64,000 nucleotides of DNA from Syntrophales bacterium (lineage in GTDB: Bacteria > Desulfobacterota > Syntrophia > Syntrophales > PHBD01): the NCBI GenBank assembly GCA_963668175.1, contig OY764159.1, positions 384,001 to 448,000 on the forward strand, written 5' to 3'. This document shows, piece by piece, positions 1 to 64,000 of the stretch (the stretch's first letter is position 1; every line of letters begins with the position of its first letter). The translations under genes were made by a program, and so were the position numbers. The notes beneath the pieces were generated by a model. That model searched no databases. It was not told the DNA's origin and saw nothing but the letters and a program-made list of their open reading frames with translations.

Positions 1-393
1 ACCTTTGGGGTCGATGAGGGACATCTCGGTATAAATGAGCGTCGGCACCTGCTGAATATTGGCACCATCCTTCACCCAAAGCGCTTTCCTGTTTTCGTTG
101 ACGAATTGCTTGAACGCCGATTCGGTTGCAGGAATAATTGTCGCAATCAACAAATCTTTCTTCCGCTCGTTAAGAAAGCTTGCTACCTCATCTGCCGTGT
201 TAATGGCTCTTATTTTTATTTCTTCCTGGGATTTTTGATCCATGACGGCAACAGCGCGCTGCCTTGCCGTATCCCCTAATTTGTACATTCCGTTGGCAAT
301 CAAAATAGCCATCAGTGATAAGGGGATGACGATAAGCAGGAAGAAGACTCTCGCCACAGTGAACAGCTGCTTATCTTTTTTTGTTTCTGACAT
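1..393 (-). CDS. Membrane protein with an N-terminal TM helix and a probable extracytoplasmic sensor (Cache-like) domain; 3' end outside the window
   Basis: Manually translated, not in the ORF track: MSETKKDKQLFTVARVFFLLIVIPLSLMAILIANG...ADEVASFLNERKKDLL...EMSLIDPKG; GGGGGA SD upstream; frame open to the window edge. Confidence 0.7.
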   Translation of the reverse strand, partial: MSETKKDKQLFTVARVFFLLIVIPLSLMAILIANGMYKLGDTARQRAVAVMDQKSQEEIKIRAINTADEVASFLNERKKDLLIATIIPATESAFKQFVNENRKALWVKDGANIQQVPTLIYTEMSLIDPKG

Positions 394-445
394 TCGTTTT
401 TCCCCCTAACTGTTCTGTTAATTTTGACGTTAATGTGATTTCGGA

Positions 446-823
446 TTAACCCAAAAATAACGACTTATAGGGGTTCGCATAGAGCAGAACGAGTGAAACA
501 ACCAGGGCATAAATACAAACCGACTCCGCCATGGCCATACCAACGAGCATCGTCGTCATGATCTTACCCTGAACCCCAGGATTTCGTCCGACTGCCTGGC
601 ACGCACCGTTCGCGGCATTACCGATACCGGCGCCCGCTCCGATGGCCCCGAGCCCGATGGCAAATCCAGCGGCCAGCATGGCTCCGACGGTGAACAGCAC
701 TTTTACGTAAGACTCCCCTGTTGGAAGGTTCTCCCCCGCAGCGTAGGCCAGCGGAGAGGTGATGAGAACAGCCGCCATTGTTGCCATGATTGACAATACA
801 CCTTTTCCAAATCTCCTTAACAT
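446..823 (-). CDS. atpE: F0F1 ATP synthase subunit c with a signal-like N-terminal extension; stand-alone copy
   Basis: GxGxGxG glycine stripe (GAIGAGAGIG), RNP loop, essential Glu in AMAESVCIY, LLYANP end; AAGGAG SD. Confidence 0.93.
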   Translation of the reverse strand: MLRRFGKGVLSIMATMAAVLITSPLAYAAGENLPTGESYVKVLFTVGAMLAAGFAIGLGAIGAGAGIGNAANGACQAVGRNPGVQGKIMTTMLVGMAMAESVCIYALVVSLVLLYANPYKSLFLG

Positions 824-936
824 CTTCCTTCTCCTTTCCTTTATGTACTTAATAAAAAAGATTTTTTATATTTTACCCGACCCTAGCACAGAAAGCAAAC
901 CAGGGAAAGGCAAATATTCAAAACGTTGAATGGAAG

Positions 937-952
937 AGCAATTGTTGTGCCA
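937..952 (-). promoter_or_regulatory. Sigma-54 (-24/-12) promoter upstream of atpE
   Basis: Minus strand TGGCAC-AACAA-TTGCT, an exact match to TGGCAC-N5-TTGC(A/T). Confidence 0.85.
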
Positions 953-989
953 CCGGTACGCTCAACGCCAGATATTCCCTATCCATTTA

Positions 990-1002
990 TAATGATTTGA
1001 TT
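990..1002 (-). promoter_or_regulatory. IHF binding site
   Basis: Minus strand AATCAA-ATCA-TTA matches WATCAANNNNTTR; about 40-50 bp upstream of the -24 element, the usual position at sigma-54 promoters. Confidence 0.65.
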
Positions 1003-1177
1003 ATTATAATACGAACCCTCCCGAATGGACGTGCATTCGGAACGGTCATTTAAACGTTTCGATAAATCGATTCGAGCAATTGAACAAAAAGTAAAAAAGT
1101 GTGGATTAAGTAAAATGCCGGTTTGCGATGAACGGCCCGGGGATGATATGATTTCCTTTATTTTTTTAACATTTATG

Positions 1178-1206
1178 TTGATAATTTCACGTGACGTGGG
1201 TAGTAT
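1178..1206 (+). promoter_or_regulatory. Putative sigma-70 promoter for the small ORF and two-component operon
   Basis: TTGATA-17 bp-TAGTAT. Confidence 0.5.
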
Positions 1207-1286
1207 TTTTAAACTGCCGGATGTTGTTCCGCTCTGGCGGTAAGGTATCCTTTCCCAAATAGAATCCACCAGAAAGAGGTTATCGA

Positions 1287-1457
1287 ATGCAGGAAATATT
1301 GACGGCCGTAACCTATCTTATTACCTGGTTCTTCTGCGAACGCGTTCTCGGCATTGAAAGTGGTTTGGTTAACCTTATCGTTTCGCTTGGCGTTGCCGTG
1401 GCTGTTTATGTCATCATCGCCGTCAGGGCAAGTCGCAAGAAATCCGGTTCAGATTAA
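1287..1457 (+). CDS. Small hydrophobic protein (56 aa, 1-2 TM helices)
   Basis: AGAGGT SD then ATG; MQEILTAVTYLITWFFCERVLGIESGLVNLIVSLGVAVAVYVIIAVRASRKKSGSD with a basic tail after the TM; absent from the ORF track. Confidence 0.65.
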   Translation: MQEILTAVTYLITWFFCERVLGIESGLVNLIVSLGVAVAVYVIIAVRASRKKSGSD

Positions 1458-1483
1458 AGTGAACCGCTGACAGACCTCGCTTC

Positions 1484-4400
1484 ATGGAAGATTCTTCGCA
1501 CAACAAAAGAAAAGGCTTTTTCCCGATCAGTGCCTCCTTGTCCATCTGGCTGACAACGATCACCATCATTGTCCTTATTTTGCTGTTGGCCATTACGATC
1601 AACCGGTCCCGGGAGAAGGAACTGGTTGCGGATTTCTGCCAGCAGCAGACCTCCCTGGCCAAAGGGGCGGCGGCCGGGATCGAAGACTTGGTGATCGGCG
1701 TTGAAAAGAGCATGATCCTGCTTTCCCGATTGACGATCACCCGCGGCGATCTCTACAGGGAGAAGTCAATGACCAGTATGAGGGCGATTTACGACGATCT
1801 GGAAGGCAAAGTCTCGTTCATTGCAGAAACGGATAAGAACGGTATCGTCCTGACGGGGTACCCGGAGGCCATCCTTGAGGAAATCAAGGGACAGGATTTC
1901 AGCCGGTATCCCTTTTTCCAGGATATACGACGGACCCGCTCCCCCGATATCGGCCCCTCTCCCGCCATTGTCCATCTCAAAGACAAGGTCCCGGCCGCGG
2001 GACTTAAGTCCATTATTGTCGGCGCACCGCAACTATCTGCCGGACGAGAGTTTGCCGGGACTATTTTCACAACCCTGTCCCTGAATACGACTATCGACCG
2101 ATACGTCAAACCGATTAAGGACAATCCGACAAACGAATATTGGGTTATCGACGATACCGGCATTCTCGTCGAGCATCCGAATGCGGCTCTCGTCGGGAAA
2201 AACATCAATGCCATAGAATTCTTTGACGAAACGGGCCGGATCAGGCTCGATGATCTTGTGAAGAACGGCAAAGAGGGCTGTTTCGAATGCAGAATGCGGA
2301 AAGGCAGGAACGCCTTCGAGAAGAATTTGTTTGCCTATGCCCCCATCCATGTGGGTCACGAAACATGGTATATTGTCGTCGTGACGCCTTATGAAAAAGT
2401 CGTCGCCATGATCAGAAGGACATTCACCCATACGATGTTCATCGCCTTCGGCCTGATCGTCGTCGTCGTGATTGCGAGTTTCACGATTATCGGTGCCGGC
2501 CGGAGGCGGACGAGAATCGACGCCGAACTGAAACGGCTCCGCGAGAGAGAATCCTGGCAGGAACAGCTGATCAGGGAAAAGCGGACGATAGAAGGCATCA
2601 TCGCGGGTTCGCCCATTCCCACCTTCGTCATCGACAAGGAACATAAAGTCATCCTGTGGAACAGGGCTTGCGCGGAATTGACGGGCGTCGGTTCTCAAGA
2701 TATCATCGGCACGGATAAACACTCCGTTCCTTTTTACGGCGCGCAAAAGAGACCGCTTATTGCGGACCTGATCATCGATCAGGACGTCGGCGGCCTGGAA
2801 AAATTTTACAGCGACAAAAGAATCAGGAAGTCGGAGAAGGTTCAGGGCGCTTACGAGGCCATGGACTATTATGAGAACCTGGGGGGCATGCAGCGCTATC
2901 TCTATTTCCTGGCCGCCCCGATACTCGACGAGAAGGGGGAGATCATTGCCGCCATCGAAACGCTCCAGGACATGTCCGGAGAGGAGGCGATGTCTCAAAG
3001 CCTGCGGGAATCTCAGGAACAGCTCCTCCGTGAGAAGAAAACCATAGAAGGAATCATCGAAGGATCGCCCATCCCCACCTTTGTCGTTAACAAGGAACAC
3101 AAGGTCATCCTCTGGAACCGTGCCTGCGCAGAACTCACGGGGCTGGAAGCTAAAGACATGATCAATACGGACAAGCAGTATATTCCTTTTTATCGGAACA
3201 AGCGATCGATCCTCGCCGATCTGATCATCGATCAGGATATCGAAGGCCTGACCAAATACTACGGAACCAAAAGAGTGAAGAAATCGGAAACCGTCGAAGG
3301 TGCTTATGAAGCCATGGATTTCTATCAGAACCTCGGTGGAAAATCCCGTTACCTGTTCTTTCTGGCGTCGCCCATCTACGATGAAAAGGGCGAAATCGTC
3401 GCGGCGATAGAGACGCTTCAGGATGTCACTCATGAAAAAGAAATGGCCAGGAATCTTCAGGAATACGCCGAGACCCTGGAAAACGAAGTCACGGAAAACG
3501 TAACACTCCGGCAGGAGATCGAATCGTTATACAACTATCTCCAGTCCATCGTCGAAAGCTCGCCCGACACCCTGTTCGATATCAGCAGCGACGGCATTAT
3601 CAATTACATCAGCCGCGATTTGAAAGGAAAGAACCGTTTCGCTTCCGATCAGATCAAGGGCAAGCATTTCACGGAAGTGATCGATCAGGAGCATCGGGAC
3701 GTGATCATTTCCATGTGGGAGAACGCCAAGAAGGGCATATACAAACCCTATGAAATCGAGGTCCGGAAGGATGACGATACCGTCATGAATCTTTTAATCA
3801 CGTGCCGGCCTGTGGCCAAGACGGATCGTTACGTCGTCGTCCAGCGGGATATCACCGAATTCAAGAACCTGGAGAAGAAATTTTACGAAAGCCAGAAATT
3901 GGCGGCGATCGGCCAGTTGTCCGCCGGTATCGCCCATGAAATCAGAAATCCCCTCTCTTCGATCAAGATGAGCCTTCAGATTCTGGACAAAAGGATGCAG
4001 CCGACGGGAAACGATCAGAAGAGGTTTCAAATCGCCCAGCGGGAAGTGGAACACCTGGAAGAACTCGTCAACGACGTGCTGATCTACGCCAAGCCGGCCG
4101 ACCCGGTCAAGGAAAAATCGAATCTGCAAAGCATATTGGAACACGCCCTGGCCATGGCGGAGAAATCCATTATCGATAAACATATTCACGTCCAGCTCGA
4201 AAGTGCTGATATGCCGCTTGTCTCGGTCGACGCCGCCATGATAGGACAGGCCTTTCTGAATTTATATCGGAATGCCGTCGATGCCATGGAAACGGGAGGA
4301 ACGCTTTCCATCTCCGCCCACCTCTCGGCGTCCAACGGATCGGTCAGTATCACCGTACGGGATAACGGGTGCGGCATCGACGAACAGGACTTGGGCCATC

Positions 4401-4561
4401 TCTTCAATCCCTTCTTCACCAAGAAGAGTTTCGGCACGGGACTGGGTTTGAGTCAGGTCAAAAAAATCATTGACCTTCATCAGGGAAGCATAGAGATTGC
4501 GAGCAAGAAAGGGACCGGCACCAGCGTAACCGTGACGCTCCCCATCGAATCAACCCCTTAA
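1484..4561 (+). CDS. Membrane sensor histidine kinase (Cache + 3 PAS + HisKA/HATPase), NtrB/AtoS-like
   Basis: Two TM helices flank a periplasmic domain; H-box AHEIRNPL, N-box NLYRNA, DNGCGI, FNPFFT, GTGLGL. Confidence 0.95.
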   Translation: MEDSSHNKRKGFFPISASLSIWLTTITIIVLILLLAITINRSREKELVADFCQQQTSLAKGAAAGIEDLVIGVEKSMILLSRLTITRGDLYREKSMTSMRAIYDDLEGKVSFIAETDKNGIVLTGYPEAILEEIKGQDFSRYPFFQDIRRTRSPDIGPSPAIVHLKDKVPAAGLKSIIVGAPQLSAGREFAGTIFTTLSLNTTIDRYVKPIKDNPTNEYWVIDDTGILVEHPNAALVGKNINAIEFFDETGRIRLDDLVKNGKEGCFECRMRKGRNAFEKNLFAYAPIHVGHETWYIVVVTPYEKVVAMIRRTFTHTMFIAFGLIVVVVIASFTIIGAGRRRTRIDAELKRLRERESWQEQLIREKRTIEGIIAGSPIPTFVIDKEHKVILWNRACAELTGVGSQDIIGTDKHSVPFYGAQKRPLIADLIIDQDVGGLEKFYSDKRIRKSEKVQGAYEAMDYYENLGGMQRYLYFLAAPILDEKGEIIAAIETLQDMSGEEAMSQSLRESQEQLLREKKTIEGIIEGSPIPTFVVNKEHKVILWNRACAELTGLEAKDMINTDKQYIPFYRNKRSILADLIIDQDIEGLTKYYGTKRVKKSETVEGAYEAMDFYQNLGGKSRYLFFLASPIYDEKGEIVAAIETLQDVTHEKEMARNLQEYAETLENEVTENVTLRQEIESLYNYLQSIVESSPDTLFDISSDGIINYISRDLKGKNRFASDQIKGKHFTEVIDQEHRDVIISMWENAKKGIYKPYEIEVRKDDDTVMNLLITCRPVAKTDRYVVVQRDITEFKNLEKKFYESQKLAAIGQLSAGIAHEIRNPLSSIKMSLQILDKRMQPTGNDQKRFQIAQREVEHLEELVNDVLIYAKPADPVKEKSNLQSILEHALAMAEKSIIDKHIHVQLESADMPLVSVDAAMIGQAFLNLYRNAVDAMETGGTLSISAHLSASNGSVSITVRDNGCGIDEQDLGHLFNPFFTKKSFGTGLGLSQVKKIIDLHQGSIEIASKKGTGTSVTVTLPIESTP
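2558..3469 (+). repeat. Intragenic tandem duplication of a PAS module (456-nt period)
   Basis: QEQLIREKRTIEGIIAGSPIPTFVIDKEHKVILWNRACAELTG from 2558 versus QEQLLREKKTIEGIIEGSPIPTFVVNKEHKVILWNRACAELTG from 3014. Confidence 0.9.
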
Positions 4562-4573
4562 CAAGGATATGAC

Positions 4574-5956
4574 ATGTCCAACATTCTCGTGATCGACGAC
4601 GACAGTTCCATCAGGGAAACGCTTGACCTGTATCTCGCGGAAGAAGGATACAAGGTGTTCACCGCCAAGGATGGTACGGAAGGGCTCGACATGTTCGTCC
4701 AGAAATCGCCCGACGTCGTGATTCTCGACATACGCCTGCCGGACATCGACGGATTCACCGTCCTTGAGGACCTGCGGGAAGAGAATGAAAATGTCAAGGT
4801 CATCATGATCACGGCGCATCACGACATGGAATCCACGATCAAGGCCATGAAGGGGGGGGCCTTCGATTACATCCACAAGCCGGTGAACGTCGACGAACTC
4901 GATCTGGCCATCAAGAAGGCCCTGAAGGCCCTCGAGATGGAAAAGAAGATCGACGGTCTGCTCATGGAACCGTCCCGGCAGTTCAAGGTCGGCGACATTA
5001 TAGGCTCCGGACGCGAGATGAGGGAAGTGTTCAAGACGATCGGGGTCGTATCCCAGAGCCGGACGACCGTCCTTATCCTGGGCGAAAGCGGAACGGGCAA
5101 GGAGCTCATCGCCAAGGTCATTCATCACAACACGTCCCGGGACGAACCCTACATCGCCATCAACTGCTCCGCCATCGTGGAAACCCTCCTCGAATCGGAG
5201 CTTTTCGGGCACGAGAAAGGATCCTTTACCGGCGCCGTCACAAAAAAGCTGGGAAAATTCGAGCAGGCCCGTTATGGAACCGTTTTTCTCGATGAAATCA
5301 GTGAAATGTCCCTGAACCTCCAGGCGAAGCTCCTCCGCGTCCTGCAGGAACTGGAATTTGAACGGGTGGGGGGAAAGGACCGAATCCGCGTCAACGCGAG
5401 AATCATCGCGGCGACCAATAAAGACCTCAAGGCTATGGTACAGGAAGGCAGGTTCCGGGACGATCTCTATTACCGCCTGAATATCGTCTCCATCCGTATA
5501 CCGCCTCTCCGTGAGCGAAGAGAGGACATCCCCATGTTGGTCGAGTATCTTTTGGCCAAGATCAACCGCGACCTCCATAAGCGCGTGCTCGGCATAGCCG
5601 ACGATATGATGGACATCTTCATGAAATACCCCTGGCCGGGCAACGTGCGCGAGTTGGAGAACCTCCTCGTCCGGGCGGTCGTGGTAACGAAGAGCCAGAT
5701 CCTGGGCAAGAACGACTTCCCCGAACTGTCCATGAGCGGCACGGAAACCGCCGAGAAGAAACTTTCGGCGGCGGACGACTCCAGCGCCGCCGGGAAATGG
5801 CTGACGCTCGATGAAGTGGAAGAGAGACACATCCGTAAAATCATCAGCGAGGCCGGAGGAAAGAACAAGGGAGAATTGTGCGAGATACTGGGCATTTCCC
5901 GGCCCACCTTAGAACGCAAGCTCGAAAAATACGGCATCCATTTCGAACGGGAGTGA
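4574..5956 (+). CDS. Sigma-54-dependent response regulator (REC-AAA+-HTH, NtrC family)
   Basis: REC domain (VIDDD, LDIRLPD), Walker A GESGTGKE, ESELFGHEKGSFTGA, WPGNVRELEN, C-terminal HTH. Confidence 0.96.
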   Translation: MSNILVIDDDSSIRETLDLYLAEEGYKVFTAKDGTEGLDMFVQKSPDVVILDIRLPDIDGFTVLEDLREENENVKVIMITAHHDMESTIKAMKGGAFDYIHKPVNVDELDLAIKKALKALEMEKKIDGLLMEPSRQFKVGDIIGSGREMREVFKTIGVVSQSRTTVLILGESGTGKELIAKVIHHNTSRDEPYIAINCSAIVETLLESELFGHEKGSFTGAVTKKLGKFEQARYGTVFLDEISEMSLNLQAKLLRVLQELEFERVGGKDRIRVNARIIAATNKDLKAMVQEGRFRDDLYYRLNIVSIRIPPLRERREDIPMLVEYLLAKINRDLHKRVLGIADDMMDIFMKYPWPGNVRELENLLVRAVVVTKSQILGKNDFPELSMSGTETAEKKLSAADDSSAAGKWLTLDEVEERHIRKIISEAGGKNKGELCEILGISRPTLERKLEKYGIHFERE

Positions 5957-5966
5957 CCTGTAGACG

Positions 5967-6554
5967 ATGAAAGTAACAACGGCCGAATTTGTGAAATCGG
6001 CAGAAACGCCATCCCAGTACCCGAAGGAAGACTTTCCGGAAATCGCCTTTGTCGGCCGATCCAACGTCGGCAAATCCTCCCTCATCAACTGCATCCTGAA
6101 ACGCAAGAAGCTCGCCCACACGAGCAATACGCCGGGACGCACCCAATTGATCAACTTCTTTCTGGTCAACAACGGTTTTCTATTTGTGGATTTACCCGGT
6201 TACGGTTATGCGAAAGTCCCGGAGAGCGTGAGGAAGAAATGGGGACCCATGATCGAGACGTATCTGACGACAAGGCGATCGCTGAAGATGGTGGTCATGA
6301 TCCTCGATATCAGGAGAGATCCGTCGGAAGACGACCTTTCTCTCATCCGTTGGTTCGACCATTACGACATCCCTGTGTGCTTCGTCCTGACCAAGGCCGA
6401 TAAACTGACGAGAAGCAACCGGTTAAACCGCCAGACCGAAATCAGGGAATCATTGGGACTTCCGAAAGAGCAGGAACTGCTTCTCTTTTCCGCCAAATCG
6501 GGCGAAGGCGCGGAAACGCTGAGAAGGGAAATAGAGAAGAACCTCTCCTCCTGA
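5967..6554 (+). CDS. engB: Ribosome biogenesis GTP-binding protein YihA/YsxC
   Basis: GRSNVGKSSLIN, TPGRTQ, DLPGYGYA, TKADK. Confidence 0.96.
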   Translation: MKVTTAEFVKSAETPSQYPKEDFPEIAFVGRSNVGKSSLINCILKRKKLAHTSNTPGRTQLINFFLVNNGFLFVDLPGYGYAKVPESVRKKWGPMIETYLTTRRSLKMVVMILDIRRDPSEDDLSLIRWFDHYDIPVCFVLTKADKLTRSNRLNRQTEIRESLGLPKEQELLLFSAKSGEGAETLRREIEKNLSS

Positions 6555-6659
6555 GGCACATGCCGTCTGTTCCGTGCGCGGCAGAAGCCGCTTGTCTTAG
6601 GGTCGGTTCGATGAATCCGGCTGGAAATCGCCTGAATTAAAAATAAGGGATATAACGAT

Positions 6660-6703
6660 AAAGCCGCCCTTGCAGCCGGTTTCGCCGAAGGGCGGCGTTT
6701 TTT
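6660..6703. terminator. Probable bidirectional intrinsic terminator between engB and the aldolase gene
   Basis: AAA-GCCGCCCTT...AAGGGCGGC-GTTTTTT inverted repeat between convergent genes. Confidence 0.7.
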
Positions 6704-8100
6704 CAATGGCTCGTCAGGACCGCCGGGGCCTTGAGCGGCACATCGACTGTCTTCACGTATTTATTCACGGCGTCGCGGGTCCTGGCCATATTCAATTTTT
6801 CAAACAGGAAGAGAAACTGGTTCTCCAGCTCTGCCCCGATGGCGTTACGGATTGCCGCCGGCAATGCCCGGAGCTCTTTCTTGAACGGCCCGAACCCCTT
6901 CTTGCGAGTCTTGTAAATGAACTGCTCTTCCGTATCCTTCTCTTTTCTCTCCCCCGCAAAATGAGAGCCGATATAATCGTACATTTTTCGCTTCAGGTCG
7001 GCGGGAAAGTGGCTGCTGTCGTAAATAATGTTCTGGAATCCCGTCGCCAGATGGACTTCGGCCGTGCCGACGGCGGGAAATTTGTCGAAGGCCTCGTTCG
7101 GCAGGGTTGAGGCTCCGTGTTGGACCGCGCCAGCCAAACCGTAGACAGAGCGCCCCATTTCCGAAAGTTTCTCCAGGGTGTCGAAGTCCAGCTTGACCTT
7201 GGCGACGGTGCCGTCGGGCATGGGAACACCGCCATGGGAGGTGCCGGTCTGGATGCTGATCTTACTGATCCCTTTCATCTCCGGACCGCTCTTTTCGAGG
7301 GTTTCCAGATATCCATCCATGTAGGCCTTCAGTTCCTCAACGGTGCTGTTCTTACCCCCCACCTCGCCGATTTCGCCGCCGACGGATATGGTAATGTCCA
7401 GCGGTTCCAGATCGCGGATCATGACGGTCAATTCGGCCGCGAGGTCATAATTGAGCTTTTGCTGCTTCTTCACGGTTGCCTGCGACAGGTCGACGAGGGT
7501 CGATGTATCGATATCGATGTTATAGAACCCTGCTTCGATGGCCTCCCAGATCAAATCTTTAACGAACTGCACTTCCTTGGCCGCATCCTTGGCGAATTTC
7601 CCCGCGTTGACCTGGAAATGATCTCCCTGGAGAAAGAGGGGCCCCCGATACCCTGTTTTGATGGCGGCGGCCATCACGGCGCTCGTGTATTCGGCCGGTC
7701 TCTGGTCCGTATAGTCGATTTCGGACCGGGCTATTTCAAAAAGGACGGCGCCGACGTCGAGTTTCGCGGCGGCCCGGAAAATGGCTTGAGAAGTTTCATA
7801 GGTGAGGGCACGGATATTGATCGCGGGCACGGTCATACCCGACACGTCCTTGCGCCCCATGGCTTCGTAAAAAGCCTGGATGGACGATAGATAGATGCCC
7901 AAGGAAGCCCCGGCACGGCGAATGATCCAGCAGGCGGCATCCCGGACATCTTTATCGGCAGAGAAAATCGCCGTATCGATGAGATTGTCGATGAGTCCCT
8001 GTCGCAGGCGATCTTCATCCAGAACGGTTATGCCCTCCCCGGCCAGCGAGAGGACGCCGTGGTATCCTTTCTTCAACTGTTCGATATTTTCATAAACCAT
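6703..8100 (-). CDS. Class II fructose-bisphosphate aldolase family protein
   Basis: QGDHFQ, GEIGEVGG, GTSHGG and VQHGASTLP metal-binding motifs; start re-called at ATG 8100 (GAGGTG SD); adjacent to fbp. Confidence 0.88.
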   Translation of the reverse strand: MVYENIEQLKKGYHGVLSLAGEGITVLDEDRLRQGLIDNLIDTAIFSADKDVRDAACWIIRRAGASLGIYLSSIQAFYEAMGRKDVSGMTVPAINIRALTYETSQAIFRAAAKLDVGAVLFEIARSEIDYTDQRPAEYTSAVMAAAIKTGYRGPLFLQGDHFQVNAGKFAKDAAKEVQFVKDLIWEAIEAGFYNIDIDTSTLVDLSQATVKKQQKLNYDLAAELTVMIRDLEPLDITISVGGEIGEVGGKNSTVEELKAYMDGYLETLEKSGPEMKGISKISIQTGTSHGGVPMPDGTVAKVKLDFDTLEKLSEMGRSVYGLAGAVQHGASTLPNEAFDKFPAVGTAEVHLATGFQNIIYDSSHFPADLKRKMYDYIGSHFAGERKEKDTEEQFIYKTRKKGFGPFKKELRALPAAIRNAIGAELENQFLFLFEKLNMARTRDAVNKYVKTVDVPLKAPAVLTSH

Positions 8101-8181
8101 ACATGACACCTCTGTTAGGAGTAAGAATAGATGTGTGAGCAACCGGCGCAAACGATATTCAGGAATTCGGGATATCGGATC

Positions 8182-9117
8182 TTATATGCCGAATTCTTTT
8201 GTCTTATCCACTTCCGTGCGGCTGCCGATATAGATGGGACAGCATTGATCTATGCTCTCCACATTCAGGGCCAGGATGTCCTTGCGCCCGTCAGTCGCCT
8301 TGCCGCCGGCCTGTTCCATGATAAACGCCATAGGCTGGAGCTCGAATAAAAGTCTCAATTTGCCCTTGGGATTGTTCTTGAGCGCAGGGTAAGAAAAAAC
8401 GCCGCCGTTCTTGATCAGCACCTGGTTGATGTCGGGTACGAAACCCCCGCTGTAGCGCAATTTATATCCCTGCTCTTCCAGGTACTCGACATACCGGCGA
8501 TGTTCCGCCGTCCAGTCCTTTCTCAGTCCTCCGAGACTGTAAATCGAGCCCTTGTCTTTCAGGCGGATGTTCTCTTGCGACAGGACATATTCCCCTTCGC
8601 GGTTGAGAACGAATTCATGGGTTCCCTTCCCAGCGGTATAAACCATGGTGATCAGCGGCCCGTACGTTATATAAAGGGCGGCGACCATGGATTTTCTTCC
8701 TTCCGTAAAAACCGGCTCCTTGTGAATCCCGATGATGGTCCCGATAGCCAGGTTCGTATCCACCAGGGAGGAACCGTCGAGGGGGTCCGCGGTTACATAA
8801 TAGGTTTCGTTCCCCTTGCCCATATGGATGACCGAATCCTGTTCCTCCGAGTAATAATCCCGGACAAAACCGGAATGCTGGAGCTGACTTTGGAGAATGG
8901 TGTCGGCGCTCCGATCAAGGGCAAGCTGCTTGTCCCCGTAAATATTGTTGAACCCGGCGAGCTTCCTGTTGGATTCATGGATTTTAGCCGAAATATATTT
9001 ACCGGTGACCGCAAGCTGCCAAATCAACCGGCGCAATTCCGTTTCGACGCCGGCCATCCACATATGGCGCCTTAGATCAACCGCCCACTTTGTGTAATCC
9101 GATATCCCTTCACCCAT
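8182..9117 (-). CDS. fbp: Fructose-1,6-bisphosphatase class I
   Basis: SEE, DPLDGSS, LRYSGGFVPD, GKLRLLFELQPMAFIMEQAGG. Confidence 0.95.
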   Translation of the reverse strand: MGEGISDYTKWAVDLRRHMWMAGVETELRRLIWQLAVTGKYISAKIHESNRKLAGFNNIYGDKQLALDRSADTILQSQLQHSGFVRDYYSEEQDSVIHMGKGNETYYVTADPLDGSSLVDTNLAIGTIIGIHKEPVFTEGRKSMVAALYITYGPLITMVYTAGKGTHEFVLNREGEYVLSQENIRLKDKGSIYSLGGLRKDWTAEHRRYVEYLEEQGYKLRYSGGFVPDINQVLIKNGGVFSYPALKNNPKGKLRLLFELQPMAFIMEQAGGKATDGRKDILALNVESIDQCCPIYIGSRTEVDKTKEFGI

Positions 9118-9318
9118 GGGTTTTCCTCTGCCATTTTTTGATTTTTCTTAACAACGAATGACTGTTTTGACAAGGATATTTTGCATCTATCGCCAGATTA
9201 ATTGCTTGACAAGGCGCAGGGGACTAGGTATTTCCTTGGCAAGATTATATCATTAAAATGCTGGCCATTATTTAAGTAGGAATGTTTGGTGACGACAATG
9301 CTTACCTAGAGGTGGATC

Positions 9319-10158
9319 ATGATCGTTCGGTGCTGGGGTGCGAGAGGCTCGATACCTGTTTCAGGCCGGGAATACTTGAAATACGGAGGCGACACAACCT
9401 GTATAGAAATCAGAACCAACCAGGACGATATCATTATCGTCGATGCAGGTTCGGGTCTGCGGATGCTGGGCAACAGGCTGCTCGCCGAAGGCCGGCACCA
9501 TTACTCGCTGATCATTACCCATACCCATTGGGACCACCTGATGGGACTTCCTTTTTTTAAACCCATCTATTTCAAGAAGACGAACATTCACGTATACGGT
9601 TGCCCTTACTCGCCCATATCCCTCAAGCAGGTATTCTCCCGTATGATGGCTCCTCCGAATTTCCCCGTCGATTTTGACAGCATCAAGGCCAGCATAAGCT
9701 ACCCCAATTCCTGCCTTGAGAAATTCAAAATCAAATCCCTGACCGTCACGCCGATTGCGCTCAGTCATCCCAACGGAGGAGAGGGTTATCGGTTCGAAGA
9801 AGACGGGAAGTCCTTTGTGTTTCTTACCGACAACGAGTTAACGCATAAGCATCCGGGAGGGCTCGATTTCCAGGATTATTGCGACTTTGCCGCCGGCGCC
9901 GATCTCCTTATCCATGACGCCGAGTACAACGACGCGGATTACAAAAGGACATTCAAATGGGGCCATTCCATTTACACGGATGCCCTGCAGCTCGCGCTCG
10001 ATGCGGGCGTTAAGAACTTCGGCCTGTTTCATCATAATCAGGAGCGGTCGGACCAAGCCGTGGACGCCTTTGTCAAGGATTGCCGGCAGATCATCAAGGC
10101 CAAACACAGCACCCTGAAATGCTTCGCCGTCCATCAGAACATGGAGATCATTCTCTAG
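9319..10158 (+). CDS. MBL-fold metallo-hydrolase (PhnP/RNase Z-like)
   Basis: GARGSIP, THTHWDH, SHP, TDNE, HDA, WGHS, FHH motifs. Confidence 0.9.
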   Translation: MIVRCWGARGSIPVSGREYLKYGGDTTCIEIRTNQDDIIIVDAGSGLRMLGNRLLAEGRHHYSLIITHTHWDHLMGLPFFKPIYFKKTNIHVYGCPYSPISLKQVFSRMMAPPNFPVDFDSIKASISYPNSCLEKFKIKSLTVTPIALSHPNGGEGYRFEEDGKSFVFLTDNELTHKHPGGLDFQDYCDFAAGADLLIHDAEYNDADYKRTFKWGHSIYTDALQLALDAGVKNFGLFHHNQERSDQAVDAFVKDCRQIIKAKHSTLKCFAVHQNMEIIL

Positions 10159-10189
10159 TTCCGCTGGAAAACATGAAAAAGGAGGAGGA

Positions 10190-10582
10190 ATGATGAAAAT
10201 GAGACGTCGATGTCCGGGAATCGTCTGGATGGGCATTGTCCTGATTTCAGCCTTGCTCCTGGCCGGCCCCGTTACGGCGGTAGCTCATGCCCCAAAGGAA
10301 ATCAAGCTGGAAATGGACAGCGGCATGCAGAATCTGACCGTTACCATTACCCATAAATCGCCTCTCCCCAACTGGCATTACATTAAACTGGTGCAGATCA
10401 CGAAGAACGGTGCCGTCGTCAGTAAAAACGAATACAAGAACCAACCGGACCAAGAAACCTTCGAATACAAGTATCCGCTTGCAGCAACGGCCGGAGACGT
10501 CATCGAAGTGACGGTCACGTGCAACATGTCGGGTTCCAAATCGGCAAAACTGGTTATCAACCAGGCATCCAAGACCCCGTAA
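10190..10582 (+). CDS. Secreted beta-rich protein with a superoxide-reductase-like His/Cys pattern
   Basis: Signal peptide ending AVA|HAP; H33, H55, H63 (HYI), C111 (CNMSG); GGAGGAGG SD. Confidence 0.75.
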   Translation: MMKMRRRCPGIVWMGIVLISALLLAGPVTAVAHAPKEIKLEMDSGMQNLTVTITHKSPLPNWHYIKLVQITKNGAVVSKNEYKNQPDQETFEYKYPLAATAGDVIEVTVTCNMSGSKSAKLVINQASKTP

Positions 10583-10591
10583 GGGAACATC

Positions 10592-10987
10592 ATGGACCTT
10601 TTGTTACACGCCGCCCTCATGACCATCGCATTGCTGTCCATGGCCTCAGGCGTCGCGGCCGCCATGTTCATGAGGAAGAAACGATGGTGGCTCCGATATC
10701 ACCAAAAGGCCGGCATGAACGGAGCGGTTTGTCTGCTGATCGGTCTGACGGCCGGCATTGTCATGGTCTTTCTGGATAAGGAACAACATTTCAAGGTGGT
10801 CCACTCCCAGTTGGGCGCTGTTACGATCCTGTTGGGCTGCGCAGCGGCCATTCTGGGCAAGCTGCAATTCGCGATGAAAAACCGGGCTCAAAGGCTCAGG
10901 ATCGTTCATAAGTGGTTGGGACGAACAACTATGCTTTTCATGCCGGCGGTCTTGATCCTGGGATTGTTTAGCGCGGGTATCCTCTAA
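10592..10987 (+). CDS. Four-TM cytochrome b561-like membrane protein
   Basis: Four hydrophobic helices, each starting with a His (LLHAALM, RYHQKAG, VHSQLG, VHKWLGR). Confidence 0.75.
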   Translation: MDLLLHAALMTIALLSMASGVAAAMFMRKKRWWLRYHQKAGMNGAVCLLIGLTAGIVMVFLDKEQHFKVVHSQLGAVTILLGCAAAILGKLQFAMKNRAQRLRIVHKWLGRTTMLFMPAVLILGLFSAGIL

Positions 10988-11319
10988 TAAAGCGTTTTCG
11001 TGTACTGATGATCGCTGGACACCCTGCTCTCCTCGGACTTAGCGAAGCCCGTACCAGCAGCGGCGAACATCTTGCCGGTTCCGTCCGGATGAACCGGCAG
11101 CATCTGTAAAAAAGTCTCCATGAACATGATTTTTCCAATATCTCCTTAACCCCGGGAAATGGAGATCGACATCCTGATCGGGCTTCATTTCTCTCGAAGT
11201 ATCAACAAACGGGGTTCCCGCGATCACGCCTCTATCCGACCGGATTGGCCGCGCAAAAGCGCCGCAGGAACAGAAAATAGCCCACATTGGAAATATTGAC
11301 CGTATCCAGAGGGAAGCGG

Positions 11320-12609
11320 CTATTTCCGGTAATCGAAGACGCGTTTGGACTTTCTTTCCGTCCTGGGAAGAGCCTGGTAGTCGACGATTTCGACGACGGC
11401 GCTCACCAGAGTTTCTTTTCTGATGTCCCTTTCGAGCTTCTTGGCCGTTGTTGCGTCGGCGGAAACGTCGCCTCCTTCGACACGCTCCACCTTGATCTTC
11501 ATATAATCTTTGCCGTCGGCTTCATGATCCAGATGGATCTGGAATTCGCTGCCGATCCCCTGCTGGCGGGAGAGAATCTCGTCGATGTGGCTCGGGTAGA
11601 TGTTGACGCCCCGGACGATGAACATATCGTCGGACCGGCCGACGATCTTCCCATGCCTGGGCAACGGCGAACCGCAGGGACACTCGCCCGGGATGGCCCG
11701 CGTCAGATCACGGGAACGGTAGCGGACGAGCGGCGCCCCCTCTTTGCGGAGCGTCGTATAGACCATTTCGCCCACTTCGCCCTCGGGAACGGGTTCGAGG
11801 GTGTCGGGATCAAGAATCTCCAGGATATAGTAATCGGCCCAGTAGTGAATCCCCTGGTGATGGATACAGTCCAATCCCGTTCCCGGACCGTAGACTTCCG
11901 TGAGTCCGGGGATATCGAAGGCATGCTCCGCTCCCAGAAGGTCCTTGATCCGTTTCGCCATGGCCTCACTGGTCCGTTCCGCGCCGAAGATGGCCTTCTT
12001 GACCTTGATGGCGTCCCTCATGCCTCTCCTGTCGACTTCCTCGGCCAGCAGAAGGGCCATAGATGCCGTGCAGCAAAGGACAGTCGTTTCAAAATCGACC
12101 AAGAACTGGAGCTGCATGTCTATGTTACCGGGACCGGCGGGTATAGCCAGGGCGCCGAACCGCTCACAGCCGAGCTGAAATCCCACCCCGGCGGTCCATA
12201 CGCCGTAGCCCACGCAGATCTGTACCCGGTCGTCCGGCGACAGGTCGGCAATCTCATAGCACCGGGCAAACATATTCGCCCAGTCGTCGATATCCTTCTG
12301 CGTATAGACCATCACCTTCCGCTTGCCCGTCGTTCCAGATGAGGCGTGGAGCCTGACGATATCCGTGAGAGGGACCGACAGAAGCGGCCAGGGGTAGTCT
12401 GCCTGGAGGTCCTGGGCGGTCACGAACGGCAATTTGCGCAGATCGTCCAGGCTTTTTATGTCTTCCGGTTTTACGCCGGCCTCATCGAATCTTTTCCGAT
12501 AGAACGGCGACCCCTGGTAGGCATGTTTCACCGTCCATTTAAGTCCTTCCAACTGGATGCCGGCGAGTTCGTCACGATTTTTCCAGGCCGGCAAAAACGA
12601 TTTTTTCAT
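11320..12609 (-). CDS. paaK: Phenylacetate-CoA ligase family aryl-CoA ligase
   Basis: HASSGTTG, GLTEVYGPG, YRSRDLT, GRSDDMFIVRGVNIYPS. Confidence 0.9.
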   Translation of the reverse strand: MKKSFLPAWKNRDELAGIQLEGLKWTVKHAYQGSPFYRKRFDEAGVKPEDIKSLDDLRKLPFVTAQDLQADYPWPLLSVPLTDIVRLHASSGTTGKRKVMVYTQKDIDDWANMFARCYEIADLSPDDRVQICVGYGVWTAGVGFQLGCERFGALAIPAGPGNIDMQLQFLVDFETTVLCCTASMALLLAEEVDRRGMRDAIKVKKAIFGAERTSEAMAKRIKDLLGAEHAFDIPGLTEVYGPGTGLDCIHHQGIHYWADYYILEILDPDTLEPVPEGEVGEMVYTTLRKEGAPLVRYRSRDLTRAIPGECPCGSPLPRHGKIVGRSDDMFIVRGVNIYPSHIDEILSRQQGIGSEFQIHLDHEADGKDYMKIKVERVEGGDVSADATTAKKLERDIRKETLVSAVVEIVDYQALPRTERKSKRVFDYRK

Positions 12610-12692
12610 GGATGCCTCACTTCCTGTACCCTGCTGATTTTATCAAGGATGGTTTCTGCTAGCACACATCCCTGTCAAATTCAATCCTTGTC

Positions 12693-12737
12693 AAAAAAAA
12701 GGGTGCATCGCCATACGCAGGCTTGATGCACCCTTTT
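12693..12737 (-). terminator. Intrinsic terminator after the glutamate-synthase-like gene
   Basis: AAAAGGGTGCATC...GATGCACCCTTTT hairpin; 8-A run on the plus strand gives the U tail on the minus strand. Confidence 0.8.
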
Positions 12738-12756
12738 GTCTTCTATAGATGGTTAA

Positions 12757-14346
12757 TTATCCGGCCAGAATTTTCTTGGCTTCTTTGAGATACGCATCCA
12801 TGACGTAGGGAATGCCGGAGATCTTTCCCGCTTCTTCCGTCAACGCCACGAGGTCTTTACGGCCGACAAGGGACAGATTGAAGTTCCTGCTGCCCGCCAT
12901 CAACTGCTGGAGGCCGATTTTGAATTTCTGGCTGAAGGTATAGATACCCAAAGCGCCGAGGGGGATGTCTTTTACTTCCTTGCCGTATTTTTTCTTCAGT
13001 TCCTCGTAGCAGACAAATATCTCTTCGACCGAATTGCCGTACTTAGAGACCGTCTTGGGCAGTTTGCCGGCCTTTATCCATTCGCCGATATTCTTGCCGA
13101 CCATGCCCGGAATCATCAATGCCCGGCCCATACACACGGCCTTCACATAGGGGGCGCCCATGGCAATGGCCTTGAAGACGCCGTCTTCCGTCGAAAATCC
13201 GCCGGCAAAGGCGATATCCGGCACACGGACCTTTTTCTTTCGCAATTCCTCGCAGAACTGATAGGTCAGGCTGTGGAGATAGAAGCTCGGAATGCCCCAT
13301 TCATTCATCATCGGCCAGGGACTCATCCCCGTTCCGCCGGGCGCCCCGTCGATCGTCAGAAGGTCGATGTTGGCATCGGCGCAGAAGCGAATCGCCATGG
13401 CCAGTTCAACCGCTGAATAGGCACCGGTCTTGAGTGTGACTCTCTTGAAACCGATCTTCCGGAGCCGGGCGACTTCAGCCATGAAGCCTTCCTTGGTGAC
13501 AAAACCCAGCCGGGAGTGGCGCTCGAATTCTTTAATCGCCCCGTCTTTGTAAGCGGCCTTGATTTCCGGCAGTGTCGGATCGGGCAGAACAATGTAGCCT
13601 CTCCTTTTCAACTCCTGAGCCCTCTCGAGGCTATTGACCTTAATCTCGCCGCCGATGTTCTTGGCTCCCTGCCCCCATTTCAATTCGATAGTATCCAATT
13701 TATGCTTGCTGCTGACGTACTCGGCCACACCCAACCGTGTGTCCTCGACATTCATCTGCACAAGGATTTCGCCGTAGCCTTCGTGATAACGCTTATACGT
13801 TTCGATGCGGCGGTCCATCTCCGGAGACTTCTTCACTTTGCCCTTGCTGTCGAGCTCCAGGCCGGGATCAATGCCGCAGACGTTTTCGCCGCAGACGATC
13901 GTTACACCCGAAATCGAGGCGCCGATGGCAAAGTGCTCCCAGTTTTTACGGGCAATTTCCGTCGAACCCAGGGCACCGGTAAATATAGGCGCCCGCATCT
14001 TGACCTTCTTCTTCCACCCGTATTCCGTTTCCGTGTCGACTGCGGGAAAGACGGCGGTATCGGGACCGGGTTTGACACCCTTAGGCAGCCCCTGGGCACC
14101 CACCGCATAGCCCTGAATACTCAAATGCGAGTAATCGACCGGATAATTCTTGTCGGCCCCGGCGGTCATTTCCCCGAAACCGATCGGGTAGATGACTTCA
14201 CGGCCCCGGAACGAGGATAACCACAATTCACACCCACCCGTACATCCATCAACGCAGCGCGTACAAATCCCCGACATGGGAACGACACTCTTTGATCGAT
14301 TAAAGGTCCCGGTTGCCTCATTGGCGTTCGGCTGTCTAAGATTCAT
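12757..14346 (-). CDS. Stand-alone FMN-binding glutamate synthase family protein with an N-terminal Cys cluster
   Basis: ELKWGQGAK..GGE, DGAPGGTGMSP, FAGG, KAIAMGA; CTRCVDGCTGGC; no amidotransferase domain. Confidence 0.88.
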   Translation of the reverse strand: MNLRQPNANEATGTFNRSKSVVPMSGICTRCVDGCTGGCELWLSSFRGREVIYPIGFGEMTAGADKNYPVDYSHLSIQGYAVGAQGLPKGVKPGPDTAVFPAVDTETEYGWKKKVKMRAPIFTGALGSTEIARKNWEHFAIGASISGVTIVCGENVCGIDPGLELDSKGKVKKSPEMDRRIETYKRYHEGYGEILVQMNVEDTRLGVAEYVSSKHKLDTIELKWGQGAKNIGGEIKVNSLERAQELKRRGYIVLPDPTLPEIKAAYKDGAIKEFERHSRLGFVTKEGFMAEVARLRKIGFKRVTLKTGAYSAVELAMAIRFCADANIDLLTIDGAPGGTGMSPWPMMNEWGIPSFYLHSLTYQFCEELRKKKVRVPDIAFAGGFSTEDGVFKAIAMGAPYVKAVCMGRALMIPGMVGKNIGEWIKAGKLPKTVSKYGNSVEEIFVCYEELKKKYGKEVKDIPLGALGIYTFSQKFKIGLQQLMAGSRNFNLSLVGRKDLVALTEEAGKISGIPYVMDAYLKEAKKILAG

Positions 14347-14524
14347 GGTTCCCTTTCTCCTCCCTTGATTTAATATAAGATTGAATCGACTTGACTCATG
14401 AGCATGCTCAAGTGCGCCGGCTGATAAGCCGTCAATGCATTAAAGATAAGACATGATTTCATTTTTTCTCTATTTCGATAACGTATCGCCGAAGCAGGTA
14501 CCACCAAGGGGGGCGAAATGTCAA

Positions 14525-14571
14525 TGACAAAATTGTAAGTTATATAAATAATCTATATTACATTTTTGTAA
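14525..14571. promoter_or_regulatory. Two palindromic operator-like sites, T(T/G)ACA-N4-TGTAA, 33 bp apart
   Basis: TGACAAAATTGTAA at 14525-14538 and TTACATTTTTGTAA at 14558-14571, in the divergent gltS/carB region. Confidence 0.5.
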
Positions 14572-14707
14572 TTTATTCCGTTGCACGCTTCTCAATACGG
14601 GCCATCCACCTTCACAGATGCAACCACAGAAACCGGGAAAATATTTATTCACATATTATCAAATAGATGCACAACAAGCTCATTGTACACCCCTGACATA
14701 TTACCCC

Positions 14708-14736
14708 TTGACATCGCCAGGGAACTTTTTTATATT
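14708..14736 (+). promoter_or_regulatory. Sigma-70 promoter for carB-purF
   Basis: TTGACA-17 bp-TATATT. Confidence 0.65.
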
Positions 14737-14843
14737 CCGCCTCCCATCGATACATACTTGTCAATTGATCGTTTAACGTTCATTACATTTATGTTTACAT
14801 AAGAACGGCCGATCGGCCAAACCGTCAGAAAAGGGGATGCAAT

Positions 14844-17800
14844 ATGCCGAAAAGAGAGGATATTCATAAGATACTCATCGTAGGATCGGGTCCTATCATC
14901 ATCGGACAAGCTTGCGAGTTCGATTATTCAGGCACTCAGGCCTGCAAGGCCCTTCGCAAGCTGGGATACAAAATTGTTCTCGTAAACTCGAACCCGGCAA
15001 CCATCATGACGGACCCAGGCATGGCCGACGTCACCTATATCGAACCCTTAAATTTAACGTCTCTTACGGAGATTATTGAAAACGAACGGCCCGACGCCAT
15101 CCTGCCCAATCTTGGCGGACAGACGGGACTCAATTTGACATCGGAGCTCGCCCGCACCGGCGTTCTGAGCAAATACGGCGTCCAGGTCATCGGCGTCAAA
15201 ATCGATGCCATTGAACGCGGAGAAGACCGGATTGCTTTCAAAGAAACCATGAACCGCCTCGGCATCGAAATGCCGCGGAGCGAAGCGACATTCAGCGTCG
15301 AGGGGGCCAAAAAGATCGCGGCTGCACTCGGCTATCCCGTCGTGATCAGGCCCGCTTACACCATGGGAGGAACAGGAGGAGGACTGGTTTACAACCTGGA
15401 AGAGCTTCGTGTGGTTGCCAGCCGCGGCATATCGGCCAGTCTCGTCGGTCAGATCCTTGTGGAAGAATCCGTTCTGGGTTGGGAGGAACTGGAACTCGAA
15501 GTCGTGCGCGATGCCAAGAATCAAATGATCACGGTCTGCTTCATCGAAAACGTTGACGCCATGGGCGTTCATACGGGCGATTCGTACTGCACGGCCCCGA
15601 TGCTCACGATATCCTCGGAATTGCAGCAGAAGCTGCAGAAATACTCCTACGATATCGTCGAAGCCATCCAAGTCATCGGCGGCACCAATATCCAATTCGC
15701 CCATGATCCCGCTACGGGCAGGGTCGTCGTCATCGAAATCAACCCCCGGACGTCGCGATCATCGGCCCTGGCATCCAAGGCAACGGGATTCCCGATCGCC
15801 TTGATTTCTTCGATGCTCGCATCCGGCTTGACGCTTGATGAAATTCCCTACTGGCGGGATGGGACCTTGGATAAATATACGCCGTCGGGCGACTATGTCG
15901 TCGTCAAGTTTGCCCGGTGGGATTTCGAGAAATTCCCGGGTTCGGCCGACAAACTCGGAACGCAGATGCGCGCCGTCGGCGAAGTGATGAGCATCGGCAA
16001 GAATTACAAGGAGGCCTTCCAGAAATCCATCCGATCTCTGGAGAAGGGGAGATACGGATTGGGATTCGTAAAAGATTACAACCGTAAATCACTCGAAGAA
16101 CTGCTTGATCTGTTGTCGGAACCGTCGAGCGAAAGACAGTTCATTATGTACGAGGCATTGCGGAAAGGGGCCGACATCGATGTCCTTTTCAAAAAGACAC
16201 ACATCAAGCCCTGGTTTATCCGGCAGATGCAAGAGCTGGTGGAAAGGGAGACGGAAATTCTCGCATACAGAGGCCGCAAACTGCCGGAGGCCCTGCTTGC
16301 GGCGGCGAAGAAAGACGGGTTTTCGGACCGGTATCTCGCCCGGATTCTCGAAATACCGGAAGTCGAGATTCGGATGGCGCGGGCGGCCATAGGCATGCTC
16401 GAAGGCTGGGAGCCCGTCCCCGTAAGCGGTGTCGAGAACGCCGCCTACTACTTCTCCACATACAATGCACCCGATAAGGTAACAACGACGGCCAAAAAGA
16501 AAATCATGGTGCTGGGCGGCGGCCCGAATCGGATCGGCCAGGGCATTGAATTCGATTACTGCTGTGTCCATTGCGCCTTCTCGCTTCGCGATGCCGGATA
16601 TGAATCCATCATGGTCAATTGCAACCCGGAGACGGTATCCACCGATTACGATACGTCCGACAAACTCTACTTCGAGCCTCTCACCGTCGAAGATGTTTTG
16701 AGTATCTATGAAAAGGAGAAACCGGAAGGCATGATCGTCCAGTTCGGCGGCCAGACGCCCCTCAATATCGCTGCCGACCTCGCCAGGGCCGGAGTGAACA
16801 TCATGGGCACAACGCCGGAAACGATCGATCTGGCCGAAGACCGCGACCGTTTCCGCAAGATGATGCAGAAGCTGAACATCCCCATGCCGGCTTCCGGTAT
16901 GGCGAGCAACCTCGCCGAAGCCATTCAGATCGCGACCAAAATCGGTTATCCCCTGATGGTGAGACCCTCCTATGTTCTGGGAGGAAGAGGCATGGAGGTC
17001 GTTTATGACCAGTCGATGCTGAAGCGTTACGTGGAGGCTGCCGTCGGCGTCACTCCCGAACGCCCCATCCTCATCGACAAATTCCTGGAAAACGCCATTG
17101 AGGCGGAGGCCGACGCCATCTCCGACGGCAGTGATGCCTTTGTGCCGGCCGTGATGGAACACATCGAACTGGCGGGCATCCATTCGGGCGACTCGGCCTG
17201 CGTTATACCTCCGATCAGCATACCGGCCAAGCATATTGAAACGATCTGCGAGTATACAAAGAAGATCGCAATCGCATTCAACGTCATCGGCCTCATGAAC
17301 ATCCAGTATGCCATCGCCAATGATGTCGTCTACATCCTCGAAGCCAACCCCCGCGCATCCCGTACGGTGCCTCTCGTTTCGAAGATATGCAACATTCAGA
17401 TGGCGCGCATCGCGACGCATATCATGCTCGGCAAAAAACTGGCGGATTTCAATCTCAAATCGAGATCGTTCCCCCACTTCGGCGTCAAAGAGGCGGTTTT
17501 CCCCTTCAATATGTTCCAGGAAGTTGACCCTCTGCTCGGACCCGAAATGCGGTCAACAGGTGAAGTCCTGGGGTTGGCCGACTCCTTCGGATTGGCTTTC
17601 TATAAGGCGGAGGAAGCGGCCCAACAGACCCTTCCCGGATCGGGCACTGTTTTGATTACGGTGAATCAAAAAGACAAAGGCGCCATCATCGAAATAGCGC
17701 GACGGTTCCGTGAACTGGGATTCACGATCAAGGCGACGGAAGGGACGCATGATTTCCTCGGCGGACAGAACATTGATTCGGAACATATCCTCAAGATGCA

Positions 17801-18044
17801 CGAGGGCCGACCCAACATCGTCGACAGCATCAAGAACGGTGAAATCCAACTGGTCATCAATACTCCGGACGGGAGAACAGGTGCGTTCGACGACTCGTAC
17901 ATCCGCAAAGCCGCGATCAAATATAAGATACCGTACATAACGACTGTAGCGGCGGCCATTGCCGCGGTCAAGGGAATCGCCGCCTGCCGGCAGGGACACG
18001 GACGGGCAAAATCGCTGCAGAATTACCACGCCGAGATCAAGTAG
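14844..18044 (+). CDS. carB: Carbamoyl-phosphate synthase large subunit
   Basis: GSGPIIIGQACEFDYSG, second half GGPNRIGQGIEFDY, two ATP-grasp units, C-terminal MGS domain. Confidence 0.98.
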   Translation: MPKREDIHKILIVGSGPIIIGQACEFDYSGTQACKALRKLGYKIVLVNSNPATIMTDPGMADVTYIEPLNLTSLTEIIENERPDAILPNLGGQTGLNLTSELARTGVLSKYGVQVIGVKIDAIERGEDRIAFKETMNRLGIEMPRSEATFSVEGAKKIAAALGYPVVIRPAYTMGGTGGGLVYNLEELRVVASRGISASLVGQILVEESVLGWEELELEVVRDAKNQMITVCFIENVDAMGVHTGDSYCTAPMLTISSELQQKLQKYSYDIVEAIQVIGGTNIQFAHDPATGRVVVIEINPRTSRSSALASKATGFPIALISSMLASGLTLDEIPYWRDGTLDKYTPSGDYVVVKFARWDFEKFPGSADKLGTQMRAVGEVMSIGKNYKEAFQKSIRSLEKGRYGLGFVKDYNRKSLEELLDLLSEPSSERQFIMYEALRKGADIDVLFKKTHIKPWFIRQMQELVERETEILAYRGRKLPEALLAAAKKDGFSDRYLARILEIPEVEIRMARAAIGMLEGWEPVPVSGVENAAYYFSTYNAPDKVTTTAKKKIMVLGGGPNRIGQGIEFDYCCVHCAFSLRDAGYESIMVNCNPETVSTDYDTSDKLYFEPLTVEDVLSIYEKEKPEGMIVQFGGQTPLNIAADLARAGVNIMGTTPETIDLAEDRDRFRKMMQKLNIPMPASGMASNLAEAIQIATKIGYPLMVRPSYVLGGRGMEVVYDQSMLKRYVEAAVGVTPERPILIDKFLENAIEAEADAISDGSDAFVPAVMEHIELAGIHSGDSACVIPPISIPAKHIETICEYTKKIAIAFNVIGLMNIQYAIANDVVYILEANPRASRTVPLVSKICNIQMARIATHIMLGKKLADFNLKSRSFPHFGVKEAVFPFNMFQEVDPLLGPEMRSTGEVLGLADSFGLAFYKAEEAAQQTLPGSGTVLITVNQKDKGAIIEIARRFRELGFTIKATEGTHDFLGGQNIDSEHILKMHEGRPNIVDSIKNGEIQLVINTPDGRTGAFDDSYIRKAAIKYKIPYITTVAAAIAAVKGIAACRQGHGRAKSLQNYHAEIK

Positions 18045-18073
18045 CGGCATATAAGCCGACGGGGGCCGATTGA

Positions 18074-19447
18074 ATGGAAACAATACAAGATAAATGCGGC
18101 GTTTTCGGAATCTACTCCACCTCATCCTGCGTTCAGGATATCTATCACGGTATCGATTTTCTTCAGCACCGGGGTCAGGAATATTGCGGGATAGCCACCT
18201 ACGACGACCATATCCGCCAGGTCACGCACCACGGCAAGGTAGCCACTTCATTTAACGAAAAAGAGCTCGATTACCTCACTGGCAATTCGGGGATAGGGCA
18301 CGTCAGTCTTTGGGAACGCCAGCCCATGACATGGCAATCAAGGCTGGGGCAGATATCCGTTGCTTTCAGCGGCAACATCATCAATGCAACGGAACTCATT
18401 GGCGACATGAAGAACCAGGGACACGCCTTTTACCGCAGTTACGACACGGAAATCATAGCCAAAATCGTTATGGACGGTACAGATGTCGTCAACGGTATTG
18501 CTAATCTGGCAAAGCGTACGAAGGGCGCATACGCCCTGGTTATCTTAACCGAAAACGGCATCTATGCGGCTCGCGATGTCTATGGTTTTCGCCCCCTGAT
18601 CATGGGACGGGACGCAACGCGTCTCGTTGTCTGCTCCGAGTCGCGGGCATTGCAAAACATGGACATGGATATTTATCGGGATGTCAATCCTGGCGAAATA
18701 GTCCTTATTAATAACGACGGATTCCACAGTGTTCATACGCTCAATTCGCCGCGGAAGGCCCACTGTGCCTTCGAATGGGCCTATACGGCCAGCATCGACT
18801 CCAAGATCGACGGCGTCTACGTCCAGGCAGCCAGGAACCATTTGGGACAGAGTCTTGCCCAACGGGACATCGATGATCGCGACATGAGCGCTGATATCGT
18901 CGCTCCGGTACCCATGTCCGGAATCGGACATGCCATCGGGTACCATCAACGCTCCGGGGTCAATTATCAGGAGGTCTTTCTCTATAACCGATACGCAGAC
19001 CGCAGCTATACCCAATCGACCCAACACGCCCGGGAGAAAATGGCCAAGCGCAAGCTTTCCGTACTCAGCCATGCCGTGAAAAATAGAAGCATCGTCATCT
19101 GCGATGATTCGATCGTCCGGGGAACCCAGATCCTCTACAAAGTCCGGGACCTGAAGAATGCCGGTGCCCGGGAAGTACACGTTCGCATTGCCTGCCCCCC
19201 CCTTATGTATCCCTGTGATTTCGGTGTCTCTACGCGCTCGCAGGAAGAACTCGCAGCGCGCCACTTTTTCAAAACGGGCGATATTGCCAATCTGGATCAG
19301 TTGAAATCTCTGGAAACCTGGATTGCCGAGCAAATCGGCGCTGATTCGGTTAAATACAATACGATCGACAACTTCGTTGCAGCTCTCGGTATTCCGAGGC
19401 ACGATCTCTGCCTGAAATGCTGGGACGGCATCCGTCCCAACGAATAG
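18074..19447 (+). CDS. purF: Amidophosphoribosyltransferase-like protein with a divergent glutaminase domain
   Basis: Propeptide then CGVFG, LQHRGQE, DDSIVRGT PRPP loop, Fe-S Cys (CAFE, CDFG, CLKC); GHVRY is replaced by GHVSL and HNGN by FSGN. Confidence 0.85.
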   Translation: METIQDKCGVFGIYSTSSCVQDIYHGIDFLQHRGQEYCGIATYDDHIRQVTHHGKVATSFNEKELDYLTGNSGIGHVSLWERQPMTWQSRLGQISVAFSGNIINATELIGDMKNQGHAFYRSYDTEIIAKIVMDGTDVVNGIANLAKRTKGAYALVILTENGIYAARDVYGFRPLIMGRDATRLVVCSESRALQNMDMDIYRDVNPGEIVLINNDGFHSVHTLNSPRKAHCAFEWAYTASIDSKIDGVYVQAARNHLGQSLAQRDIDDRDMSADIVAPVPMSGIGHAIGYHQRSGVNYQEVFLYNRYADRSYTQSTQHAREKMAKRKLSVLSHAVKNRSIVICDDSIVRGTQILYKVRDLKNAGAREVHVRIACPPLMYPCDFGVSTRSQEELAARHFFKTGDIANLDQLKSLETWIAEQIGADSVKYNTIDNFVAALGIPRHDLCLKCWDGIRPNE

Positions 19448-19578
19448 TTCGAATCATCCCTCCGTATTCGAATACCGAACGGCTGTGACTCCGCATAATC
19501 CCCGGCCTGCCTTTTTGCTGCAATGTGGGTCCGTCTGTGCTAGAATCACGGATCTTAATTAATCATGGATTGGATCGT

Positions 19579-20190
19579 ATGAAAGGTAGATTGGTTTTGG
19601 CTTCAGCGTCGCCTCGGCGCATAGAACTTTTACAAATCATCGGACTCGACGTCCTCGTCATCCCCAGCGGCATCAGCGAATCCCCTTATGACGGCGAAAC
19701 GCCGGAAACCCACGTCATTCGCCTTTCCCGGGAAAAAGCGGGAAGCGTGTCCCGCGAATATCCGCATGACTGGGTGCTCGGCGCAGACACCATCGTCGTG
19801 ATCGACCGGGAGATTCTGGGCAAACCGGAGACGGAAGAGGAGGCGCGGCGTATGCTCACGAAACTGAGCAACCGCGAACATACCGTTTTCACGGGCTATA
19901 CAATCTCCAAGGAAGCGGAAGAGACCGTCATCAGCGATGTCGTAACATCTCGTGTTCACTTCAAAGACATTTCCGACGAGGAAATCGCTTGGTATATAAA
20001 GACCGACGAACCCTACGACAAGGCGGGCGGTTACGCGGTGCAGGGCCGGGGCGCTTTTTTCATCCGGGCGATTCACGGCTCATACACGAACGTTATGGGG
20101 CTGCCGTTATGTGAAGTCGTCGACGCTCTTCATCGTGTCGGTGCCATCGGATTCAATGGAGGTCATCATGGACTACCCGGTAAAGGATAA
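19579..20190 (+). CDS. maf: Maf family nucleoside triphosphate pyrophosphatase
   Basis: LASASPRR, GADTIV, LGKP, DKAGGYAVQG, NVMGLP. Confidence 0.93.
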   Translation: MKGRLVLASASPRRIELLQIIGLDVLVIPSGISESPYDGETPETHVIRLSREKAGSVSREYPHDWVLGADTIVVIDREILGKPETEEEARRMLTKLSNREHTVFTGYTISKEAEETVISDVVTSRVHFKDISDEEIAWYIKTDEPYDKAGGYAVQGRGAFFIRAIHGSYTNVMGLPLCEVVDALHRVGAIGFNGGHHGLPGKG

Positions 20191-20863
20191 CATCCTCGCC
20201 ATCAGGCGGAATATAGCGGCTGCCGCCGAAAAAGCAGGCAGAAATCCGGCGGAAGTTAAATTGATGGCCGTCAGCAAAACGGTCGACGATGAGAGAATAT
20301 TGGCCGCCATTGACGCCGGCGTGGACATGGTTGGAGAGAATTACATCCAGGAAGCGAAAAGGAAGATCGAATCCATGGGCCATGGTATAGAATGGCATTT
20401 TATCGGCCATCTCCAAACCAACAAGGCCAAGTATGCAGTCAAGCTGTTCGACATGATCCACTCCGTGGACAGGATGGATTTGGCACAGGAATTGGACAAG
20501 CGATCGGCCAATTTCGGAAAAACGTCCGATATCCTGATAGAAGTTAACGTCAGCGGAGAGGCATCGAAAAGCGGCGTGCCGTTGAACGAGGCACTGACGC
20601 TCGTTGCGGCCGTCAGCGAATTAAAACATCTCTCCATCCAGGGTCTCATGACCATGCCCCCCTGGTTCGACAATCCCGAAGACGCCCGGCCTTATTTCGT
20701 CGCCCTGCGGGAATTGAAGGAAAGGATCAGCCTCGCAAACATCGATCGCGTCCGGATGAAGGAACTTTCCATGGGCATGTCGGGCGATTATCTGGTCGCC
20801 ATCGAAGAAGGGTCCACGATTGTCAGGATCGGAACGGCCATATTCGGCAAACGCCCCTCATGA
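20168..20863 (+). CDS. yggS: PLP homeostasis protein, YggS family
   Basis: MAVSKT, GENYIQE, WHFIGHLQTNK, LSMGMSGDY, VRIGTAIFG. Confidence 0.96.
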   Translation: MDYPVKDNILAIRRNIAAAAEKAGRNPAEVKLMAVSKTVDDERILAAIDAGVDMVGENYIQEAKRKIESMGHGIEWHFIGHLQTNKAKYAVKLFDMIHSVDRMDLAQELDKRSANFGKTSDILIEVNVSGEASKSGVPLNEALTLVAAVSELKHLSIQGLMTMPPWFDNPEDARPYFVALRELKERISLANIDRVRMKELSMGMSGDYLVAIEEGSTIVRIGTAIFGKRPS

Positions 20864-21642
20864 AAAACATACGAAGCGAGCAGTCCGTACCGCCGGAAGA
20901 GTATCGCCAGGCCATAGCCTTATCGGAATCCATTGCGGAAAGGGTTGGTCTTCCGGCGTTTTACAGGGAGCATGGTGACGATGTCGCACTGTCCTTCCGG
21001 TTGTTGGCGAGCGAAAAGATGGTCAAGGATTGTATCCGGATCGTCAGGGAGCGGGGCGACATGATCGGCCACGGTGCCATCCACGTGCAAAAAGTCGCCA
21101 TCGACGCGGGCGCCATCGTCCTGATAGAAGGCAAGAACGCCGTCGATCGGGACAACGTGAAAAGGCGCGTCCTGTTGGCCCATATTGCGGCGATTCTGCA
21201 CGACATCCGCCGATCGGAAAAGCATCACGCCCAGCTGGGCGCTACGGAAGCCGCCGATCTTCTCAAGCCTTTCAGTCTGACCGCCGGGGAGCGCCGGGCC
21301 ATATGCACTGCCATCGCTAACCATGAGGCTTTTCAGCCCTCTCAAGACCTTGATGAACCTGACGATCAACTGCTTTCCGACGCCCTGTATGATGCCGACA
21401 AGTTCCGCTGGGGACCGGACAATTTCACGGAAACCTTGTGGGCTATGGTTATCCCCCGTAAGGTTCCCCTTGACGCACTACTTAACCGTTTTCTCCGGGG
21501 GCTTGACGGTGTAAACAGAATAAGGGATACTTTCCGCACGGAAACCGGAAGGCTTTACGGACCGGATTTTATCGACCGTGGCATGGAGATCGGCCGGGAA
21601 CTTTATACGGCGCTGACGGAACAGCGACGGGAAAACACATGA
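20860..21642 (+). CDS. HD-domain protein
   Basis: GHGAIH, ILHDIRR, HHAQLGA, ANHE, LYDADK. Confidence 0.85.
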   Translation: MKNIRSEQSVPPEEYRQAIALSESIAERVGLPAFYREHGDDVALSFRLLASEKMVKDCIRIVRERGDMIGHGAIHVQKVAIDAGAIVLIEGKNAVDRDNVKRRVLLAHIAAILHDIRRSEKHHAQLGATEAADLLKPFSLTAGERRAICTAIANHEAFQPSQDLDEPDDQLLSDALYDADKFRWGPDNFTETLWAMVIPRKVPLDALLNRFLRGLDGVNRIRDTFRTETGRLYGPDFIDRGMEIGRELYTALTEQRRENT

Positions 21643-22040
21643 ATCAGATGACCATCAAAACCGGTGCCCGGTTCGAGATGATCGATATTACGGGACGAAT
21701 CAGGAGCCTGCTTCAAGACAAAGGGTTTACCGACGGATTCTGTTTCATCTTCGTGCCTCACACCACGGCGGCGGTGACGATCAATGAAAACGCCGACCCC
21801 GATGTGCCGCGCGATATCATCACCATCCTGGATCGCGTGGTTCCGCTCACCGGCAATTACCGGCATATGGAAGGCAATTCGGCGGCCCATGTCAAGGCAT
21901 CCTTGATCGGGGCATCCGAATGGCTGATGGTGGAGAACGGCAGCCTTGTCCTGGGCACGTGGCAATCCGTCTTCTTCTGCGAATTCGACGGACCGAGAAC
22001 GCGTAAGATCATCGTTCGACTGTTGCCGTCGAAAACCTGA
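21639..22040 (+). CDS. yjbQ: YjbQ (UPF0047) family protein
   Basis: PHTTAAVTINENADPDV, HMEGNSAAHVKA, LGTWQ, EFDGPR. Confidence 0.93.
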   Translation: MNQMTIKTGARFEMIDITGRIRSLLQDKGFTDGFCFIFVPHTTAAVTINENADPDVPRDIITILDRVVPLTGNYRHMEGNSAAHVKASLIGASEWLMVENGSLVLGTWQSVFFCEFDGPRTRKIIVRLLPSKT

Positions 22041-22112
22041 CAGTTCCAATGAACTGTCTTGAGTGACTCCCAGGCGGCAAAGCCGTCCGCAAGGCGCTGG
22101 TACAGCACTCCT

Positions 22113-22883
22113 TCAAGGATTCAACACGTCTCTCATCTGGGCGTGTATTATTCCGTTGGATGCCAGGACGTGAGGCGAAAGGAGATGATAGGGGCCGCCG
22201 AAAAGGTCCGTTACCTCGCCGCCTGCTTCCGTGACCAGCAGCCATCCCGCCGCCGTGTCCCAGGGCTTCAATTTCAGTTCCCAGAACCCGTCGAAACGGC
22301 CGGCGGCAAGATAGGCCATGTCAAGGGCCGCAGCTCCGGCACGTCGTATGGCTTGAGCCCGCCTGGCCATCCTTGCAAAACGGTCGAGATTGTTATCGCT
22401 GCTGACGCTAATGTCGTACGGAAATCCTGTTGCCAGAAGACTTCGGACAAGTTCCTGTTCGTGCGATACGGTTATGGCTACATTATTCAGAACCGCACCG
22501 CGGCCCCGCTCGGCAACGAACATCTCGTCAAGCATCGGATTGTAAACAACACCTAATTCAACTTTACCCCTGATTTCCAAGGCAATGGACACACAAAAGA
22601 CAGGAAAACCGTGGGCATAATTCGTCGTCCCGTCCAGAGGATCGACGATCCAGCGATACTCCGATTTTTTGGCCGTTGCCGACGATTCTTCGGCGACGAT
22701 GTCATGCTGCGGATAAGCTCGGGCAATCCTATTAACAATCAGGTCTTCCGATAAACGGTCCGCTTCCGTAACGAGATCGATGGTTCCTTTGTAAGCCACC
22801 GTATGCTTCGTATGAAACCGGTCTTTCAGCAAGCGGCCGGCATCGGCGGCCAGGGTTACGATAAATGCTCTGAGTTCAACCAT
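22113..22883 (-). CDS. suhB: Inositol monophosphatase family protein
   Basis: DLVTEAD, WIVDPLDGTTNYAHG, WDTAAG. Confidence 0.93.
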   Translation of the reverse strand: MVELRAFIVTLAADAGRLLKDRFHTKHTVAYKGTIDLVTEADRLSEDLIVNRIARAYPQHDIVAEESSATAKKSEYRWIVDPLDGTTNYAHGFPVFCVSIALEIRGKVELGVVYNPMLDEMFVAERGRGAVLNNVAITVSHEQELVRSLLATGFPYDISVSSDNNLDRFARMARRAQAIRRAGAAALDMAYLAAGRFDGFWELKLKPWDTAAGWLLVTEAGGEVTDLFGGPYHLLSPHVLASNGIIHAQMRDVLNP

Positions 22884-23035
22884 GGGTCCATCTCCCCTGT
22901 CGCGATTTTATGTCGTCCTATACACAACACCGGAGAAAACCTCAATGAAGATCATGGAAACAGGCGGAAGATAGATAATTATGATTGAACACATAGCAAT
23001 TTGATGCTAAGGATAGGTAAAACAAAGGAAATAAT

Positions 23036-23917
23036 ATGAGTGGGATGGAAAAGAATAACGACTCGGCGCCGTCTGCAGATCAGAGCGACGAAAGCGTTAA
23101 GGATGAGAAATACGACCTCAAGAGCATTCGGGAAGCCCGGGGCATCACGCTGCACGACATTTTTCGTGCCTCCCGGGTCAGCGTCATCAACCTGGAAGCC
23201 ATAGAGAAGGCAAATTTTCAATTTCTGCCGACGCCTTTCATCGCCAAATCTTTCATCAAAACCTATGCGAAAGCCATAGGGGTTGACGCTAACACGATCA
23301 TTCGACAGTATGACGCTTTCCTGAAAAATCGAGACAAAGCCCCCGTCGAAGAGAAGACGGACCAAGAGCCCCAGGATCGACGTCGGCAAACCAAGATTAT
23401 CAGCTTATCCATTATCGCTGTGGCGGTTGCAGGCGCCTTTATTTACCTCATCTACTCATTTTACCCCATGTTGAAAGAATGGAGCAACATGCAGAGCGTC
23501 AATACAGCGGCCCCTACCGCCGAGGTAGCTCCGCCTCCGGCCCCTCCGGCCCCTCCGGCGCCGCAGAACCCACCGGCAGCAACGGAAAACGCGCTTCCCG
23601 CTCAGCAATCGCAGCCACCCATACAGCAGCAAGTCCAGCCGGTCCAGCCGGCACCGGCCGCAGCCCCCCCGGCGGTCGCAGCCAGCTCACATCAGCTTAT
23701 TATCGAAGCCACCGGTTTTTCATGGATAAAAATTGTTGAAGATCGCAAACTTCCCGTCGAAATCCTCTTGAGACCGGGTGAAAGAGTCGAGCGGACGGCA
23801 TCGCAATCATTTGAATTGGATATCGGTAATGCCGGAGGCACCAATATCACATATCAGGGAAAACCGCTGGGAGTTTTAGGCAAACAGGGGCAGGTTGTCC
23901 ATTTGAAGCTCCCGTAA
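23036..23917 (+). CDS. rodZ: RodZ-like protein (HTH, TM helix, Pro-rich linker, C-terminal domain)
   Basis: IREARGITL HTH, FIKTYAKAIG, single TM, IGNAGG C-terminal domain. Confidence 0.85.
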   Translation: MSGMEKNNDSAPSADQSDESVKDEKYDLKSIREARGITLHDIFRASRVSVINLEAIEKANFQFLPTPFIAKSFIKTYAKAIGVDANTIIRQYDAFLKNRDKAPVEEKTDQEPQDRRRQTKIISLSIIAVAVAGAFIYLIYSFYPMLKEWSNMQSVNTAAPTAEVAPPPAPPAPPAPQNPPAATENALPAQQSQPPIQQQVQPVQPAPAAAPPAVAASSHQLIIEATGFSWIKIVEDRKLPVEILLRPGERVERTASQSFELDIGNAGGTNITYQGKPLGVLGKQGQVVHLKLP

Positions 23918-24020
23918 GCTGAGGCACAAGGAACAATATTCTTCGTCGGACCTTTGGCGGCAGAGCCACATGAGATTTCACGCGTGAACCGTGGAATCAC
24001 GATAAGAGAGGAAAACCCTT

Positions 24021-24212
24021 ATGTTTGGAATAGGCATGCAGGAATTGATTATTATCCTGATCCTCGTCCTGATCATTTTCGGCGCCGGCAAACTGCCGGA
24101 AATCGGCGGCGCCATCGGTAGAAGCATCAAGAATTTCAAGAAGGCGACTCAGGACCAGGAAGAAGTCAAGCCGCCTGCAGAAACTGAAAACAAGAAAATA
24201 GAACCTAAATAA
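24021..24212 (+). CDS. tatA: Twin-arginine translocase TatA/E
   Basis: [24 protein letters not shown]. Confidence 0.95.
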
Positions 24213-24288
24213 ACGCTCGCAGACAAGCACTTCCGATCAAGCGGTCATGGCGTTTACCGGCCTCTGTTCCGTTCGAAAGGGCCGTCGG

Positions 24289-24699
24289 CTAGAACGGCAC
24301 ATCGTCGTCGGATGCGTCGTTTCCGGGAAACGGCGCCGCCGAATCATCTGACGGAACCCCGGGTCCCTTCTGTCCCTTCCCGTCGAGCATCTGCATGGTG
24401 GACGCGACGATTTCCGTTGTATAGCGTTTGTTTCCGTCCTTATCATCCCAGGTTCGGGTCTGGATCCGTCCCTCAAGATAGACGAGCTTTCCCTTGGAAA
24501 GGTAGTTGCCGCTGATTTCGGCCAGCTTGCCGAAGGTCACGATCCGGTGCCATTCCGTTTTCTGGACACGCTCGCCGCTCTTGTCCTTCCAATACTCATC
24601 CGTCGCCAGCCTGAAACTGGTTACCATGGCCCCATCCGGCGTATAGCGGACCTCGGGGTCGGCTCCCAATCGGCCGACCAAAATGACTTTGTTAATCAT
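24289..24699 (-). CDS. ssb: Single-stranded DNA-binding protein
   Basis: [23 protein letters not shown]-terminal DDDVPF; start re-called at 24699 (GGGAGG SD). Confidence 0.97.
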
Positions 24700-24811
24700 T
24701 CCCTCCCCTTTCCTGCAAATGAAATATCCTGGTTCATACAGAAATTGGATGTAGATAGCAACCGATATATTCGGCGCGCGGCGTCGCGATGGGGCATAAT
24801 CCGCCGTCGGC

Positions 24812-26551
24812 TCATGATACAAACAGCGGTACATGAGTGAATTGTAACACGTCCACCAATCCCCGATCCGTAATCTTCAGGCTGGGAATCACCGGCAAGG
24901 CAAGAAACGATAGCTCCATCAACGGTTCACGCTGCCGGCAGCCCAAAACTTTCGCAGCGCGATCGACCATGTGCCATCCATGAGCCGTTTCTTCGAGGCT
25001 TCTTCCGGACATAAGACCGGCAACGGGCAAGGCAAGCGAGGCCTCGACCCGGCCTTTGCGCACGACGGCAATGCCTCCCCGCATCGCCTCGACGGTCTTT
25101 ACAGCCAGATACATATCTTCATCGCTGCACCCGACGCAGATGATATTGTGGGAATCGTGGGACACCGACGAAGCGATGCTTCCTTCCCTGATCCCGAAGC
25201 CCTGGACCAGCCCGAGCCCGATGTTTCCGGTGGCCCGATATCTCTCCAGAACGGCTATCTTGGCGATATCCCTCTCGGGATCGGCAACAACCAAGCCATC
25301 CTGAACGGGAGCCCCGATAATACGCGCATCCGTCAGGATCTGATCGGGTATCAATCCGATCACGCGCACATTTTCACCCTCCCGCCTGATGGAAAAGGAA
25401 TCAGGGCGGTAGGGTGCCGGGTTCATCGGACCGATGCCCTCCGCCCCGTGCCGGAAAGGCATATCGCAGGTCCACTCTTTTCGATCGAAGATCCTGACGC
25501 CTCTTTTGAAGACCGTTTCAACCGAGACGGGATTCAGGGAAGAGAGAATCAATACATCGGCTTGATACCCGGGGGCGACGGCACCTATATTTTTCAGGCC
25601 GAAATATCGGGCCGTATTGATCGTGACCATCATAACCGCCAGAATCGGATCGAGGCCCTCCTCCTGCGCCCTGTCGATCAGGTGATTCAGATGCCCGCGG
25701 CTCAGCAGGTCATGGGGATGGAGATCGTCCGTTACGAGGGAGCAGTGCTGGACGGTAGCGTCAGATACGATGGGGATCAACGTTTTAAGGTTCTTGGCCT
25801 GGGTTCCTTCCCTTATCATGACATGCATGCCGAGGCGGAGTTTTTCCCTGGCTTCTTCCTCTTCCGTACATTCGTGATCCGACCCTATCCCCGACCCGAT
25901 ATAGGCATTCAAGTCACGTCCGGATAGGAGCGGCGCATGGCCGTCCCTGATCTTATTCGCAAACGCCGCAATCTTCTCCAACACAGGCTCCATGCCCGCT
26001 ACCACGCCGGGATAATTCATCATCTCCGCCAATCCCAAAACGCGGGGATCCGAGGAGAAGGTCATCAGGTCCCGGGCCGTCAACACGGCCCCCGACGTCT
26101 CCAAATGGGTCGCCGGAACGCACGACGGAAGCATGAAGAAGAAATCAACAGGCAGATGAAGGCTTTCGTCTAGCATGAACCGGATGCCCGGGGGCCCCAG
26201 GACGTTCGCAATCTCATGAGGGTCGGCGACGATAGCCGTCGTCCCATGGGGGAGCACAGCTTTCGCCAGCTCCGGCGGGGTCAGCATGGAACTCTCAATG
26301 TGAAAATGGCCGTCGATGAATCCGGGGCAGATGAACTTCCCACGGACGTCGAGCGTTACCGGTCCGTCGTAACGACCGACACCGATGATGATGCCGTCCG
26401 ATATGGCGACGTCTGTCTCATAAATCTCCCTGGTGAAGACGTTGATCAGGCTGCCGCCCTTCAATACCAGATTGGGGGGTATTTCGCCGCGTGCTGCAAG
26501 GAGACTCTGCTTCAATTTATGGATAGTGTCGTCTGTTTCAACTTGCATCAT
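24812..26551 (-). CDS. ade: Adenine deaminase
   Basis: [42 protein letters not shown]. Confidence 0.95.
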
Positions 26552-26728
26552 GTGAATGATATTGCCTCGCGAACGAGGAAAAATCGAATGGCTCGTTATG
26601 TCGCCCACCGGCCTTCTGTTCGCCGGATCCGTTCATGGGTCCAATGTTTCATTGGAATCCGCGGGACCCTCGAACGTCTGAACCGATTGGCATCGTTCCG
26701 ACCGATTCTGGAATTGGAATACGGCGAT

Positions 26729-26757
26729 ATCCTATTACATGGCCTGCGAAAAGACAA
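26729..26757 (-). promoter_or_regulatory. Putative sigma-70 promoter for ade, implying a 5' leader of about 170 nt
   Basis: Minus strand TTGTCT-17 bp-TAGGAT. Confidence 0.45.
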
Positions 26758-26964
26758 CCGCTGCAAAACGGTTTATGCGAACTTTTTTCAGGGATACCCG
26801 CCTGAGAAAAGGCTCGTTAATCATGAGTAACTACAGAGGATTTTTAATACGGGCTTGAAGGGAGCAGAGCCCCCCCAGCGGGAGGGCGAGGGGCACGCTG
26901 TTTTTTCGTTAATGAATAGAGCATGCCTCGTGAACAGATAAACGGGTGTGATCTTCGCCGCAGC

Positions 26965-27438
26965 CTACCAAACGACGAGGGCACCTTCATAATTATGAAC
27001 GATATGCTTATTGCCCTTCCGGACGACGCGATGGCCTTCGGCTTCGAGCCTTGCTTTTTGCCCCTCGATGCCGCCGGGATACTTTGGATTAAGCTCGCCA
27101 TCCGTCTTGAGGGTGCGCCAATAAGGGGTCACCTTGTTACGGCCTTCGGCTTCATCGTCGGCCGCGGCCTGGGCTGCAATCCAGGCAGACATCCCAGTCA
27201 TGACGGGGCAGGTCACGTCAGCTTCATGTTTTTTCGCTATCATCTCCTGAATTCTGCCGATGGTGATGAGCTTCCCCTGGGGAACCATCCACATGATTTC
27301 ATCGACTTCCGCCGGAGCCGGCGTCACCATGGTTCCGCGCCCCCATTTTTTGCTCATTTTTTCGGTGATCGGTTCAATCTTCGGCAGGCTTCCATTCCCA
27401 TATAATTTATCCCGCCATGTTCTCTTCTGACCAGCCAT
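26965..27438 (-). CDS. MGMT / alkyltransferase-like DNA-binding protein lacking the catalytic Cys
   Basis: VPQGKLIT, TPYWRTLKTDG in place of PCHR, QKARLEAEG. Confidence 0.8.
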   Translation of the reverse strand: MAGQKRTWRDKLYGNGSLPKIEPITEKMSKKWGRGTMVTPAPAEVDEIMWMVPQGKLITIGRIQEMIAKKHEADVTCPVMTGMSAWIAAQAAADDEAEGRNKVTPYWRTLKTDGELNPKYPGGIEGQKARLEAEGHRVVRKGNKHIVHNYEGALVVW

Positions 27439-27491
27439 CTTCACACCCTCATACGACAAAGCGCACAGCAACAGCGTCAAGGCATATCCCG

Positions 27492-27650
27492 TCACTTATC
27501 CTTGACAGGGATATACCGTTCGGTATCCTCTTTGACATCGTTCCCTTCCTGCCGGCATGAACAGGAAACGGCCATTTCGCCGTCCCAGCCGGTCGTACAT
27601 TGGATCATTCCGGTTCCATAACAATATTTGCAGGTCTTCTTGGCACTCAT
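27492..27650 (-). CDS. Small Cys-rich protein (52 aa) with a DnaJ-type CxxCxGxG motif
   Basis: GGAGG SD then MSAKKTCKYCYGTGMIQCTTGWDGEMAVSCSC; alternative in-frame start at 27704 with a GGAGGA SD. Confidence 0.6.
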   Translation of the reverse strand: MSAKKTCKYCYGTGMIQCTTGWDGEMAVSCSCRQEGNDVKEDTERYIPVKDK

Positions 27651-28401
27651 GCCTCCCCCCTTCACATCTATAAAAGGATGAATCTCGACATACCCGTTCA
27701 TCATAGCGAGTCCTCCTATTCGCCCGTTAATTATGGAAGCAATTTGAATACCACAGATTGGCCGACCCATAATGCGTTTATTATTCGAACCTTTATCATG
27801 AGCCGCGTTACAGGCCCCGGCATGACAAAGATACATATTTGCTCCCGGCATCCGCACGAGCGACACATATTTGTATCAAAAAACAAAACATCGGGAGCGG
27901 TGATCGAGTCGATCCCTCTCCGCCCCCCTTCATCTAAAAATATTTTATAATAACAATCAGGTGTCATGATGACCTTCCCGGTCTTCCTGTTTTTTACCAC
28001 TTCTGAGGCGTCTATCTCGTCATGTGAGCGCAGACAAAAGTGTCCCTCTCCGCAAAAACGACCTCGAGATCGACATATCTATAATTAGCCAGCATTATCA
28101 ATATGTTTCCCGGTTGTGGAGACACCCGGCCCGCAGCGCGTTACAATCTTGTCTTAAACATGTTCCTCGCGTTGCGCGGATCATGGAGACGCATCTATCT
28201 CATTCCCACCGTCTTCGCTTGGGCCGGCACTTACTTATATTTATAATTCCATAAACAAATCGTCCGTACCCTGCCTTGGCAAGCAAGTCATTGATAAAAA
28301 CAGATTTGCGTATTATAAGTCCGGGGCATGGATATTTCAGATTATTAGGCGGGACAGGAAAAAAGCTTGTCCGAGGTCCGAGTTCACGTGAGAGGTGTAT
28401 C

Positions 28402-29154
28402 ATGGGAAAACGATCCATAAACATTGATTACCGGGACCGCATAGCGATCCTGCAAATGGACAAACCACCGGCCAATGCCATCGACCTCGCTTTTCTGAAG
28501 GATGCCGAAGACGTCCTGGCCGATCTGCATCGCCGGACGGATCTGAGGGCCGTCGTGATTACCGGGACGGGAAAGTGTTTCTGTGCCGGCGTGGACCTGA
28601 AGACCGTGCCTTTCTACAGCCAAAGCCAGCAGCGTGAAGCGGTCGCAGCCATGAATCAGATCACCGCCCATCTCTATTCACGGCCATACCCATTGATCGC
28701 CGCCGTCAACGGTCACGCTGTTGCGGCGGGATTCATGATCGTTCTCGCCTGCGATTACCGCATCGGGGCTGATTCCGAGTGCAAATTCGGTTTTACGGAA
28801 GTCCGCGCCGGGATTCCTTTCCCCGCCGCCACCATGGAAATCCTGAAGGCGGAATTGCCGGCGCATGTCGCACGAAGGCTTACGCTCACCGGAAAAACGA
28901 TTTCTCCGGCGGAAGCACTGACCTGCGGCATCTTCGACGAATTGAGGCCGGAGCCGGACGTTTTGCCGCGTGCTTTGGAAGTCGCAGTGGAATTGAGCGC
29001 CTCCCCGGCACATGCCTATGCTGCAATCAAAAAACAGTTGCGGGCGGAAACCTTTCAGCGCATCGATGGCATCATAGGTTCCGACCCGTTGCTCGCCTCC
29101 TGGCTCGTCGAAGAGACGAAGACGGCGTCCGGCAGGCTTCTGGCCGATAAATAA
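28402..29154 (+). CDS. Enoyl-CoA hydratase/isomerase family protein
   Basis: FCAGVDL, AAVNGHAVAAG, CDYR, GFTEVRAG; start re-called at ATG 28402 (GAGGTG SD). Confidence 0.9.
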   Translation: MGKRSINIDYRDRIAILQMDKPPANAIDLAFLKDAEDVLADLHRRTDLRAVVITGTGKCFCAGVDLKTVPFYSQSQQREAVAAMNQITAHLYSRPYPLIAAVNGHAVAAGFMIVLACDYRIGADSECKFGFTEVRAGIPFPAATMEILKAELPAHVARRLTLTGKTISPAEALTCGIFDELRPEPDVLPRALEVAVELSASPAHAYAAIKKQLRAETFQRIDGIIGSDPLLASWLVEETKTASGRLLADK

Positions 29155-29173
29155 ATTCATAAAATACCTATCT

Positions 29174-30517
29174 TTGGATAACGCAGCGATGATGATCGAT
29201 CGGGAACCGCAAATCAGCGTGGGGCTCATGGAACGGCAGCCGCGTATCAAAGGCCGATTGAACGGAATCTTTCATACGGATCGGGGCCTGCAATTTACCG
29301 GCGATTTTCAAGTTCATGCCTCCCAGGGAAGCGTTGTCCTGTCACTGGCATCGGGCCAGGAGATCAAAGGCCCGCAAAAGATCGCTCTGACTGTAAGCGG
29401 AAAAGCATCCTTCATGCTTGCCGGGGTCACGATCGGTATCGATTTCCATTGGCAGCAGAAGGAGAATCTCGAATACCGGGGCAACCTAAAAATTCTCGCC
29501 CATGAAGACGATACCGTGACGGTCGTCAATGAAATCCTCCTCGAAGACTATCTGGCCAGCGTAATCTCCTCGGAAATGAGCGAATCCGCCCCCCTGGAGT
29601 TTCTGAAGGCCCATGCCATCATGTCGCGGAGTTGGCTTGCTGCCATGCTGCTGAAAAGAGAGGCCTCCGTGGAAGAATCGGGGTCGTCGATGCCCTCGCC
29701 GGACGAAATCGTCCGCTGGTACAGCCGGGAAGACCACCGTCATTTCGATGTCTGCTCCGACGATCATTGCCAAAGGTATCAGGGTATTACCAGGTCCGCA
29801 TCCGGTCGTCCGGCTGAAGCCGCAGCGGAAACGCGGGGCCGCTTTCTCGTCTTTGAAGGAAAAATTTGCGATGCGCGCTATTACAAGGCTTGCGGCGGAT
29901 TGACGGAAAACTTTGAAACCGCTTGGGAAGACAAACACATTCCATACCTTACATCCATAGCCGACAGCCCTGTCCGGCACAAGCCGATAAGGACGGAAGA
30001 AGAAGCACGGGACTGGTTTCTATCCTCGCCGGAAGCCTACTGCCATGTTACCGACACCGCCGTTCTCTGCCAGGTGCTTCCGGCATTCGATCAATCCACG
30101 GGAGATTTCTTCCGCTGGCAGGTGGTTTATGTCAGGGCGGACCTGGAAAAGATCCTCAGGGATAAATCGGGAATCGACTTCGGCACACTGACCGATCTCG
30201 TTCCTCTCTCCCGGGGACCATCCGGCCGGATAGTCCGGCTTAAGATCAAGGGCACGAAACGAACGGTTGTTGTCGGGAAGGAACTGGAAATCCGGCGCTG
30301 GCTGTCTCCAAGCCATCTCCTCAGCAGCGCCTTCATTGTTCGTACGGAACGGGACACTGCGGGCGTTCCGGAACGTTTCATCCTGATAGGCGGCGGCTGG
30401 GGGCACGGTGTGGGCTTGTGCCAGATCGGCGCCGCCGTGATGGCGCTCAAAGGATTCTCCGCGGAAGAGATTCTCGCTCATTATTTCATGAATACGGGGA
30501 TTGAGAAGCTGTATTGA
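29174..30517 (+). CDS. SpoIID/LytB domain protein (lytic transglycosylase-like)
   Basis: LEDYLASVISSEM, LKAHA..SRS, CQRYQG, GWGHGVGLCQIGA. Confidence 0.9.
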   Translation: MDNAAMMIDREPQISVGLMERQPRIKGRLNGIFHTDRGLQFTGDFQVHASQGSVVLSLASGQEIKGPQKIALTVSGKASFMLAGVTIGIDFHWQQKENLEYRGNLKILAHEDDTVTVVNEILLEDYLASVISSEMSESAPLEFLKAHAIMSRSWLAAMLLKREASVEESGSSMPSPDEIVRWYSREDHRHFDVCSDDHCQRYQGITRSASGRPAEAAAETRGRFLVFEGKICDARYYKACGGLTENFETAWEDKHIPYLTSIADSPVRHKPIRTEEEARDWFLSSPEAYCHVTDTAVLCQVLPAFDQSTGDFFRWQVVYVRADLEKILRDKSGIDFGTLTDLVPLSRGPSGRIVRLKIKGTKRTVVVGKELEIRRWLSPSHLLSSAFIVRTERDTAGVPERFILIGGGWGHGVGLCQIGAAVMALKGFSAEEILAHYFMNTGIEKLY

Positions 30518-30637
30518 GCCTTCGCGCGGAGGCCCTCGAAAGAAGGAATATTACGGGACATTCCATAGCCCCGCTTTTTCATCTTGACTTTTGGGCCGTT
30601 ATTATCTAAAAGGCGCTTTTTGTGTGGCCTGATTTGT

Positions 30638-30711
30638 TGGGGGATCGTCTAGCGGTAGGACATGGGACTCTGGATCCTAGTACCGAGGTTCGAATCCTTG
30701 TCCCCCAGCCA
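30638..30711 (+). tRNA. tRNA-Gln (CTG)
   Basis: Acceptor stem TGGGGGA/TCCCCCA, anticodon loop CT-CTG-GA, GGTTCGAATCC T-arm, encoded CCA. Confidence 0.96.
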
Positions 30712-30713
30712 TA

Positions 30714-30788
30714 GGTCCCATCGTCTAGTGGTCAGGACGCTGGCCTCTCACGCCGGAAACTCGGGTTCAAGTCCCGGTGGGACCACCA
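30714..30788 (+). tRNA. tRNA-Glu (CTC)
   Basis: Acceptor stem GGTCCCA/TGGGACC, anticodon loop CT-CTC-AC, GGTTCAAGTCC T-arm, encoded CCA. Confidence 0.96.
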
Positions 30789-30796
30789 AAAGACAT

Positions 30797-30832
30797 CAAA
30801 GGGTTAAGCTTCAGCTTGACCCTTTGTTTTTT
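30797..30832 (+). terminator. Intrinsic terminator after the tRNA pair
   Basis: CAAAGGGTTAAGC-TTCA-GCTTGACCCTTTG followed by TTTTTT. Confidence 0.85.
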
Positions 30833-30976
30833 CAATCTACGTTTATTCTTCGACACCTTCTTTGCGTTTCTGCAATGAAACACCGACGATATACAGTCAA
30901 GAATATATCATCTGTGCCGTTTACCGCGGATCGTCCATTCGGATGGCTGCAAACAGGCTGACCTTGGCAGAAGGCG

Positions 30977-31738
30977 TCAATCTCGGCGAGGCATGTCTCG
31001 CTTCTCGCACTTGCCAAAAACGATGAGGCTTTCGCTTTCGCGACGGTCTATTGCATAGCCGCAATAGCCATCCGCAATGATTTCAAGGAGCCGTGGCGCA
31101 TCTGCACCGGATACGGCGATGCTGTCCGACGAAGAGGCGAGAAGGGGATTTTCACAATCCTGAAAACAGAGCAGGCGGTACATACCCAGCCGGTTGATGA
31201 TTAACCGAACGGCCAACATCCCCAAAGAAAACGGAAAATTCAAGGAGGCATAATTCTTGGGCGAATGCAGAGAGCAAAGGTAGCGAGGCGGCGGATTGAA
31301 CAAACGGGCCCTTTCAAGGAGGGCCGGCGCCATGATTTTCATGACCGAATTGCCGCCTCCCTGCAGATAGGGATGCAGCGCCGAATGGCGAAAACGAACG
31401 ACCCGGGGAATCTCGTCGTGAGGCAGGGCGGCCGACTGTTCGAGATTCAATTCGTCATTTCGCCCTATGTCCCAGTGCACCCAGTGCAGGGACATGTACC
31501 CGCACAACTCTTTTCCCATGAACAATCCGACCGTTATGCCTTCGGAACCGAGGTCACGGGCCACGGCTTCGGCATTGCTGGGGGCAAAGAGATCCCTGTC
31601 CGGCAAGACCGCCAGGACTTTCTCCTGAAGGTCCAGCATGGCGGAGACATGGCTTTCGTCCAGAAATGCCAGGTTATAGGCATGTTTCCGTCCATCCGAC
31701 GGGGAGCGAAGAAAACCTGTATTCATCATGTTCTCCAT
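30977..31738 (-). CDS. GNAT-like hypothetical protein
   Basis: ALHPYLQGGG resembles a degenerate acetyl-CoA motif A; HSPKNYASL resembles motif B; GGAG SD. Confidence 0.65.
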   Translation of the reverse strand: MENMMNTGFLRSPSDGRKHAYNLAFLDESHVSAMLDLQEKVLAVLPDRDLFAPSNAEAVARDLGSEGITVGLFMGKELCGYMSLHWVHWDIGRNDELNLEQSAALPHDEIPRVVRFRHSALHPYLQGGGNSVMKIMAPALLERARLFNPPPRYLCSLHSPKNYASLNFPFSLGMLAVRLIINRLGMYRLLCFQDCENPLLASSSDSIAVSGADAPRLLEIIADGYCGYAIDRRESESLIVFGKCEKRDMPRRD

Positions 31739-31842
31739 TTAGATCCGGTCAGTCTTCATTTTTTTATGATATCGTTTGTCTTGCCTGTCCGCCATATATT
31801 TTAATCTCCGCTCTTGCGGGAAAGTGCGGCGTAACAGCACTT

Positions 31843-34224
31843 TCAGTTGCCGTTATTCCGACCGGCTGCTGCTCCCCGACGGGCACCGAGCAGAAAAAAC
31901 ATCAAGCAGGCCAGATATGCAGCGCCAACCCAGCCGACGCCCGACGTCGTTCCTGAGATCATGATCCAGCTGAAAACGAGGGGACCCGACGTCTCGCCGA
32001 TCTTCCGAACCGCCCTGTAGATACCGAGGCTTTTCGCATTGCCGTAGTCGCGGGTCGCATCCAGCGACAGCAGGTAGGCATTCTGCGACCCGGTACCGAC
32101 CGTATCGGCCAGGCCGATCATCAAGACAGTCAGAAAAGCGGCGAGGACACTTCCCTGCCAGGAAAAGATGAATAGCCCGCCGACACACAAGATACCGCCG
32201 GCAAACACCACAAGGTATGTCCGCCGGATTTTGGGAAGCATCCGGCTGAACAGCGGCTGCAGCAATACGAAGCAGACCGCATATATCATGAAGGCCCGGC
32301 CGATGTTGGCCGTGGACAAGCCCTGGCCGCTGCCGAAGAGGGGAAAGTAATAATAGATAAATCCGATCCGGCAAAGCATGGCGGGAATGGCAATCATAAG
32401 GAGAAAGACGGCCACTTCGCGGCCTCCCAGATAATGCTTGAGCGTCGCTTTCTCCGGACGGGATGTCTGCGTAACGCCATTCTGTGCCGACGACGTGCCG
32501 CCGTCATCCTTGCCCAGATAGAACACAAAAAGGAAAGGAACGATCATGCCTGAACCGGCAATCAGAAAAGTCGTCGCGAATCCAATATGATCGGCAATCA
32601 TGGCCCCCAAGGCCACACCGCAGGCGCTGCCGGCGAACATGCCGGCGAAAAACTGCGGAAATCTAGACACTTTAGGGGTATCCGGCAAACTGACTGCTAT
32701 GTAGGATTCGATGGCCGTCAGGCAAATACCGAAACCGATGCCGACAACGGCCCGGGAGGCGATGAAGGAGAGCGGTCCCTGCGCCAGTCCGGAGAAGAGG
32801 GAACCGACCAAAACGGTCAGCAGGGCGGCCAAAAGAGGAGAACGCCAGCCCCGGCGATCGATATAAAAGCCGGAGGCAAAGGCGGCGATGCCGACACAAA
32901 ACACCTCCACGGAAACAGGCAGTCCCAGGACGAGTTTTTCCGGAAAATCCAAAAGGGGCTGATAAATCTTTTGCATCTGGATGGGAATGAAGGAAATCGT
33001 CATATGATAGAAGAAGTAGCAGAGAAAAATGGTCGGACGGGCAATATCGATGTCGAAGTGTCGCACTGCTTCGTGCGCCCATCGGGCGAATTTCTCCGAA
33101 CCGGCGACCGACCGGCTGAAAATAAGATAGAATCCCAAGAGTTCTATGGCAAAGAATATTGAGGTGATGAGCGCCGTCAGAAGGTCCAGGGCAACATCTC
33201 TTATCCGCGCGGCGATCCTCCCCTCTGCCAGGACGATATTCAGATATCCACCCCGCCCGTCACCGTCGCGGCTCAGAGGCGTCGAATAAACGGCATGTAG
33301 GCCGCTTCTGCCGGGACTGCTGTCGTAAAGGATCTTCCCCTTATCGTCGCTTATGAACAGGGTTTCGACTTCGGGAATCGATTTTACAACCCGGCCCATC
33401 CATGCATCCACGCGATACAACTCGTCGTAACGAACCCCTTTCTGCAATACGCCGCTGATTTCTCGTTTAACGATGTCTGCAACTGTGATGCTGTTCTCTT
33501 TGACGATATCGCGGTACGCCTGCTGAAAAAGGTTCAGATTGATCAACAGATATGCGGCTTGCGACACGATAATGAGGCCGAGCACTATGCCCAGGAGCCA
33601 TTTCATCTTCATGGGCCGCTCGCGCCGAATCCGTACGCGAATGAAGAGCAGCGTCAGAACGAACACGGCGCAGCACAGGACGACCAAAAAATATCGCAGG
33701 GACTGTCGGGCAAAACCTTCGACCTTCCTGTCGACGACAAAACTGCTGAAGGTCAGATTCATGAAACCCACCGTATGGCCATCCCGGTCGTGCATGGGCA
33801 AGAAGAGATGGTAATGGTTTCCGGTACGCACCAAATGGTTTTTTTGAAAAGCGATTTCGGAAAAAAGATCGGACCCGAGCCGCTCGTCGGCGACCCTGCC
33901 CTGCAGATTGTACAGGACTTTCCCTTCAATATTCACGATCCTCACATCGGCCAGGGACGGCGCATTTTTAATGACCTTATCCATGATTTCGGACATGCCG
34001 TAAAATTGGTTCAAGCGCTTCCCGTACTTCAAGGCATATTCGATTTCTATTCCCGGTTCGCTGCCGGCGGCGGTATAACCGGTCACCAGGGTATTGACGT
34101 AAGCTTTCTTGAGGGCGGCCGAACTCAGCCAGGCATTGAAGATCAACGCTGACACCAGGAGTACGAGGCAGACAAGAAGGGTGAGTATCTGTATCTTCTG
34201 GGCGGCAAAAGGACGCTGGGTCAT
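31843..34224 (-). CDS. MFS transporter fused to two N-terminal extracytoplasmic sensor-like domains
   Basis: C-terminal 12-TM MFS (GFYIDRRGWR motif A, SRAVVGIG); N-terminal half has two similar TM-flanked soluble domains ending EGKVLY and KGKILY. Confidence 0.85.
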   Translation of the reverse strand: MTQRPFAAQKIQILTLLVCLVLLVSALIFNAWLSSAALKKAYVNTLVTGYTAAGSEPGIEIEYALKYGKRLNQFYGMSEIMDKVIKNAPSLADVRIVNIEGKVLYNLQGRVADERLGSDLFSEIAFQKNHLVRTGNHYHLFLPMHDRDGHTVGFMNLTFSSFVVDRKVEGFARQSLRYFLVVLCCAVFVLTLLFIRVRIRRERPMKMKWLLGIVLGLIIVSQAAYLLINLNLFQQAYRDIVKENSITVADIVKREISGVLQKGVRYDELYRVDAWMGRVVKSIPEVETLFISDDKGKILYDSSPGRSGLHAVYSTPLSRDGDGRGGYLNIVLAEGRIAARIRDVALDLLTALITSIFFAIELLGFYLIFSRSVAGSEKFARWAHEAVRHFDIDIARPTIFLCYFFYHMTISFIPIQMQKIYQPLLDFPEKLVLGLPVSVEVFCVGIAAFASGFYIDRRGWRSPLLAALLTVLVGSLFSGLAQGPLSFIASRAVVGIGFGICLTAIESYIAVSLPDTPKVSRFPQFFAGMFAGSACGVALGAMIADHIGFATTFLIAGSGMIVPFLFVFYLGKDDGGTSSAQNGVTQTSRPEKATLKHYLGGREVAVFLLMIAIPAMLCRIGFIYYYFPLFGSGQGLSTANIGRAFMIYAVCFVLLQPLFSRMLPKIRRTYLVVFAGGILCVGGLFIFSWQGSVLAAFLTVLMIGLADTVGTGSQNAYLLSLDATRDYGNAKSLGIYRAVRKIGETSGPLVFSWIMISGTTSGVGWVGAAYLACLMFFLLGARRGAAAGRNNGN

Positions 34225-35450
34225 CGCGCCTCACCTTTTGCACTGTAAATATCGTCGGCAACCAACAGGATATCGAACGGCGGGCGGTATCCTATTTTTC
34301 TTCCTACATCCATATTCAGCATTATCCTCGGCGGGTGCTCGTAAATGCAGGGAATACGGCGCGGTTTATCGCCGTGAAAGACCTTCGCGACAGACTCGGC
34401 TGCGAAGCGTCCGAAACCTTTCAGATCGGTCCCGTCGGATACGCTCATCAGGGCACCGTATTTAACCTCAATTCCCATCTGGGTAAAGATCGGGATGTTG
34501 CGCTCATAGAAAGGTTTCAATAAATAGGGCAGCCGTTCGTATTTACGGGCGGCATATATCGTCATATAGAAGGCGTCGATCTGACCGGCTAGTTCGGTAT
34601 AGAGCCTGAGCAATTCTTTTTCGAATATTGCCTGGTTGTCTCTATTTTCCGCCATGTTGCGGGCAATAATTTCAAAATTCCGTTCCTTCGCAACTTCGCG
34701 GACCTGTTCGAGCCCGGCAAAAGAGCGTCCCAGAATCGTATCTTCGTAAACCATACCGAGTTTCTTGAAACGGAAAATATCGTGAAAGACTTCGATATGT
34801 CTACGCTGCCGGGTGGGATAGAGATGCGCCCATACGTGGTCCCGGCCCGAATCGTCGACGGATTTTATGACCCCGGCGGCAATGGGGTCGGTGGTGGAAA
34901 AGATCATGATGGGAGTGCGATGTCGATCGTTGGCCAGGCTCTGGGCGGCTTTGGTGCCCATCGTGATGATCATATCGATATCTTTGCGTTTATTGGCGCG
35001 TTCGATGATCTGGTCGGCTTTCTTCTGGCACTCCTTGGCATTGCTCCCGTCCGTATAGTAATAGCCGTCGGCGAGGAATTCGATATAGGGACTGTTTTCT
35101 GGATGGGCCGCAAGCCATTTCCACATGGGTCCGGTATCCGTCTGGTCGGCTTTGGGCCAGGGAAAGGAGTAGTCCAGCCGTATCCAGCCGAGTTCCTGCA
35201 ACCCGTATACGATCGACTGGAAATTCCAGGGATGGTTAACCGATTTTCTCATCCCGCAGTATGCCATGCGCCATTTTTTCCCGTTGTGTAAAACAGGCAG
35301 CAGGGACTGGTCCTGGCTTGTTGCCCAAACCCATCCCGGACATAAAGTGAGTAAAAAAGCCGTCAGAATAACGGCTGCACATTGTCTGATGAAGGTGACG
35401 TTCATCATCCGCATTAAAACGATGAACTGAATGGCGACATGTTTCCTCAT
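34221..35450 (-). CDS. Periplasmic substrate-binding protein (ABC_sub_bind-like); true start possibly near 35412
   Basis: Signal peptide, IITMGTKAA, TTDPIAAGVI, VKYGALMS, IMLNMDVGRKIG; stop overlaps the MFS start. Confidence 0.8.
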   Translation of the reverse strand: MRKHVAIQFIVLMRMMNVTFIRQCAAVILTAFLLTLCPGWVWATSQDQSLLPVLHNGKKWRMAYCGMRKSVNHPWNFQSIVYGLQELGWIRLDYSFPWPKADQTDTGPMWKWLAAHPENSPYIEFLADGYYYTDGSNAKECQKKADQIIERANKRKDIDMIITMGTKAAQSLANDRHRTPIMIFSTTDPIAAGVIKSVDDSGRDHVWAHLYPTRQRRHIEVFHDIFRFKKLGMVYEDTILGRSFAGLEQVREVAKERNFEIIARNMAENRDNQAIFEKELLRLYTELAGQIDAFYMTIYAARKYERLPYLLKPFYERNIPIFTQMGIEVKYGALMSVSDGTDLKGFGRFAAESVAKVFHGDKPRRIPCIYEHPPRIMLNMDVGRKIGYRPPFDILLVADDIYSAKGEAR

Positions 35451-36805
35451 GGTCGGATACCGGAACCGTGATATTTCAGTACCAGCATCGTTATATCATC
35501 GGCCTGGTAAGCGCCGTCAGCAAAGATATCGACCTCGGACTTTACGGCGCTCATGACATTTTCAGCCTTTTCGCCCGCAGAGCGGGCAAGCACGCCCTCG
35601 AGTCTGGCTTCTCCAAAGAGTTCGTTGCTGCGGTTCATGGCTTCCGTGACACCGTCCGTATAGAGGACCACCGTCTCGCCGGGTCGAATCGTCAAGGAAT
35701 CCGATATATAAGGTGCATCTTCCATTATGCCCAACGCCAAGCCGTTCCCTCCCGAGATGGGTTCCAGAACGCCCCCGCTCCGGCAAAGATAGGGGAGATT
35801 GTGTCCTGCGTTTGTATACCGCAACTCGCCGCTGCGGATGTTCAGAATACCGAGAAAGAGCGTAACAAACATGGATGCTTCGTTTTCCTGAGCCAATTCT
35901 TTGTTGACGCGTTCCAGAATGCGCTCCGGGCTCAGCTCGGAACCGGCATGGGTTCTGAGCAGCATCCTGGTGCTGGCCATGAACATGGCCGCGGGTGCAC
36001 CCTTTCCGGCGACGTCACCAATGACGATATAGAATTGATCCGGACCGACGAAGAAGAAGTCATAGAGATCGCCGCCTACTTCCCGCGCCGGTTGCAGCAT
36101 CGCCCAGACATCGAATTCCTTGATGTCCGGAAACGGCGGGAAGGTCCTGGGAATCAGGGAAAGCTGGATATCCCGTGCGAGATTCAACTCCCCCTCCATC
36201 CGCTCCTTCTCGGCCTGGTTTCGCTGTTCTTCGACCAGCTTGTTGATTAGAAAAATGAAAAGGCCGACGGCTATACCATGACCGATGACGGTGGGCAGCG
36301 CCACCGATTTCTGGATGGCAAGGGCCTTTTCGAAATCCGGAGACGTGGCAAGAGAAATGCCGCGAGCGGCTATTTCATAAATAACGGTAAAAATGACAGC
36401 TTCCGGCGTTCGCGGCGCCCTGCCCCGTTGATACATGTAATAAAGGCCCGCCAGAAGTCCGGGCAAGAAGGTGATGATCGTCGAAGGAATGACCTGTTGC
36501 CCGCCGATGCAGTACCGATAAATGCCCATGACGATTCCGGTCCCGATGCCGACGACCGGTCCGGCCACCAATCCCCCTACAATCTGCCCCGTATGGGTTA
36601 AAGCCAGGAGACCTCCGGCGACCGGGACGCGGTTCATGATGCCGTATATCGAGAAGGAGGAGAAGATGGCGATGAGAAGCAGATTGATCGAGAATCGCCT
36701 TTTCGTGTTCAGTATATGCGTATAAAAAGGAGAGTATACAAGGATAAAGGCCACAACGGCGGTGACGCAGGCGACGTTTAAGACATTGATGAGCAACTCA
36801 TCCAC
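35447..36805 (-). CDS. LytS/YhcK-type membrane sensor fused to a SpoIIE/RsbU PP2C phosphatase
   Basis: GGLVAGPVVGIGTGIVMGIYR (5TM-5TMR_LYT); VGGDLYD, GDVAGKG, NAGHN, YTDGVTEA, DDIT; GTG start with a GAGGAG SD. Confidence 0.9.
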   Translation of the reverse strand: MDELLINVLNVACVTAVVAFILVYSPFYTHILNTKRRFSINLLLIAIFSSFSIYGIMNRVPVAGGLLALTHTGQIVGGLVAGPVVGIGTGIVMGIYRYCIGGQQVIPSTIITFLPGLLAGLYYMYQRGRAPRTPEAVIFTVIYEIAARGISLATSPDFEKALAIQKSVALPTVIGHGIAVGLFIFLINKLVEEQRNQAEKERMEGELNLARDIQLSLIPRTFPPFPDIKEFDVWAMLQPAREVGGDLYDFFFVGPDQFYIVIGDVAGKGAPAAMFMASTRMLLRTHAGSELSPERILERVNKELAQENEASMFVTLFLGILNIRSGELRYTNAGHNLPYLCRSGGVLEPISGGNGLALGIMEDAPYISDSLTIRPGETVVLYTDGVTEAMNRSNELFGEARLEGVLARSAGEKAENVMSAVKSEVDIFADGAYQADDITMLVLKYHGSGIRP

Positions 36806-37163
36806 GGTAATCCACTCCTCGAAGTCATTGCTTGCAGGCCTTGCCAATGCCTGGGACATAGCAAATGCATGATGTTATGTCCATATAAACCATGCTGATT
36901 GATGAACTTTTCGCTGAACGAATCATATCGTCGTCGCACCAGTCGCAGGCGCTTTCGCCGCTTCGAACGAGTCAAATTCCCAAATGACAAAAGACGCATG
37001 TACTCCGGCGAATGACGGATATTATCTTTAAGACTTCAAAAAGACAAATATTCCTTTCTTTCCAGGCTGTACATTCTGGTGAATATAATGTGATTATGCT
37101 AGATATTACGATGATGGAAAGTTAGCGTCACAATATCTGTATGTATGACCATGAGGCATCATC

Positions 37164-39758
37164 ATGAAAGAAGACGCCCTGACCACTGTTCAATGTGGGT
37201 CTGAAACGAATAAGCTGAATGAGGAGATCGCCCGGCTAAAAAGATCGGAAGCCGATCTCAGGCAATCCGTAACGGCTTTAAAAAGAAGCGAGCAATACTT
37301 TCGGGCGATTACGCAGAATGCCTCCGATATCATCATCATTGTCGACAGAAAAGCCGCTATCACCTACGTCAATCCTTCCATAGAACGCCAACTCGGCTAC
37401 AAGCCGGACGAACTGATCGGACGGAGCGGATTCGATTTCATCTCGCTGGCTGATATCCCCAGGGCCATCTACGATTTTGGACGAGCCATTCTGACAAGGG
37501 AGACGGTTATACCCAATGCCTTTGCGGTCAAACACCGGGACGGATCGGAACGCATTTTGGAGGGCGTGGGGACCAATCTGCTTCGCGATCCCGTGGTTAA
37601 GGGATTTGTTATGAACGTCCGGGATGTAACGGAAAGAAAGAAGGCAGAGGACGAACTGCGCTTATACCGTAAACACCTGGAAGCGGTCGTCGAAGAGAGG
37701 ACGTCCGAACTGGCCCAAACCAATTCGCAGTTGGTTGCTGAACTGGGCGAGCGGCGCAGCATGGCAGAGGCCTTAAAGGAAAGCCAAGAAAAATACAGGA
37801 ATTTGCTGGAGGATGCACCTATCGGCTTCTGTATCGTTGATCCGTTGGGTTACATTCAATACGTTAATCGGCGATTGGAGGAAGAGACTGGCTGGCTGAG
37901 GGGGGAACTGATCGGCAGGAGCTGTTTTTCCCTCGGACTCTTTGACGAAGCAACCGGGCGCAGACTTTTGGAACGCCTGACAGCCCGTCTGAAGGGCGAT
38001 GCCCACCAGAACACGGAGATACCCGTTGTTTCCAGAAAAGGGAAAAAGTTATGGGTCGAAGTGAAAGGTACGATGCTGAGAAAAGACGGCATGATCTCCG
38101 GCATTCAGCTTGCCTTCACCGATGTTACGGAACAGCGATTGGCCGCCGAAGCTCTAAGACGGAGCGAAGAGAAATACCGCAACATCTTCGTGAACGCCGT
38201 CGAAGGCATCTATCAATGCAATCCTGAAGGACTTTTCATAACCGTCAATCCCGCCATGGCCAGAATCTGCGGGTATGACAGTCCGAAGGAAATGATCGAA
38301 GGCATACAAGATATCTCAACGCAGTTCTGCATAAAACCTGAAGATTGGAAAGGGTTTAAACGGACCATTGAGAAAAATGGACGTGCCGAGAACTCCGAAT
38401 ACCAGATCCGGAAGAAAGATGGGGGTGCCTTATGGGTATCCGTCAACGGCCGTTGCATCCGGGATGATGCGGGCGGTATCCTCTATTATGAAGGAAGCAT
38501 AGACGACATCAGCAAACGCAAAGAAGCGGAAGCGGCACTCAGGACGGCGGAGGAAAACTATCGGAATATTTTTGAGAACGCGTCGGAAGGCATCTATCAG
38601 AGCACACCGGAAGGCCGATACATTGAAGCTAATCCCGCTTTCGCCCGGATGCTCGGTTACGATTCACCGGCGGATCTCAAAACGTCGATCACGGATATTG
38701 CCAAACAGGTTTACGAAAATCCGCAAAAACGCGAAGAGAGTATGCTCGTGTTCACGGATAGGGACACGGCGAATTTCGAAATCAGAATACGGAGAAGAGA
38801 CGGCTATTTTGCCTGGATTCTCAACAGCGTCCGAGCCATTCGAGACGACAGGGGAGTCATAAGTCGGTTCGAGGGCGTGGTACAGGATATTACCGGGCGA
38901 AAAAAAATCGAAGCCGCACTTCGGGAAAGCGAGAAGAAATACAGAGACCTTGCAGAAATGCTCCCTCAGACCGTCATTGAGACAGACGAAACGCTACTGG
39001 TCACTTTTGCCAACAATTTTGCAATGACTGCCACCGGCTATACCGAGGAGGATATCAAACAAGGGATTAATTTATTTGATATTATCCGTGAGAAGGATCA
39101 GTCGAAGATCATGGAAAGCATAGACGAGTCCCCCGATTATGAGGGACATCCGTTCGGTGCTGAATGCACAGCCCTGAGAAAGGATGGCAGCACTTTTCCG
39201 ATGATCGCTTATACGAGCCCGATCACCCGGGACGGGAGATTTGCGGGACTGCGGGGTATTTTCATCGACATCACGGAACGGAAACGAATCGAAACGGCAT
39301 TACGGAAACGGGAACGGGAGTTCAAGAACCAATCCGGACGGCTTACGGAAATGAATATGGCGCTAAAAGTCTTGCTCAAGAATCAGGATGCGGAGAAGAA
39401 GGAGCATGAAGAGAAGATATTGACCAACGTCAGGGAATTGGTCGTGCCTTACATAGATAAATTGAAGAATTCGCGTTTAAACGCTCAACAGTCGACCTAT
39501 ATCGATATTGTGGAAGCCAACCTCAACACCATCATATCCTCTTTTTTACGCAACCTCACATCGAGATATTTGAATTTAACGCGTCGGGAAATCGAGTTGG
39601 CCTATCTGATCAAAGAGGGAAAAACAACCAAAGAGATATCGGAATTATTAAACTTATCGTCAAGAACGATCGACAGCCACAGAAATCGAATCAGGAAAAA
39701 ACTGGGATTATCCAATAGAAAGATCAACCTTAAGTCCTACCTACTATCTCTCATTTAA
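37164..39758 (+). CDS. Multi-PAS LuxR-type transcriptional regulator
   Basis: Five PAS/PAC repeats (DVTERK, DITGRK, DITERK); C-terminal LTRREIELAYLIKEGKTTKEISELLNLSSRTIDSHR. Confidence 0.93.
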   Translation: MKEDALTTVQCGSETNKLNEEIARLKRSEADLRQSVTALKRSEQYFRAITQNASDIIIIVDRKAAITYVNPSIERQLGYKPDELIGRSGFDFISLADIPRAIYDFGRAILTRETVIPNAFAVKHRDGSERILEGVGTNLLRDPVVKGFVMNVRDVTERKKAEDELRLYRKHLEAVVEERTSELAQTNSQLVAELGERRSMAEALKESQEKYRNLLEDAPIGFCIVDPLGYIQYVNRRLEEETGWLRGELIGRSCFSLGLFDEATGRRLLERLTARLKGDAHQNTEIPVVSRKGKKLWVEVKGTMLRKDGMISGIQLAFTDVTEQRLAAEALRRSEEKYRNIFVNAVEGIYQCNPEGLFITVNPAMARICGYDSPKEMIEGIQDISTQFCIKPEDWKGFKRTIEKNGRAENSEYQIRKKDGGALWVSVNGRCIRDDAGGILYYEGSIDDISKRKEAEAALRTAEENYRNIFENASEGIYQSTPEGRYIEANPAFARMLGYDSPADLKTSITDIAKQVYENPQKREESMLVFTDRDTANFEIRIRRRDGYFAWILNSVRAIRDDRGVISRFEGVVQDITGRKKIEAALRESEKKYRDLAEMLPQTVIETDETLLVTFANNFAMTATGYTEEDIKQGINLFDIIREKDQSKIMESIDESPDYEGHPFGAECTALRKDGSTFPMIAYTSPITRDGRFAGLRGIFIDITERKRIETALRKREREFKNQSGRLTEMNMALKVLLKNQDAEKKEHEEKILTNVRELVVPYIDKLKNSRLNAQQSTYIDIVEANLNTIISSFLRNLTSRYLNLTRREIELAYLIKEGKTTKEISELLNLSSRTIDSHRNRIRKKLGLSNRKINLKSYLLSLI

Positions 39759-40081
39759 CACCTAATTATTCTAGGTATTAAAGAAGCATTTTATCAGTAT
39801 TGAAATAGGCGCCCGCCACGTGTAAAGAATAATCGCCTATATGACAATGTATTAACAAGACACTGCGGACGTTTTTTTCATCGAATTTAAGGAAGATCCG
39901 ATTATCAGTCTCATGTAGGGGGGGCATGAGACTGTAAGAATCGCCGTTCGGCCCTCCTCATGAAATCAATATTTCCTCCTTAATATTATTGTGGAAATCA
40001 TTACGCCTCGTCGTTTTAATCATATCTCTATATCTCACGCCTGAAATTTCGGGCCGTGGATTTTATTGTGTGTAATACACG

Positions 40082-42295
40082 ATGAAAGAAGATTTTGACA
40101 TGGTTTGTCTGAAAAATTCGATGGCTGCGGGGAAGCAGGATTCCTTTTTGGAGAATCTGTTTGAATCTCTGCACGACGCCGTTTTATTCGTCGAGGAAGA
40201 TCGGATATTTACCTGTAATTCCAAAGCACTGGACATGTGGGGTTGTGCTACCAAGGAAGAACTTCTCGGAAATTCGCTCAGTCAATTGTCGCCGACACTG
40301 CAGCCCGATGGGCAAAATTCCAAAGTGAAGATTCTGAAAAAGAGCGATAGCCTCACCATCGGGCAGACGATAAAATTCGAATGGCAGTTTCTTCGTCGTG
40401 ATTGTTCACGATGGGATGCCGAAGTGCATCTTCGCGCCTTTCAATTTGACGATCGTTGCCTCACGCAGGCCGTTGTGCATGATTTAACCGACCAAAGGGC
40501 ATTGGCCTGGGAACGGCGGGAAGGTCGTCAAAGACTGTACGGCATCATTCAGAGCCTCCCCACACCGGCCTTCGTCATCGACAAGGATCATATCACCGTC
40601 TTCTGGAACAAAGCCCTGGAGCAGTTAAGCGGTATACGTGCCTTTGACGTCCTGGGTACATCCAATCACTGGCGAGCCTTTCATGACATTGAGGGTCCCT
40701 GCCTGGCGGATATGCTGGTCGATGAGGCTTACGACCGCATTTCCGAAAGGTATGGCGGCAAGTGTACTCCGTCAGAGTATATCAAGGGAGCTTATGAAGT
40801 TACGGATCTCTCTCCGCAGATAAACGGGAAAAGCAGATGGCTCCACCATACCTGTTCCATTCTTCGGGACACAGAAGGACGAACGATAGGAGCAATCGAG
40901 GTACTCGAAGACCGCACCGAGTGGCGAAAAACGGAAGCATCCCTTCAAAAGACGGAAGAAAGATACCGCGATTTATTCAATAATGTCCGGGACGGCATCT
41001 ATCGCATCACGCCGGACGGGCACGATGCGGAAGCCAATGACGCCTTTGCCCGGATGCTGGGCCTTGAATCCCTGGAAGAAGCGAAAGAGGCCCTGACAAA
41101 CATCATCCCCAAGGACTGCTATGATCCGGAATACCGTTGGGATGTTTACGGTATGCACGATGAACCTGGTACGGAAGATTTTGAAGTGGAAATCCGGAGA
41201 AAGGATGGAGGTCTTTCATCGATACTCAATCGTATCAGGATTATCCGGGATGAAAAAGGCCGTTTTATCCGTTGCGAAGGCGTGGCCCGGGATGTCACGG
41301 AACAGAGAAGCTTGGAAAAGGCCCTCGGTAAAGCGGAACGGGAAAAAGCGACGCTTGTCGATGCTTTGTCCGAGCTTGTCGTTCTGCTGGATAAGAATAT
41401 GAGAATCGTGTGGTCCAATCGCGCCTTGTTCCGTCATTTCCGGTTAAAGCCGGGCGAAGTCCGCGGAACGCGATGTTATGAATCGATTCATCAATTAAAG
41501 AGGCCGTGTAAAATCTGTCCGGCCGTAAAGGCCATGGAGTCGGGCCGCCCTCAGATTGTGGAGAATGTCAACGCCGGAGGTAAAAGGTGGATATTGAAAG
41601 CTTATCCGCTTAGGGATGAACGGGGAAACCTGGATGGCGTGATTGAGATCGCCACGGATATCACGCAACAGAAACAGACCAGGGAAGAACTGACCCATAC
41701 CACGGAACTCTTGAGGCATACGCTTGAAGGGACAATCCAAGCCATGTCCGTAGCCGTGGAAACAAGGGACCCCTATACGGCGGGCCATCAAAAGAGAGTG
41801 GCCGATCTTGCGTATGCCATCGCTCTGGAAATGGGATTGTCTCACAAACAAATCAACGGAATACGCATGGCGGCTGCGATTCATGATATCGGGAAGATAT
41901 GCGTTCCCGCCGAAATATTGACCAGGCCGACAAGTCTGTCCGCAATCGAATTCGACCTGGTAAAAGTTCATTCCCGGGCCGGCTACGAAATTCTCAAAGA
42001 TATTGAATTCCCCTGGCCCATCGCGAGAATGATCCTCGAGCATCACGAAAAAATCGACGGTTCCGGTTACCCGAATGGCCTTTCCGGTGATAACATCCTC
42101 ATCGAATCCCGCGTGCTGGCCGTGGCCGATGTCGTGGAAGCCATCAATTCCCATCGACCCTATCGGCCGGCCCTGGGCGTCGAATCGGCACTGGCTGAGA
42201 TTCATCAAAACATGGGTACATATTACGATCCAGACGTGGTCAAGGCCTGCCTGAAGCTCTTCCGGGAAAAGAGTTACATACTGAAGACTTTTTAG
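40082..42295 (+). CDS. Multi-PAS HD-GYP phosphodiesterase
   Basis: RDPYTAGHQKRV, IHDIGKI, HHEKIDGSGYP, HRPYR; four PAS domains. Confidence 0.93.
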   Translation: MKEDFDMVCLKNSMAAGKQDSFLENLFESLHDAVLFVEEDRIFTCNSKALDMWGCATKEELLGNSLSQLSPTLQPDGQNSKVKILKKSDSLTIGQTIKFEWQFLRRDCSRWDAEVHLRAFQFDDRCLTQAVVHDLTDQRALAWERREGRQRLYGIIQSLPTPAFVIDKDHITVFWNKALEQLSGIRAFDVLGTSNHWRAFHDIEGPCLADMLVDEAYDRISERYGGKCTPSEYIKGAYEVTDLSPQINGKSRWLHHTCSILRDTEGRTIGAIEVLEDRTEWRKTEASLQKTEERYRDLFNNVRDGIYRITPDGHDAEANDAFARMLGLESLEEAKEALTNIIPKDCYDPEYRWDVYGMHDEPGTEDFEVEIRRKDGGLSSILNRIRIIRDEKGRFIRCEGVARDVTEQRSLEKALGKAEREKATLVDALSELVVLLDKNMRIVWSNRALFRHFRLKPGEVRGTRCYESIHQLKRPCKICPAVKAMESGRPQIVENVNAGGKRWILKAYPLRDERGNLDGVIEIATDITQQKQTREELTHTTELLRHTLEGTIQAMSVAVETRDPYTAGHQKRVADLAYAIALEMGLSHKQINGIRMAAAIHDIGKICVPAEILTRPTSLSAIEFDLVKVHSRAGYEILKDIEFPWPIARMILEHHEKIDGSGYPNGLSGDNILIESRVLAVADVVEAINSHRPYRPALGVESALAEIHQNMGTYYDPDVVKACLKLFREKSYILKTF

Positions 42296-42522
42296 CCGTC
42301 CGCAGACGTTCTGTCTCGCCTTCCTTTTTCCCGAATCATGTGGAAGCATCGATAATGCGGCTATTTCTTCATCCTTCACGACTTGTTCGATCTCGATTTC
42401 ATGACATGCGGAAGACGCCGGCCTTTCAGAAAGGAGGCTTGATGTGATTTTGCTGCATTATATTTATCAAAATAACTTGATAAAATATGATAACTGTGAA
42501 AAGTGAAAGCGTTACCATGAAA

Positions 42523-42571
42523 GTGCGCCGTAACCGCCGGTTCATCGGTGATGGCCGTGTCGCGGCGGCAC
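42523..42571 (+). ncRNA. Candidate cis-regulatory structured RNA
   Basis: GTGCGCCG-TAA-CCGCCG-GTTCAT-CGGT-GAT-GG...CGGCGGCAC: closing stem plus inner hairpin, upstream of a small CDS. Confidence 0.4.
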
Positions 42572-42629
42572 AGGGGCCCGCTGAGCGAGGAGTCTATAAT
42601 TCAAAACTATTGCCGAGAGAAGAACGATT

Positions 42630-42905
42630 ATGCCAGACTACAGAATTAAAATCACAGAGACTGAAGATGAGGAACTCACCCATCATCATTATCTGATTAC
42701 GGCCAAGGATGCAGACGAAGCCAAACGCATCGCCATGAAATACATGAAGCATTTCATCGATGACGATGAACATCCGGAAATCATTGAGGGTGGTTACTCT
42801 TTTTACAATGGCGCCTACTTGGTTAAATTAACCGACATCAAACCTACAACGAAAGAGCAGTTCAAGGATTTCCTGCTTAAAATTCATACAATCAATTTAA
42901 CCTGA
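42630..42905 (+). CDS. Hypothetical acidic protein (91 aa)
   Basis: Clean ORF with protein-like composition (YLITAKDADEAKRIA). Confidence 0.75.
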   Translation: MPDYRIKITETEDEELTHHHYLITAKDADEAKRIAMKYMKHFIDDDEHPEIIEGGYSFYNGAYLVKLTDIKPTTKEQFKDFLLKIHTINLT

Positions 42906-43112
42906 ACGTCCGGCTTCAAGAAATTTATGATGGTTGCACCCTGGACCGTTTTGAATAGTGTGTTTCGGAATGGAGGGCAAGTTTCACATTCCGGAACCGA
43001 TGAAACAACCCGGTGTATGATTTTGTCCTGACTCTCTCGTAACGATCTTTCTATCCGGGGGTCAAAGGACCGTCGAGTTGCGGTCATCACGTTGCTTCGG
43101 GGAGATCAAAGG

Positions 43113-43788
43113 CATGGATAATAAGATACGCAGAAATTTCGGCAGAAAGGATAGTGTTCTTTATCATGACAGCGGACGCTCGTCCGTTATCAGGAAAACC
43201 GTTTGTTCCATCCCGGCGGTCGTTGCGTTGATGGTTTTCCTGTCCGTGACCTCTTTCGCCGTAGCGGAACAATCCCTGGTACCCTCATATGGCGCGGGGA
43301 AATATGAATTGTTCGTCTTCACGGATTACTTCTGCCCGCCTTGCCAAGAGCTGGAAGCGGACATGGAGCCGGCCTTAAGACGTTTGCTTGCGACGGGCGG
43401 TGTCAGGGTTACATTCGTTGACGTGCCGCTGCATCAGTATTCATTGTTATATATCAAATACTTTCTCTATGCGGCCAACGGAGGCGCCAAGAACAAAGAT
43501 ATCCTCCGCGCTCGCAACATTCTCTTCAGCCTTGCCAAAAGCAACACTGTAACGACTGAAGATGATCTGGCAAACGCTCTCCGCAAACAGCGTGTCGCCT
43601 TCAAACCCTACGATCTCAAGAATGTCTTTGCAGCATTAACCGAAATCGTCCGTAAGCACAACATCCGGTCCACACCGACGTGCATCGTGAAATATTCCGA
43701 TACCGACGTACGCAAATATATCGGCGGCGATGAGATAAAGAAGGGGCTGTCGCTCCTCCAGACACATCTGAAGAATCCACAGCGCTAG
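43113..43788 (+). CDS. DsbA/thioredoxin-fold exported protein; start uncertain
   Basis: Signal-like segment, FTDYFCPPC, STPT cis-Pro loop. Confidence 0.82.
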
Positions 43789-43868
43789 ATTTTCATGGAA
43801 CACATTTTCCGGAAAAGCGGGCCGCGCAGGACATCGCCGCTTTCCGACACGCCGGATCGTTAATCGTC

Positions 43869-45290
43869 ATGAAAAAAATGAAAAAGAAGACCAAGATCGT
43901 CGCAACGATCTCAGACCGGCGATGCGATGTGCCTTTTCTTGTAAAGCTTTTCCGCGCCGGGATGGATGTGGTCAGGCTCAACACGGCCTATCAATCTCTG
44001 GACCGGGCCATGCACATCATCGAAAACACGAGGAAAGTATCGGACGATATTGCGATTCTTATCGACACCAAAGGTCCGGAAATTCGTACGGGCCGCGTTG
44101 CGTCCGCGATAACCCTCGGTTGCGGAGACACGATTTCCGTCAAGGGTGCCCCTGGCGAAACGGGAAGCCGGGACTGCCTCTACGTGACCTATCCGGGATT
44201 TGTGCATGACGTCCCCGTACACAGCCATGTCCTGATCGATGACGGACAACTCGATCTCTACGTCAAGGAAAAAAAGGGAGGTGCCTTAATCTGCCAGTCC
44301 CTGAACGAAGGCGTTATAGAAGGGCACAAGAGCGTGAACGTGCCGAATGTCCGTTTCAATCTGCCGTCTTTAAGCAAGAAGGACCGGGATTTTATAGCCT
44401 TCGCCATGGACCAGGATATCGACTTCATCGCCCATTCTTTCGTCCGCTCCAAGGAAGACGTCCTGGCTGTTCAGGCCTTGCTGGACAAACGGCGAAGTCC
44501 CATCAAGATCATAGCCAAAATTGAAAACAGGGAAGGCGTCGAACACATCGACGAAATTCTGGACCATGCCTACGGCATTATGGTGGCCCGCGGAGATTTG
44601 GCGATAGAAATACCTTATGAAAAGATACCCGGCATCCAGAAGATGATCATCGAGAAGTGTATTGCCCGTCGAAAACCGGTTATCGTCGCCACCCAGATGC
44701 TCCACTCCATGATAGCCAATCCCCGCCCCACGAGAGCCGAGGTCAGCGATATCGCCAGCGCCATCTACGGTAAAGCGGATGCCATCATGCTGAGCGGCGA
44801 AACGGCCAGCGGCCGCTATCCCGTAGAAGCCGTGGTGACCATGGCGAAAGTCGCCGCCGAAGTCGAAAAATCCCAAAGCGACGTCCATGCCGTTCCGACC
44901 GTCGTCCTCACCAACGAGCGGTCGGCCTTCCTGACCAAGACGGCCGTGGAGGCAGCCATCCATCTCAAGGCCAAAGCCATCGTCGCCGATACGTCGTCGG
45001 GCAACTCGATACGCAATATGGCCGGCTTCAGGGGACAGACTCCCATATTCGCCCACTGTTACGACAGGCACGTCGTGAGGCAACTTACGCTCTCTTTCGG
45101 CGTACACCCCGAATACCTGAGCCGGACAAAGAACAGTCACGACTTCGTTCACAAAGCACTGCAAAGCCATCTTGAGGACGGAACGCTCAGGAGTAAGGAC
45201 CTTGTCATCATTATGGCCGGAAATTACGGGGACAGTTACGGGGCGTCCTTTATCGAGATCAGTCCCGTGGAACTTCTCATGAACAGATAG
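43869..45290 (+). CDS. pyk: Pyruvate kinase
   Basis: DTKGPEIRTG, IIAKIEN, IMVARGDL, ATQML, PRPTRAE, MLSGETA. Confidence 0.96.
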   Translation: MKKMKKKTKIVATISDRRCDVPFLVKLFRAGMDVVRLNTAYQSLDRAMHIIENTRKVSDDIAILIDTKGPEIRTGRVASAITLGCGDTISVKGAPGETGSRDCLYVTYPGFVHDVPVHSHVLIDDGQLDLYVKEKKGGALICQSLNEGVIEGHKSVNVPNVRFNLPSLSKKDRDFIAFAMDQDIDFIAHSFVRSKEDVLAVQALLDKRRSPIKIIAKIENREGVEHIDEILDHAYGIMVARGDLAIEIPYEKIPGIQKMIIEKCIARRKPVIVATQMLHSMIANPRPTRAEVSDIASAIYGKADAIMLSGETASGRYPVEAVVTMAKVAAEVEKSQSDVHAVPTVVLTNERSAFLTKTAVEAAIHLKAKAIVADTSSGNSIRNMAGFRGQTPIFAHCYDRHVVRQLTLSFGVHPEYLSRTKNSHDFVHKALQSHLEDGTLRSKDLVIIMAGNYGDSYGASFIEISPVELLMNR

Positions 45291-45293
45291 ATG

Positions 45294-47054
45294 TCAGGAC
45301 CGGTCCGACTCCGGAGTAAGGGGTATGAAAAGGGATACGGTCGTGCCTGCACCGGGTCTGCTTTCGATATCCATCCAGCCCTGGCTCACCTTAAGTAGGT
45401 GTTTCACGATTGACAACCCCAGGCCGGTACCGCCCATCTCACGCGACCTCGTCTTATCGACACGATAGAACCTCTCCCCCAGGCGGGATATTTCATCTTT
45501 GGGAATGCCGATTCCCGTGTCGCTTATTCTGATGTTCAGGACATCATCCTTGCCCACGGATACCGAGACGGTAATGCGTCCGCCGTGCGGCGTAAATTTG
45601 ACGGCATTGTCCAGGACGTTCAGCAGTATCTGCGAAATTTTATCCCGGTCGGCATTGAGAAGAGGGAGGGTCCCGGGAACGTCGCTCGCAATTTGCAGGC
45701 CCTTCTCCGCCGCTTTTGCATGAATGACGGCCAGAATATTCTCCAGCAGATGATCGAAGGCAAAAGGCTTTACTTCCAGCGCCGTCTCACCCAGTTCAAT
45801 CCTCGACAGCGTAAGGAGATCGTCGACGAGACGGTCCAGACGCAAGGCATGGTCGTGAATGATCTGGAGAAATTTGCGGGCCGTTGCGCCATCGTCAAGG
45901 GCGCCCTGTTGCAGGGTCTCGACGAATCCGATAATCGCCGTCAGCGGGGTTTTAATCTCGTGGGTCACGTTGGCCACAAAATCAGCGCGCACACATTCGA
46001 GCTGCTTCAATCGCGTCACGTCATGAAATACAAGCATCACTTTTTCGGGTTGCCCAGGCGGGGCCTTGATAACCGAGACGTTTACATCCAACAGCACCTT
46101 TCCCGTTTCACCTAGGGCTATTTCCTGGAGCTGCGCCTGCTTGGTCGCCCGGACCTGTTCCACGGCATCATGCAGTCTGGTGCTGTGAAAGGTTTCCAGG
46201 GTCGTTTTACCGATAATCTCCTCGGTCCTGGCATCAAGAATCTCTCGCATGCTCTTGTTTAAGGTTTCGATGCGGTTTTCGGCATCCAGAACCATGACAC
46301 CCTCCGACATGCTCGCAAATGCCGACTTTAATTTCTCCTGTTCCTCCAAGGCCGCAGTGATCTTCTCCTGCAGAGCCACAACCATCTCGTTGATATTCCC
46401 CGCGAGTTGTCCGATCTCATCCCTGGAATGCACCACGATCGATCCGGACACATCGCCCCTTTTAACTTTCTCTGTAAATTCAGCCATATCCGCAATGGGG
46501 GCGGTAACTTTTAGGGAAAAGGCAAGAGCGCCAAGCATAGACAGGATAATAATCATAAGGAAGACGTGGCTGATGATATAACGAAAGTGAGTAAGCGATT
46601 CGGAAACCTGATACAACGGCAGGGCCAGGCGTATGTACGCGCTGATCTTGCCAGCTTCATAAAGAGGCAATGCGACATAAAGCATATCCGTCCCCAGGGT
46701 GCGGCTGTACCGTATCGCAGACCCTTTCCCTTTGAGACGCGATTCCTGAATTTCAGGGCGATTCAGATGGTTGTCCATATCCCGGACGGCATCCGAATCG
46801 GAGATGACATTGCCCGAGGCGTCGATTAAAGTCAGCCGCGCATGGGAACTTGCGGACAGGTATTTGCTGCGCTTCACGATATCATCGGTCTGCATGGCAG
46901 CAATGATCCGGGCCTGGGCCAGCAGATTCTCCTCTATGACTTTCCTTAAATCCCCGGTAATCTGCTTCTCAATAAAGTACCCTGTGATCAGGAAAGCCAG
47001 AATCCCGACGGCTAAAAAGAGACCAAGCTGTTTAAAGAAGAGACGGTTTTTCAT
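45294..47054 (-). CDS. phoR: Phosphate regulon sensor kinase (HAMP-PAS-HisKA-HATPase)
   Basis: DFVANVTHEIKTPLTAI, ERFYRVDKTRSREMGGTGLGL; pst/phoU context. Confidence 0.93.
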   Translation of the reverse strand: MKNRLFFKQLGLFLAVGILAFLITGYFIEKQITGDLRKVIEENLLAQARIIAAMQTDDIVKRSKYLSASSHARLTLIDASGNVISDSDAVRDMDNHLNRPEIQESRLKGKGSAIRYSRTLGTDMLYVALPLYEAGKISAYIRLALPLYQVSESLTHFRYIISHVFLMIIILSMLGALAFSLKVTAPIADMAEFTEKVKRGDVSGSIVVHSRDEIGQLAGNINEMVVALQEKITAALEEQEKLKSAFASMSEGVMVLDAENRIETLNKSMREILDARTEEIIGKTTLETFHSTRLHDAVEQVRATKQAQLQEIALGETGKVLLDVNVSVIKAPPGQPEKVMLVFHDVTRLKQLECVRADFVANVTHEIKTPLTAIIGFVETLQQGALDDGATARKFLQIIHDHALRLDRLVDDLLTLSRIELGETALEVKPFAFDHLLENILAVIHAKAAEKGLQIASDVPGTLPLLNADRDKISQILLNVLDNAVKFTPHGGRITVSVSVGKDDVLNIRISDTGIGIPKDEISRLGERFYRVDKTRSREMGGTGLGLSIVKHLLKVSQGWMDIESRPGAGTTVSLFIPLTPESDRS

Positions 47055-47740
47055 TCCTCGTTCTCGGCGGATTCCTTGTGTCTGACACTGATACCTGTAA
47101 CCATATAGACGACCATGTCGGCAATGCCCTTGGCGTGATCGGAAATCCGTTCCAGATTTTTCGATATCTGCATGATGATGAGGGCCCGGTGGATCGTTCT
47201 CGGATCTTCCATCATGAAGGTGAGCAATTCGCGGAAGATCTGTTCATTGAGATGATCGACCATTTCGTCGTCCATCCGCACTTTATGAGCCAGATCGACG
47301 TCCTGATTCACCAGGGCGTCGAGGCTTTCCTTAATCATCCCCTGACCTATTTCCGCCATCCGGGGCAGATCGATGTATGGCTTCAATTGCACTTCGTTAT
47401 TAAGAAAAACGACTTTTTCCGCGATATTGACGGCCATGTCGCCGATCCTCTCCAGGTGGCCGTTGATTTTAATCGCCGTCGTGATGAAGCGCAGGTCCCG
47501 CGCTGCCGGCTGACGTAAAGCCAGTAGTCGGATACACCGGTCCTCGATTTCCACATCGAGCCGGTCTATCTGATCGTCCTCGGCGATGACCTGTCGGGCC
47601 AGCTCGGTATCGCGTGTTATTAATGCTTTCATGCCGTTGTTTATCGCGGACTGCGTCAGGGCGCCGAGATAAAGAAGGCCGTCCTTGATTTCCTGGAGTT
47701 CCCTTTCATATTCCCGACTTGTGTGTTTCTTTTCGTCCAT
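47051..47740 (-). CDS. phoU: Phosphate signalling protein PhoU
   Basis: QPAARDLR, LERIGD, LERISDH; start re-called at ATG 47740. Confidence 0.95.
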   Translation of the reverse strand: MDEKKHTSREYERELQEIKDGLLYLGALTQSAINNGMKALITRDTELARQVIAEDDQIDRLDVEIEDRCIRLLALRQPAARDLRFITTAIKINGHLERIGDMAVNIAEKVVFLNNEVQLKPYIDLPRMAEIGQGMIKESLDALVNQDVDLAHKVRMDDEMVDHLNEQIFRELLTFMMEDPRTIHRALIIMQISKNLERISDHAKGIADMVVYMVTGISVRHKESAENEE

Positions 47741-47754
47741 AACATACCCTTTCC

Positions 47755-48525
47755 TTATCCAAATCGCCCCGTGATATAATCTTCCGTCTGTTTGATCTTC
47801 GGATTGGTGAATATGATCTCCGTCAGATCGTACTCTATGAGACGACCCATGTAAAAAAATCCGGTCTGCTCCGAAACGCGGGCTGCCTGCTGCATATTGT
47901 GGGTGACAATAATGATCGTATAGTGCCTTTTCAGTTCGTCGATCAGTTCTTCTATTTTCGCCGTTGAAATCGGATCCAGGGCCGACGTGGGTTCGTCCAT
48001 CAAGAGGACATCGGGCTTCATGGCCAGGGCCCTGGCGATGCAAAGACGCTGCTGCTGCCCGCCGGACAGCGCCATGGCGGATTTATCGAGGATGTCCTTG
48101 ACTTCCTCCCACAAAACGGCCTGTTTCAGGCTCTGCTCGACGAGCGCGTCCAGATCGCTCTTCTTGCTGACTCCCGATAAGCGGGGCCCGAAGGTGATGT
48201 TGTTCCATATCGTTTTCGGGAAAGGGTTCGGCTTTTGAAACACCATGCCGATACGCCTCCTGACTTCGACCGGATCCACATGGGGGGCATATATGTCCTC
48301 GTTTTCAAAAAGCACTTTGCCCGTCACCCTCGTATCGACGATCAGGTCGTTCATCCGGTTGAGAAGACGGAGCAGCGTCGATTTCCCGCAACCAGAGGGC
48401 CCGATCAGGGCGGTAACGCGGTTTTTCTGAAAAGACATGTTGATATCCATCAGGGCCTGAAAATTACCGTAATAGAAGTTAACATTTTCAACGTCGATAA
48501 TATGGTCTGTTTCCACGATTACCAC
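47755..48525 (-). CDS. pstB: Phosphate ABC transporter ATPase
   Basis: [38 protein letters not shown]. Confidence 0.97.
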
Positions 48526-49403
48526 CTTTTATTTCGTCTCACGTATCCCCGGATGATGATGGCAATCAGATCGATGCCCAACACGATGGCCACCAGCACG
48601 AGAACCGTTCCGTATTGGATGGGGCGAGTCTCTTCGATATGGGTCCCGGCCGTCGCCAGAACATAAATATGATAAGGAAGCGCCATGACTTCGTCAAATA
48701 TGGAATGGGGGAGCTTGGCGGTGAAAAAAGCTGCGGCCGTAAACATGATGGGGGCCGTTTCTCCTGCCGCCCGGCCGATACCCAGGATGCAGCCCGTCAG
48801 AATTCCCGGCAGGGCCGTCGGCAAAACGATCTTCTGAATGGTCTGCCATTTCGAAACCCCCAGAGCGAGTGAAGCTTCCCTGAACGTCTGCGGCACGGAT
48901 TTCAATGCCTCTTCGGAGGCCCCAATGATGGTTGGCAGAATCAGAATGCCGAGCGTCAGGGCACCGGACAGGATGCTGGAACCGAAGTGAAAAAAAACGA
49001 CGAAGAGGCCCAGGCCGAAAAGGCCGAAAACGACCGAGGGAACGCCGGCAAGGCAATTGACGCCGATACGGATGACCCGTACCGTTCGTCCTTGCCTGGC
49101 ATATTCCGTCAGATAAATGGCGGAAACGACGCCGACAGGAAGAGAGACAATAACGGCCCCCAAAGTGAGGTAGAGGGTACCCACAATGGCGGGCATGACG
49201 CCTCCCTTGGTCATGGAGTCCATCGGCGGGAGGGTCAGGAAATCCCAGTTGATCGCCCCGATACCGTTGATAAAGATAAAGAACATGATGCCGCCAAGTG
49301 ACAGGAGGATAGTGAATACCGACAGGCGGACGATGAGGAAGAAGAGTTTTTGTTTTAAATGACGCCAGGCCATGGATTTAGTTCCCGTCACCGGCATGGG
49401 CAT
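48519..49403 (-). CDS. pstA: Phosphate ABC transporter permease PstA
   Basis: [37 protein letters not shown]. Confidence 0.95.
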
Positions 49404-49419
49404 ATCCTCTGTATGATAT

Positions 49420-50307
49420 TCATAATGTTGCCGAACCGACTTCCTTGAATTTTTCGGAGACGTAATCGGCGATCAGGTTGAATAGAAGCGTCATCATGAA
49501 AAGGACGATACCGGTCGCGAAGAGGGCATGATAATGGCCGCTGCGGAAAGGCGCTTCGCCCATTTCCGCGGCAATGGAGGCCGGCATGGGACGGACGGAA
49601 TCGAAAATACTTTCCGGGATAGCCGCCGCACCTCCTGCAACCATCAGGACCACCATGGTTTCGCCGACAGCCCTTGCCATGCCCAGAATCACTGCGGCGC
49701 ATATGCCTGAAAGCGCCGCAGGCATGACCACCTTGGTGATCGTTTCATGCTTCGTCGCACCAAGGGCGTAGGACGCCTCCTTGAATTCCTGCGACACGGC
49801 ATAGAGGGCGTCCTCCGAAATGCTGGAAATCGTGGGAATCGCCATAAGGGCCAGCACAAGAGAGGCACTGACAATATTCAACCCCGTCGGAAGGTTGAAG
49901 GTATCCTGCAGCCAGGGTGCCAGAACGACCATACCGAAGAATCCCAGCACGACGGACGGCAAACCGGCCAGCAGTTCGATGACGGACTTGAGAATCTCTT
50001 TGAGAAAAGGCGGTGCCAATTCGGATATATAGACCGCCGAAAGGATGCCCAGGGGGATGGCTATAAGAGACGAACAAAATGTCACGGCAAGCGTTCCGAC
50101 GATGAGCGGCCAGATACCGTACGAAGGAGGGTCATAGGTCGGATACCACTCCCGTCCGAAGAGAAAATTGCTGACGGACACTTTCTGGAATATGGGCAAC
50201 CCTTCCTTAAAGAGGAAGATCACGATAAGCCCGAGCAGTAAAAAGGATATCAGCGAGAAGAAAAAGAACAGCTGTTTGATGATGATTTCTTTTTGATGCC
50301 TGGTCAC
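49420..50307 (-). CDS. pstC: Phosphate ABC transporter permease PstC
   Basis: ELLAGLPSVV, KEASYALGATK, RAVGETMVVLM; GTG start. Confidence 0.95.
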   Translation of the reverse strand: MTRHQKEIIIKQLFFFFSLISFLLLGLIVIFLFKEGLPIFQKVSVSNFLFGREWYPTYDPPSYGIWPLIVGTLAVTFCSSLIAIPLGILSAVYISELAPPFLKEILKSVIELLAGLPSVVLGFFGMVVLAPWLQDTFNLPTGLNIVSASLVLALMAIPTISSISEDALYAVSQEFKEASYALGATKHETITKVVMPAALSGICAAVILGMARAVGETMVVLMVAGGAAAIPESIFDSVRPMPASIAAEMGEAPFRSGHYHALFATGIVLFMMTLLFNLIADYVSEKFKEVGSATL

Positions 50308-50548
50308 GGAAACAACCTTCCGAGGATTGATTTATTATCTGCTATCGTGCGGATAGATATCCAAACAAAAGCGTCAATATTTTATCTCCATTTCGAGGAG
50401 GACCCGGTCCTACTATATCATACCCGTACTGCGCTGAAGAGCACAAAGCCGAGCGGCTCGCGGAGCAATACGCAGTGAAAAAAAACTGCGATATCTCTTA
50501 TTGCTTCTTCAACTGCCTTCATATTTCGCATTCACGATACAGGGTATT

Positions 50549-50587
50549 TGTTGCAGTTTTATGAAGGAATGATGAAAAGACTGTTAA
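50549..50587 (-). promoter_or_regulatory. Pho-box array upstream of pstC
   Basis: Minus strand TTAACA-gtctt-TTCATC-attcc-TTCATA-aaact-GCAACA: four units at an 11-nt period, followed by a TG-TATCGT -10-like element. Confidence 0.7.
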
Positions 50588-50602
50588 AGGAACGGCCAAA
50601 GT

Positions 50603-51304
50603 TCAAATCCTGTCGGCAAATTTGTACCCAATGCCGCGGATTGTGAAGACATATTGAGGATTTTCCTTGTCCTTCTCGATTATTGAGCGCAAACGGCTGA
50701 TATGGACGTCGACGGTCCGGGGCTCGACGAAGGCCTCGTCCCCCCATATATAATCCAATAACTGATCGCGGCTGTAGACCCTGCCGGGATGCCGGCTCAG
50801 AAAGATGAGGAGCTTGATCTCGGTAGGCCCCAGGTCCACTTTCCGGTCATGAACATAGACCTCATAGGAATGGTAAAGGATGCGGAGTCCCTTGAACTCG
50901 AAAATTTCCTGCGCCTCTTCCGCATGACGGTTGTCCAGGCGCCTCAACACGGCCCGGATGCGGGCAATCAACTCCTTGACGTTGAACGGCTTCGTTACAT
51001 AGTCGTCGGCACCCATTTCGAGTCCCAGGATCTTGTCCAGATCGTCGTTGCGGGCTGTCAGCATAATGATGGGCAGCCGCTCCGTCTTTTTGTCGCGCCG
51101 AATCGCTTTGCAGACATCGAGTCCCCTGACGCCCGGCAGCATCAGATCCAGGATCACCATGTCCGGCGATTCCGTCCGAACGAGATTGAGGGCCTGTCCC
51201 CCATCGTAGGCTTTGACCGTCGTAAATCCTTCTTTCTCCAGATTATACGCAATAAGATCGACAATATCTTTTTCATCGTCGACAACAAGTATTTTTTTTG
51301 TCAT
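50603..51304 (-). CDS. phoB: Phosphate regulon response regulator (OmpR family)
   Basis: REC domain plus winged helix (RTVDVHISRLR, TIRGIGY); pst context. Confidence 0.9.
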   Translation of the reverse strand: MTKKILVVDDEKDIVDLIAYNLEKEGFTTVKAYDGGQALNLVRTESPDMVILDLMLPGVRGLDVCKAIRRDKKTERLPIIMLTARNDDLDKILGLEMGADDYVTKPFNVKELIARIRAVLRRLDNRHAEEAQEIFEFKGLRILYHSYEVYVHDRKVDLGPTEIKLLIFLSRHPGRVYSRDQLLDYIWGDEAFVEPRTVDVHISRLRSIIEKDKENPQYVFTIRGIGYKFADRI

Positions 51305-51385
51305 GATAGATGTTCAACCGGTTGTTTGAGATAAGTACCGTGTAATGCTCGCCATGCATCCACCCACAAAAGACACCCCGCATCT

Positions 51386-52135
51386 TCACGCGGGACGAGA
51401 TGACATCTCACTCACAATGCGGCTGGATGAAGACAGGATGATCCAGGAACGCATCATGTCCAGGGCCTGCTCATGAAGGTCCGGGCGCCAGGAGCCGACG
51501 GCGTCTTCAGGAACGATGACCCGGTATCCTGCATCGGCGGCACCGATACAGGTCGCCATCACGCAATGATTCGTATACATCCCGGCAACGACAAGGGTAT
51601 CGATTCCGTTCTGCCTCAAAATATGGTCAAGAGCCGATGCATGGAACGCCCCTTGAGCCGTTTTATTCACGACGGGTTCATTGGGCTCCGGCGCCAGTTC
51701 CGGCATCACAGCATAACCGGGGTCCCCGACGGGGACAATGGCGGGGATGCCTAATCTTTCGCGGCATTTTCGATTCCACAGCCGGACGTACGGAACAAGA
51801 TCGCGTCCGTCTTCCGCCAGGGAACCGAAGGCCGTAAAGACCACGAGCGCCCCGGCCGATCGGAAGGCTGCCAGCAACCTCCCAATGACCGCCGCCGCCT
51901 CTTTTCCCTTTCGCACGGCTCCCGCTTCAGCCTCCGGACCATGGATCACGCCGAAATAGCGTGGGAGATTGCCGCGTTCCCCCGCCTGATAGATCTGCAT
52001 ATCCACAACCAGCAGGGCTGTGGCTGCCTTGTTTCCGATCAGCGACTTGCGAGGCATCTCTTCCTGAATCGCGGCGCACCTCCTTTCCCGTCGTCTATTG
52101 CCGTTTTGAATATAGATTTTTTTTTCACAATGCAC
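51386..52135 (-). CDS. Isochorismatase-family cysteine hydrolase; start may be about 25 codons later
   Basis: LLVVDMQ, NKTAQGAF, GMYTNHCV (Asp-Lys-Cys triad). Confidence 0.85.
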   Translation of the reverse strand: MHCEKKIYIQNGNRRRERRCAAIQEEMPRKSLIGNKAATALLVVDMQIYQAGERGNLPRYFGVIHGPEAEAGAVRKGKEAAAVIGRLLAAFRSAGALVVFTAFGSLAEDGRDLVPYVRLWNRKCRERLGIPAIVPVGDPGYAVMPELAPEPNEPVVNKTAQGAFHASALDHILRQNGIDTLVVAGMYTNHCVMATCIGAADAGYRVIVPEDAVGSWRPDLHEQALDMMRSWIILSSSSRIVSEMSSRPA

Positions 52136-52232
52136 AATATCAAATAAGGTGTTGCAGCTCTAGTCCCGCTTGATTATTTCCATGTTTCGTATATATTGAT
52201 TATTATTATCGTTGCAACCCCAGGAAGGCATA

Positions 52233-53393
52233 ATGAACACAGCCGGCCCTAAGAAGGACAAGCCGCTTGACGAATTGGAGGTGCTGATCAGGCGTACTAT
52301 CCACGCCGAAAAGGCAGAGATCGAACGCTTGCGGCTCGAGAATTATCTCAAGGAAAGCGAAGAACGGCTGAGAACCCAATATCGCTTTATTCCCATCCCG
52401 ACGGTGACCTGGCAGAAGAGAAAAGACGATTTTTACCTGGTGGATTACAATATCGCGGAGGAGGAATCGACCGACGGACTGGTTAAAAGCCTGGTCGGAA
52501 AGCCGGCCGCAGAGATTCATCATGATCGGCCCGACATCGTTGCCGATCTGGCCCGTTCTTATCATGAACGTACGGTTGTAAAGCGGGAGAGCCCATATCG
52601 TCTCGTGACGAAAGGATTGGACAAGTTCATTTCCTTCACTTTCGCCTATGCCCCCCCCGATCTCGTCCTCTGCCACATGGAAGACGTCACCCCGCGCAAG
52701 ACGGCCGAAGAAAAATTGCGTAAATCGGAACGGGAACTTAAAGCCCTTTCATCCAAGCTCATGAAGGTGGAAGAAAAAGAGCGGAAGCGGATCGCCAGGG
52801 AGCTCCACGACAGCATCGGACAGTATCTGACGGCCATCAAGTTCAACGCGGAAAATATTCTCACCCGGCTCAAGCTGAAAGACGAAACTACGGCCATCGA
52901 AACACTCACCGCAGGCATTCCGCTCATCCAGCAGACGATCGAAGAGGTCCGGCGGATCATGATGGACCTGCGGCCGACCATCCTGGACGACCTTGGCATC
53001 ATCGCTACGATCTCCTGGTTTTGCAGGGAGTTTCAGGCTGTCTATAATCATGTCCGCCTGGAAAAGCAGATACTGCTCGAAGAGACGCAGGTGCCCGAAC
53101 CGCTTAAAATTATTATATACAGAATCATGCAGGAGGCGATGAACAACGCGGCCAAATACAGCGGGGCCGGCCTGATCAGGATCAGGTTGAAACAGGAAAA
53201 ACTAAGGATAGAATTCGCCATCATGGACAACGGCATCGGCTTCAACGCCGGACGAAGGCATAAGGGGCTGGGCCTTATCAGCATGAGGGAACGCATCGAA
53301 GGATCCGGCGGCAGCATGACGGTTCGGACCAACGCCGGGAAGGGCACTGTCATCCGGGCATCCTGGCCGGCGAACGTCAGGTCCGATTCGTGA
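52233..53393 (+). CDS. Cytoplasmic PAS sensor kinase, HisKA_3 (NarX/UhpB) type
   Basis: ERKRIARELHDSIGQ, QEAMNNAAKY, DNGIGF, GLGLISMRER. Confidence 0.9.
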   Translation: MNTAGPKKDKPLDELEVLIRRTIHAEKAEIERLRLENYLKESEERLRTQYRFIPIPTVTWQKRKDDFYLVDYNIAEEESTDGLVKSLVGKPAAEIHHDRPDIVADLARSYHERTVVKRESPYRLVTKGLDKFISFTFAYAPPDLVLCHMEDVTPRKTAEEKLRKSERELKALSSKLMKVEEKERKRIARELHDSIGQYLTAIKFNAENILTRLKLKDETTAIETLTAGIPLIQQTIEEVRRIMMDLRPTILDDLGIIATISWFCREFQAVYNHVRLEKQILLEETQVPEPLKIIIYRIMQEAMNNAAKYSGAGLIRIRLKQEKLRIEFAIMDNGIGFNAGRRHKGLGLISMRERIEGSGGSMTVRTNAGKGTVIRASWPANVRSDS

Positions 53394-54054
53394 GGAGGCC
53401 CTTCTCCATGGCATAGGCGGTCAGGGCGGAAGCGCTGTGAAGATCCAGCTTCTTCATCAGATGGTCACGATGCTTCTCCACCGTTTTTAAACTGATGCAA
53501 AGATAGTCGGCAATTTCCCGATTTTTGTACCCTTCGGCCACCAATTTGAGAATCTCCCTTTCCCGACTAGTCAAAGAATCCCAGGAAGTTCCGGCCTTCA
53601 CGCCTTTCCTGCCGGCCAGATAACCCTCGATAACCTTTTCGGAAACGGCGGGGCTGAGATAACGTTTGCCAGCAAGGACGTTTTGCACGGCCAGAATGAG
53701 TTCCGCATGGGTGGCGTCCTTCAGGACATAGCCGTCGGCACCGGCTTCGAGGCTTGCGCGGACATATTCCTCCGTTTTGTGGACTGTGAGTACGAGTACT
53801 TTCGTGGCGGGAGACAGCCTCTTGACTTCCCTGATGGCTTCCATCCCGTTCATTCTGGGCATGGAAAGGTCCATCAACATGAGATCGGGGGTTAATTGCC
53901 GGGCATAGCGAATGGCCTCGCGGCCGTCTTCGGCCTCACCGACAACGAGCAGTTCCGGATGGGAAGAGAGCAGCGCCCGCAGGCCCTCCCGAACAATCGT
54001 GTGGTCTTCGACGATGACAATCCTTTTGGATGGATTCGAAGCCTGGTCGTCCAT
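53377..54054 (-). CDS. NarL/LuxR-family response regulator
   Basis: VEDHTIVREG, MDLSMP, LTSREREIL, TVEKHR. Confidence 0.93.
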   Translation of the reverse strand: MDDQASNPSKRIVIVEDHTIVREGLRALLSSHPELLVVGEAEDGREAIRYARQLTPDLMLMDLSMPRMNGMEAIREVKRLSPATKVLVLTVHKTEEYVRASLEAGADGYVLKDATHAELILAVQNVLAGKRYLSPAVSEKVIEGYLAGRKGVKAGTSWDSLTSREREILKLVAEGYKNREIADYLCISLKTVEKHRDHLMKKLDLHSASALTAYAMEKGLLTNRT

Positions 54055-54276
54055 AGTCCCTGCCGACGAATGATCAACCGTATCAAGCCAACCCGGTGAA
54101 CGCCCTATTGTCTATCACGCCTTGGCAGATGAGTAAAGGAAGATCCTCCGGCTGATCTGATCCAAAACTTTTATGACGAACGATCTTTCCGCCTTTTGAT
54201 CGCAGCAAATAAAAAGCTTGCTTTTTTCTTTTCATTCATATAGGCACAAGTTAAAATATAACTAACGGTATTCATC

Positions 54277-54363
54277 ATGTTTTTTAAGAACACGATAAAG
54301 ATGACAAGCTGGTGGTGGCGCAGCGTACATATGGGGAGGTGCGGACTGGACTGCTGCCGTTAA
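54277..54363 (+). CDS. Trp-rich attenuator leader peptide (TrpL-like)
   Basis: MFFKNTIKMTSWWWRSVHMGRCGLDCCR* (or from ATG 54301); three consecutive TGG codons at 54310-54318; stop 23 nt before the terminator. Confidence 0.85.
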   Translation: MFFKNTIKMTSWWWRSVHMGRCGLDCCR

Positions 54364-54386
54364 ATACACGATAAAGAGACGCTTAG

Positions 54387-54423
54387 AAGCCGCGGGCAGT
54401 TAACAGCTCCCGCGGCTTTTTTT
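54387..54423 (+). terminator. Attenuator intrinsic terminator upstream of iorA
   Basis: AAGCCGCGGG-cagttaacagct-CCCGCGGCTT, T-run 54417-54423; 23 nt before the iorA ATG. Confidence 0.9.
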
Positions 54424-54446
54424 ATTCATCCAGGAGAATTGAGGTC

Positions 54447-56282
54447 ATGAACACAGAAGGAGAAAGAATTTTGATGGGCAATGAAGCCATTGGCCGGGGG
54501 CTTCTCGAAAACGGCTGCGGTCTTGTAGCCTCCTATCCGGGTACGCCGGCGTCGGAAATTCTGGCGTCGGCCGTCGACTTTGCCGGGGAGACCAAAACCC
54601 CGATCCATCTCGAATGGTCCGTCAACGAAAAGGTGGCCTTCGAAGTCGCTCTGGCATACAGCTATACGGGGAAACGAGCGGCCGTAGCCATGAAGCAGGT
54701 CGGATTGAATGTGGCATCCGATCCGGTCACGCGTGCCGCCTATCTGGGCACCAAAGGGGGGCTCGTGCTCGTTGTGGCGGACGATCCGGGCCCGCACAGC
54801 TCGCAGACCGAGCAGGACAGCCGCCTGTTTGCCCTTTTCGCGAAAATACCGGTTTTCGATCCCGCCAGTCCGAAAGAGGCAGGCGAGATGGTCAGGGAAG
54901 CCTTCGCCTTATCGGAACGATACGAGATACCCGTCATGCTCCGGCCGACGACACGGGTATGCCACGCCCGTCAAAACGTGCCCTGTACAGCGCCTGAGGC
55001 GTCCAAAAAGAGTGCACGATTCGAGAAAAATGTCAGCCGCTGGGTGGCCACGCCACAATTTCTCCAAACCCTCCATCGCGAACTGAACGAAAAACTCGAT
55101 GCCATCGGAGGCGATACCCTCTTTTATCCGCATCATATCCCGGGGGACGGAACATCGGCCAACGGCTGCATCGTGGCATCGGGCGTTGCCTACGCCCATG
55201 CATTCGATATTATGAATGATATGAGGTTAATCGGCAAGGTCGATCTCTATCAGGTCCGCATGCCCTATCCTCTAAATAAAGCGTTCATTGGCGACGTCCT
55301 GTCACGTTACGAAAAGGTTCTCGTCCTGGAAGAAACCGACGCGGTCATAGAGCTTCAACTGGGCGACCGCAGGATAACGGGCCGGCTATCGGGCCATGTT
55401 CCCCGCCAGGGCGAACTGACGCCGGACGTTGTCGAAGACATCCTGCGCGCTTTTCTTGAGATGCCCGCCGCCGCGGCAGCACCGCAGCCGAAGGCCAAGG
55501 GCAGACGGCCGTCGCTGTGCGCGGGCTGCGGCCATCGGGCGGCTTTCTATGCGATAAAGGAGACATTCCCCGACGGTATCTTCCCCAGCGACATCGGCTG
55601 TTACACCCTGGGCATGAATTTCGGAGCCGTCGATACGTGCCACTGCATGGGGGCCTGCATCAGCCAAGGCGCAGGATTTTATCGCGCTTTTGCACAGGAT
55701 GGCCTCACGATCCCCACGACCGTCGTCACGATCGGCGATTCTACATTCTTCCACGCCGGCATCCCCGGCCTGATCAACGCGGTCATTCAGAGGGCAAGAT
55801 TTATTCTGGTGATCCTCGATAATGGAACGACCGCCATGACGGGTCACCAGCCGACGCCGCAGTCCGGGCGGATGGCCGACGGCCGTCCCGGCAAGCAGGT
55901 CATGATCCCGGAACTGCTCAAGGCCTGCGGTATCGAATTCTTGAAGGAATGTGATGCTTACGATGTCGATCTCCTGAAGGAAAACCTTCGGGACGCCGAC
56001 CGGTTCACTCGCAGCGAGAAGGGCGGTGTCGCCGTCATCATCGCGCGGCATCCCTGTATCGTCGGCAAGGCCGCCAAGAAGGGCCAGCCGGTTTACACGA
56101 TGAGCATCACCGACGACTGTATGGCCTGCAGGGCCTGCATCGATCATTTTGAATGCCCGGCCATCGCCTTCGATGAAGAACAGGAGAAGGCGGTCATCGA
56201 TCAGAATTTCTGTATCGGCTGCGGCGTCTGCCGGCACGTCTGTCCGGTGGAGGCCATTGTGGCGGAAGGAGGAGTCCAGTGA
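54447..56282 (+). CDS. iorA: Indolepyruvate:ferredoxin oxidoreductase alpha subunit
   Basis: YPGTPASEI, WSVNEKVAFE, MKQVGLNVA, SSQTEQDSR, CAGCGHR, DIGCYTLG, GDSTFFHAG..DNGTTAMTG, C-terminal ferredoxin Cys motifs. Confidence 0.95.
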   Translation: MNTEGERILMGNEAIGRGLLENGCGLVASYPGTPASEILASAVDFAGETKTPIHLEWSVNEKVAFEVALAYSYTGKRAAVAMKQVGLNVASDPVTRAAYLGTKGGLVLVVADDPGPHSSQTEQDSRLFALFAKIPVFDPASPKEAGEMVREAFALSERYEIPVMLRPTTRVCHARQNVPCTAPEASKKSARFEKNVSRWVATPQFLQTLHRELNEKLDAIGGDTLFYPHHIPGDGTSANGCIVASGVAYAHAFDIMNDMRLIGKVDLYQVRMPYPLNKAFIGDVLSRYEKVLVLEETDAVIELQLGDRRITGRLSGHVPRQGELTPDVVEDILRAFLEMPAAAAAPQPKAKGRRPSLCAGCGHRAAFYAIKETFPDGIFPSDIGCYTLGMNFGAVDTCHCMGACISQGAGFYRAFAQDGLTIPTTVVTIGDSTFFHAGIPGLINAVIQRARFILVILDNGTTAMTGHQPTPQSGRMADGRPGKQVMIPELLKACGIEFLKECDAYDVDLLKENLRDADRFTRSEKGGVAVIIARHPCIVGKAAKKGQPVYTMSITDDCMACRACIDHFECPAIAFDEEQEKAVIDQNFCIGCGVCRHVCPVEAIVAEGGVQ

Positions 56283-56791
56283 ATCAACAGATCGTTATCA
56301 GCGGTATCGGAGGCCAGGGTGTCCTTTTTCTGACCCGGATTATTGCGGAAGCAGCCATGGAAAAAGGGTTGCCCGTCCTGACGTCGGAAACGCACGGCAT
56401 GGCCATGCGAGGCGGCACGGTCATTTCACATGTAAAGATCGGTCCTTTTCACAGTCCTCTCATTCGCGCCGCCCAGGCTGATATCGGTTTCTTTCTCAAT
56501 GAAGCCAACCTGGACGTTCACCGGGGTTTCCTGAAGCCGGAAGGGCTGCTGTTCATCAATACACCGAAGCCGGGAGACTACCTGCACGTGGACGCCACGC
56601 GGATTGCCAAGGAAAACGGTTTCCTGGTCATCACGAATTTGGTCCTTCTCGGATTCGCCGTAAGCAGGGGCGGCCTCTTCTGCGATGCCGGCCTCGCGGA
56701 GAACGTTATCCGCAAGCTTTCTCCGGACAACCAGGTCGAATCCAACCTGCGGGGTTTTTCCCTGGGGGTTGCCGCAGGAAAAACCAATTAG
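56279..56791 (+). CDS. iorB: Indolepyruvate:ferredoxin oxidoreductase beta subunit
   Basis: GIGGQGV, SETHGMAMRGGTV..HV; GTG start overlaps the iorA stop. Confidence 0.92.
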   Translation: MNQQIVISGIGGQGVLFLTRIIAEAAMEKGLPVLTSETHGMAMRGGTVISHVKIGPFHSPLIRAAQADIGFFLNEANLDVHRGFLKPEGLLFINTPKPGDYLHVDATRIAKENGFLVITNLVLLGFAVSRGGLFCDAGLAENVIRKLSPDNQVESNLRGFSLGVAAGKTN

Positions 56792-56825
56792 AAATGGTCT
56801 ACGAAGAACCGACTGGAGGTCACAT

Positions 56826-57854
56826 ATGAAGGCATTGAGAATCATAAGCGGTATCTTGCTGGCCGTCATCTTTCTGTTTATCGCGGCTCCCTCTCCGTCG
56901 TCAGCCGCGGGCCCCATCAAGCTCACCTATGCAAACTTTCCCCCGGCACCGACGTTTCCCTGCGTCCAGATGGAACGCTGGGCCCGGGAAGCGGAAAAGC
57001 GCACGAACGGCCAGGTCAAGATCCAGACATTTCCGGGCGGGACGCTGCTGCCGGCCAAGAATATTTTTGACGGCGTCATTGCCGGCACCGCCGATATCGG
57101 CAACTTTGCCATGAGCTATCAGCCGGGACGTTTTCCCGTGTCGGAAGCCGTCGATCTGCCGCTCGGATTTGCAAGCGCCCGCGTAGCGAGTCTCGTTCTC
57201 TATGACATAATTGAAAAATACAGACCGAAGGAATTCGAAAAGGTCAAGGTCCTGACCGTCTTCACCTGCCCGCCGGCCGACCTGATGACAAGCAAACCGG
57301 TCAGAACCCTTGCAGATTTAAAGGGCATGGAACTTCGCTCGTCGGGCACCGGCGTCGAGGTGATCAAGGCCTTGGGCGGCATACCCATCGCCATGCCCCA
57401 GTCGGACACGCCTGAGGCGATCCAGAAGGGCATCGTCAAGGGCGTTGTTTCTTCCCTCGAAGTTTTGAAGGACCTGAATTACGCAGCTTACACCCCTTAT
57501 GCGACCGATGCCAACCTCTTCGTCGTCACCTTTGCGGTGGTCATGAACCGGGACAAATGGAATGCGCTGCCCGCCGACGTCAAAAAGACACTGGAGGCCC
57601 TGGGAAGGGAGCAGGCCGAATGGACGGGCAAATATGTCGACGGCCATGTCAAGGAAGCCCTCGCCTGGTCCAAACAGAAATACAACCACCAGCTCCTGCA
57701 GCTTTCAGCGAAAGACAAGGCGGAAATAGCTGCCCGTGTCAAGCCGATGATCGACGGCTACATCAAGAGGGTCAACGGCCAGGGGATACAAGGCGCACAA
57801 ATCATAGCCGATATCCAGTCTCTGAAACGCAAATACGAAAAAACGTCCCGATAG
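56826..57854 (+). CDS. dctP: TRAP transporter substrate-binding protein
   Basis: Signal peptide, TNGQVKIQTFPGGTL, ADLKGMELR (carboxylate-binding Arg), MNRDKWNALP; GGAGG SD. Confidence 0.92.
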   Translation: MKALRIISGILLAVIFLFIAAPSPSSAAGPIKLTYANFPPAPTFPCVQMERWAREAEKRTNGQVKIQTFPGGTLLPAKNIFDGVIAGTADIGNFAMSYQPGRFPVSEAVDLPLGFASARVASLVLYDIIEKYRPKEFEKVKVLTVFTCPPADLMTSKPVRTLADLKGMELRSSGTGVEVIKALGGIPIAMPQSDTPEAIQKGIVKGVVSSLEVLKDLNYAAYTPYATDANLFVVTFAVVMNRDKWNALPADVKKTLEALGREQAEWTGKYVDGHVKEALAWSKQKYNHQLLQLSAKDKAEIAARVKPMIDGYIKRVNGQGIQGAQIIADIQSLKRKYEKTSR

Positions 57855-57887
57855 CCAGCAAACGGAATCACCGGCAAGGAAAACATT

Positions 57888-58445
57888 ATGCATATTCTCG
57901 AAAGAATCAATTTGTACCTTAACCGTTATCTGCTCATGATCGGCGGCATCGCCGTCCTGGCCCTCATGGCCCTGGCCACGGGAAACGTCGTCCTTCGCCT
58001 TTTCCAAATGCCTTACGCGGGAACCTATGAATTCGTGTCGTTTCTCGGTGCGATCGTCACGGCTTCGGCCCTCGGCTATACGCAACTGAAAGGGGACCAC
58101 ATCATCGTCGATATCCTGTCGGATCACTTTCCCGGACCGCTGAAGAGCATCGCCGACGCCCTCTCCTCCTTTATCAGCGCCATTTTCTTCACCATCGTGT
58201 CCTGGCAGATGTTTGTCTGGGGCATGAAGCTCGCGGAATCGGGAGAGCTTTCCGAAACGCTCAAGGTGGTCTATCACCCCTATGTGTACTGCGTCGCGGT
58301 GGGTTTTGCCACACTGTCCCTAACTTGTGCGATCGACGTCATGGCCATATTGCGGAAACGCGCTCAGGTGCCCGCCGGTACAGAATCAGCGATACAGCAA
58401 TCCGGTTTGGGCTTCAGTGAAAGCCCCAGGGAGGAACGGTCATGA
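57888..58445 (+). CDS. dctQ: TRAP transporter small permease
   Basis: Four TM helices, NVVLR, HIIVD. Confidence 0.9.
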   Translation: MHILERINLYLNRYLLMIGGIAVLALMALATGNVVLRLFQMPYAGTYEFVSFLGAIVTASALGYTQLKGDHIIVDILSDHFPGPLKSIADALSSFISAIFFTIVSWQMFVWGMKLAESGELSETLKVVYHPYVYCVAVGFATLSLTCAIDVMAILRKRAQVPAGTESAIQQSGLGFSESPREERS

Positions 58446-59749
58446 GCGAATCCATGGTAGGCGTTATCGGCATCCTGGTCATGTTTGCCACCTTGTTTTT
58501 CCTGAGGATACCGGCCGGCTTTACCATGGCCGTCGTCGGCTTTTTCGGAATTGCCTACGTGACATCCTTCCAGGCCGCCTTCGGCATGATCGGCTCCGAG
58601 ATGTGGAGTATCTTCTCCAACTACGGCCTGACGGTTATTCCGATGTTCATTCTGGTCGGCGAAATCGTGCATTACGCCGGCTACAATGACAGCCTCTATC
58701 ATGCCACCCACCGGTGGTTCGGACATTTCCGCGGGGGCCTGGCCATTACGACGATCATGGCTTCGGCGGCGTTTTCCGCCATCAGCGGCTCCAACACGGC
58801 CACGGCGGCAACCATGAGCAAAGTGGCCATCCCGGCCATGAAGAAATACAACTACCACCCCATCCTGAATGCAGGTTCCGTTGCTGCAGGAGCCACGCTG
58901 GGCGTTCTGATCCCGCCCAGTATCGTCCTCGTCGTTTACGGCCTCTATACGGGGCAGTCCATCGGCAAGCTATTCTTCGGCAACGTCATCCCCAGCGCAA
59001 TTCTCACCGTTTTGATTGCTGCGACCGTCTTTGCCATTTGCGCCCGTCATCCCGATTGGGGACCGGCAGCGGAGAAAAGCACCTGGAAGGAAAGGTTCAA
59101 GGCCCTCCCGGAAGCACTGGACATATTAGTCCTTTTTATCATTATCATGTATGCCCTCTTTACGGGCGTCGTTACGGCGACGGAAGCGGCAGCCCTCAGC
59201 TGCACCCTGGCGCTGATCATCAGCCTGGCCCGCCGGAAGCTCACCTGGGCGGCCTTTCTGTCGTCCATCGAAGATACACTTCGCATCTCCTGCCTGATCT
59301 TCATGATTATCGCCGGGGCCGTTATCTTCGGAAGATTTTTGACGATATCCCGTCTGCCTTATGAGGTCGCATCCTGGATCGGGTCCCTGGCCATGCCCAA
59401 CTGGCTGCTTCTGTCCGTCATCCTCTGCTGCTACATCGTCGGCGGCTGCATCATGGACGCCCTTGCTTTTCTCCTCATATCCCTGCCCATATTCTATCCG
59501 ATCGTGATCGGTATGGGGTACGACCCGATCTGGTTCGGACAGATCATCACGATTGTTACGACCATGGGCTCCATCATGCCGCCCATTGGAATATGCTGCT
59601 ATGTCGTCCACGGCATGGCAAAGGACATTCCCCTGGCCACCGTCTTTCGCGGCGGGTTCTACTACATCCCGTCCTACATCATCGCCATCATCCTGTTGAT
59701 GCTTTCGCCCTATTGGACGGTCTTGGTTTTGTCGGACCTGGTTAAATAG
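58442..59749 (+). CDS. dctM: TRAP transporter large permease
   Basis: VIPMFIL, AISGSNTATA, LIPPSI, TATEAAA, MPPIG. Confidence 0.93.
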   Translation: MSESMVGVIGILVMFATLFFLRIPAGFTMAVVGFFGIAYVTSFQAAFGMIGSEMWSIFSNYGLTVIPMFILVGEIVHYAGYNDSLYHATHRWFGHFRGGLAITTIMASAAFSAISGSNTATAATMSKVAIPAMKKYNYHPILNAGSVAAGATLGVLIPPSIVLVVYGLYTGQSIGKLFFGNVIPSAILTVLIAATVFAICARHPDWGPAAEKSTWKERFKALPEALDILVLFIIIMYALFTGVVTATEAAALSCTLALIISLARRKLTWAAFLSSIEDTLRISCLIFMIIAGAVIFGRFLTISRLPYEVASWIGSLAMPNWLLLSVILCCYIVGGCIMDALAFLLISLPIFYPIVIGMGYDPIWFGQIITIVTTMGSIMPPIGICCYVVHGMAKDIPLATVFRGGFYYIPSYIIAIILLMLSPYWTVLVLSDLVK

Positions 59750-59847
59750 ATCACGTGACGCGCCGACCGACATATAAGGGTTGATCCATTATCGCTTATT
59801 TGATACATGATTGTATCATTGAGTCATTTTCAACTCGAAGGACGGCC

Positions 59848-60192
59848 ATGAACGATCTACTGGAAAGCCGGGATGAAGAGATTGTGGGCGATATGCACCG
59901 GGCGGCGCAGACGATTGTGGAATTCACGGTAGGCGTCAGTTTCGAGCAGTTTATCAGCGACCGGAAACTGCAATTTGCCCTGGAGAGGTTGATCGACATC
60001 ATCGGGCAGGATGCCGTGAATGTATCGGAGGCTTTTCGCAGCCACTATGCCGATATATCCTGGCAGACGTTGATGACGCTCCGTCACGTTCTGGCCATGG
60101 AGGATGGGGCCAAGCAGGAACGCATGTGGGATCTCGTCTCCGTGCAGATACCGGAACTCGCGGCAGAACTGGAATCATTGGCGCCTTACTGA
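59848..60192 (+). CDS. HepT/DUF86-like HEPN protein with a degenerate catalytic motif
   Basis: QFALERLIDIIGQ...ISWQ..LRHVLAM fits the DUF86 pattern, but Rx4H is changed to Rx4M. Confidence 0.75.
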   Translation: MNDLLESRDEEIVGDMHRAAQTIVEFTVGVSFEQFISDRKLQFALERLIDIIGQDAVNVSEAFRSHYADISWQTLMTLRHVLAMEDGAKQERMWDLVSVQIPELAAELESLAPY

Positions 60193-60249
60193 TCTTAAAC
60201 CCTAAAACGGCTGCACCCCATCCACCTGAATAACACCCTCGTCAGAATA

Positions 60250-61566
60250 TTATTTATCCGAAGATAAGGGGACGGAGGGTCTTACGGTCTTCATCGTCTC
60301 GTCCAGCCAATCAAGGATTCTTTCATTGGATAAGACGCCGGCACCGACCTGGCAGTGATCTTCAGCCGCATCCTCCGCGGTAAACATCAGGAACGTCTTG
60401 GGAGACGTCAATGCATTAAAAAATTGCTTTGACTGTCCCGGCATATCGGCATCCTTCTCGGAATCCACGACCAGGACGGGACAGCGGATCTTGCCGATGG
60501 CATCATTCATGTGATAGGAGCGCGTCATCCGGAGCCATTCGCTGGGTGTCCTGGCGCCGAAGGTGAACATGCCGTTGGCCATGGCCCAGCGCGCCGCCGG
60601 ATCCTTCTTCATCATGCCGTAGGCCACGCGGTCGAATACCTTGGCCATGGCGGAATCGTCCAGCATCTTTTCCGGTACCCCCTTGGCATTCTTCATGATG
60701 ACGGCATGGAAGTCGTATACGCCGCCGTTGACGATCAAGGCTTTGATCCGCGGCTCAAAGGCGGCAGCCCGCGGCGCCAGGTAGCCGCCGAAGCTGATGC
60801 CGTAAAGAGCGATCCTCTCCGCATCCACCTCGGGCAGTAGCCCGGCATAGTCGAGGACCGGTGTCAGAACTGTTTCCCAGTTGCTGCGAAAGGGGATTTT
60901 CTGTTCGCGGATGACCCTGCCCTGGCCTGGCCCTTCGAAGATCAGGCAGTTGTAGCCGCGTTCCAGGGCGGCAACCGCCGCCTGGAAATAGAGTTCCTCC
61001 GCCGTCCCGTCGAAACCCGTCTGAATCAACAGCAGAGGCCTTTTGATCCTCGAATCGTCCACCAGACAGAGGTATCCCGGCAGAGACTTCCCTTCGAAGG
61101 GAATCTCCACCGGCCGGATGGGGGTGACGGACAGTCTGGCTCCCTTGATGAAGCATTCCCGGCTCTTCCCCCAACTTCCCAGAATCCGCGGATCGCCGGG
61201 ATTCGTGTGGAGGAAGATTTCCGCCGTCCGGTAATAATTGGCGGCCCGGAAATATTCTTTCTTCGCGCTTAAGAGGCGGCCCTGCGAGAGGAAACGCTCA
61301 GCCGTCTTTTCCCGCAATTCCGCCGCGGCGTACCACTCCCGGTACCAGCTGTTGTCGTCGCCTTCCTTGATGCGATAAATGGTCTTCAAACATTCGCCGA
61401 TATCTGCTCCGCCGTAGACGGCCGAAGACATGGTTCGAAGGGCCTGATTGGCATACAGGGGCTCTTTGAAGTGAAACTTCACCGCCCCGGCTTCGTCACT
61501 TACAGCGAGCATGAAGACTAACACCCCGGTCATACAAATGTATCGAATCGCGCTATTTCCCATCAT
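60250..61566 (-). CDS. Exported alpha/beta hydrolase (FrsA / dihydroxypseudooxynicotine-hydrolase-like)
   Basis: Signal peptide, TGFDGTAEE, EGPGQG, GISFG nucleophile, AEDHCQ; AAGGAG SD before ATG 61566. Confidence 0.87.
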   Translation of the reverse strand: MMGNSAIRYICMTGVLVFMLAVSDEAGAVKFHFKEPLYANQALRTMSSAVYGGADIGECLKTIYRIKEGDDNSWYREWYAAAELREKTAERFLSQGRLLSAKKEYFRAANYYRTAEIFLHTNPGDPRILGSWGKSRECFIKGARLSVTPIRPVEIPFEGKSLPGYLCLVDDSRIKRPLLLIQTGFDGTAEELYFQAAVAALERGYNCLIFEGPGQGRVIREQKIPFRSNWETVLTPVLDYAGLLPEVDAERIALYGISFGGYLAPRAAAFEPRIKALIVNGGVYDFHAVIMKNAKGVPEKMLDDSAMAKVFDRVAYGMMKKDPAARWAMANGMFTFGARTPSEWLRMTRSYHMNDAIGKIRCPVLVVDSEKDADMPGQSKQFFNALTSPKTFLMFTAEDAAEDHCQVGAGVLSNERILDWLDETMKTVRPSVPLSSDK

Positions 61567-61658
61567 ACTCCTTCCCTGTCCCATCATGGATGACACGGAC
61601 GCCTGCTGCAGATATCGGTCAACCCGTTCTTTTTGTGGAAATATCACACCGTAAGCAT

Positions 61659-61687
61659 TTGACAAAGTGCTTTCTTTTTCCTATACA
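61659..61687 (+). promoter_or_regulatory. Sigma-70 promoter; predicted start site at or near the ATG (leaderless)
   Basis: TTGACA-17 bp-TATACA, then 7 nt to ATG 61695, no SD. Confidence 0.65.
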
Positions 61688-61694
61688 CATATTC

Positions 61695-63278
61695 ATGAAA
61701 TCACGTGCCGTACCTGTTCTGGTCGGGGCAGCCCAATACACACAGCATAAAAACGATCGGGGACTTCTGGACCCCCTGGGTCTTATGGTGCAGGCAGGCA
61801 GGCAGGCCCTCGCAGACACCGGTGCAAGCGGGGTGAAATCCCTCATCGATACGGTCTGTGTGGTCAACAGCTTTTCCCGGGACGATGACCGGCTGCCTTC
61901 GTTGCTCGGCAAGGCTCTGGGCATCGAGGCCCGGGATCATATCTATTACCTGATCGGCGGCAATACGCCGCAGTTGCTCGTGAACCGATTCTCCCGCGAT
62001 ATTGCCGCCGGCCGCAGAAGCGGGGTACTGATCACCGGCGCGGAGGCCATCTACGCGATGTACAAAGCCTCCCGCAACGGCCTGGATGAGAATTGGGCGG
62101 ACAACCCGACCTTCAGGCAGGTTACGGCAAACGGACACCCGGTCAATTTCGATACCCTGCTGCACCTCGGCTGCGATCGGGAAAAGCAACTTCTGGGTGA
62201 TGATTACGATGAACCGAACAACAAGATCGAGACGGCCTATGATCTCTTTATGCCCCAGTACATGTACCCATTCTTCGAGACGGCCCTGCGCAATGCTTCC
62301 GGCCGCACCCCTGCGGAACATTTGGACCATTTAGGATGCTGTTACGAACGTATGTCCGCCGTCGCCGCCGGAAACCCGTATGCCTGGAGCCGACAGCGGC
62401 TGCACGGACAGGACATCGCCGTCGCAACGTCCGGAAATCGCTATGTGGTCTATCCCTATACGATCCGGATGGTCGCCAACATCAACGTCGACCAGGCAGC
62501 CGCCCTGATCATGACCGGTGAGCAGGACGCCCGGATCTCGGGGATCGAAGAGAATCGTCTGGTCTATCCCATGGGGGGTGCCGAGTTCAGCAATATCTGG
62601 CATGTATCACGCCGGTCCTGTCTTTACGATTCGCCGGCCATCACGGAGGCCGTTCGCCTATCGCTTAAACAGGCCGGGCTTTCGCTCTCCGATATCGATT
62701 TCTTCGATCTCTACAGTTGTTTCCCGTCGGCGGTGGAGATCGCCCGCCGGGCCGTTGGCATACCGGAAGGCGACCCCCGCGATCTATCCCTCACGGGAGG
62801 TCTCTCCTATTTTGGCGGGCCGGGCAATAACTATTCGCTCCATGCGATTGCCGCCGCCGTGGAGCGGGTCCGTCGGGACCGCCGTTTGAAGGCCATGATT
62901 ACCGCCAACGGCTGGTACAACTCGAAACATGCCGTCGGCATCTACGGCGCCGTCCCTCCCGACAATGCGTGGGAAGACGCCGATCATACCGCCATCCAGA
63001 AGTCCATCAGGGAAACGGCGCTACCGGAACCCGTTGAACGGGCGGACGGATCTCTGACGATCGAGGCCTTTTCGACGAGGTACGATACGGAAGGCCGACC
63101 GGAACGGACCACGGTGATCGGTAAATTGCGGAACGGCAGGAGGGCGTTGGCGGATATTCAGTCGAACGACGCGGAATTGGCAAGACTGATGGAGATCGAA
63201 TTGGTCGGAAAGACCGGAACGGTCCGGTACGATCCATTTTCAGGCCGCAACCGGCTCACCATTGCGCCGGCAAGTTAG
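61695..63278 (+). CDS. Non-canonical thiolase-like protein with an extra C-terminal domain
   Basis: GGNTPQ, NVDQAAALI, DLYSCFP, LTGGLSYFGGPGNNYSLH. Confidence 0.85.
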   Translation: MKSRAVPVLVGAAQYTQHKNDRGLLDPLGLMVQAGRQALADTGASGVKSLIDTVCVVNSFSRDDDRLPSLLGKALGIEARDHIYYLIGGNTPQLLVNRFSRDIAAGRRSGVLITGAEAIYAMYKASRNGLDENWADNPTFRQVTANGHPVNFDTLLHLGCDREKQLLGDDYDEPNNKIETAYDLFMPQYMYPFFETALRNASGRTPAEHLDHLGCCYERMSAVAAGNPYAWSRQRLHGQDIAVATSGNRYVVYPYTIRMVANINVDQAAALIMTGEQDARISGIEENRLVYPMGGAEFSNIWHVSRRSCLYDSPAITEAVRLSLKQAGLSLSDIDFFDLYSCFPSAVEIARRAVGIPEGDPRDLSLTGGLSYFGGPGNNYSLHAIAAAVERVRRDRRLKAMITANGWYNSKHAVGIYGAVPPDNAWEDADHTAIQKSIRETALPEPVERADGSLTIEAFSTRYDTEGRPERTTVIGKLRNGRRALADIQSNDAELARLMEIELVGKTGTVRYDPFSGRNRLTIAPAS

Positions 63279-63424
63279 TACGCGACCGGAACGCCGGCGC
63301 TGAAAAGCCTTGAGATATCCGACACCCGGAGCGGAAGCACGGCAATAACTTCTGAAATTCACGCCTTGCGATCGCTTTGCAGTTTTCCTTGACACCGGTA
63401 ATTTTTCCATCCTATACGGCGGCC

Positions 63425-63826
63425 ATGAAAAAATATGACGTTCCTCAGGATGAGATCCCCATCTTTCACGGCGAAAAGAAGGTGCTGTATGCCGTGGACG
63501 AAACCGGCCGTTACGCCGCAGTCCAAAGCAGCGGTTGGGACGTGGAGAGGGTAGTCCTGGAGCAGGCCCTGGACGACTACGAGCAAAAGGCGGAGGCGGC
63601 AAAGCGGCGAATCAAAGACGGCGAAAGTTCCCCTCTCGAATATTTCATGTACAAGCGCCGGATGGACAGCCGGGTCCTGGCCCAAGCGACGGGCTTTGCG
63701 GGCTGGCGGGTCAAAAGGCACTTAAAGCCTGAACATTTCAATAAACTTAAAGATTCTACCATGCAGGAATACGCCCGGGTCCTCCAGGTTAGTCCCGATG
63801 TCCTGAAGCGTTTTGACGGAGCTTGA
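63425..63826 (+). CDS. Conserved hypothetical protein of a type I associate with dialkylresorcinol/flexirubin-type clusters
   Basis: DVPQD..LYAVDETGRY..SSGW..SPLEYFM..MD..LAQATG..WRVKRHLKP; family assignment is from recall; upstream TTGACA-18-TATACG. Confidence 0.7.
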   Translation: MKKYDVPQDEIPIFHGEKKVLYAVDETGRYAAVQSSGWDVERVVLEQALDDYEQKAEAAKRRIKDGESSPLEYFMYKRRMDSRVLAQATGFAGWRVKRHLKPEHFNKLKDSTMQEYARVLQVSPDVLKRFDGA

Positions 63827-63829
63827 CCT

Positions 63830-64000
63830 TTGGACACGGAGCCCTCATTTGTACACAGACAGGCGGCCCACTGCGAAAGCGGCGTCGTCTCGTCCCTCCT
63901 CAGGAACCGCGGCCTGGACCTGTCGGAAGCCATGGTATTCGGGCTTTCGAGCGCCCTCATGTTTTCCTACCTGCCTTTCGTGAAAATCAACGGCATGCCC
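63830..64000 (+). CDS. BtrH N-terminal-domain (papain-like) protein; 5' part only
   Basis: Manually translated from TTG: MDTEPSFVHRQAAHCESGVVSSLLRNRGLDLSEAMVFGL...YLPF; HCE motif. Confidence 0.75.
   Translation, partial: MDTEPSFVHRQAAHCESGVVSSLLRNRGLDLSEAMVFGLSSALMFSYLPFVKINGMP

Follow-up and report, generated by a model that had tools for sequence, protein, structure and literature searches.

The window, meaning the whole 64,000-nucleotide stretch of DNA that was analysed, carries on its forward strand a 2-oxoacid:ferredoxin oxidoreductase and a TRAP transporter encoded in direct succession. The alpha subunit of an indolepyruvate-type enzyme, iorA (54447-56282; Pfam POR_N, TPP_enzyme_C, Fer4), is followed by the beta subunit, iorB (56279-56791; Pfam POR). 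Next comes dctP (56826-57854; Pfam DctP), encoding a TRAP solute-binding protein of the aromatic/indole-acid clade, whose start was moved to ATG 56826, downstream of GGAGG. The small and large membrane subunits are encoded by dctQ (57888-58445; Pfam DctQ) and dctM (58442-59749; Pfam DctM; TIGR00786, 276.9 bits against a cutoff of 268.45). DctP, DctQ and DctM all score above their Pfam cutoffs and together make up a three-component TRAP transporter. The Pfam domain set of iorAB fits indolepyruvate:ferredoxin oxidoreductase; since IorA scores slightly below the NCBIfam equivalog cutoff (TIGR03336 IOR_alpha, 629.1 against 650.9 bits), as does IorB (NF004916, 184.8 against 227 bits), substrate specificity is only putative. 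A two-component pair is encoded next to the unit, and a divergent LuxR-type response regulator lies at 53377-54054.

The solved structures closest to the window DctP are 4n6d (E 1e-114) and 4pgn, 4pgp and 4nap (E ~1e-96), followed by aromatic-acid TarP binding proteins. Of these, 4n6d is Desal_3247 (53% identity, model TM 0.87) and the 4pgn, 4pgp and 4nap entries are Dde_0634 (46% identity, model TM 0.80), all from the Enzyme Function Initiative screen; the ligands of the Dde_0634 entries are presumably indole pyruvate, indole-3-acetate and D-tryptophan. According to a review (PMC5812351), the screen that yielded such structures turned up 'indole acids' as new TRAP ligands. The putative substrates of the transporter are indole or aromatic acids.

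Leader ORF, promoter block and terminator

Ahead of iorA lies a leader ORF of 28 codons (54277-54363, forward strand; MFFKNTIKMTSWWWRSVHMGRCGLDCCR, then the stop codon), in which three tandem Trp codons, the candidate regulatory element (TGGTGGTGG, 54310-54318), occupy codons 12-14. This short upstream ORF thereby clusters codons for the amino acid that would be sensed. The run TGGTGGTGG occurs once in the window with both strands counted, where 0.27 occurrences are expected, and at least one match arose in 23 of 100 shuffles of the window alone. The first ATG (54277) is backed as the start by the homologues described below, where 10-11 codons precede the Trp run (16 in L003). The Shine-Dalgarno sequence before the window leader reads as weak and is clearer in relatives. 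The leader is presumably translated. A sequence-only reading of this DNA had quoted the leader with its three TGG codons and the elements around it, all of which were recovered where it had placed them. That reading also speculated that the FF codons after the first ATG add Phe sensing; this idea was rejected, as FF is absent from the same place in all nine other leaders.

A promoter-like block on the same strand (54218-54246) combines a -35-like TTGCTT (54218-54223), a 17-nt spacer and a -10-like TAGGCA (54241-54246), and is preceded by an A-rich tract. The same arrangement, cTTG(C/A)NT, 17 nt and TAnnnn with an upstream A-tract, stands 46-61 nt before the leader ATG in 10/10 leaders. A generic promoter scan proposed another weak site, at 54229-54257, rather than the conserved block.

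Downstream of the ORF, an intrinsic terminator (54385-54423, forward strand) is formed by a 5' arm at 54385-54401 (segment 3), a 3' arm at 54405-54420 (segment 4) and a run of seven T residues at 54417-54423. Folded alone, it has an energy of -23.9 kcal/mol, which bears out the strong terminator that the sequence-only reading had set just before iorA. A simple promoter/terminator scan of this region returned no terminator site and missed the hairpin, presumably because of its loop limit of 3-8. The T-run ends only 23 nt before the iorA ATG (54447), which leaves no room in the window for a separate iorA promoter past the terminator; such a promoter would have spoken against the earlier proposal. 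A direct, pyrBI-type block of the terminator by the ribosome was also rejected, given that the leader stop codon lies at least 22 nt before the hairpin.

Conservation among iorA relatives

The comparison set consists of the loci of 80 iorA relatives plus the window. An orthologous DctP (at least 56% identity) adjoins iorAB in nine of the 80 loci, and a Trp-rich leader with terminator and promoter block is present in all eight of these TRAP-linked relatives that have usable upstream DNA; the ninth, L015, was left out, its upstream sequence extending only ~28-43 nt before the contig ends. Among the 53 assessable iorAB loci without TRAP genes (no TRAP, with upstream sequence of at least 200 nt and downstream sequence of at least 1500 nt), no Trp leader was found. 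The search for W-run leaders upstream of orthologous iorA that the sequence-only reading had called for thus separates the two classes of locus, with 8/8 on one side and 0/53 on the other. The significance of the element comes from this conservation in relatives, the window copy alone being within chance.

Besides the window copy, nine further leaders were identified (L001, L002, L003, L004, L005, two copies in L016, L017 and L024). The order of elements in these relatives is promoter block, ORF of 20-35 codons, terminator and operon. Eight of the nine carry 3-4 tandem Trp codons (WWW/WWWW) and the remaining one, in L003, reads W-C-W-Q-W; the stretch after the Trp run spans 6-14 codons. The leader peptides are otherwise divergent, with variable C-termini, and the Trp run alone is common to all. 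A strong terminator follows each of the 10 leaders (-17 to -30 kcal/mol), so that an intrinsic terminator stands between leader and first structural gene throughout. RNAalifold analysis of the 10 leaders gives 11 consensus terminator pairs, six of which show compensatory changes on both sides.

In the Smithella MAG L016 the locus is split into iorAB and a separate dctPQM unit on the other strand, and a WWWW leader with a terminator precedes each of the two. As both halves keep a leader, the leader tracks the genes and not the position. Genomic neighborhoods upstream of the leaders vary, including a response regulator, a PaaK-like ligase, a TetR, a CoA-transferase and a cupin. A gene for the PaaK-like CoA ligase immediately precedes the leader in L001, L003 and L016 and lies within ~5 kb in L002 and L017, and a second, partial PaaK-like ligase is found upstream of the dctPQM leader in L016. 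The CoA ligase is in each case outside the attenuated unit, either upstream of the leader's promoter or kilobases off. In the protein tree, the IorA sequences with leaders fall into three clusters.

An nhmmer profile built from the 10 leaders and run against the window and the 80 loci recovered the 10 known copies only (E <=6e-24); it also gave reverse-strand echoes of terminators. Upstream of the other iorA genes, no leader rich in Phe, Tyr, His, Cys or Met and followed by a terminator was found. Several candidates were set aside: the FFF ORFs of L002, which lie upstream of the real leader and out of frame with it; an amino-acid-rich ORF match in L019, inside a truncated gene; the small WW ORFs of L066, L069, L073, L075 and L039, apparently inside upstream coding sequence and devoid of a terminator; an ORF of L025 (MPWPPTPRPRPWWASRSAGSGP), which failed the terminator-requiring scan and is assumed to be a chance occurrence; and the unconvincing MSTWWTWDSRL of L022 (TTG start, weak hairpin of -12.1), on a contig that ends inside iorA. 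No Rfam leader family reaches its gathering score in the window, and the Rfam Trp_leader family gives no match even at E <=10; at that same permissive threshold, sub-threshold matches appear for Phe_leader (18.4 bits, gathering score 55) and His_leader (14.7 bits, gathering score 49).

Predicted pairings of the leader RNA

In the minimum free energy (MFE) fold of the full window leader, segment 1 spans 54307-54328, contains the Trp codons and supplies the 5' side of the 1:2 hairpin. Segment 2 (54339-54361, likewise on the forward strand) ends at the leader stop codon and is predicted by folding to pair either with segment 1 or with the terminator 5' arm, the antiterminator portion being 54344-54357. 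The segments proposed by the sequence-only reading are all in place (TGGCGCAG at 54316-54323 with CTGCTGCCG at 54351-54359 for the 1:2 pairing, GACTGCTGC at 54349-54357 with GCGGGCAGTT at 54392-54401 for the 2:3 pairing), but the exact registers differ in RNAfold. There, segment 1 pairs through GGUGGUGG (54311-54318) with CUGCUGCC (54352-54359), plus CAG:CUG and CGUAC:GUGCG. The antiterminator uses GACUG (54344-54348), CUGC (54351-54354) and GC (54356-54357) on the segment 2 side, and GC (54389-54390), GCGG (54392-54395) and CAGUU (54397-54401) on the side of the terminator arm. Because GGACTGGACTGC is present in tandem, both registers are possible.

Across the family, every copy has a predicted antiterminator close to the stop codon of its leader. 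When the folding model places a ribosome over the Trp codons, the stop-adjacent segment takes up 7-12 nt of the terminator 5' arm in 8/8 leaders folded. In nine of the 10 leaders no other stretch pairs better with the arm than this segment, located at -29 to +4 relative to the stop codon. The window is the exception, with segment 2 ranking second: the G-rich run of Trp codons pairs with the arm at -18.5 kcal/mol against -13.9 for segment 2, which is attributed to a palindromic CCGCGG stem core. The MFE folds of all 10 full leaders leave the terminator intact and segment 2 at least partly paired upstream; 1:2 pairing would thus permit the terminator in an untranslated leader. For L004 and L024, the MFE folds switch cleanly between the three states.

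The strength of the segment 2:arm duplex is uneven. Shuffled sequences did as well in 0-1 of 300 trials for L004, L005, L016 and L016b and in 19/300 for L001, so that the antiterminator is significant in 4-5 of 10 leaders, the window copy not being among them. For the window, 127 of 300 shuffles were equally good, and the duplexes of L002 (84/300), L017 (115/300) and L024 (143/300) likewise do not rise above shuffles; the folding z-score of the 191-nt window region is -1.21 against shuffles. In a cross-cognate control, the sequence of segment 2 changes together with that of the arm in the L001/L002/L017 and L004/L005/L016 groups, and cognate pairing is no better than non-cognate pairing for the window, L003 and L024.

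An equilibrium three-state model compared sequestration of the arm between the stalled state and the stop state in the 10 leaders. Sequestration is greater in the stalled state in five (L003, L001, L024, L004 and L016), flat in two (L005 and L016b) and reversed in three (the window, L002 and L017). Folding of the alternative structures, which the sequence-only reading had suggested as a check, gives a mixed picture: an antiterminator is predicted near the stop codon, with statistical support in about half of the leaders, and the window copy runs the wrong way in the equilibrium model.

A proposed Trp-starvation switch and its relation to known systems

The sequences directly show the architecture, how it is conserved and that it is linked exclusively to iorAB-TRAP: the arrangement that the sequence-only reading had interpreted as a TrpL-type attenuator before iorAB-TRAP is the same in 8/8 assessable TRAP-linked relatives, and occurs twice in L016. 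The element is probably a ribosome-mediated TrpL-type transcription attenuator gating a single transcript, leader-iorA-iorB-dctP-dctQ-dctM, and its geometry suggests that the operon would be induced under Trp starvation. Transcription would begin at the conserved promoter, which precedes the leader ORF by ~25 nt. In cells well supplied with charged tRNA-Trp, the ribosome would pass the three Trp codons, reach the stop and cover segment 2, so that segments 3 and 4 pair and the terminator halts RNA polymerase 23 nt before iorA; if the leader is not translated, 1:2 pairing would allow the terminator to form as well. When charged tRNA-Trp is scarce, the ribosome would stall at the Trp codons and cover segment 1, and the freed segment 2 would pair with the terminator 5' arm, letting polymerase read into the operon.

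Under this scheme, a shortage of Trp would lead to production of a TRAP transporter for indole/aromatic acids and an indolepyruvate-type ferredoxin oxidoreductase. Imported indole-3-acetate could then be converted by reductive carboxylation to indolepyruvate and on to tryptophan, a route that would also require the PaaK-like CoA ligase encoded nearby and an aminotransferase. The iorAB-TRAP operon probably serves to take up indole acids and put them to use as a source of tryptophan. Indolepyruvate oxidoreductase is usually regarded as catabolic, and it is from the regulation alone that we infer an anabolic direction for IorAB. More tentatively, and somewhat short of probable, IorAB and the indole-acid TRAP transporter of Syntrophales-like anaerobes may constitute a Trp-starvation regulon, working anabolically via indoleacetyl-CoA and drawing tryptophan from the indole-3-acetate of the community.

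A different function behind the same switch is unlikely, though it deserves the most weight among the alternatives. The attenuator could be real and Trp-sensing in an operon that performs no biosynthetic salvage, the TRAP transporter importing Trp-like compounds or indolepyruvate for direct use, or IorAB working oxidatively. In the oxidative variant, aromatic keto acids could, for example, serve as a source of energy or reducing power at times of amino acid scarcity. Such a reading agrees with the usual description of indolepyruvate oxidoreductase as an oxidative enzyme, with the absence of the CoA ligase for the reverse route from the attenuated unit, and with the membership of the closest solved binding proteins in a clade for which 'indole acids' generally are reported as ligands. 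Against it, destroying the direct keto-acid precursor of Trp during a Trp shortage makes poor regulatory sense, a PaaK-like ligase is encoded near the leader in L001, L003, L016, L002 and L017, and PMC4162585, citing Porat et al., describes an aryl-acid route to aromatic amino acids through indolepyruvate oxidoreductase in M. maripaludis.

Two further alternatives concern the leader itself. Its nascent peptide might sense free Trp and stall as TnaC does, with induction by Trp excess; this would suit a catabolic oxidoreductase from an enzyme family known from tryptophan breakdown, and some non-Trp residues do recur (Asn at codon 5 in 6/10, Arg after the Trp run in 5/10). Those recurring codons coincide with RNA segment 1, however, as with AACAGAC, which pairs with GGUCUGUU, and what the leaders have in common is their 3-4 Trp codons in a run, as is typical of sensors of tRNA charging. 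The peptides extend a variable 6-14 codons past that run and end in CCR, VRV, CGV, FGA, FDA, FTA, KIR or KEF, differing in every group and never with a conserved Pro before the stop, and termination is intrinsic, not Rho-dependent. Assignment to the TnaC class was rejected on these grounds, and such a sensor is very improbable. Hardly more credible is an ORF that is untranslated or non-regulatory, with the hairpin an ordinary terminator or insulator and the operon under a protein regulator such as the LuxR-type protein of 53377-54054. The chance-level window copy, its weak Shine-Dalgarno sequence and the two-component pair next door would all fit, but the response regulator is missing in relatives, where the upstream genes are all different, and leader, Trp run, terminator and promoter block are kept in 10/10 copies. 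Moreover, a terminator that separates a conserved promoter from the first gene must somehow be overcome, and in L016 the element is duplicated ahead of both halves of the gene set.

The TrpL-type attenuator before iorAB-TRAP, as the preferred reading, rests on a mechanism that is already known; its target genes are new. A literature search returned no paper in which a Trp leader precedes iorAB or TRAP transporter genes, in keeping with the sequence-only reading, which had been aware of no such control for IOR/TRAP genes; PMC545781 mentions none of tryptophan, attenuator, leader peptide, indolepyruvate or TRAP. If correct, the reading would add a first known case of leader-peptide attenuation for a 2-oxoacid:ferredoxin oxidoreductase and for a TRAP transporter, and would provide regulatory evidence for a bacterial aryl-acid route to tryptophan. 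A Trp-starvation switch would give a functional label to oxidoreductase and TRAP genes otherwise annotated by family only. It would imply that the enzyme serves tryptophan supply, not breakdown, in slow-growing syntrophic anaerobes, and would suggest their reliance on indole acids shed by neighbours. The combination of promoter block, W-run leader and terminator offers a sequence signature for the regulon in metagenomes, and the split locus of L016 is a clean natural experiment on the association of leader and genes.

The closest parallel is E. coli trpL, a leader of 14 codons with Trp at positions 10-11, presumably represented in Rfam by Trp_leader RF00513. Both have tandem Trp codons in a short leader ORF and, before the first gene, an intrinsic terminator. 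The mutually exclusive 1:2, 2:3 and 3:4 pairings of trpL are predicted for the iorAB-TRAP leaders too, and the logic would be the same, stalling at Trp codons leading to read-through. Unlike trpL, the iorAB-TRAP leader is longer (20-35 codons, with 6-14 after the Trp run), contains 3-4 Trp codons instead of two, controls an oxidoreductase and a transporter rather than trpEDCBA, and belongs to Syntrophales-like Thermodesulfobacteriota, as judged from record titles and the tree. TnaC has a single Trp, a conserved Asp and a C-terminal Pro at the stop, relieves Rho-dependent termination and induces under Trp excess; the iorAB-TRAP leaders differ from it in their intrinsic terminator and in having no conserved C-terminal residues. 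The likeness to TnaC (PMC8429421) is that of a Trp-linked leader peptide controlling non-biosynthetic Trp-metabolism and transport genes; TnaC senses free L-Trp through the nascent chain, and the iorAB-TRAP element has tandem Trp codons instead.

In Sinorhizobium meliloti (PMC6614838, PMC7298713), trpL is likewise a Trp attenuator that depends on the ribosome and gives rise to a short terminated RNA as well as a leader peptide, and trans-acting roles are documented for both the rnTrpL sRNA and the peTrpL peptide; unlike the element described here, it precedes trpE(G). By analogy, the ~170-nt terminated leader RNA of iorAB-TRAP could in principle act in trans. For Dde_0634 and Desal_3247, the closest solved relatives of the window DctP, the literature covered gave no description of Trp-leader regulation. 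Neither control by a leader peptide nor a dedicated TRAP transporter is known to us for the aryl-acid route of Methanococcus maripaludis, which, unlike the window host, is an archaeon. In that organism, according to PMC4162585 (citing Porat et al.), aryl acids feed a second aromatic amino acid pathway via indolepyruvate oxidoreductase; the iorAB-TRAP operon would resemble it in running the oxidoreductase in the biosynthetic direction, making aromatic amino acids from imported aryl acids.

The Trp-codon leader and the operon it precedes

The element, composed of a promoter-like block, a leader ORF with Trp codons and a terminator, lies directly before the iorA-iorB-dctP-dctQ-dctM (IOR-TRAP) operon, on the forward strand. 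The leader ORF of 28 codons (54277-54363; peptide MFFKNTIKMTSWWWRSVHMGRCGLDCCR) contains three consecutive TGG codons (54310-54318) and is followed by a G+C-rich intrinsic terminator hairpin (5' arm 54385-54401, 3' arm 54405-54420; -23.9 kcal/mol folded alone) ending in seven T's (54417-54423). The sequence-only reading, which proposed a tryptophan stalling attenuator here, had described leader ORF, Trp codons and terminator exactly. It had also named an iorA promoter past the terminator as evidence against attenuation; only 23 nt separate the T-run from the iorA start codon (54447), so there is no room for one. The operon genes, iorA (54447-56282), iorB (56279-56791), dctP (56826-57854, its start moved to the ATG at 56826 behind GGAGG), dctQ (57888-58445) and dctM (58442-59749), were assigned with Pfam and NCBIfam. 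IorA and IorB score slightly below their NCBIfam equivalog cutoffs (629.1 vs 650.9 and 184.8 vs 227, respectively); on sequence, they can safely be placed in the IOR family, with a substrate specificity that is predicted. A HepT-like ribonuclease ORF of the toxin-antitoxin type (59800-60192, forward strand) lies 50 nt past dctM.

Taken by itself, the window copy is not beyond chance. The sequence TGGTGGTGG occurs once in the 64-kb window, both strands counted, where 0.27 occurrences are expected, and at least once in 23 of 100 shuffles of the window. The fold of the 191-nt leader region is 1.2 standard deviations better than shuffles. Rfam identified no leader family in the window, with only sub-threshold matches at E <= 10 (Phe_leader, 18.4 bits; His_leader, 14.7 bits); two neighbouring tRNA genes (30638-30785, forward strand) are the sole matches at gathering score.

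Conservation among TRAP-linked relatives

A genome search with IorA yielded 585 of 600 candidate stretches encoding relatives, and the best 80 loci (numbered with the prefix L) were kept. The closest relatives among these best 80 of 585 share 60-70% identity; most derive from MAGs labelled Syntrophaceae, Syntrophales, Smithella or 'Deltaproteobacteria'. According to tblastn of the operon proteins, a DctP orthologue (56-83% identity) adjoins iorAB in nine of the 80 loci (L001, L002, L003, L004, L005, L015, L016, L017 and L024); L015 was left out of the element count, its contig ending ∼28-43 nt before iorA. Small-ORF searches 5' of iorA, combined with direct reading of the DNA, recovered leader peptides in L001 (MDIMNRMSNLWWWRSSHKGSGVRV), L002 (MDSKNRTITLWWWRSSHRAKVVRVCGV), L017 (MDSRKRTTDLWWWRGIHRARVVQVCGV), L004 (MKAFNRLSTGWWWWQKISGGGLFGA), L005 (MKAFNRLSTGWWWQEISGRGLFDA), L016 before iorAB (MKRQNRILTNWWWWCKIPGRGLFTA), L024 (MIDIRNNYLTCWWWRRYKIR) and L003 (MKNTINIKMINNGLKFWCWQWIYRRGRFVGCLKEF). 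Leader, Trp run and terminator are therefore kept in 8/8 assessable TRAP-linked relatives in addition to the window, consistent with the TrpL-type logic of the sequence-only reading, which had suggested looking for such leaders before orthologous iorA genes. In nine copies with WWW or WWWW, the distance from the stop codon to the T-run closing the strong hairpin is 55-73 nt.

Among the 71 loci without a DctP match, 15 end too early past iorAB to exclude a TRAP system and 4 have <200 nt upstream. No Trp-rich leader, and no F-, Y-, H-, C- or M-rich leader with a terminator, was found at any of the 53 fully assessable TRAP-less loci. The IorA tree, unresolved in its backbone, groups the leader-bearing proteins into three clusters, and these locus counts are not phylogenetically independent. 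Weaker candidates were set aside. The ORF MSTWWTWDSRL of L022 (1630-1670), from a Desulfobaccia MAG, lies 210 nt ahead of an iorA with 68% identity and has a TTG start, a hairpin of -12.1 and an unconvincing terminator; L022 is one of the 15 loci ending early, its contig stopping inside iorA. The WW ORFs of L066, L069, L073, L075 and L039, read by eye, apparently lie within upstream coding sequence. L025 also has a WW-containing small ORF. A profile of the 10 leaders retrieved no additional copy from the window and the 80 loci.

Genomic neighborhoods delimit the conserved unit. A block of the form cTTG(C/A)NT - 17 nt - TAnnnn, with an A-rich tract on its 5' side, precedes 10/10 leaders by 46-61 nt before the ATG (in the window, a -35-like element at 54218-54223 and a -10-like element at 54241-54246). 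The genes 5' of this block vary by locus (response regulator, PaaK-like ligase, TetR, CoA-transferase, cupin), so the conserved unit begins at the promoter. The gene divergent from the window's leader promoter encodes a LuxR-type response regulator (53377-54054, reverse strand) with no counterpart at the related loci. Convergent with it, and sharing 17 nt with it, is a forward-strand HisKA_3 histidine kinase ORF with a TTG start; the pair spans 52212-54054.

In the Smithella MAG locus L016, iorAB and dctPQM lie on opposite strands ∼4 kb apart, and dctPQM carries a WWWW leader of its own (12713-12864, reverse strand; peptide MKLQNSISTNWWWWHKITGRGLFTA) with its own terminator 55 nt past the stop and the dctP start ∼50 nt beyond. 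As each gene set has its own leader, the leader accompanies both independently, an arrangement that would be hard to explain unless it regulates both. The interval between leader terminator and iorA in L016 (5734-6000) measures ∼267 nt, vs 23-61 nt at other loci; it contains G+C-rich inverted repeats and resembles an inserted element.

Alternative RNA structures and proposed mechanism

Classical attenuation is the best-supported reading of the element. A ribosome stalled at the Trp codons (segment 1) would leave segment 2, near the leader stop codon, free to pair with the terminator 5' arm (segment 3) as an antiterminator, permitting read-through into the operon, while a leader translated to its stop codon, or left untranslated, would let the terminator (3:4) form. 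A TnaC-like sensor of free Trp was rejected, since the leaders share no peptide feature but the Trp run, end in C-termini that are all different and are followed by an intrinsic terminator. A direct block of the pyrBI type was likewise discarded, the leader stop codon lying at least 22 nt before the hairpin. Additional Phe sensing by FF codons, an earlier speculation, found no support: FF occurs in the window leader only.

With the 10 leaders aligned by MAFFT, RNAalifold predicted 11 terminator pairs, 6 of which stay paired via two-sided changes. In full-leader MFE folds of all 10, the terminator is intact and the stop-codon segment pairs, at least partly, with a stretch further 5' that includes or borders the Trp codons. 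Stalled-state folds of eight leaders, with the ribosome-covered region removed and the transcript ended before the terminator 3' arm, pair a segment within ∼30 nt of the stop with 7-12 nt of the 5' arm in 8/8. Of all 16-mers, the stop-codon segment pairs best with the arm in 9/10 leaders; it lies in the stretch that a ribosome parked on the stop codon would occlude, and changes in sequence with the arm between loci: GGUCUGUUC pairs with GAACAGA in L004, L005 and L016, GUGC..GUCUA.GGC with GCC.UGGGCGCAC in L001, and GGCUUGUCC with GGAUGGGCC in L024.

The strength of the antiterminator varies among leaders. It is better than shuffles in L004, L005, L016 and L016b, the dctPQM leader of L016 (0-1/300), marginal in L001 (19/300), and not better in the window, L002, L017 and L024. 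Two groups show cognate pairing above non-cognate pairing; the window, L003 and L024 do not. An equilibrium three-state model sequesters the arm more in the stalled state than at the stop in 5/10 leaders, equally in 2 and in reverse in 3, including the window; among MFE folds of the window, L001, L002, L004 and L024, the switch is clean in L004 and L024 and mostly so in L001. The terminator-stem cores are palindromic (CCGCGG at 54390-54395 in the window; CCATGG in L001, L002 and L017), which makes segments 3 and 4 alike. We attribute to this the ability of the Trp-codon run to pair with the 5' arm, an ability that makes the switch less distinct in equilibrium models; in the window the duplex of this G-rich run and the arm reaches -18.5 kcal/mol, vs -13.9 for segment 2. 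Despite this alternative, the local 3:4 hairpin would probably win kinetically. The 2:3 duplex proposed for the window is equalled by 127/300 shuffles of segment 2. Its register as originally drawn differs from that of RNAfold, because a tandem direct repeat inside segment 2 (GGACTG GGACTG(C), 54343-54354) offers two registers for arm pairing.

Proposed operon function and comparison with known attenuators

Structural comparison places the transporter near aromatic-acid binders. The nearest solved relative of DctP is 4n6d (Desal_3247; E 1e-114), with 53% identity to the DctP model (56838-57854; 7-row alignment, mean pLDDT 80.5), followed by 4pgn/4pgp/4nap (Dde_0634; E ∼1e-96, 46% identity); further relatives are binding proteins solved with coumarate, cinnamate or 4-hydroxyphenylacetate, and others that carry the label 'specific for aromatic acid ligands'. 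A review (PMC5812351) states that 'indole acids' were among the new TRAP ligands identified by the screen that produced such structures. PMC4162585 reports, citing Porat et al., that aryl acids supply a second pathway to aromatic amino acids in M. maripaludis, and discusses this synthesis as proceeding via indolepyruvate oxidoreductase. PaaK-like aryl-CoA ligases are encoded directly 5' of the leader promoter in L001 (about 4432-5715, forward), L003 (1245-2531, forward) and L016 (4170-5522, forward, before the iorAB leader, and a second, partial one before the dctPQM leader, with 12941-13372 and 13398-13718 on the reverse strand), and hence outside the attenuated unit; in L002 and L017 one lies within ∼5 kb. 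An ACT-domain-pair protein adjoins one L016 ligase. The only candidate aryl-CoA ligase within the window, likewise PaaK-like (AMP-binding + AMP-binding_C_2; 11320-12609, reverse strand) is 42 kb from the operon. With IOR taken as starvation-induced together with an indole-acid transporter, the simplest reading, offered tentatively, is that the operon may serve tryptophan salvage from indole-3-acetate.

Full-text searches of openly available articles, PMC545781 included, found none that puts a Trp leader ahead of iorAB or a TRAP transporter. Judged by its conservation, the element is probably a genuine Trp leader-peptide attenuator, and one whose target is both new and informative. The attenuation mechanism is already known. 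Within the literature searched, the lineage and the genes under its control are new.

Follow-up and report, generated by a model that had tools for sequence, protein, structure and literature searches.

A predicted ribosome-coupled tryptophan attenuator in front of an iorAB-dctPQM operon in a Syntrophales bacterium

The analyzed stretch of DNA (the window, 64,000 nucleotides of contig OY764159.1 from a Syntrophales bacterium) contains a short leader followed by five genes for an IorAB-like oxidoreductase and a TRAP transporter (Table 1). Models for indolepyruvate:ferredoxin oxidoreductase (IOR) gave the best matches for both subunits, although all scores were below the curated cut-offs (TIGR03334 reached 104.7, cut-off 205.8). 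All three parts of the transporter, DctP, DctQ and DctM, are present, and the top PDB matches of DctP were 4N6D, 4PGN/4PGP and 4NAP. For the best match, 4N6D, a triiodo-aminoisophthalate is given (passages of PMC10443332), and for Dde_0634 (4NAP, 4PGN, 4PGP) D-Trp, indole-3-pyruvate and indole-3-acetate are given as ligands (parts of PMC10443332 and PMC9973260). By hand count the window DctP is ∼46% identical to Dde_0634, and indole acids are its putative ligands. Directly after dctM lies a gene for a HepT-like ribonuclease (59800-60192, +), and a DarG-family dialkylresorcinol biosynthesis protein, above cut-off, is encoded at 63377-63826 (+).

Table 1. Features of the iorAB-dctPQM locus and of the unlinked ligase gene (positions in the window)
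Feature	Position	Strand	Remarks
Candidate promoter (TTGCTT, 17 nt, TAGGCA)	54218..54246	+	loose TTG-16/18-TA pattern
Leader ORF, 28 aa	54277..54363	+	weak Shine-Dalgarno, judged by eye
Three tandem Trp control codons, within segment 1	54310..54318	+	TGG x3
1:2 hairpin (anti-antiterminator)	54311..54358	+	-18.2 kcal/mol; z -0.82 in window copy
Segment 2, immediately 5' of leader stop codon	54349..54359	+	alternative partner of segments 1 and 3
Intrinsic terminator 3:4 with U tract	54386..54423	+	-23.9 kcal/mol, z -6.1
Segment 3, in terminator 5' arm; antiterminator partner	54392..54401	+	
iorA-like, indolepyruvate:ferredoxin oxidoreductase alpha subunit	54447..56282	+	TIGR03336 629.1 bits, cut-off 650.9
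iorB-like, beta subunit	56279..56791	+	PRK06274 184.8 bits, cut-off 227; PF01558
DctP, TRAP binding protein; relative of the indole-acid binder Dde_0634	56826..57854	+	NF037995 above cut-off
TRAP small permease DctQ	57888..58445	+	PF04290 62.4 bits
TRAP large permease DctM	58442..59749	+	TIGR00786 above cut-off
Unlinked PaaK-like aryl-acetate CoA ligase	11320..12609	-	TIGR02155 403 bits, cut-off 646

The PaaK-like ligase gene is located 42 kb from the iorA operon, and no Trp leader was seen upstream of it. Its product is 75-79% identical to ligases encoded near iorA in relatives and, by this resemblance, is the probable enzyme for the activating step of the route discussed below. No aminotransferase is found among the genes of the iorAB-dctPQM operon; 19 PF00155 matches in the genome are candidates for this activity. 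Two other iorA paralogues and further ligases are also present in the genome.

The leader ORF ends with the stop codon TAA at 54361-54363 and has two in-frame candidate starts, ATG 54277 and ATG 54301. In the family of 46 iorA leaders described below, an in-frame ATG lies 10 codons before the first Trp codon in 35 cases and 11 codons before it in 4. ATG 54277 matches this spacing, and the 28-aa form is therefore likely; a start at ATG 54301 is disfavored by it. The three tandem TGG codons in the ORF had been described in an earlier note on this DNA, and all coordinates given there agree with the sequence. Leaders of the family have three (26/46) or four (20/46) Trp codons, and no Phe or Tyr control codons are added. 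The speculation that two Phe codons after the first ATG sense Phe was rejected, since FF occurs in 1 of the 46 leaders and Phe makes up 4.2% of leader residues. The loose promoter pattern is found upstream of 43 of the 46 leaders, a count made without shuffle control, and an alternative candidate promoter lies at 54229-54257 in the window.

A strong terminator had been placed just before iorA, at 54387-54423. This position was right, and none of 200 shuffled sequences folded as well, while a simple terminator scan of the window did not pick up the hairpin at 54386-54423. Only 23 nt separate the T run from the start codon of iorA (ATG 54447), which leaves little space for a separate iorA promoter.

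The 4.57-Mb genome contains 29 TGGTGGTGG sites, 8 of them in small ORFs, and 3 of these are followed by a hairpin and a T run. Two of the three hairpins, before iorA and trpE, are at ∼-24 kcal/mol and the third is at -13.7. Looking for a Trp leader upstream of trpE in this lineage had been proposed as a check; the same leader type indeed precedes the complete trpEGDCFBA operon of this genome (gene names from translations and Pfam searches), and the control site has the sequence SWWWR in the two leaders. The trp copy (G000:C1 ∼59200-59360, -, outside the window) is followed by a second terminator-like hairpin. On trpB2, trpS and paaK of this genome no leader was seen by eye or by scan. Within the order, the pattern of a Trp run plus terminator was found in 253 of 339 genomes and the reversed control gave 0; a looser Trp-leader pattern was present in 98 of 401 genomes of the phylum.

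Close iorA orthologs were identified in 53 of the 339 genomes of the order (54 matches). Two were left out, G282 (53% identity) and G305 (no N-terminus), and 52 loci were examined. A leader with 3-4 Trp codons and a terminator of ≤ -15 kcal/mol precedes iorA in 46 loci, and in G272 leader and terminator head a rearranged dctPQM-paaK-iorAB operon, so that the tandem-Trp leaders sought upstream of orthologous iorA occur, with terminator, in 47/52 loci. Three loci are ended by contig edges and their leaders were not assessable (L157, L012, L192), and two near-identical orthologs are without any leader (L177, L182). No tandem WW was found in any frame within 400 nt upstream of 26 distant iorA paralogues, some of which may be operon-internal. 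dctP is linked to iorA in 42 of the 52 loci; 32 loci have a paaK-like ligase gene ≤1.5 kb upstream, in most cases outside the attenuator. In L055, L234 and L345 iorAB and dctPQM form convergent split units, with a Trp leader on each unit in L234. In an iorA tree (158 sequences, FastTree, midpoint root), all leader-bearing sequences and those with a TrpR-like gene (see below) fell in one clade, with the two paralogues of this genome outside (support 0.84). The closest named iorA records carry the labels Syntrophaceae, Syntrophales, Smithella or unclassified deltaproteobacteria.

Alignment of the family showed two-sided changes in 9 of 12 consensus pairs of the terminator. The 1:2 duplex was better than its own shuffle mean in 44 of 46 leaders. 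For the 2:3 duplex the median was -19.3 compared with -12.1 after shuffling, and at most 10 of 200 shuffles were as good in 36/46 leaders. The 2:3 columns were 84.5% paired (slid controls 33-42%) and contained 34 two-sided changes versus 12.3 in shuffled alignments, with 0 of 500 shuffles as high; these counts are inflated, as kin are not independent, and the column structure was derived from one sub-clade. When segment 2 was paired with its own terminator arm and with all 46 arms, the means were -19.2 and -15.8, respectively, with the own arm best in 1/46. At the family level, antiterminator and terminator pairing was found to be mutually exclusive.

To see which genes follow the leader type elsewhere, 70 loci were read, a non-random sample of 30 from the phylum scan and 40 hand-picked likely second copies. 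In most, trpE or trpD follows; other targets are iorA (9), dctP alone (4), a paaK-like gene (1), trpB2 (5), aro genes (5) and ubiX/ubiD (3), and the leader also precedes iorA coupled with an ABC importer. The genes for import, activation and the IOR step (dctP, a paaK-like gene and iorA) thus each stand immediately behind the switch in one locus or another. Of the five aro leaders, four combine W codons with F and Y; they precede three aroF-headed operons and one aroB-containing operon with related genes (L248, L250, L252, L256) and are candidate three-amino-acid attenuators. The Trp leaders in L230, L235 and L255 stand before ubiX-ubiD or ubiD, one of them directly 5' of a separately attenuated trpD; a speculative function is the salvage of indole-3-carboxylate or anthranilate-related compounds. 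In G002, a same-family genome that lacks a close iorA ortholog, the leader sub-type of the window is located on trpB2 (L226:8752 onward). A separate iorA clade lies near trpB2 and xanthine-dehydrogenase-family genes (L078, L079, L084).

In two genomes (Desulfofustis sp. and Desulfoprunum benzoelyticum records) a TrpR-like gene divergent to livH-iorAB takes the place of the leader. A perfect palindrome similar to the E. coli TrpR operator lies beside it and has no second exact copy in either genome. The genes are found at L075:2937-3191 (-) and in L111, and both genomes carry trpE elsewhere. The L075 protein scored 69.8 with Pfam (cut-off 27) and 53.2 with TIGR01321 (cut-off 67.25). No TrpR was found in the genome of the window. 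Among ior loci with an ABC importer, 0 of 11 checked had a Trp leader before livH, and a TrpR-type box was present in 2 of 17; in two ABC-type operons an ABC ATPase is fused to a PaaK-like CoA ligase (L045:10945-13035, L072:10448-12544). Fifty DctP homologs without iorAB directly upstream had no Trp leader within the 330 nt read, which indicates that the DctP family is not Trp-specific; 2 further homologs do have one. Many stand-alone close DctP homologs (L278-L375) share a GTATAC-type promoter palindrome, presumably GntR-like, and no leader.

Combining the conservation in 47/52 loci, the covariation and the paralogous leader of the trp operon, the window element is very probably a classical ribosome-coupled Trp transcription attenuator, and the TrpL-type logic put forward for this operon is supported. 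With ample Trp-tRNA, the ribosome would reach the stop codon at 54361 and mask segment 2, and the terminator would form. With scarce Trp-tRNA, it would stall at the Trp codons, segments 2 and 3 would pair and transcription would enter iorAB-dctPQM. The TRAP transporter may bring in indole-3-acetate, perhaps indole-3-pyruvate; the PaaK-like ligase would convert indole-3-acetate to indoleacetyl-CoA, IorAB, working in reverse, would form indole-3-pyruvate from indoleacetyl-CoA, CO2 and reduced ferredoxin, and a housekeeping aminotransferase would yield Trp. Trp as the product makes most sense because the operon would be induced by Trp shortage. The operon is thus likely a route from indole acids to Trp, judged from its genes and predicted control, and the label "non-trp operon" in the earlier note is probably misleading, as an alternative way to Trp is the best interpretation of these genes. 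In favor of this route are the Trp-only ior leaders, the TrpR-like genes, the relationship of DctP to Dde_0634 and the paaK-like genes near iorA. Evidence on the other side comprises the weak antiterminator and Shine-Dalgarno sequence of this copy, the two close orthologs without a leader, the scarcity of Trp control among ABC-type loci and DctP homologs, the different ligand given for 4N6D, the lack of an aminotransferase gene in the operon and the distant, leaderless ligase gene. The reading as a whole, an attenuator on an anabolic indole-acid route induced by Trp starvation, is held with good confidence and suggests that anaerobes of this group build Trp from scavenged indole acids under shortage. 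With somewhat less assurance, the IorAB clade is regarded as a dedicated Trp-making carboxylase that, together with a ligase and an importer of the TRAP or ABC type, would form a bacterial salvage pathway from indole-3-acetate and CO2 to Trp under two independent Trp controls, attenuator and TrpR. The phylum would then have several modules for Trp salvage, this pathway being one and the Trp-attenuated UbiD decarboxylases perhaps belonging to another.

The attenuator could also be real in an operon for the salvage of aryl acids in general (phenylacetate, hydroxyphenylacetate and indoleacetate), which would be turned into Phe, Tyr and Trp while the Trp level stands in for all three as the signal. 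IOR serves such an aryl-acid route in Methanococcus maripaludis (parts of PMC4162585), the ligase is PaaK-like and members of the DctP family occur widely outside Trp control. However, operons for all aromatic amino acids in the phylum add F/Y codons to their leaders and the ior leaders do not, and the additional iorA paralogues and ligases of this genome also argue against such a broad role, which is considered unlikely.

It is improbable that IorAB works oxidatively behind a real Trp attenuator, converting an imported indole 2-oxo-acid via the acyl-CoA to indole, from which TrpB/TrpB2 would make Trp. The leaders before trpB2 and before UbiD-family decarboxylases would fit this, as would 3 loci in which trpB2 neighbors a more distant iorA gene, but those trpB2-linked iorA genes lie outside the leader-bearing clade. 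Moreover, the linked CoA ligase suits aryl-acetate activation ahead of carboxylation, and an immediate precursor of Trp would be lost if indolepyruvate were oxidized.

The folding of the window copy bears on whether the attenuator has decayed in this genome and mostly terminates at any Trp level. The earlier note had placed the segments at 54316-54323, 54349-54359 and 54392-54401; these positions stood, but the 1:2 register did not, as the predicted helix joins 54311-54318 with 54351-54358. The proposed 2:3 pairing is supported in the family, whereas in the window copy alone it is no better than in shuffled sequences (z -0.07 and +1.69; the duplex was matched by 78/200 shuffles). Neither 1:2 nor 2:3 beats shuffles in this copy, and support for both therefore comes from the family. 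Two 2:3 registers are about equal as bare helices, the one described earlier at -8.1 and another at -7.9 kcal/mol. The latter pairs GCTGCC (54353-58) with GGCAGT (54395-400) and is common to the two closest leaders. At ∼-8 kcal/mol as a bare helix, compared with -24.1 for the duplex of the trpE leader of this genome, the window antiterminator is among the weakest of the family, and in the full-length fold it has to compete with a local hairpin for segment 2. Constrained folding with a modeled ribosome gave the 2:3 helix on a partial transcript for a ribosome stalled on the Trp codons, but not for one at the stop codon. On the full transcript the terminator won in every case, so that switching would have to be kinetic. 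Attenuator switching is in general a kinetic process. Decay would agree with the weak 2:3 helix and the weak Shine-Dalgarno sequence, but the ORF, its Trp run, the spacing and the genes behind it have stayed intact, and the short GCTGCC/GGCAGT core recurs upstream of iorA in G322, whose iorA groups as sister to the window iorA (support 0.95), as well as upstream of trpB2 in G002; decay is thus very improbable. That a chance small ORF lies ahead of an ordinary terminator, as the missing Rfam match at gathering score might suggest, is contradicted by the 47/52 conservation, the covarying helices, the paralogous leader at trpE and the count of sites over the whole genome and is hardly credible.

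A functional attenuator on an indole-acid operon, the preferred reading, combines a known mechanism with an apparently new target. The earlier note was not aware of such control of IOR/TRAP genes, and no Trp attenuator on ior/TRAP genes was found in literature searches, judged by titles and the start of abstracts; earlier predictions in deltaproteobacteria are possible. The word "indolepyruvate" is absent from the supplements of PMC4833913 and from passages of PMC8632094.

Direction and substrate of an enzyme annotated as IOR are not readable from its sequence; induction by Trp shortage would point to the synthetic direction and an indole substrate. Formation of Trp from indole-3-acetate by reductive carboxylation has been reported in rumen anaerobes, and the operon and the ligase provide candidate genes for such a synthesis. 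If this is true, indole-3-acetate, an auxin, has a sink in these anaerobes. The leader also serves as a simple marker of Trp-related genes in the phylum.

The trpL leader of E. coli (Rfam Trp_leader) consists of a short ORF with tandem Trp codons, mutually exclusive 1:2, 2:3 and 3:4 helices and a U-tailed terminator. The window leader likewise has a short ORF, tandem Trp codons, predicted exclusive helices and a U-tailed terminator before the first gene. It differs in the 3-4 Trp codons of its family, in its oxidoreductase and transporter target and in Rfam, where nothing reached gathering score, Trp_leader had no match up to E 10 and weak scores were obtained for Phe_leader (18.4 of 55 bits) and His_leader (14.7 of 49 bits). 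In Actinobacteria, Trp attenuators with double or triple UGG were predicted before trp, trpB2A and trpS2 (parts of PMC1262725). They share with the window leader the UGG run, a GC-rich terminator with GCC-type triples and targets beyond trpE; unlike the window operon, the targets named in those parts of PMC1262725 are Trp synthesis and synthetase genes only. In M. maripaludis aromatic amino acids are made from aryl acids in an IorAB-dependent manner (parts of PMC4162585, citing Porat 2004), and an IOR-dependent synthesis is likewise proposed for the window operon; in contrast to this archaeal pathway, the system described here is bacterial, includes an importer and follows an RNA switch that appears to respond to Trp only.

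Follow-up and report, generated by a model that had tools for sequence, protein, structure and literature searches.

An iorAB-dctPQM operon lies downstream of a Trp leader

The stretch of Syntrophales DNA analyzed here (the window; 64,000 nucleotides) contains five genes, iorA, iorB, dctP, dctQ, and dctM, in head-to-tail order downstream of a Trp leader (Table 1). The genes are closely spaced: iorA and iorB overlap by 4 nt, as do dctQ and dctM, and gaps of 34 nt and 33 nt separate iorB from dctP and dctP from dctQ, respectively. These coordinates and gaps, together with the leader ORF, the antiterminator candidate, and the terminator, confirmed the claim of a first-pass annotation that the five genes are tightly linked behind a Trp attenuator.

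Table 1. Positions of the operon, its leader elements, and the unlinked ligase gene within the window
Feature	Position	Strand	Description
Promoter candidate	54229-54257	+	Sigma-70-like; TTTTCA-17-TAAAAT, 20 nt ahead of leader ATG
Leader peptide ORF	54277-54363	+	28 codons, MFFKNTIKMTSWWWRSVHMGRCGLDCCR; three tandem Trp codons at 54310-54318
1:2 hairpin	54307-54361	+	Includes Trp codons, ends at leader stop codon; -20.2 kcal/mol with the upstream part folded by itself
Antiterminator candidate	54344-54401	+	Segment 2 with terminator 5' arm; -11.8 kcal/mol
Intrinsic terminator	54389-54423	+	Stem-loop 54389-54416 (-19.4 kcal/mol), U7 54417-54423
iorA	54447-56282	+	Alpha subunit, indolepyruvate:ferredoxin oxidoreductase (IOR) family; 611 aa
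iorB	56279-56791	+	Beta subunit, short form, 170 aa; GTG start overlapping iorA stop
dctP	56826-57854	+	TRAP solute-binding protein, indole-acid-binding cluster; PF03480, E 3.5e-41
dctQ	57888-58445	+	TRAP small membrane subunit; PF04290
dctM	58442-59749	+	TRAP large permease subunit; PF06808; TIGR00786, 276.9 bits versus 268.45
Ligase gene	11320-12609	-	Divergent PaaK-like aryl-acetate-CoA ligase; candidate indoleacetate-CoA ligase, 42 kb upstream, outside attenuator control

IorA contains Pfam POR_N and TPP_enzyme_C domains and a C-terminal 2x[4Fe-4S] region, and it matched the TIGR03336 IOR_alpha model with an E value of 6.4e-189 (629.1 bits; cut-off, 650.9). IorB matched PF01558 and NF004916 (184.8 bits; cut-off, 227). 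That both subunits score under the NCBIfam equivalog cut-offs counts against the explanation favored below. The dctP ORF spans positions 56685 to 57854, and its start is likely the ATG at 56826, giving a 342-aa protein with a hydrophobic, signal-like N terminus. Tryptophan content does not mark the operon proteins as starvation enzymes (2.07% in DctM versus 0.83% in a proteome proxy). Beyond the operon are a HepT-like ORF and then a convergent hydrolase gene.

A short ORF carrying tandem Trp codons, together with a 1:2 hairpin, a 2:3 antiterminator, and a 3:4 terminator with its U-run, gives the leader the parts of a trpL-type attenuator. The genes downstream, however, encode an uptake system and an oxidoreductase and not enzymes of Trp biosynthesis. 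In a fold in which the ribosome covered the Trp codons and the terminator 3' arm had yet to be made, the antiterminator candidate sequestered 11 of the 13 nt of the terminator 5' arm. However, an equilibrium fold of the whole leader still favored the terminator, even when the Trp codons were masked. Because the antiterminator is weaker than the terminator, the switch would hinge on cotranscriptional kinetics. The promoter candidate is a consensus match only, at 9 of 12 positions, and seven such sites occur in the region versus 4.1 expected. By eye, no obvious Shine-Dalgarno sequence is present upstream of the leader ATG, and the leader matched no Rfam family at an E value of ≤1.

The leader matches that of the genome's own trp operon and is conserved in relatives

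The same 4.57-Mb genome contains a complete trpEGDCFBA operon, the integrity of which the first-pass annotation had left to be checked. Its trpE gene is preceded by a leader of the same kind, MIQVMSSIGSWWWRKSREGFVRC, with a terminator, and the two leaders have a WWW-R motif in common. A scan of both strands of the genome found seven short ORFs containing WWW, two of which are followed by a T-run; only the iorA and trpE leaders passed a filter for tandem Trp codons with a hairpin and T6. Because the iorA and trpE leaders belong to one type, expression of the iorA operon would be expected to rise when charged tRNA-Trp is scarce. This comparison supports the earlier argument that induction by Trp shortage suggests an anabolic function.

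Among related loci in which iorAB comes first, 13 had the upstream sequence of at least 150 nt that made them testable. A W-run leader was present in 12 of these, all with the WWW-R motif, and also in three further loci (L025, L076, and L052). A script found the terminator in 15 of 16 folded leaders, and the alternative fold sequesters 7 to 11 nt of each 5' arm. The terminator stem has covaried: across 11 leaders, 5 of 11 consensus pairs are changed on both sides with pairing kept. The leader-bearing DctP proteins, including that of the window, fall within a single 19-row clade in 15 of 16 cases, and none of 40 more distant TRAP loci has a Trp leader.

DctP belongs to a family with reported indole-acid binders

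The solved proteins nearest to DctP are two from Desulfovibrio, Desal_3247 (PDB 4N6D; E value, 6e-115; Z score, 42.9; 51 to 53% identity) and Dde_0634 (PDB 4NAP, 4PGN, and 4PGP; for 4NAP/4PGN, E value of about 5e-96, Z score of 40.0, and 45 to 46% identity), with Z scores covering 306 to 312 residues. Further solved neighbors, at 22 to 28% identity, are all aromatic-acid binders. The two nearest proteins are attributed to an Enzyme Function Initiative screen (Vetting et al. 2015). Two papers (PMC9543091 and PMC9973260) cite Dde_0634 as a solute-binding protein for indole-3-acetate (IAA), and "indole acids" appear among the new TRAP ligands listed in a review (PMC5812351). Membership of DctP in this family supports the proposal of indole-acid uptake. 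The further suggestion that the operon would assign a ligand to this TRAP family is superseded, since according to these three sources indole acids were experimentally assigned as TRAP ligands in 2015 (Vetting et al.), and the ligand class of the DctP family is thus already known. DctP shares its fold and family with the two Desulfovibrio proteins, but it lies in a Syntrophales clade, and its gene follows iorAB and a Trp attenuator. We infer from this relationship that its ligand is probably IAA, although 45 to 46% identity to Dde_0634 is modest for ligand transfer.

A conserved arginine, R171 (numbered from the ATG at 56826), lies within the motif DLKGMELR, shows conservation of 90% or more across 27 members of the family, and aligns with an Arg of 4N6D and 4PGN. 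The first-pass statement that DctP keeps the carboxylate-binding Arg therefore stands as far as the residue itself is concerned; judged by the alignment offset, it is presumably the counterpart of the Arg with which SiaP binds the carboxylate.

A PaaK-like CoA ligase is the commonest neighbor of the TRAP genes

The ligase and aminotransferase needed for a route from IAA to Trp had been noted as absent from the operon. Both are absent, but a ligase ortholog is present elsewhere in the window (Table 1). It is 78%, 75%, and 63% identical to ligases beside TRAP/ior genes in loci L004, L025, and L049, respectively, whereas the other ligase paralogs in the same genome show at most 44% identity to those three. 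It scored 403 bits against TIGR02155 (cut-off, 646) and has no Trp leader upstream. Across 120 related loci, a PaaK-like CoA ligase is the commonest neighbor of this DctP-type TRAP family, which supports the proposed CoA ligation step, and 46 of these loci (27 of the 80 close and 19 of the 40 distant ones) have an ortholog of the window ligase no more than about 6 kb from the TRAP genes. The gene order is leader-dctPQM-ligase-iorA in L025 and dctPQM-iorAB-ligase in L042, L049, and L073. Activation by a CoA ligase would be expected for a simple carboxylic acid like IAA but not for a 2-oxo acid, and these neighborhoods point to indoleacetate as the probable substrate of the window ligase. No aminotransferase gene is linked to the operon in this genome; L025 has one ahead of the leader, with its best score to an alanine or LL-DAP-type transaminase, below cut-offs.

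In 46 of the 120 loci, the TRAP genes adjoin markers resembling those of indoleacetate catabolism (a B12 mutase, a family III CoA-transferase, an acyl-CoA dehydrogenase, and a ligase), a set that matches the iaa pathway of Aromatoleum (PMC8360864). Neither iorAB nor a Trp leader was found in any of these 46 loci, catabolic markers were found in none of 30 iorA loci, and iorAB and the markers occur together in none of the 120. These catabolic-type clusters offer an independent context for IAA as the ligand of the TRAP family, although 42 of the 120 loci have neither partner set. In Aromatoleum aromaticum, the iaa cluster encodes a ligase (IaaB), a CoA-transferase (IaaL), a mutase (IaaGH), a dehydrogenase (IaaF), and a binding protein (IaaM), and IAA is taken up with a binding protein and activated to its CoA thioester by a dedicated ligase, as proposed for the window (PMC8360864). 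The likeness is at the level of enzyme families, and the window operon differs in having iorAB and starvation-type control and no downstream catabolic genes.

The TRAP system could instead import a ready-made acid that yields Trp directly, either a 2-oxo acid (indole-3-pyruvate) or a 2-hydroxy acid (indole-3-lactate), with IorAB not carboxylating but balancing or draining the arylpyruvate pool or serving another aryl acid. An operon without ligase and aminotransferase would agree with this, the attenuator logic suits any uptake route to Trp, and Dde_0634 was reportedly also crystallized with indole pyruvate. However, an indolepyruvate-oxidizing enzyme would waste the precursor during Trp shortage, yet iorA comes first behind the attenuator. 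Further, a PaaK-like ligase, useless for a 2-oxo acid, flanks the TRAP genes in 46 of the 120 loci and lies between dctM and iorA in L025, and the catabolic contexts of the family likewise begin from the CoA thioester of indoleacetate. We therefore consider import of a ready acid unlikely.

The operon probably salvages indole-3-acetate for tryptophan synthesis

The reading that we favor, from comparative sequence analysis, is that the operon is induced by Trp starvation and probably converts scavenged IAA to tryptophan. When charged tRNA-Trp is scarce, the ribosome would stall on the leader's three Trp codons, leaving segment 2 to pair with the terminator 5' arm, and RNA polymerase would enter iorAB-dctPQM. 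When Trp is ample, the ribosome would reach the leader stop codon within segment 2, the terminator would form, and transcription would stop at position 54423. DctPQM would import environmental IAA, the PaaK-like ligase encoded at 11320-12609 would yield indoleacetyl-CoA, IorAB would work reductively, using CO2 and reduced ferredoxin to produce indole-3-pyruvate, and a general aminotransferase would presumably form Trp.

In 1967, Allison and Robinson reportedly described rumen anaerobes that convert indole-3-acetate to tryptophan. The aryl-acid route itself is already known in methanogens: anabolic use of IOR with aryl acids, through the CoA thioester, reductive carboxylation, and transamination, is attributed to Methanococcus maripaludis (Porat et al. 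2004, as cited in PMC4162585), and the chemistry proposed here is the same. Unlike M. maripaludis, the host of the window is bacterial and has its trp operon complete, its IOR operon includes a dedicated high-affinity importer and a Trp-specific attenuator, and the route is predicted from its genes. We found no link between a Trp attenuator and an IOR/TRAP operon in the published literature. Counting against the reductive direction, most of what is documented for IOR enzymes is oxidative activity (PMC12873857).

The range of acids salvaged might be broader, with phenylacetate and 4-hydroxyphenylacetate giving Phe and Tyr in addition to Trp from indoleacetate, and the leader sensing one of several demands. 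IOR enzymes and PaaK-type ligases commonly take several aryl substrates, and phenyl-type acids are the ligands of the solved proteins that come next in similarity to DctP. Assays of 2-oxoacid:ferredoxin oxidoreductases have shown mixed aromatic preferences (PMC12873857), and the genome encodes three IorA-type proteins (with only 34% identity between IorA and its paralogs) and four full-length PaaK-type proteins, plus two weaker hits. Yet those other paralogs could handle Phe and Tyr, the nearest solved relative with a cited ligand is reported to bind indoleacetate, and the leaders are enriched in Trp codons alone, with no Phe- or Tyr-rich leader among the ORFs listed. A broad range is thus quite improbable. 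Least plausible is a catabolic operon in which imported aryl-pyruvates or tryptophan-derived acids are oxidized via IorAB for energy and the leader either does not sense Trp or works in reverse. Peptide fermenters and gut acetogens do use IOR oxidatively (PMC12873857), degradation of aromatic acids occurs in Syntrophales and their relatives, and catabolic-looking clusters elsewhere include this TRAP family, but those clusters have neither iorAB nor a Trp leader, and the leader shares with that of trpE, the only other such leader in the genome, an anatomy designed to switch genes on at Trp scarcity.

The genome also encodes chorismate synthase and DAHP synthase. With these and a complete trpEGDCFBA operon present, salvage of IAA would supplement de novo Trp synthesis rather than replace it.

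The iorAB-dctPQM operon is preceded by a leader with the anatomy of a tryptophan attenuator

Family scans matched the gene names that the first-pass annotation had given to iorA, iorB, dctP, dctQ, and dctM. The genes are tightly spaced: two junctions overlap by 4 nt, the other two leave 34 and 33 nt between genes, and all three TRAP components (P, Q, and M) are encoded together in the operon. IorA and IorB both score just below the equivalog cut-offs of the IOR models (629.1 bits versus 650.9 for IorA and 184.8 versus 227 for IorB), and these models are their best family matches by a wide margin. Comparison with solved structures yielded no close relative of IorA, the matches being to its ferredoxin domain and to distant 2-oxoacid oxidoreductases. 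Use of indolepyruvate is not predictable from any motif in such oxidoreductases (PMC12873857). Within the 3' end of iorB, a weak hairpin with a T-run resembles a terminator but is probably due to chance, since the region holds three sites of this kind versus 6.3 expected.

The sequence before iorA contains a leader ORF, a 1:2 hairpin that is closed by the leader stop codon (54361 to 54363), a candidate antiterminator, and a terminator. When the nascent RNA was folded without the 3' arm and with the Trp codons covered by a ribosome, segment 2 paired with 11 of the 13 nt of the terminator 5' arm (-11.8 kcal/mol); the alternative fold appeared only under these conditions. With the whole leader at equilibrium and the Trp codons masked, the terminator still formed, so the decision of the attenuator would have to be kinetic. 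A terminator that is favored at equilibrium is usual in such switches. An Rfam search of positions 50000 to 64000 returned no match at an E value of ≤1, including to the curated Trp-leader model, which is built on enterobacterial leaders.

The organism's own trpEGDCFBA operon is complete and is preceded by a like leader (MIQVMSSIGSWWWRKSREGFVRC), which likewise has an antiterminator and a terminator. The source genome is a single contig of 4.57 Mb (C1, in which the window is C1:384001-448000), and seven short ORFs on its two strands contain WWW. Only two of these, the iorA and trpE leaders, have a T-run downstream, whether or not a hairpin is also required. Together with three controls against chance, the anatomy bears out the earlier proposal of a Trp attenuator before iorA. 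The Trp content of the operon proteins supports neither side: the Trp biosynthetic enzymes are depleted in this residue (0 to 0.49% versus 0.83% in a proteome proxy), IorA contains 0.33% versus 0.34% in its paralog IorA3, and no depletion is seen in the TRAP subunits.

The leader promoter is flanked by a divergently transcribed gene for a LuxR/NarL-type response regulator, with which a HisKA_3 histidine kinase gene is convergent. The best NCBIfam matches of the pair are MctR and MctS, below their cut-offs. The annotated flanks of 20 related loci lack this pair, which we excluded from the system.

Positions of the features discussed (unprefixed, window; C1, source contig; L, separately fetched locus)
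Feature	Position	Strand	Remarks
Promoter-like site	54229-54257		Upstream of leader ORF
Leader ORF	54277-54363		28 codons; tandem Trp codons (WWW); MFFKNTIKMTSWWWRSVHMGRCGLDCCR
1:2 hairpin	54307-54361		Contains Trp codons, ends at leader stop; -20.2 kcal/mol
Terminator	54389-54416		Stem -19.4 kcal/mol, U7
iorA	54447-56282	+	IOR alpha; TPP-binding domains and C-terminal two-cluster ferredoxin domain
iorB	56279-56791	+	Beta subunit, POR gamma type
Hairpin and T-run in iorB	56732-56749	+	
dctP	56685-57854	+	Ordinary DctP family; ORF from 56685, likely start ATG 56826
dctQ	57888-58445	+	Ordinary DctQ
dctM	58442-59749	+	Ordinary DctM
HepT-like ribonuclease	59848-60192	+	PF01934, E 1.7e-11
PaaK-like CoA ligase	11320-12609	-	Divergent; 403 bits versus PaaK cut-off of 646
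Phosphate uptake/regulation genes	49420-51304	-	pstC (TIGR02138, 309 bits), PhoB-like response regulator
HisKA_3 histidine kinase	52212-53393	+	
LuxR/NarL-type response regulator	53377-54054	-	
paaK and ACT-domain protein	C1:506800-508612	-	L125 5800-7612; paaK near canonical, 633 bits versus cut-off of 646
Class I/II aminotransferase	C1:1959194-1960381		
Second IorAB-type pair	C1:1518404-1526346		L123
Third IorAB-type pair	C1:2845032-2847402		
c-di-GMP-I riboswitch	L013 10301-10399	+	46.7 bits (gathering score 35)

The leader is conserved in one clade of DctP relatives

Eighty loci were fetched by DctP, 76 of them with 150 nt or more ahead of the first gene; the closest DctP relatives are labelled Syntrophales, Syntrophaceae, and Smithella. 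A leader with a run of Trp codons is present in 12 of the 13 loci that begin with iorA and have at least 150 nt upstream (the exception is L030), and also in the dctP-first loci L025, L076, and L052. We folded 16 leaders, comprising that of the window, that of the organism's own trp operon, and 14 from relatives. A script detected a terminator in 15 of them, and the one it missed, in L011, has a terminator with an interrupted U-run. In all 15 leaders with a detected terminator, the alternative fold can take up 7 to 11 nt of the terminator 5' arm. Compensatory changes were evident when 11 leaders were aligned, with 5 of 11 terminator pairs altered on both sides and pairing kept.

In a DctP tree of 121 rows, built by a quick method, 15 of the 16 leader-bearing rows, including that of the window, fall within one 19-row clade (support, 81), and the window lies inside a starred 13-row subclade. 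The other four rows of the 19-row clade are L030 and three loci with upstream sequence too short to judge (L005, L072, and L018). An Rfam search of 11 related loci gave only an unrelated c-di-GMP-I riboswitch above the gathering score, indicating that no T-box or other known RNA precedes the leaderless relatives. The riboswitch is located downstream of dctPQM in L013.

The binding protein belongs to a cluster with indole-acid ligands

Sequence and fold comparisons matched DctP to two solved TRAP solute-binding proteins of Desulfovibrio: Desal_3247 (PDB 4n6d; E value, 6e-115; Z, 42.9; rmsd, 1.6 Å over 312 residues; 51 to 53% identity) and Dde_0634 (4nap, 4pgn, and 4pgp; E value, about 5e-96; Z, 40.0; 45 to 46% identity). 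The next solved protein has an E value of 4.5e-33, which sets DctP clearly in the Dde_0634/Desal_3247 cluster. Both proteins come from the Enzyme Function Initiative, and 4PGP and 4PGN are reportedly complexes with indole acetate and indole pyruvate. R171 of DctP, counted from ATG 56826, is a candidate for the carboxylate-binding arginine of TRAP P subunits: it shows at least 90% conservation across 27 relatives and aligns to Arg in 4n6d and 4pgn, while its match to the SiaP arginine is by alignment offset only. Dde_0634 is cited as an indole-3-acetate-binding protein (PMC9543091, PMC9973260), and a review counts "indole acids" as new TRAP ligands from the Enzyme Function Initiative screen (PMC5812351). 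The first-pass annotation had expected to assign this TRAP family its first ligand, a claim that falls away, as indole acids have already been assigned to the Dde_0634/Desal_3247 family.

From these similarities, the ligand of the window's DctP clade is predicted to be indole-3-acetate. A rival reading is that indolepyruvate or indolelactate is imported directly. Another is that the module has a wider aryl-acid range; the next solved neighbors of DctP, at 22 to 28% identity, are all aromatic-carboxylate binders (coumarate, cinnamate, and 4-hydroxyphenylacetate).

A divergent PaaK-like CoA ligase accompanies the transporter family

The commonest neighbor of this TRAP family is a PaaK-like CoA ligase, which lies within about 6 kb of the TRAP genes in 46 of 120 loci (27 of the 80 close loci and 19 of the 40 more distant ones, which came from a search across the phylum). 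The gene order is leader-dctPQM-ligase-iorA in L025 and dctPQM-iorAB-ligase in L042, L049, and L073, and the ligase comes before leader-iorAB-dctPQM in L004 and L011. The ligase does lie outside the operon, as first annotated, but an ortholog is present inside the window. The ligases of L004, L025, and L049 share 78, 75, and 63% identity with it, respectively, compared with at most 44% with the other PaaK-type genes of the genome. No Trp leader was found before the window ortholog. Its substrate, judged by this orthology, may be indoleacetate. A CoA ligase would be useful for indole-3-acetate and not for a 2-oxo acid, which favors indoleacetate over indolepyruvate as the imported compound.

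A class I/II aminotransferase gene is located before the leader in L025, and the organism's own ortholog is 72% identical to it; the specificity of the enzyme is not readable from sequence. The genome also has a near-canonical paaK with a gene for an ACT-domain protein, and orthologs of this pair are directly upstream of a WWWW leader-dctPQM arrangement in L076.

iorA and iaa-like genes do not occur together at the TRAP loci

In many relatives that have no iorAB, the TRAP genes are found with genes for a B12-dependent mutase, a family III CoA-transferase, acyl-CoA dehydrogenases and ETF, and the same PaaK-like ligase (examples are L036, L047, L051, L060, L061, L063, L074, L075, and L080). These clusters often also contain hydantoinase A/B and molybdenum hydroxylase subunits, enzymes that are presumably members of the Aromatoleum iaa cluster as well. 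The mutase, CoA-transferase, dehydrogenase with ETF, and ligase are the enzyme types of the anaerobic indoleacetate degradation (iaa) pathway of Aromatoleum, as outlined in PMC8360864.

We counted these neighborhoods in the 120 loci, scoring iorA at ≥45% identity. iorA is near the TRAP genes in 30 loci, 13 of them with a Trp leader, and at least one iaa-like marker is present in 46, of which 34 have at least two. A Trp leader with no iorA in the flank was seen in 2 loci, and 42 have neither iorA, an iaa-like marker, nor a Trp leader. No locus has both iorA and an iaa-like marker; the shared uptake and activation module therefore seems to feed either degradation or IorAB, with the Trp sensor seemingly confined to the IorAB form.

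We give roughly even odds to a broader formulation for anaerobic Thermodesulfobacteriota, in which an indole-3-acetate front end, consisting of this TRAP family and the divergent PaaK-like ligase, is joined to two mutually exclusive back ends. One would be iaa-like degradation, and the other, in a Syntrophaceae/Smithellaceae clade, would be IorAB acting as an "indolepyruvate synthase" under a Trp-sensing attenuator. If this is true, methanogenic consortia would cross-feed a Trp precursor in the form of indole-3-acetate released by fermenters, and Trp attenuation in these bacteria would govern exactly two operons, one for de novo synthesis and one for salvage.

Salvage of indole-3-acetate is the probable role of the operon

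The best explanation of the operon is salvage of indole-3-acetate induced by Trp starvation. The TRAP system would take up indole-3-acetate, which would then be ligated to CoA, carboxylated reductively to indolepyruvate by IorAB, and transaminated to tryptophan. We infer which substrate IorAB uses and in which direction it works, as well as the aminotransferase and induction by Trp shortage. With trpEGDCFBA complete and chorismate synthase and DAHP synthase also present, the organism is by gene content a Trp prototroph, for which the operon would be a supplement to de novo Trp synthesis. Rumen bacteria, in which the pathway has been known biochemically since the 1960s, provide a precedent. Methanococcus maripaludis is cited as having the same chemistry (PMC4162585). 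A catabolic role of the operon is the least likely alternative because the leader design is common to the iorA operon and the trp operon.

Tryptophan costs more to make than any other amino acid, syntrophs live near the thermodynamic limit, and anaerobic fermentation of Trp commonly yields indole-3-acetate as an end product. If salvage does occur, the rebuilding of Trp from indole-3-acetate upon starvation would provide anaerobic communities with a concrete cross-feeding link. Homology alone cannot tell in which direction a reversible 2-oxoacid:ferredoxin oxidoreductase works in the cell, and here the attenuator points to the anabolic one. The transporter, ligase, and IOR form a clean candidate gene set for this pathway.

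Each part is of a known kind: a trpL-type attenuator, an IOR, an indole-acid TRAP binding protein, and aryl-acid assimilation. In a literature search that covered few subscription journals, we found no description of a bacterial importer and IOR under a Trp attenuator in one Syntrophales clade, of a contrast between this arrangement and catabolic clusters sharing the importer, or of the importer and regulation of a bacterial indole-acid-to-Trp route. A text search of Rodionov et al. 2004 (PMC545781) gave no mention of Trp attenuators with ior genes.

Other neighboring genes and IorAB paralogs

An ORF for a HepT-like ribonuclease lies directly after dctM, with no nucleotidyltransferase partner evident beside it. 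The phosphate uptake and regulation genes in the window are unrelated to the operon. The genome encodes two further IorAB-type pairs. The second pair is 34% identical to the window IorA and belongs to a region (L123) with a string of genes for an acyl-CoA dehydrogenase, an FrhB-like protein, an MFS transporter, and a pyridine-nucleotide disulfide oxidoreductase with a rhodanese domain.
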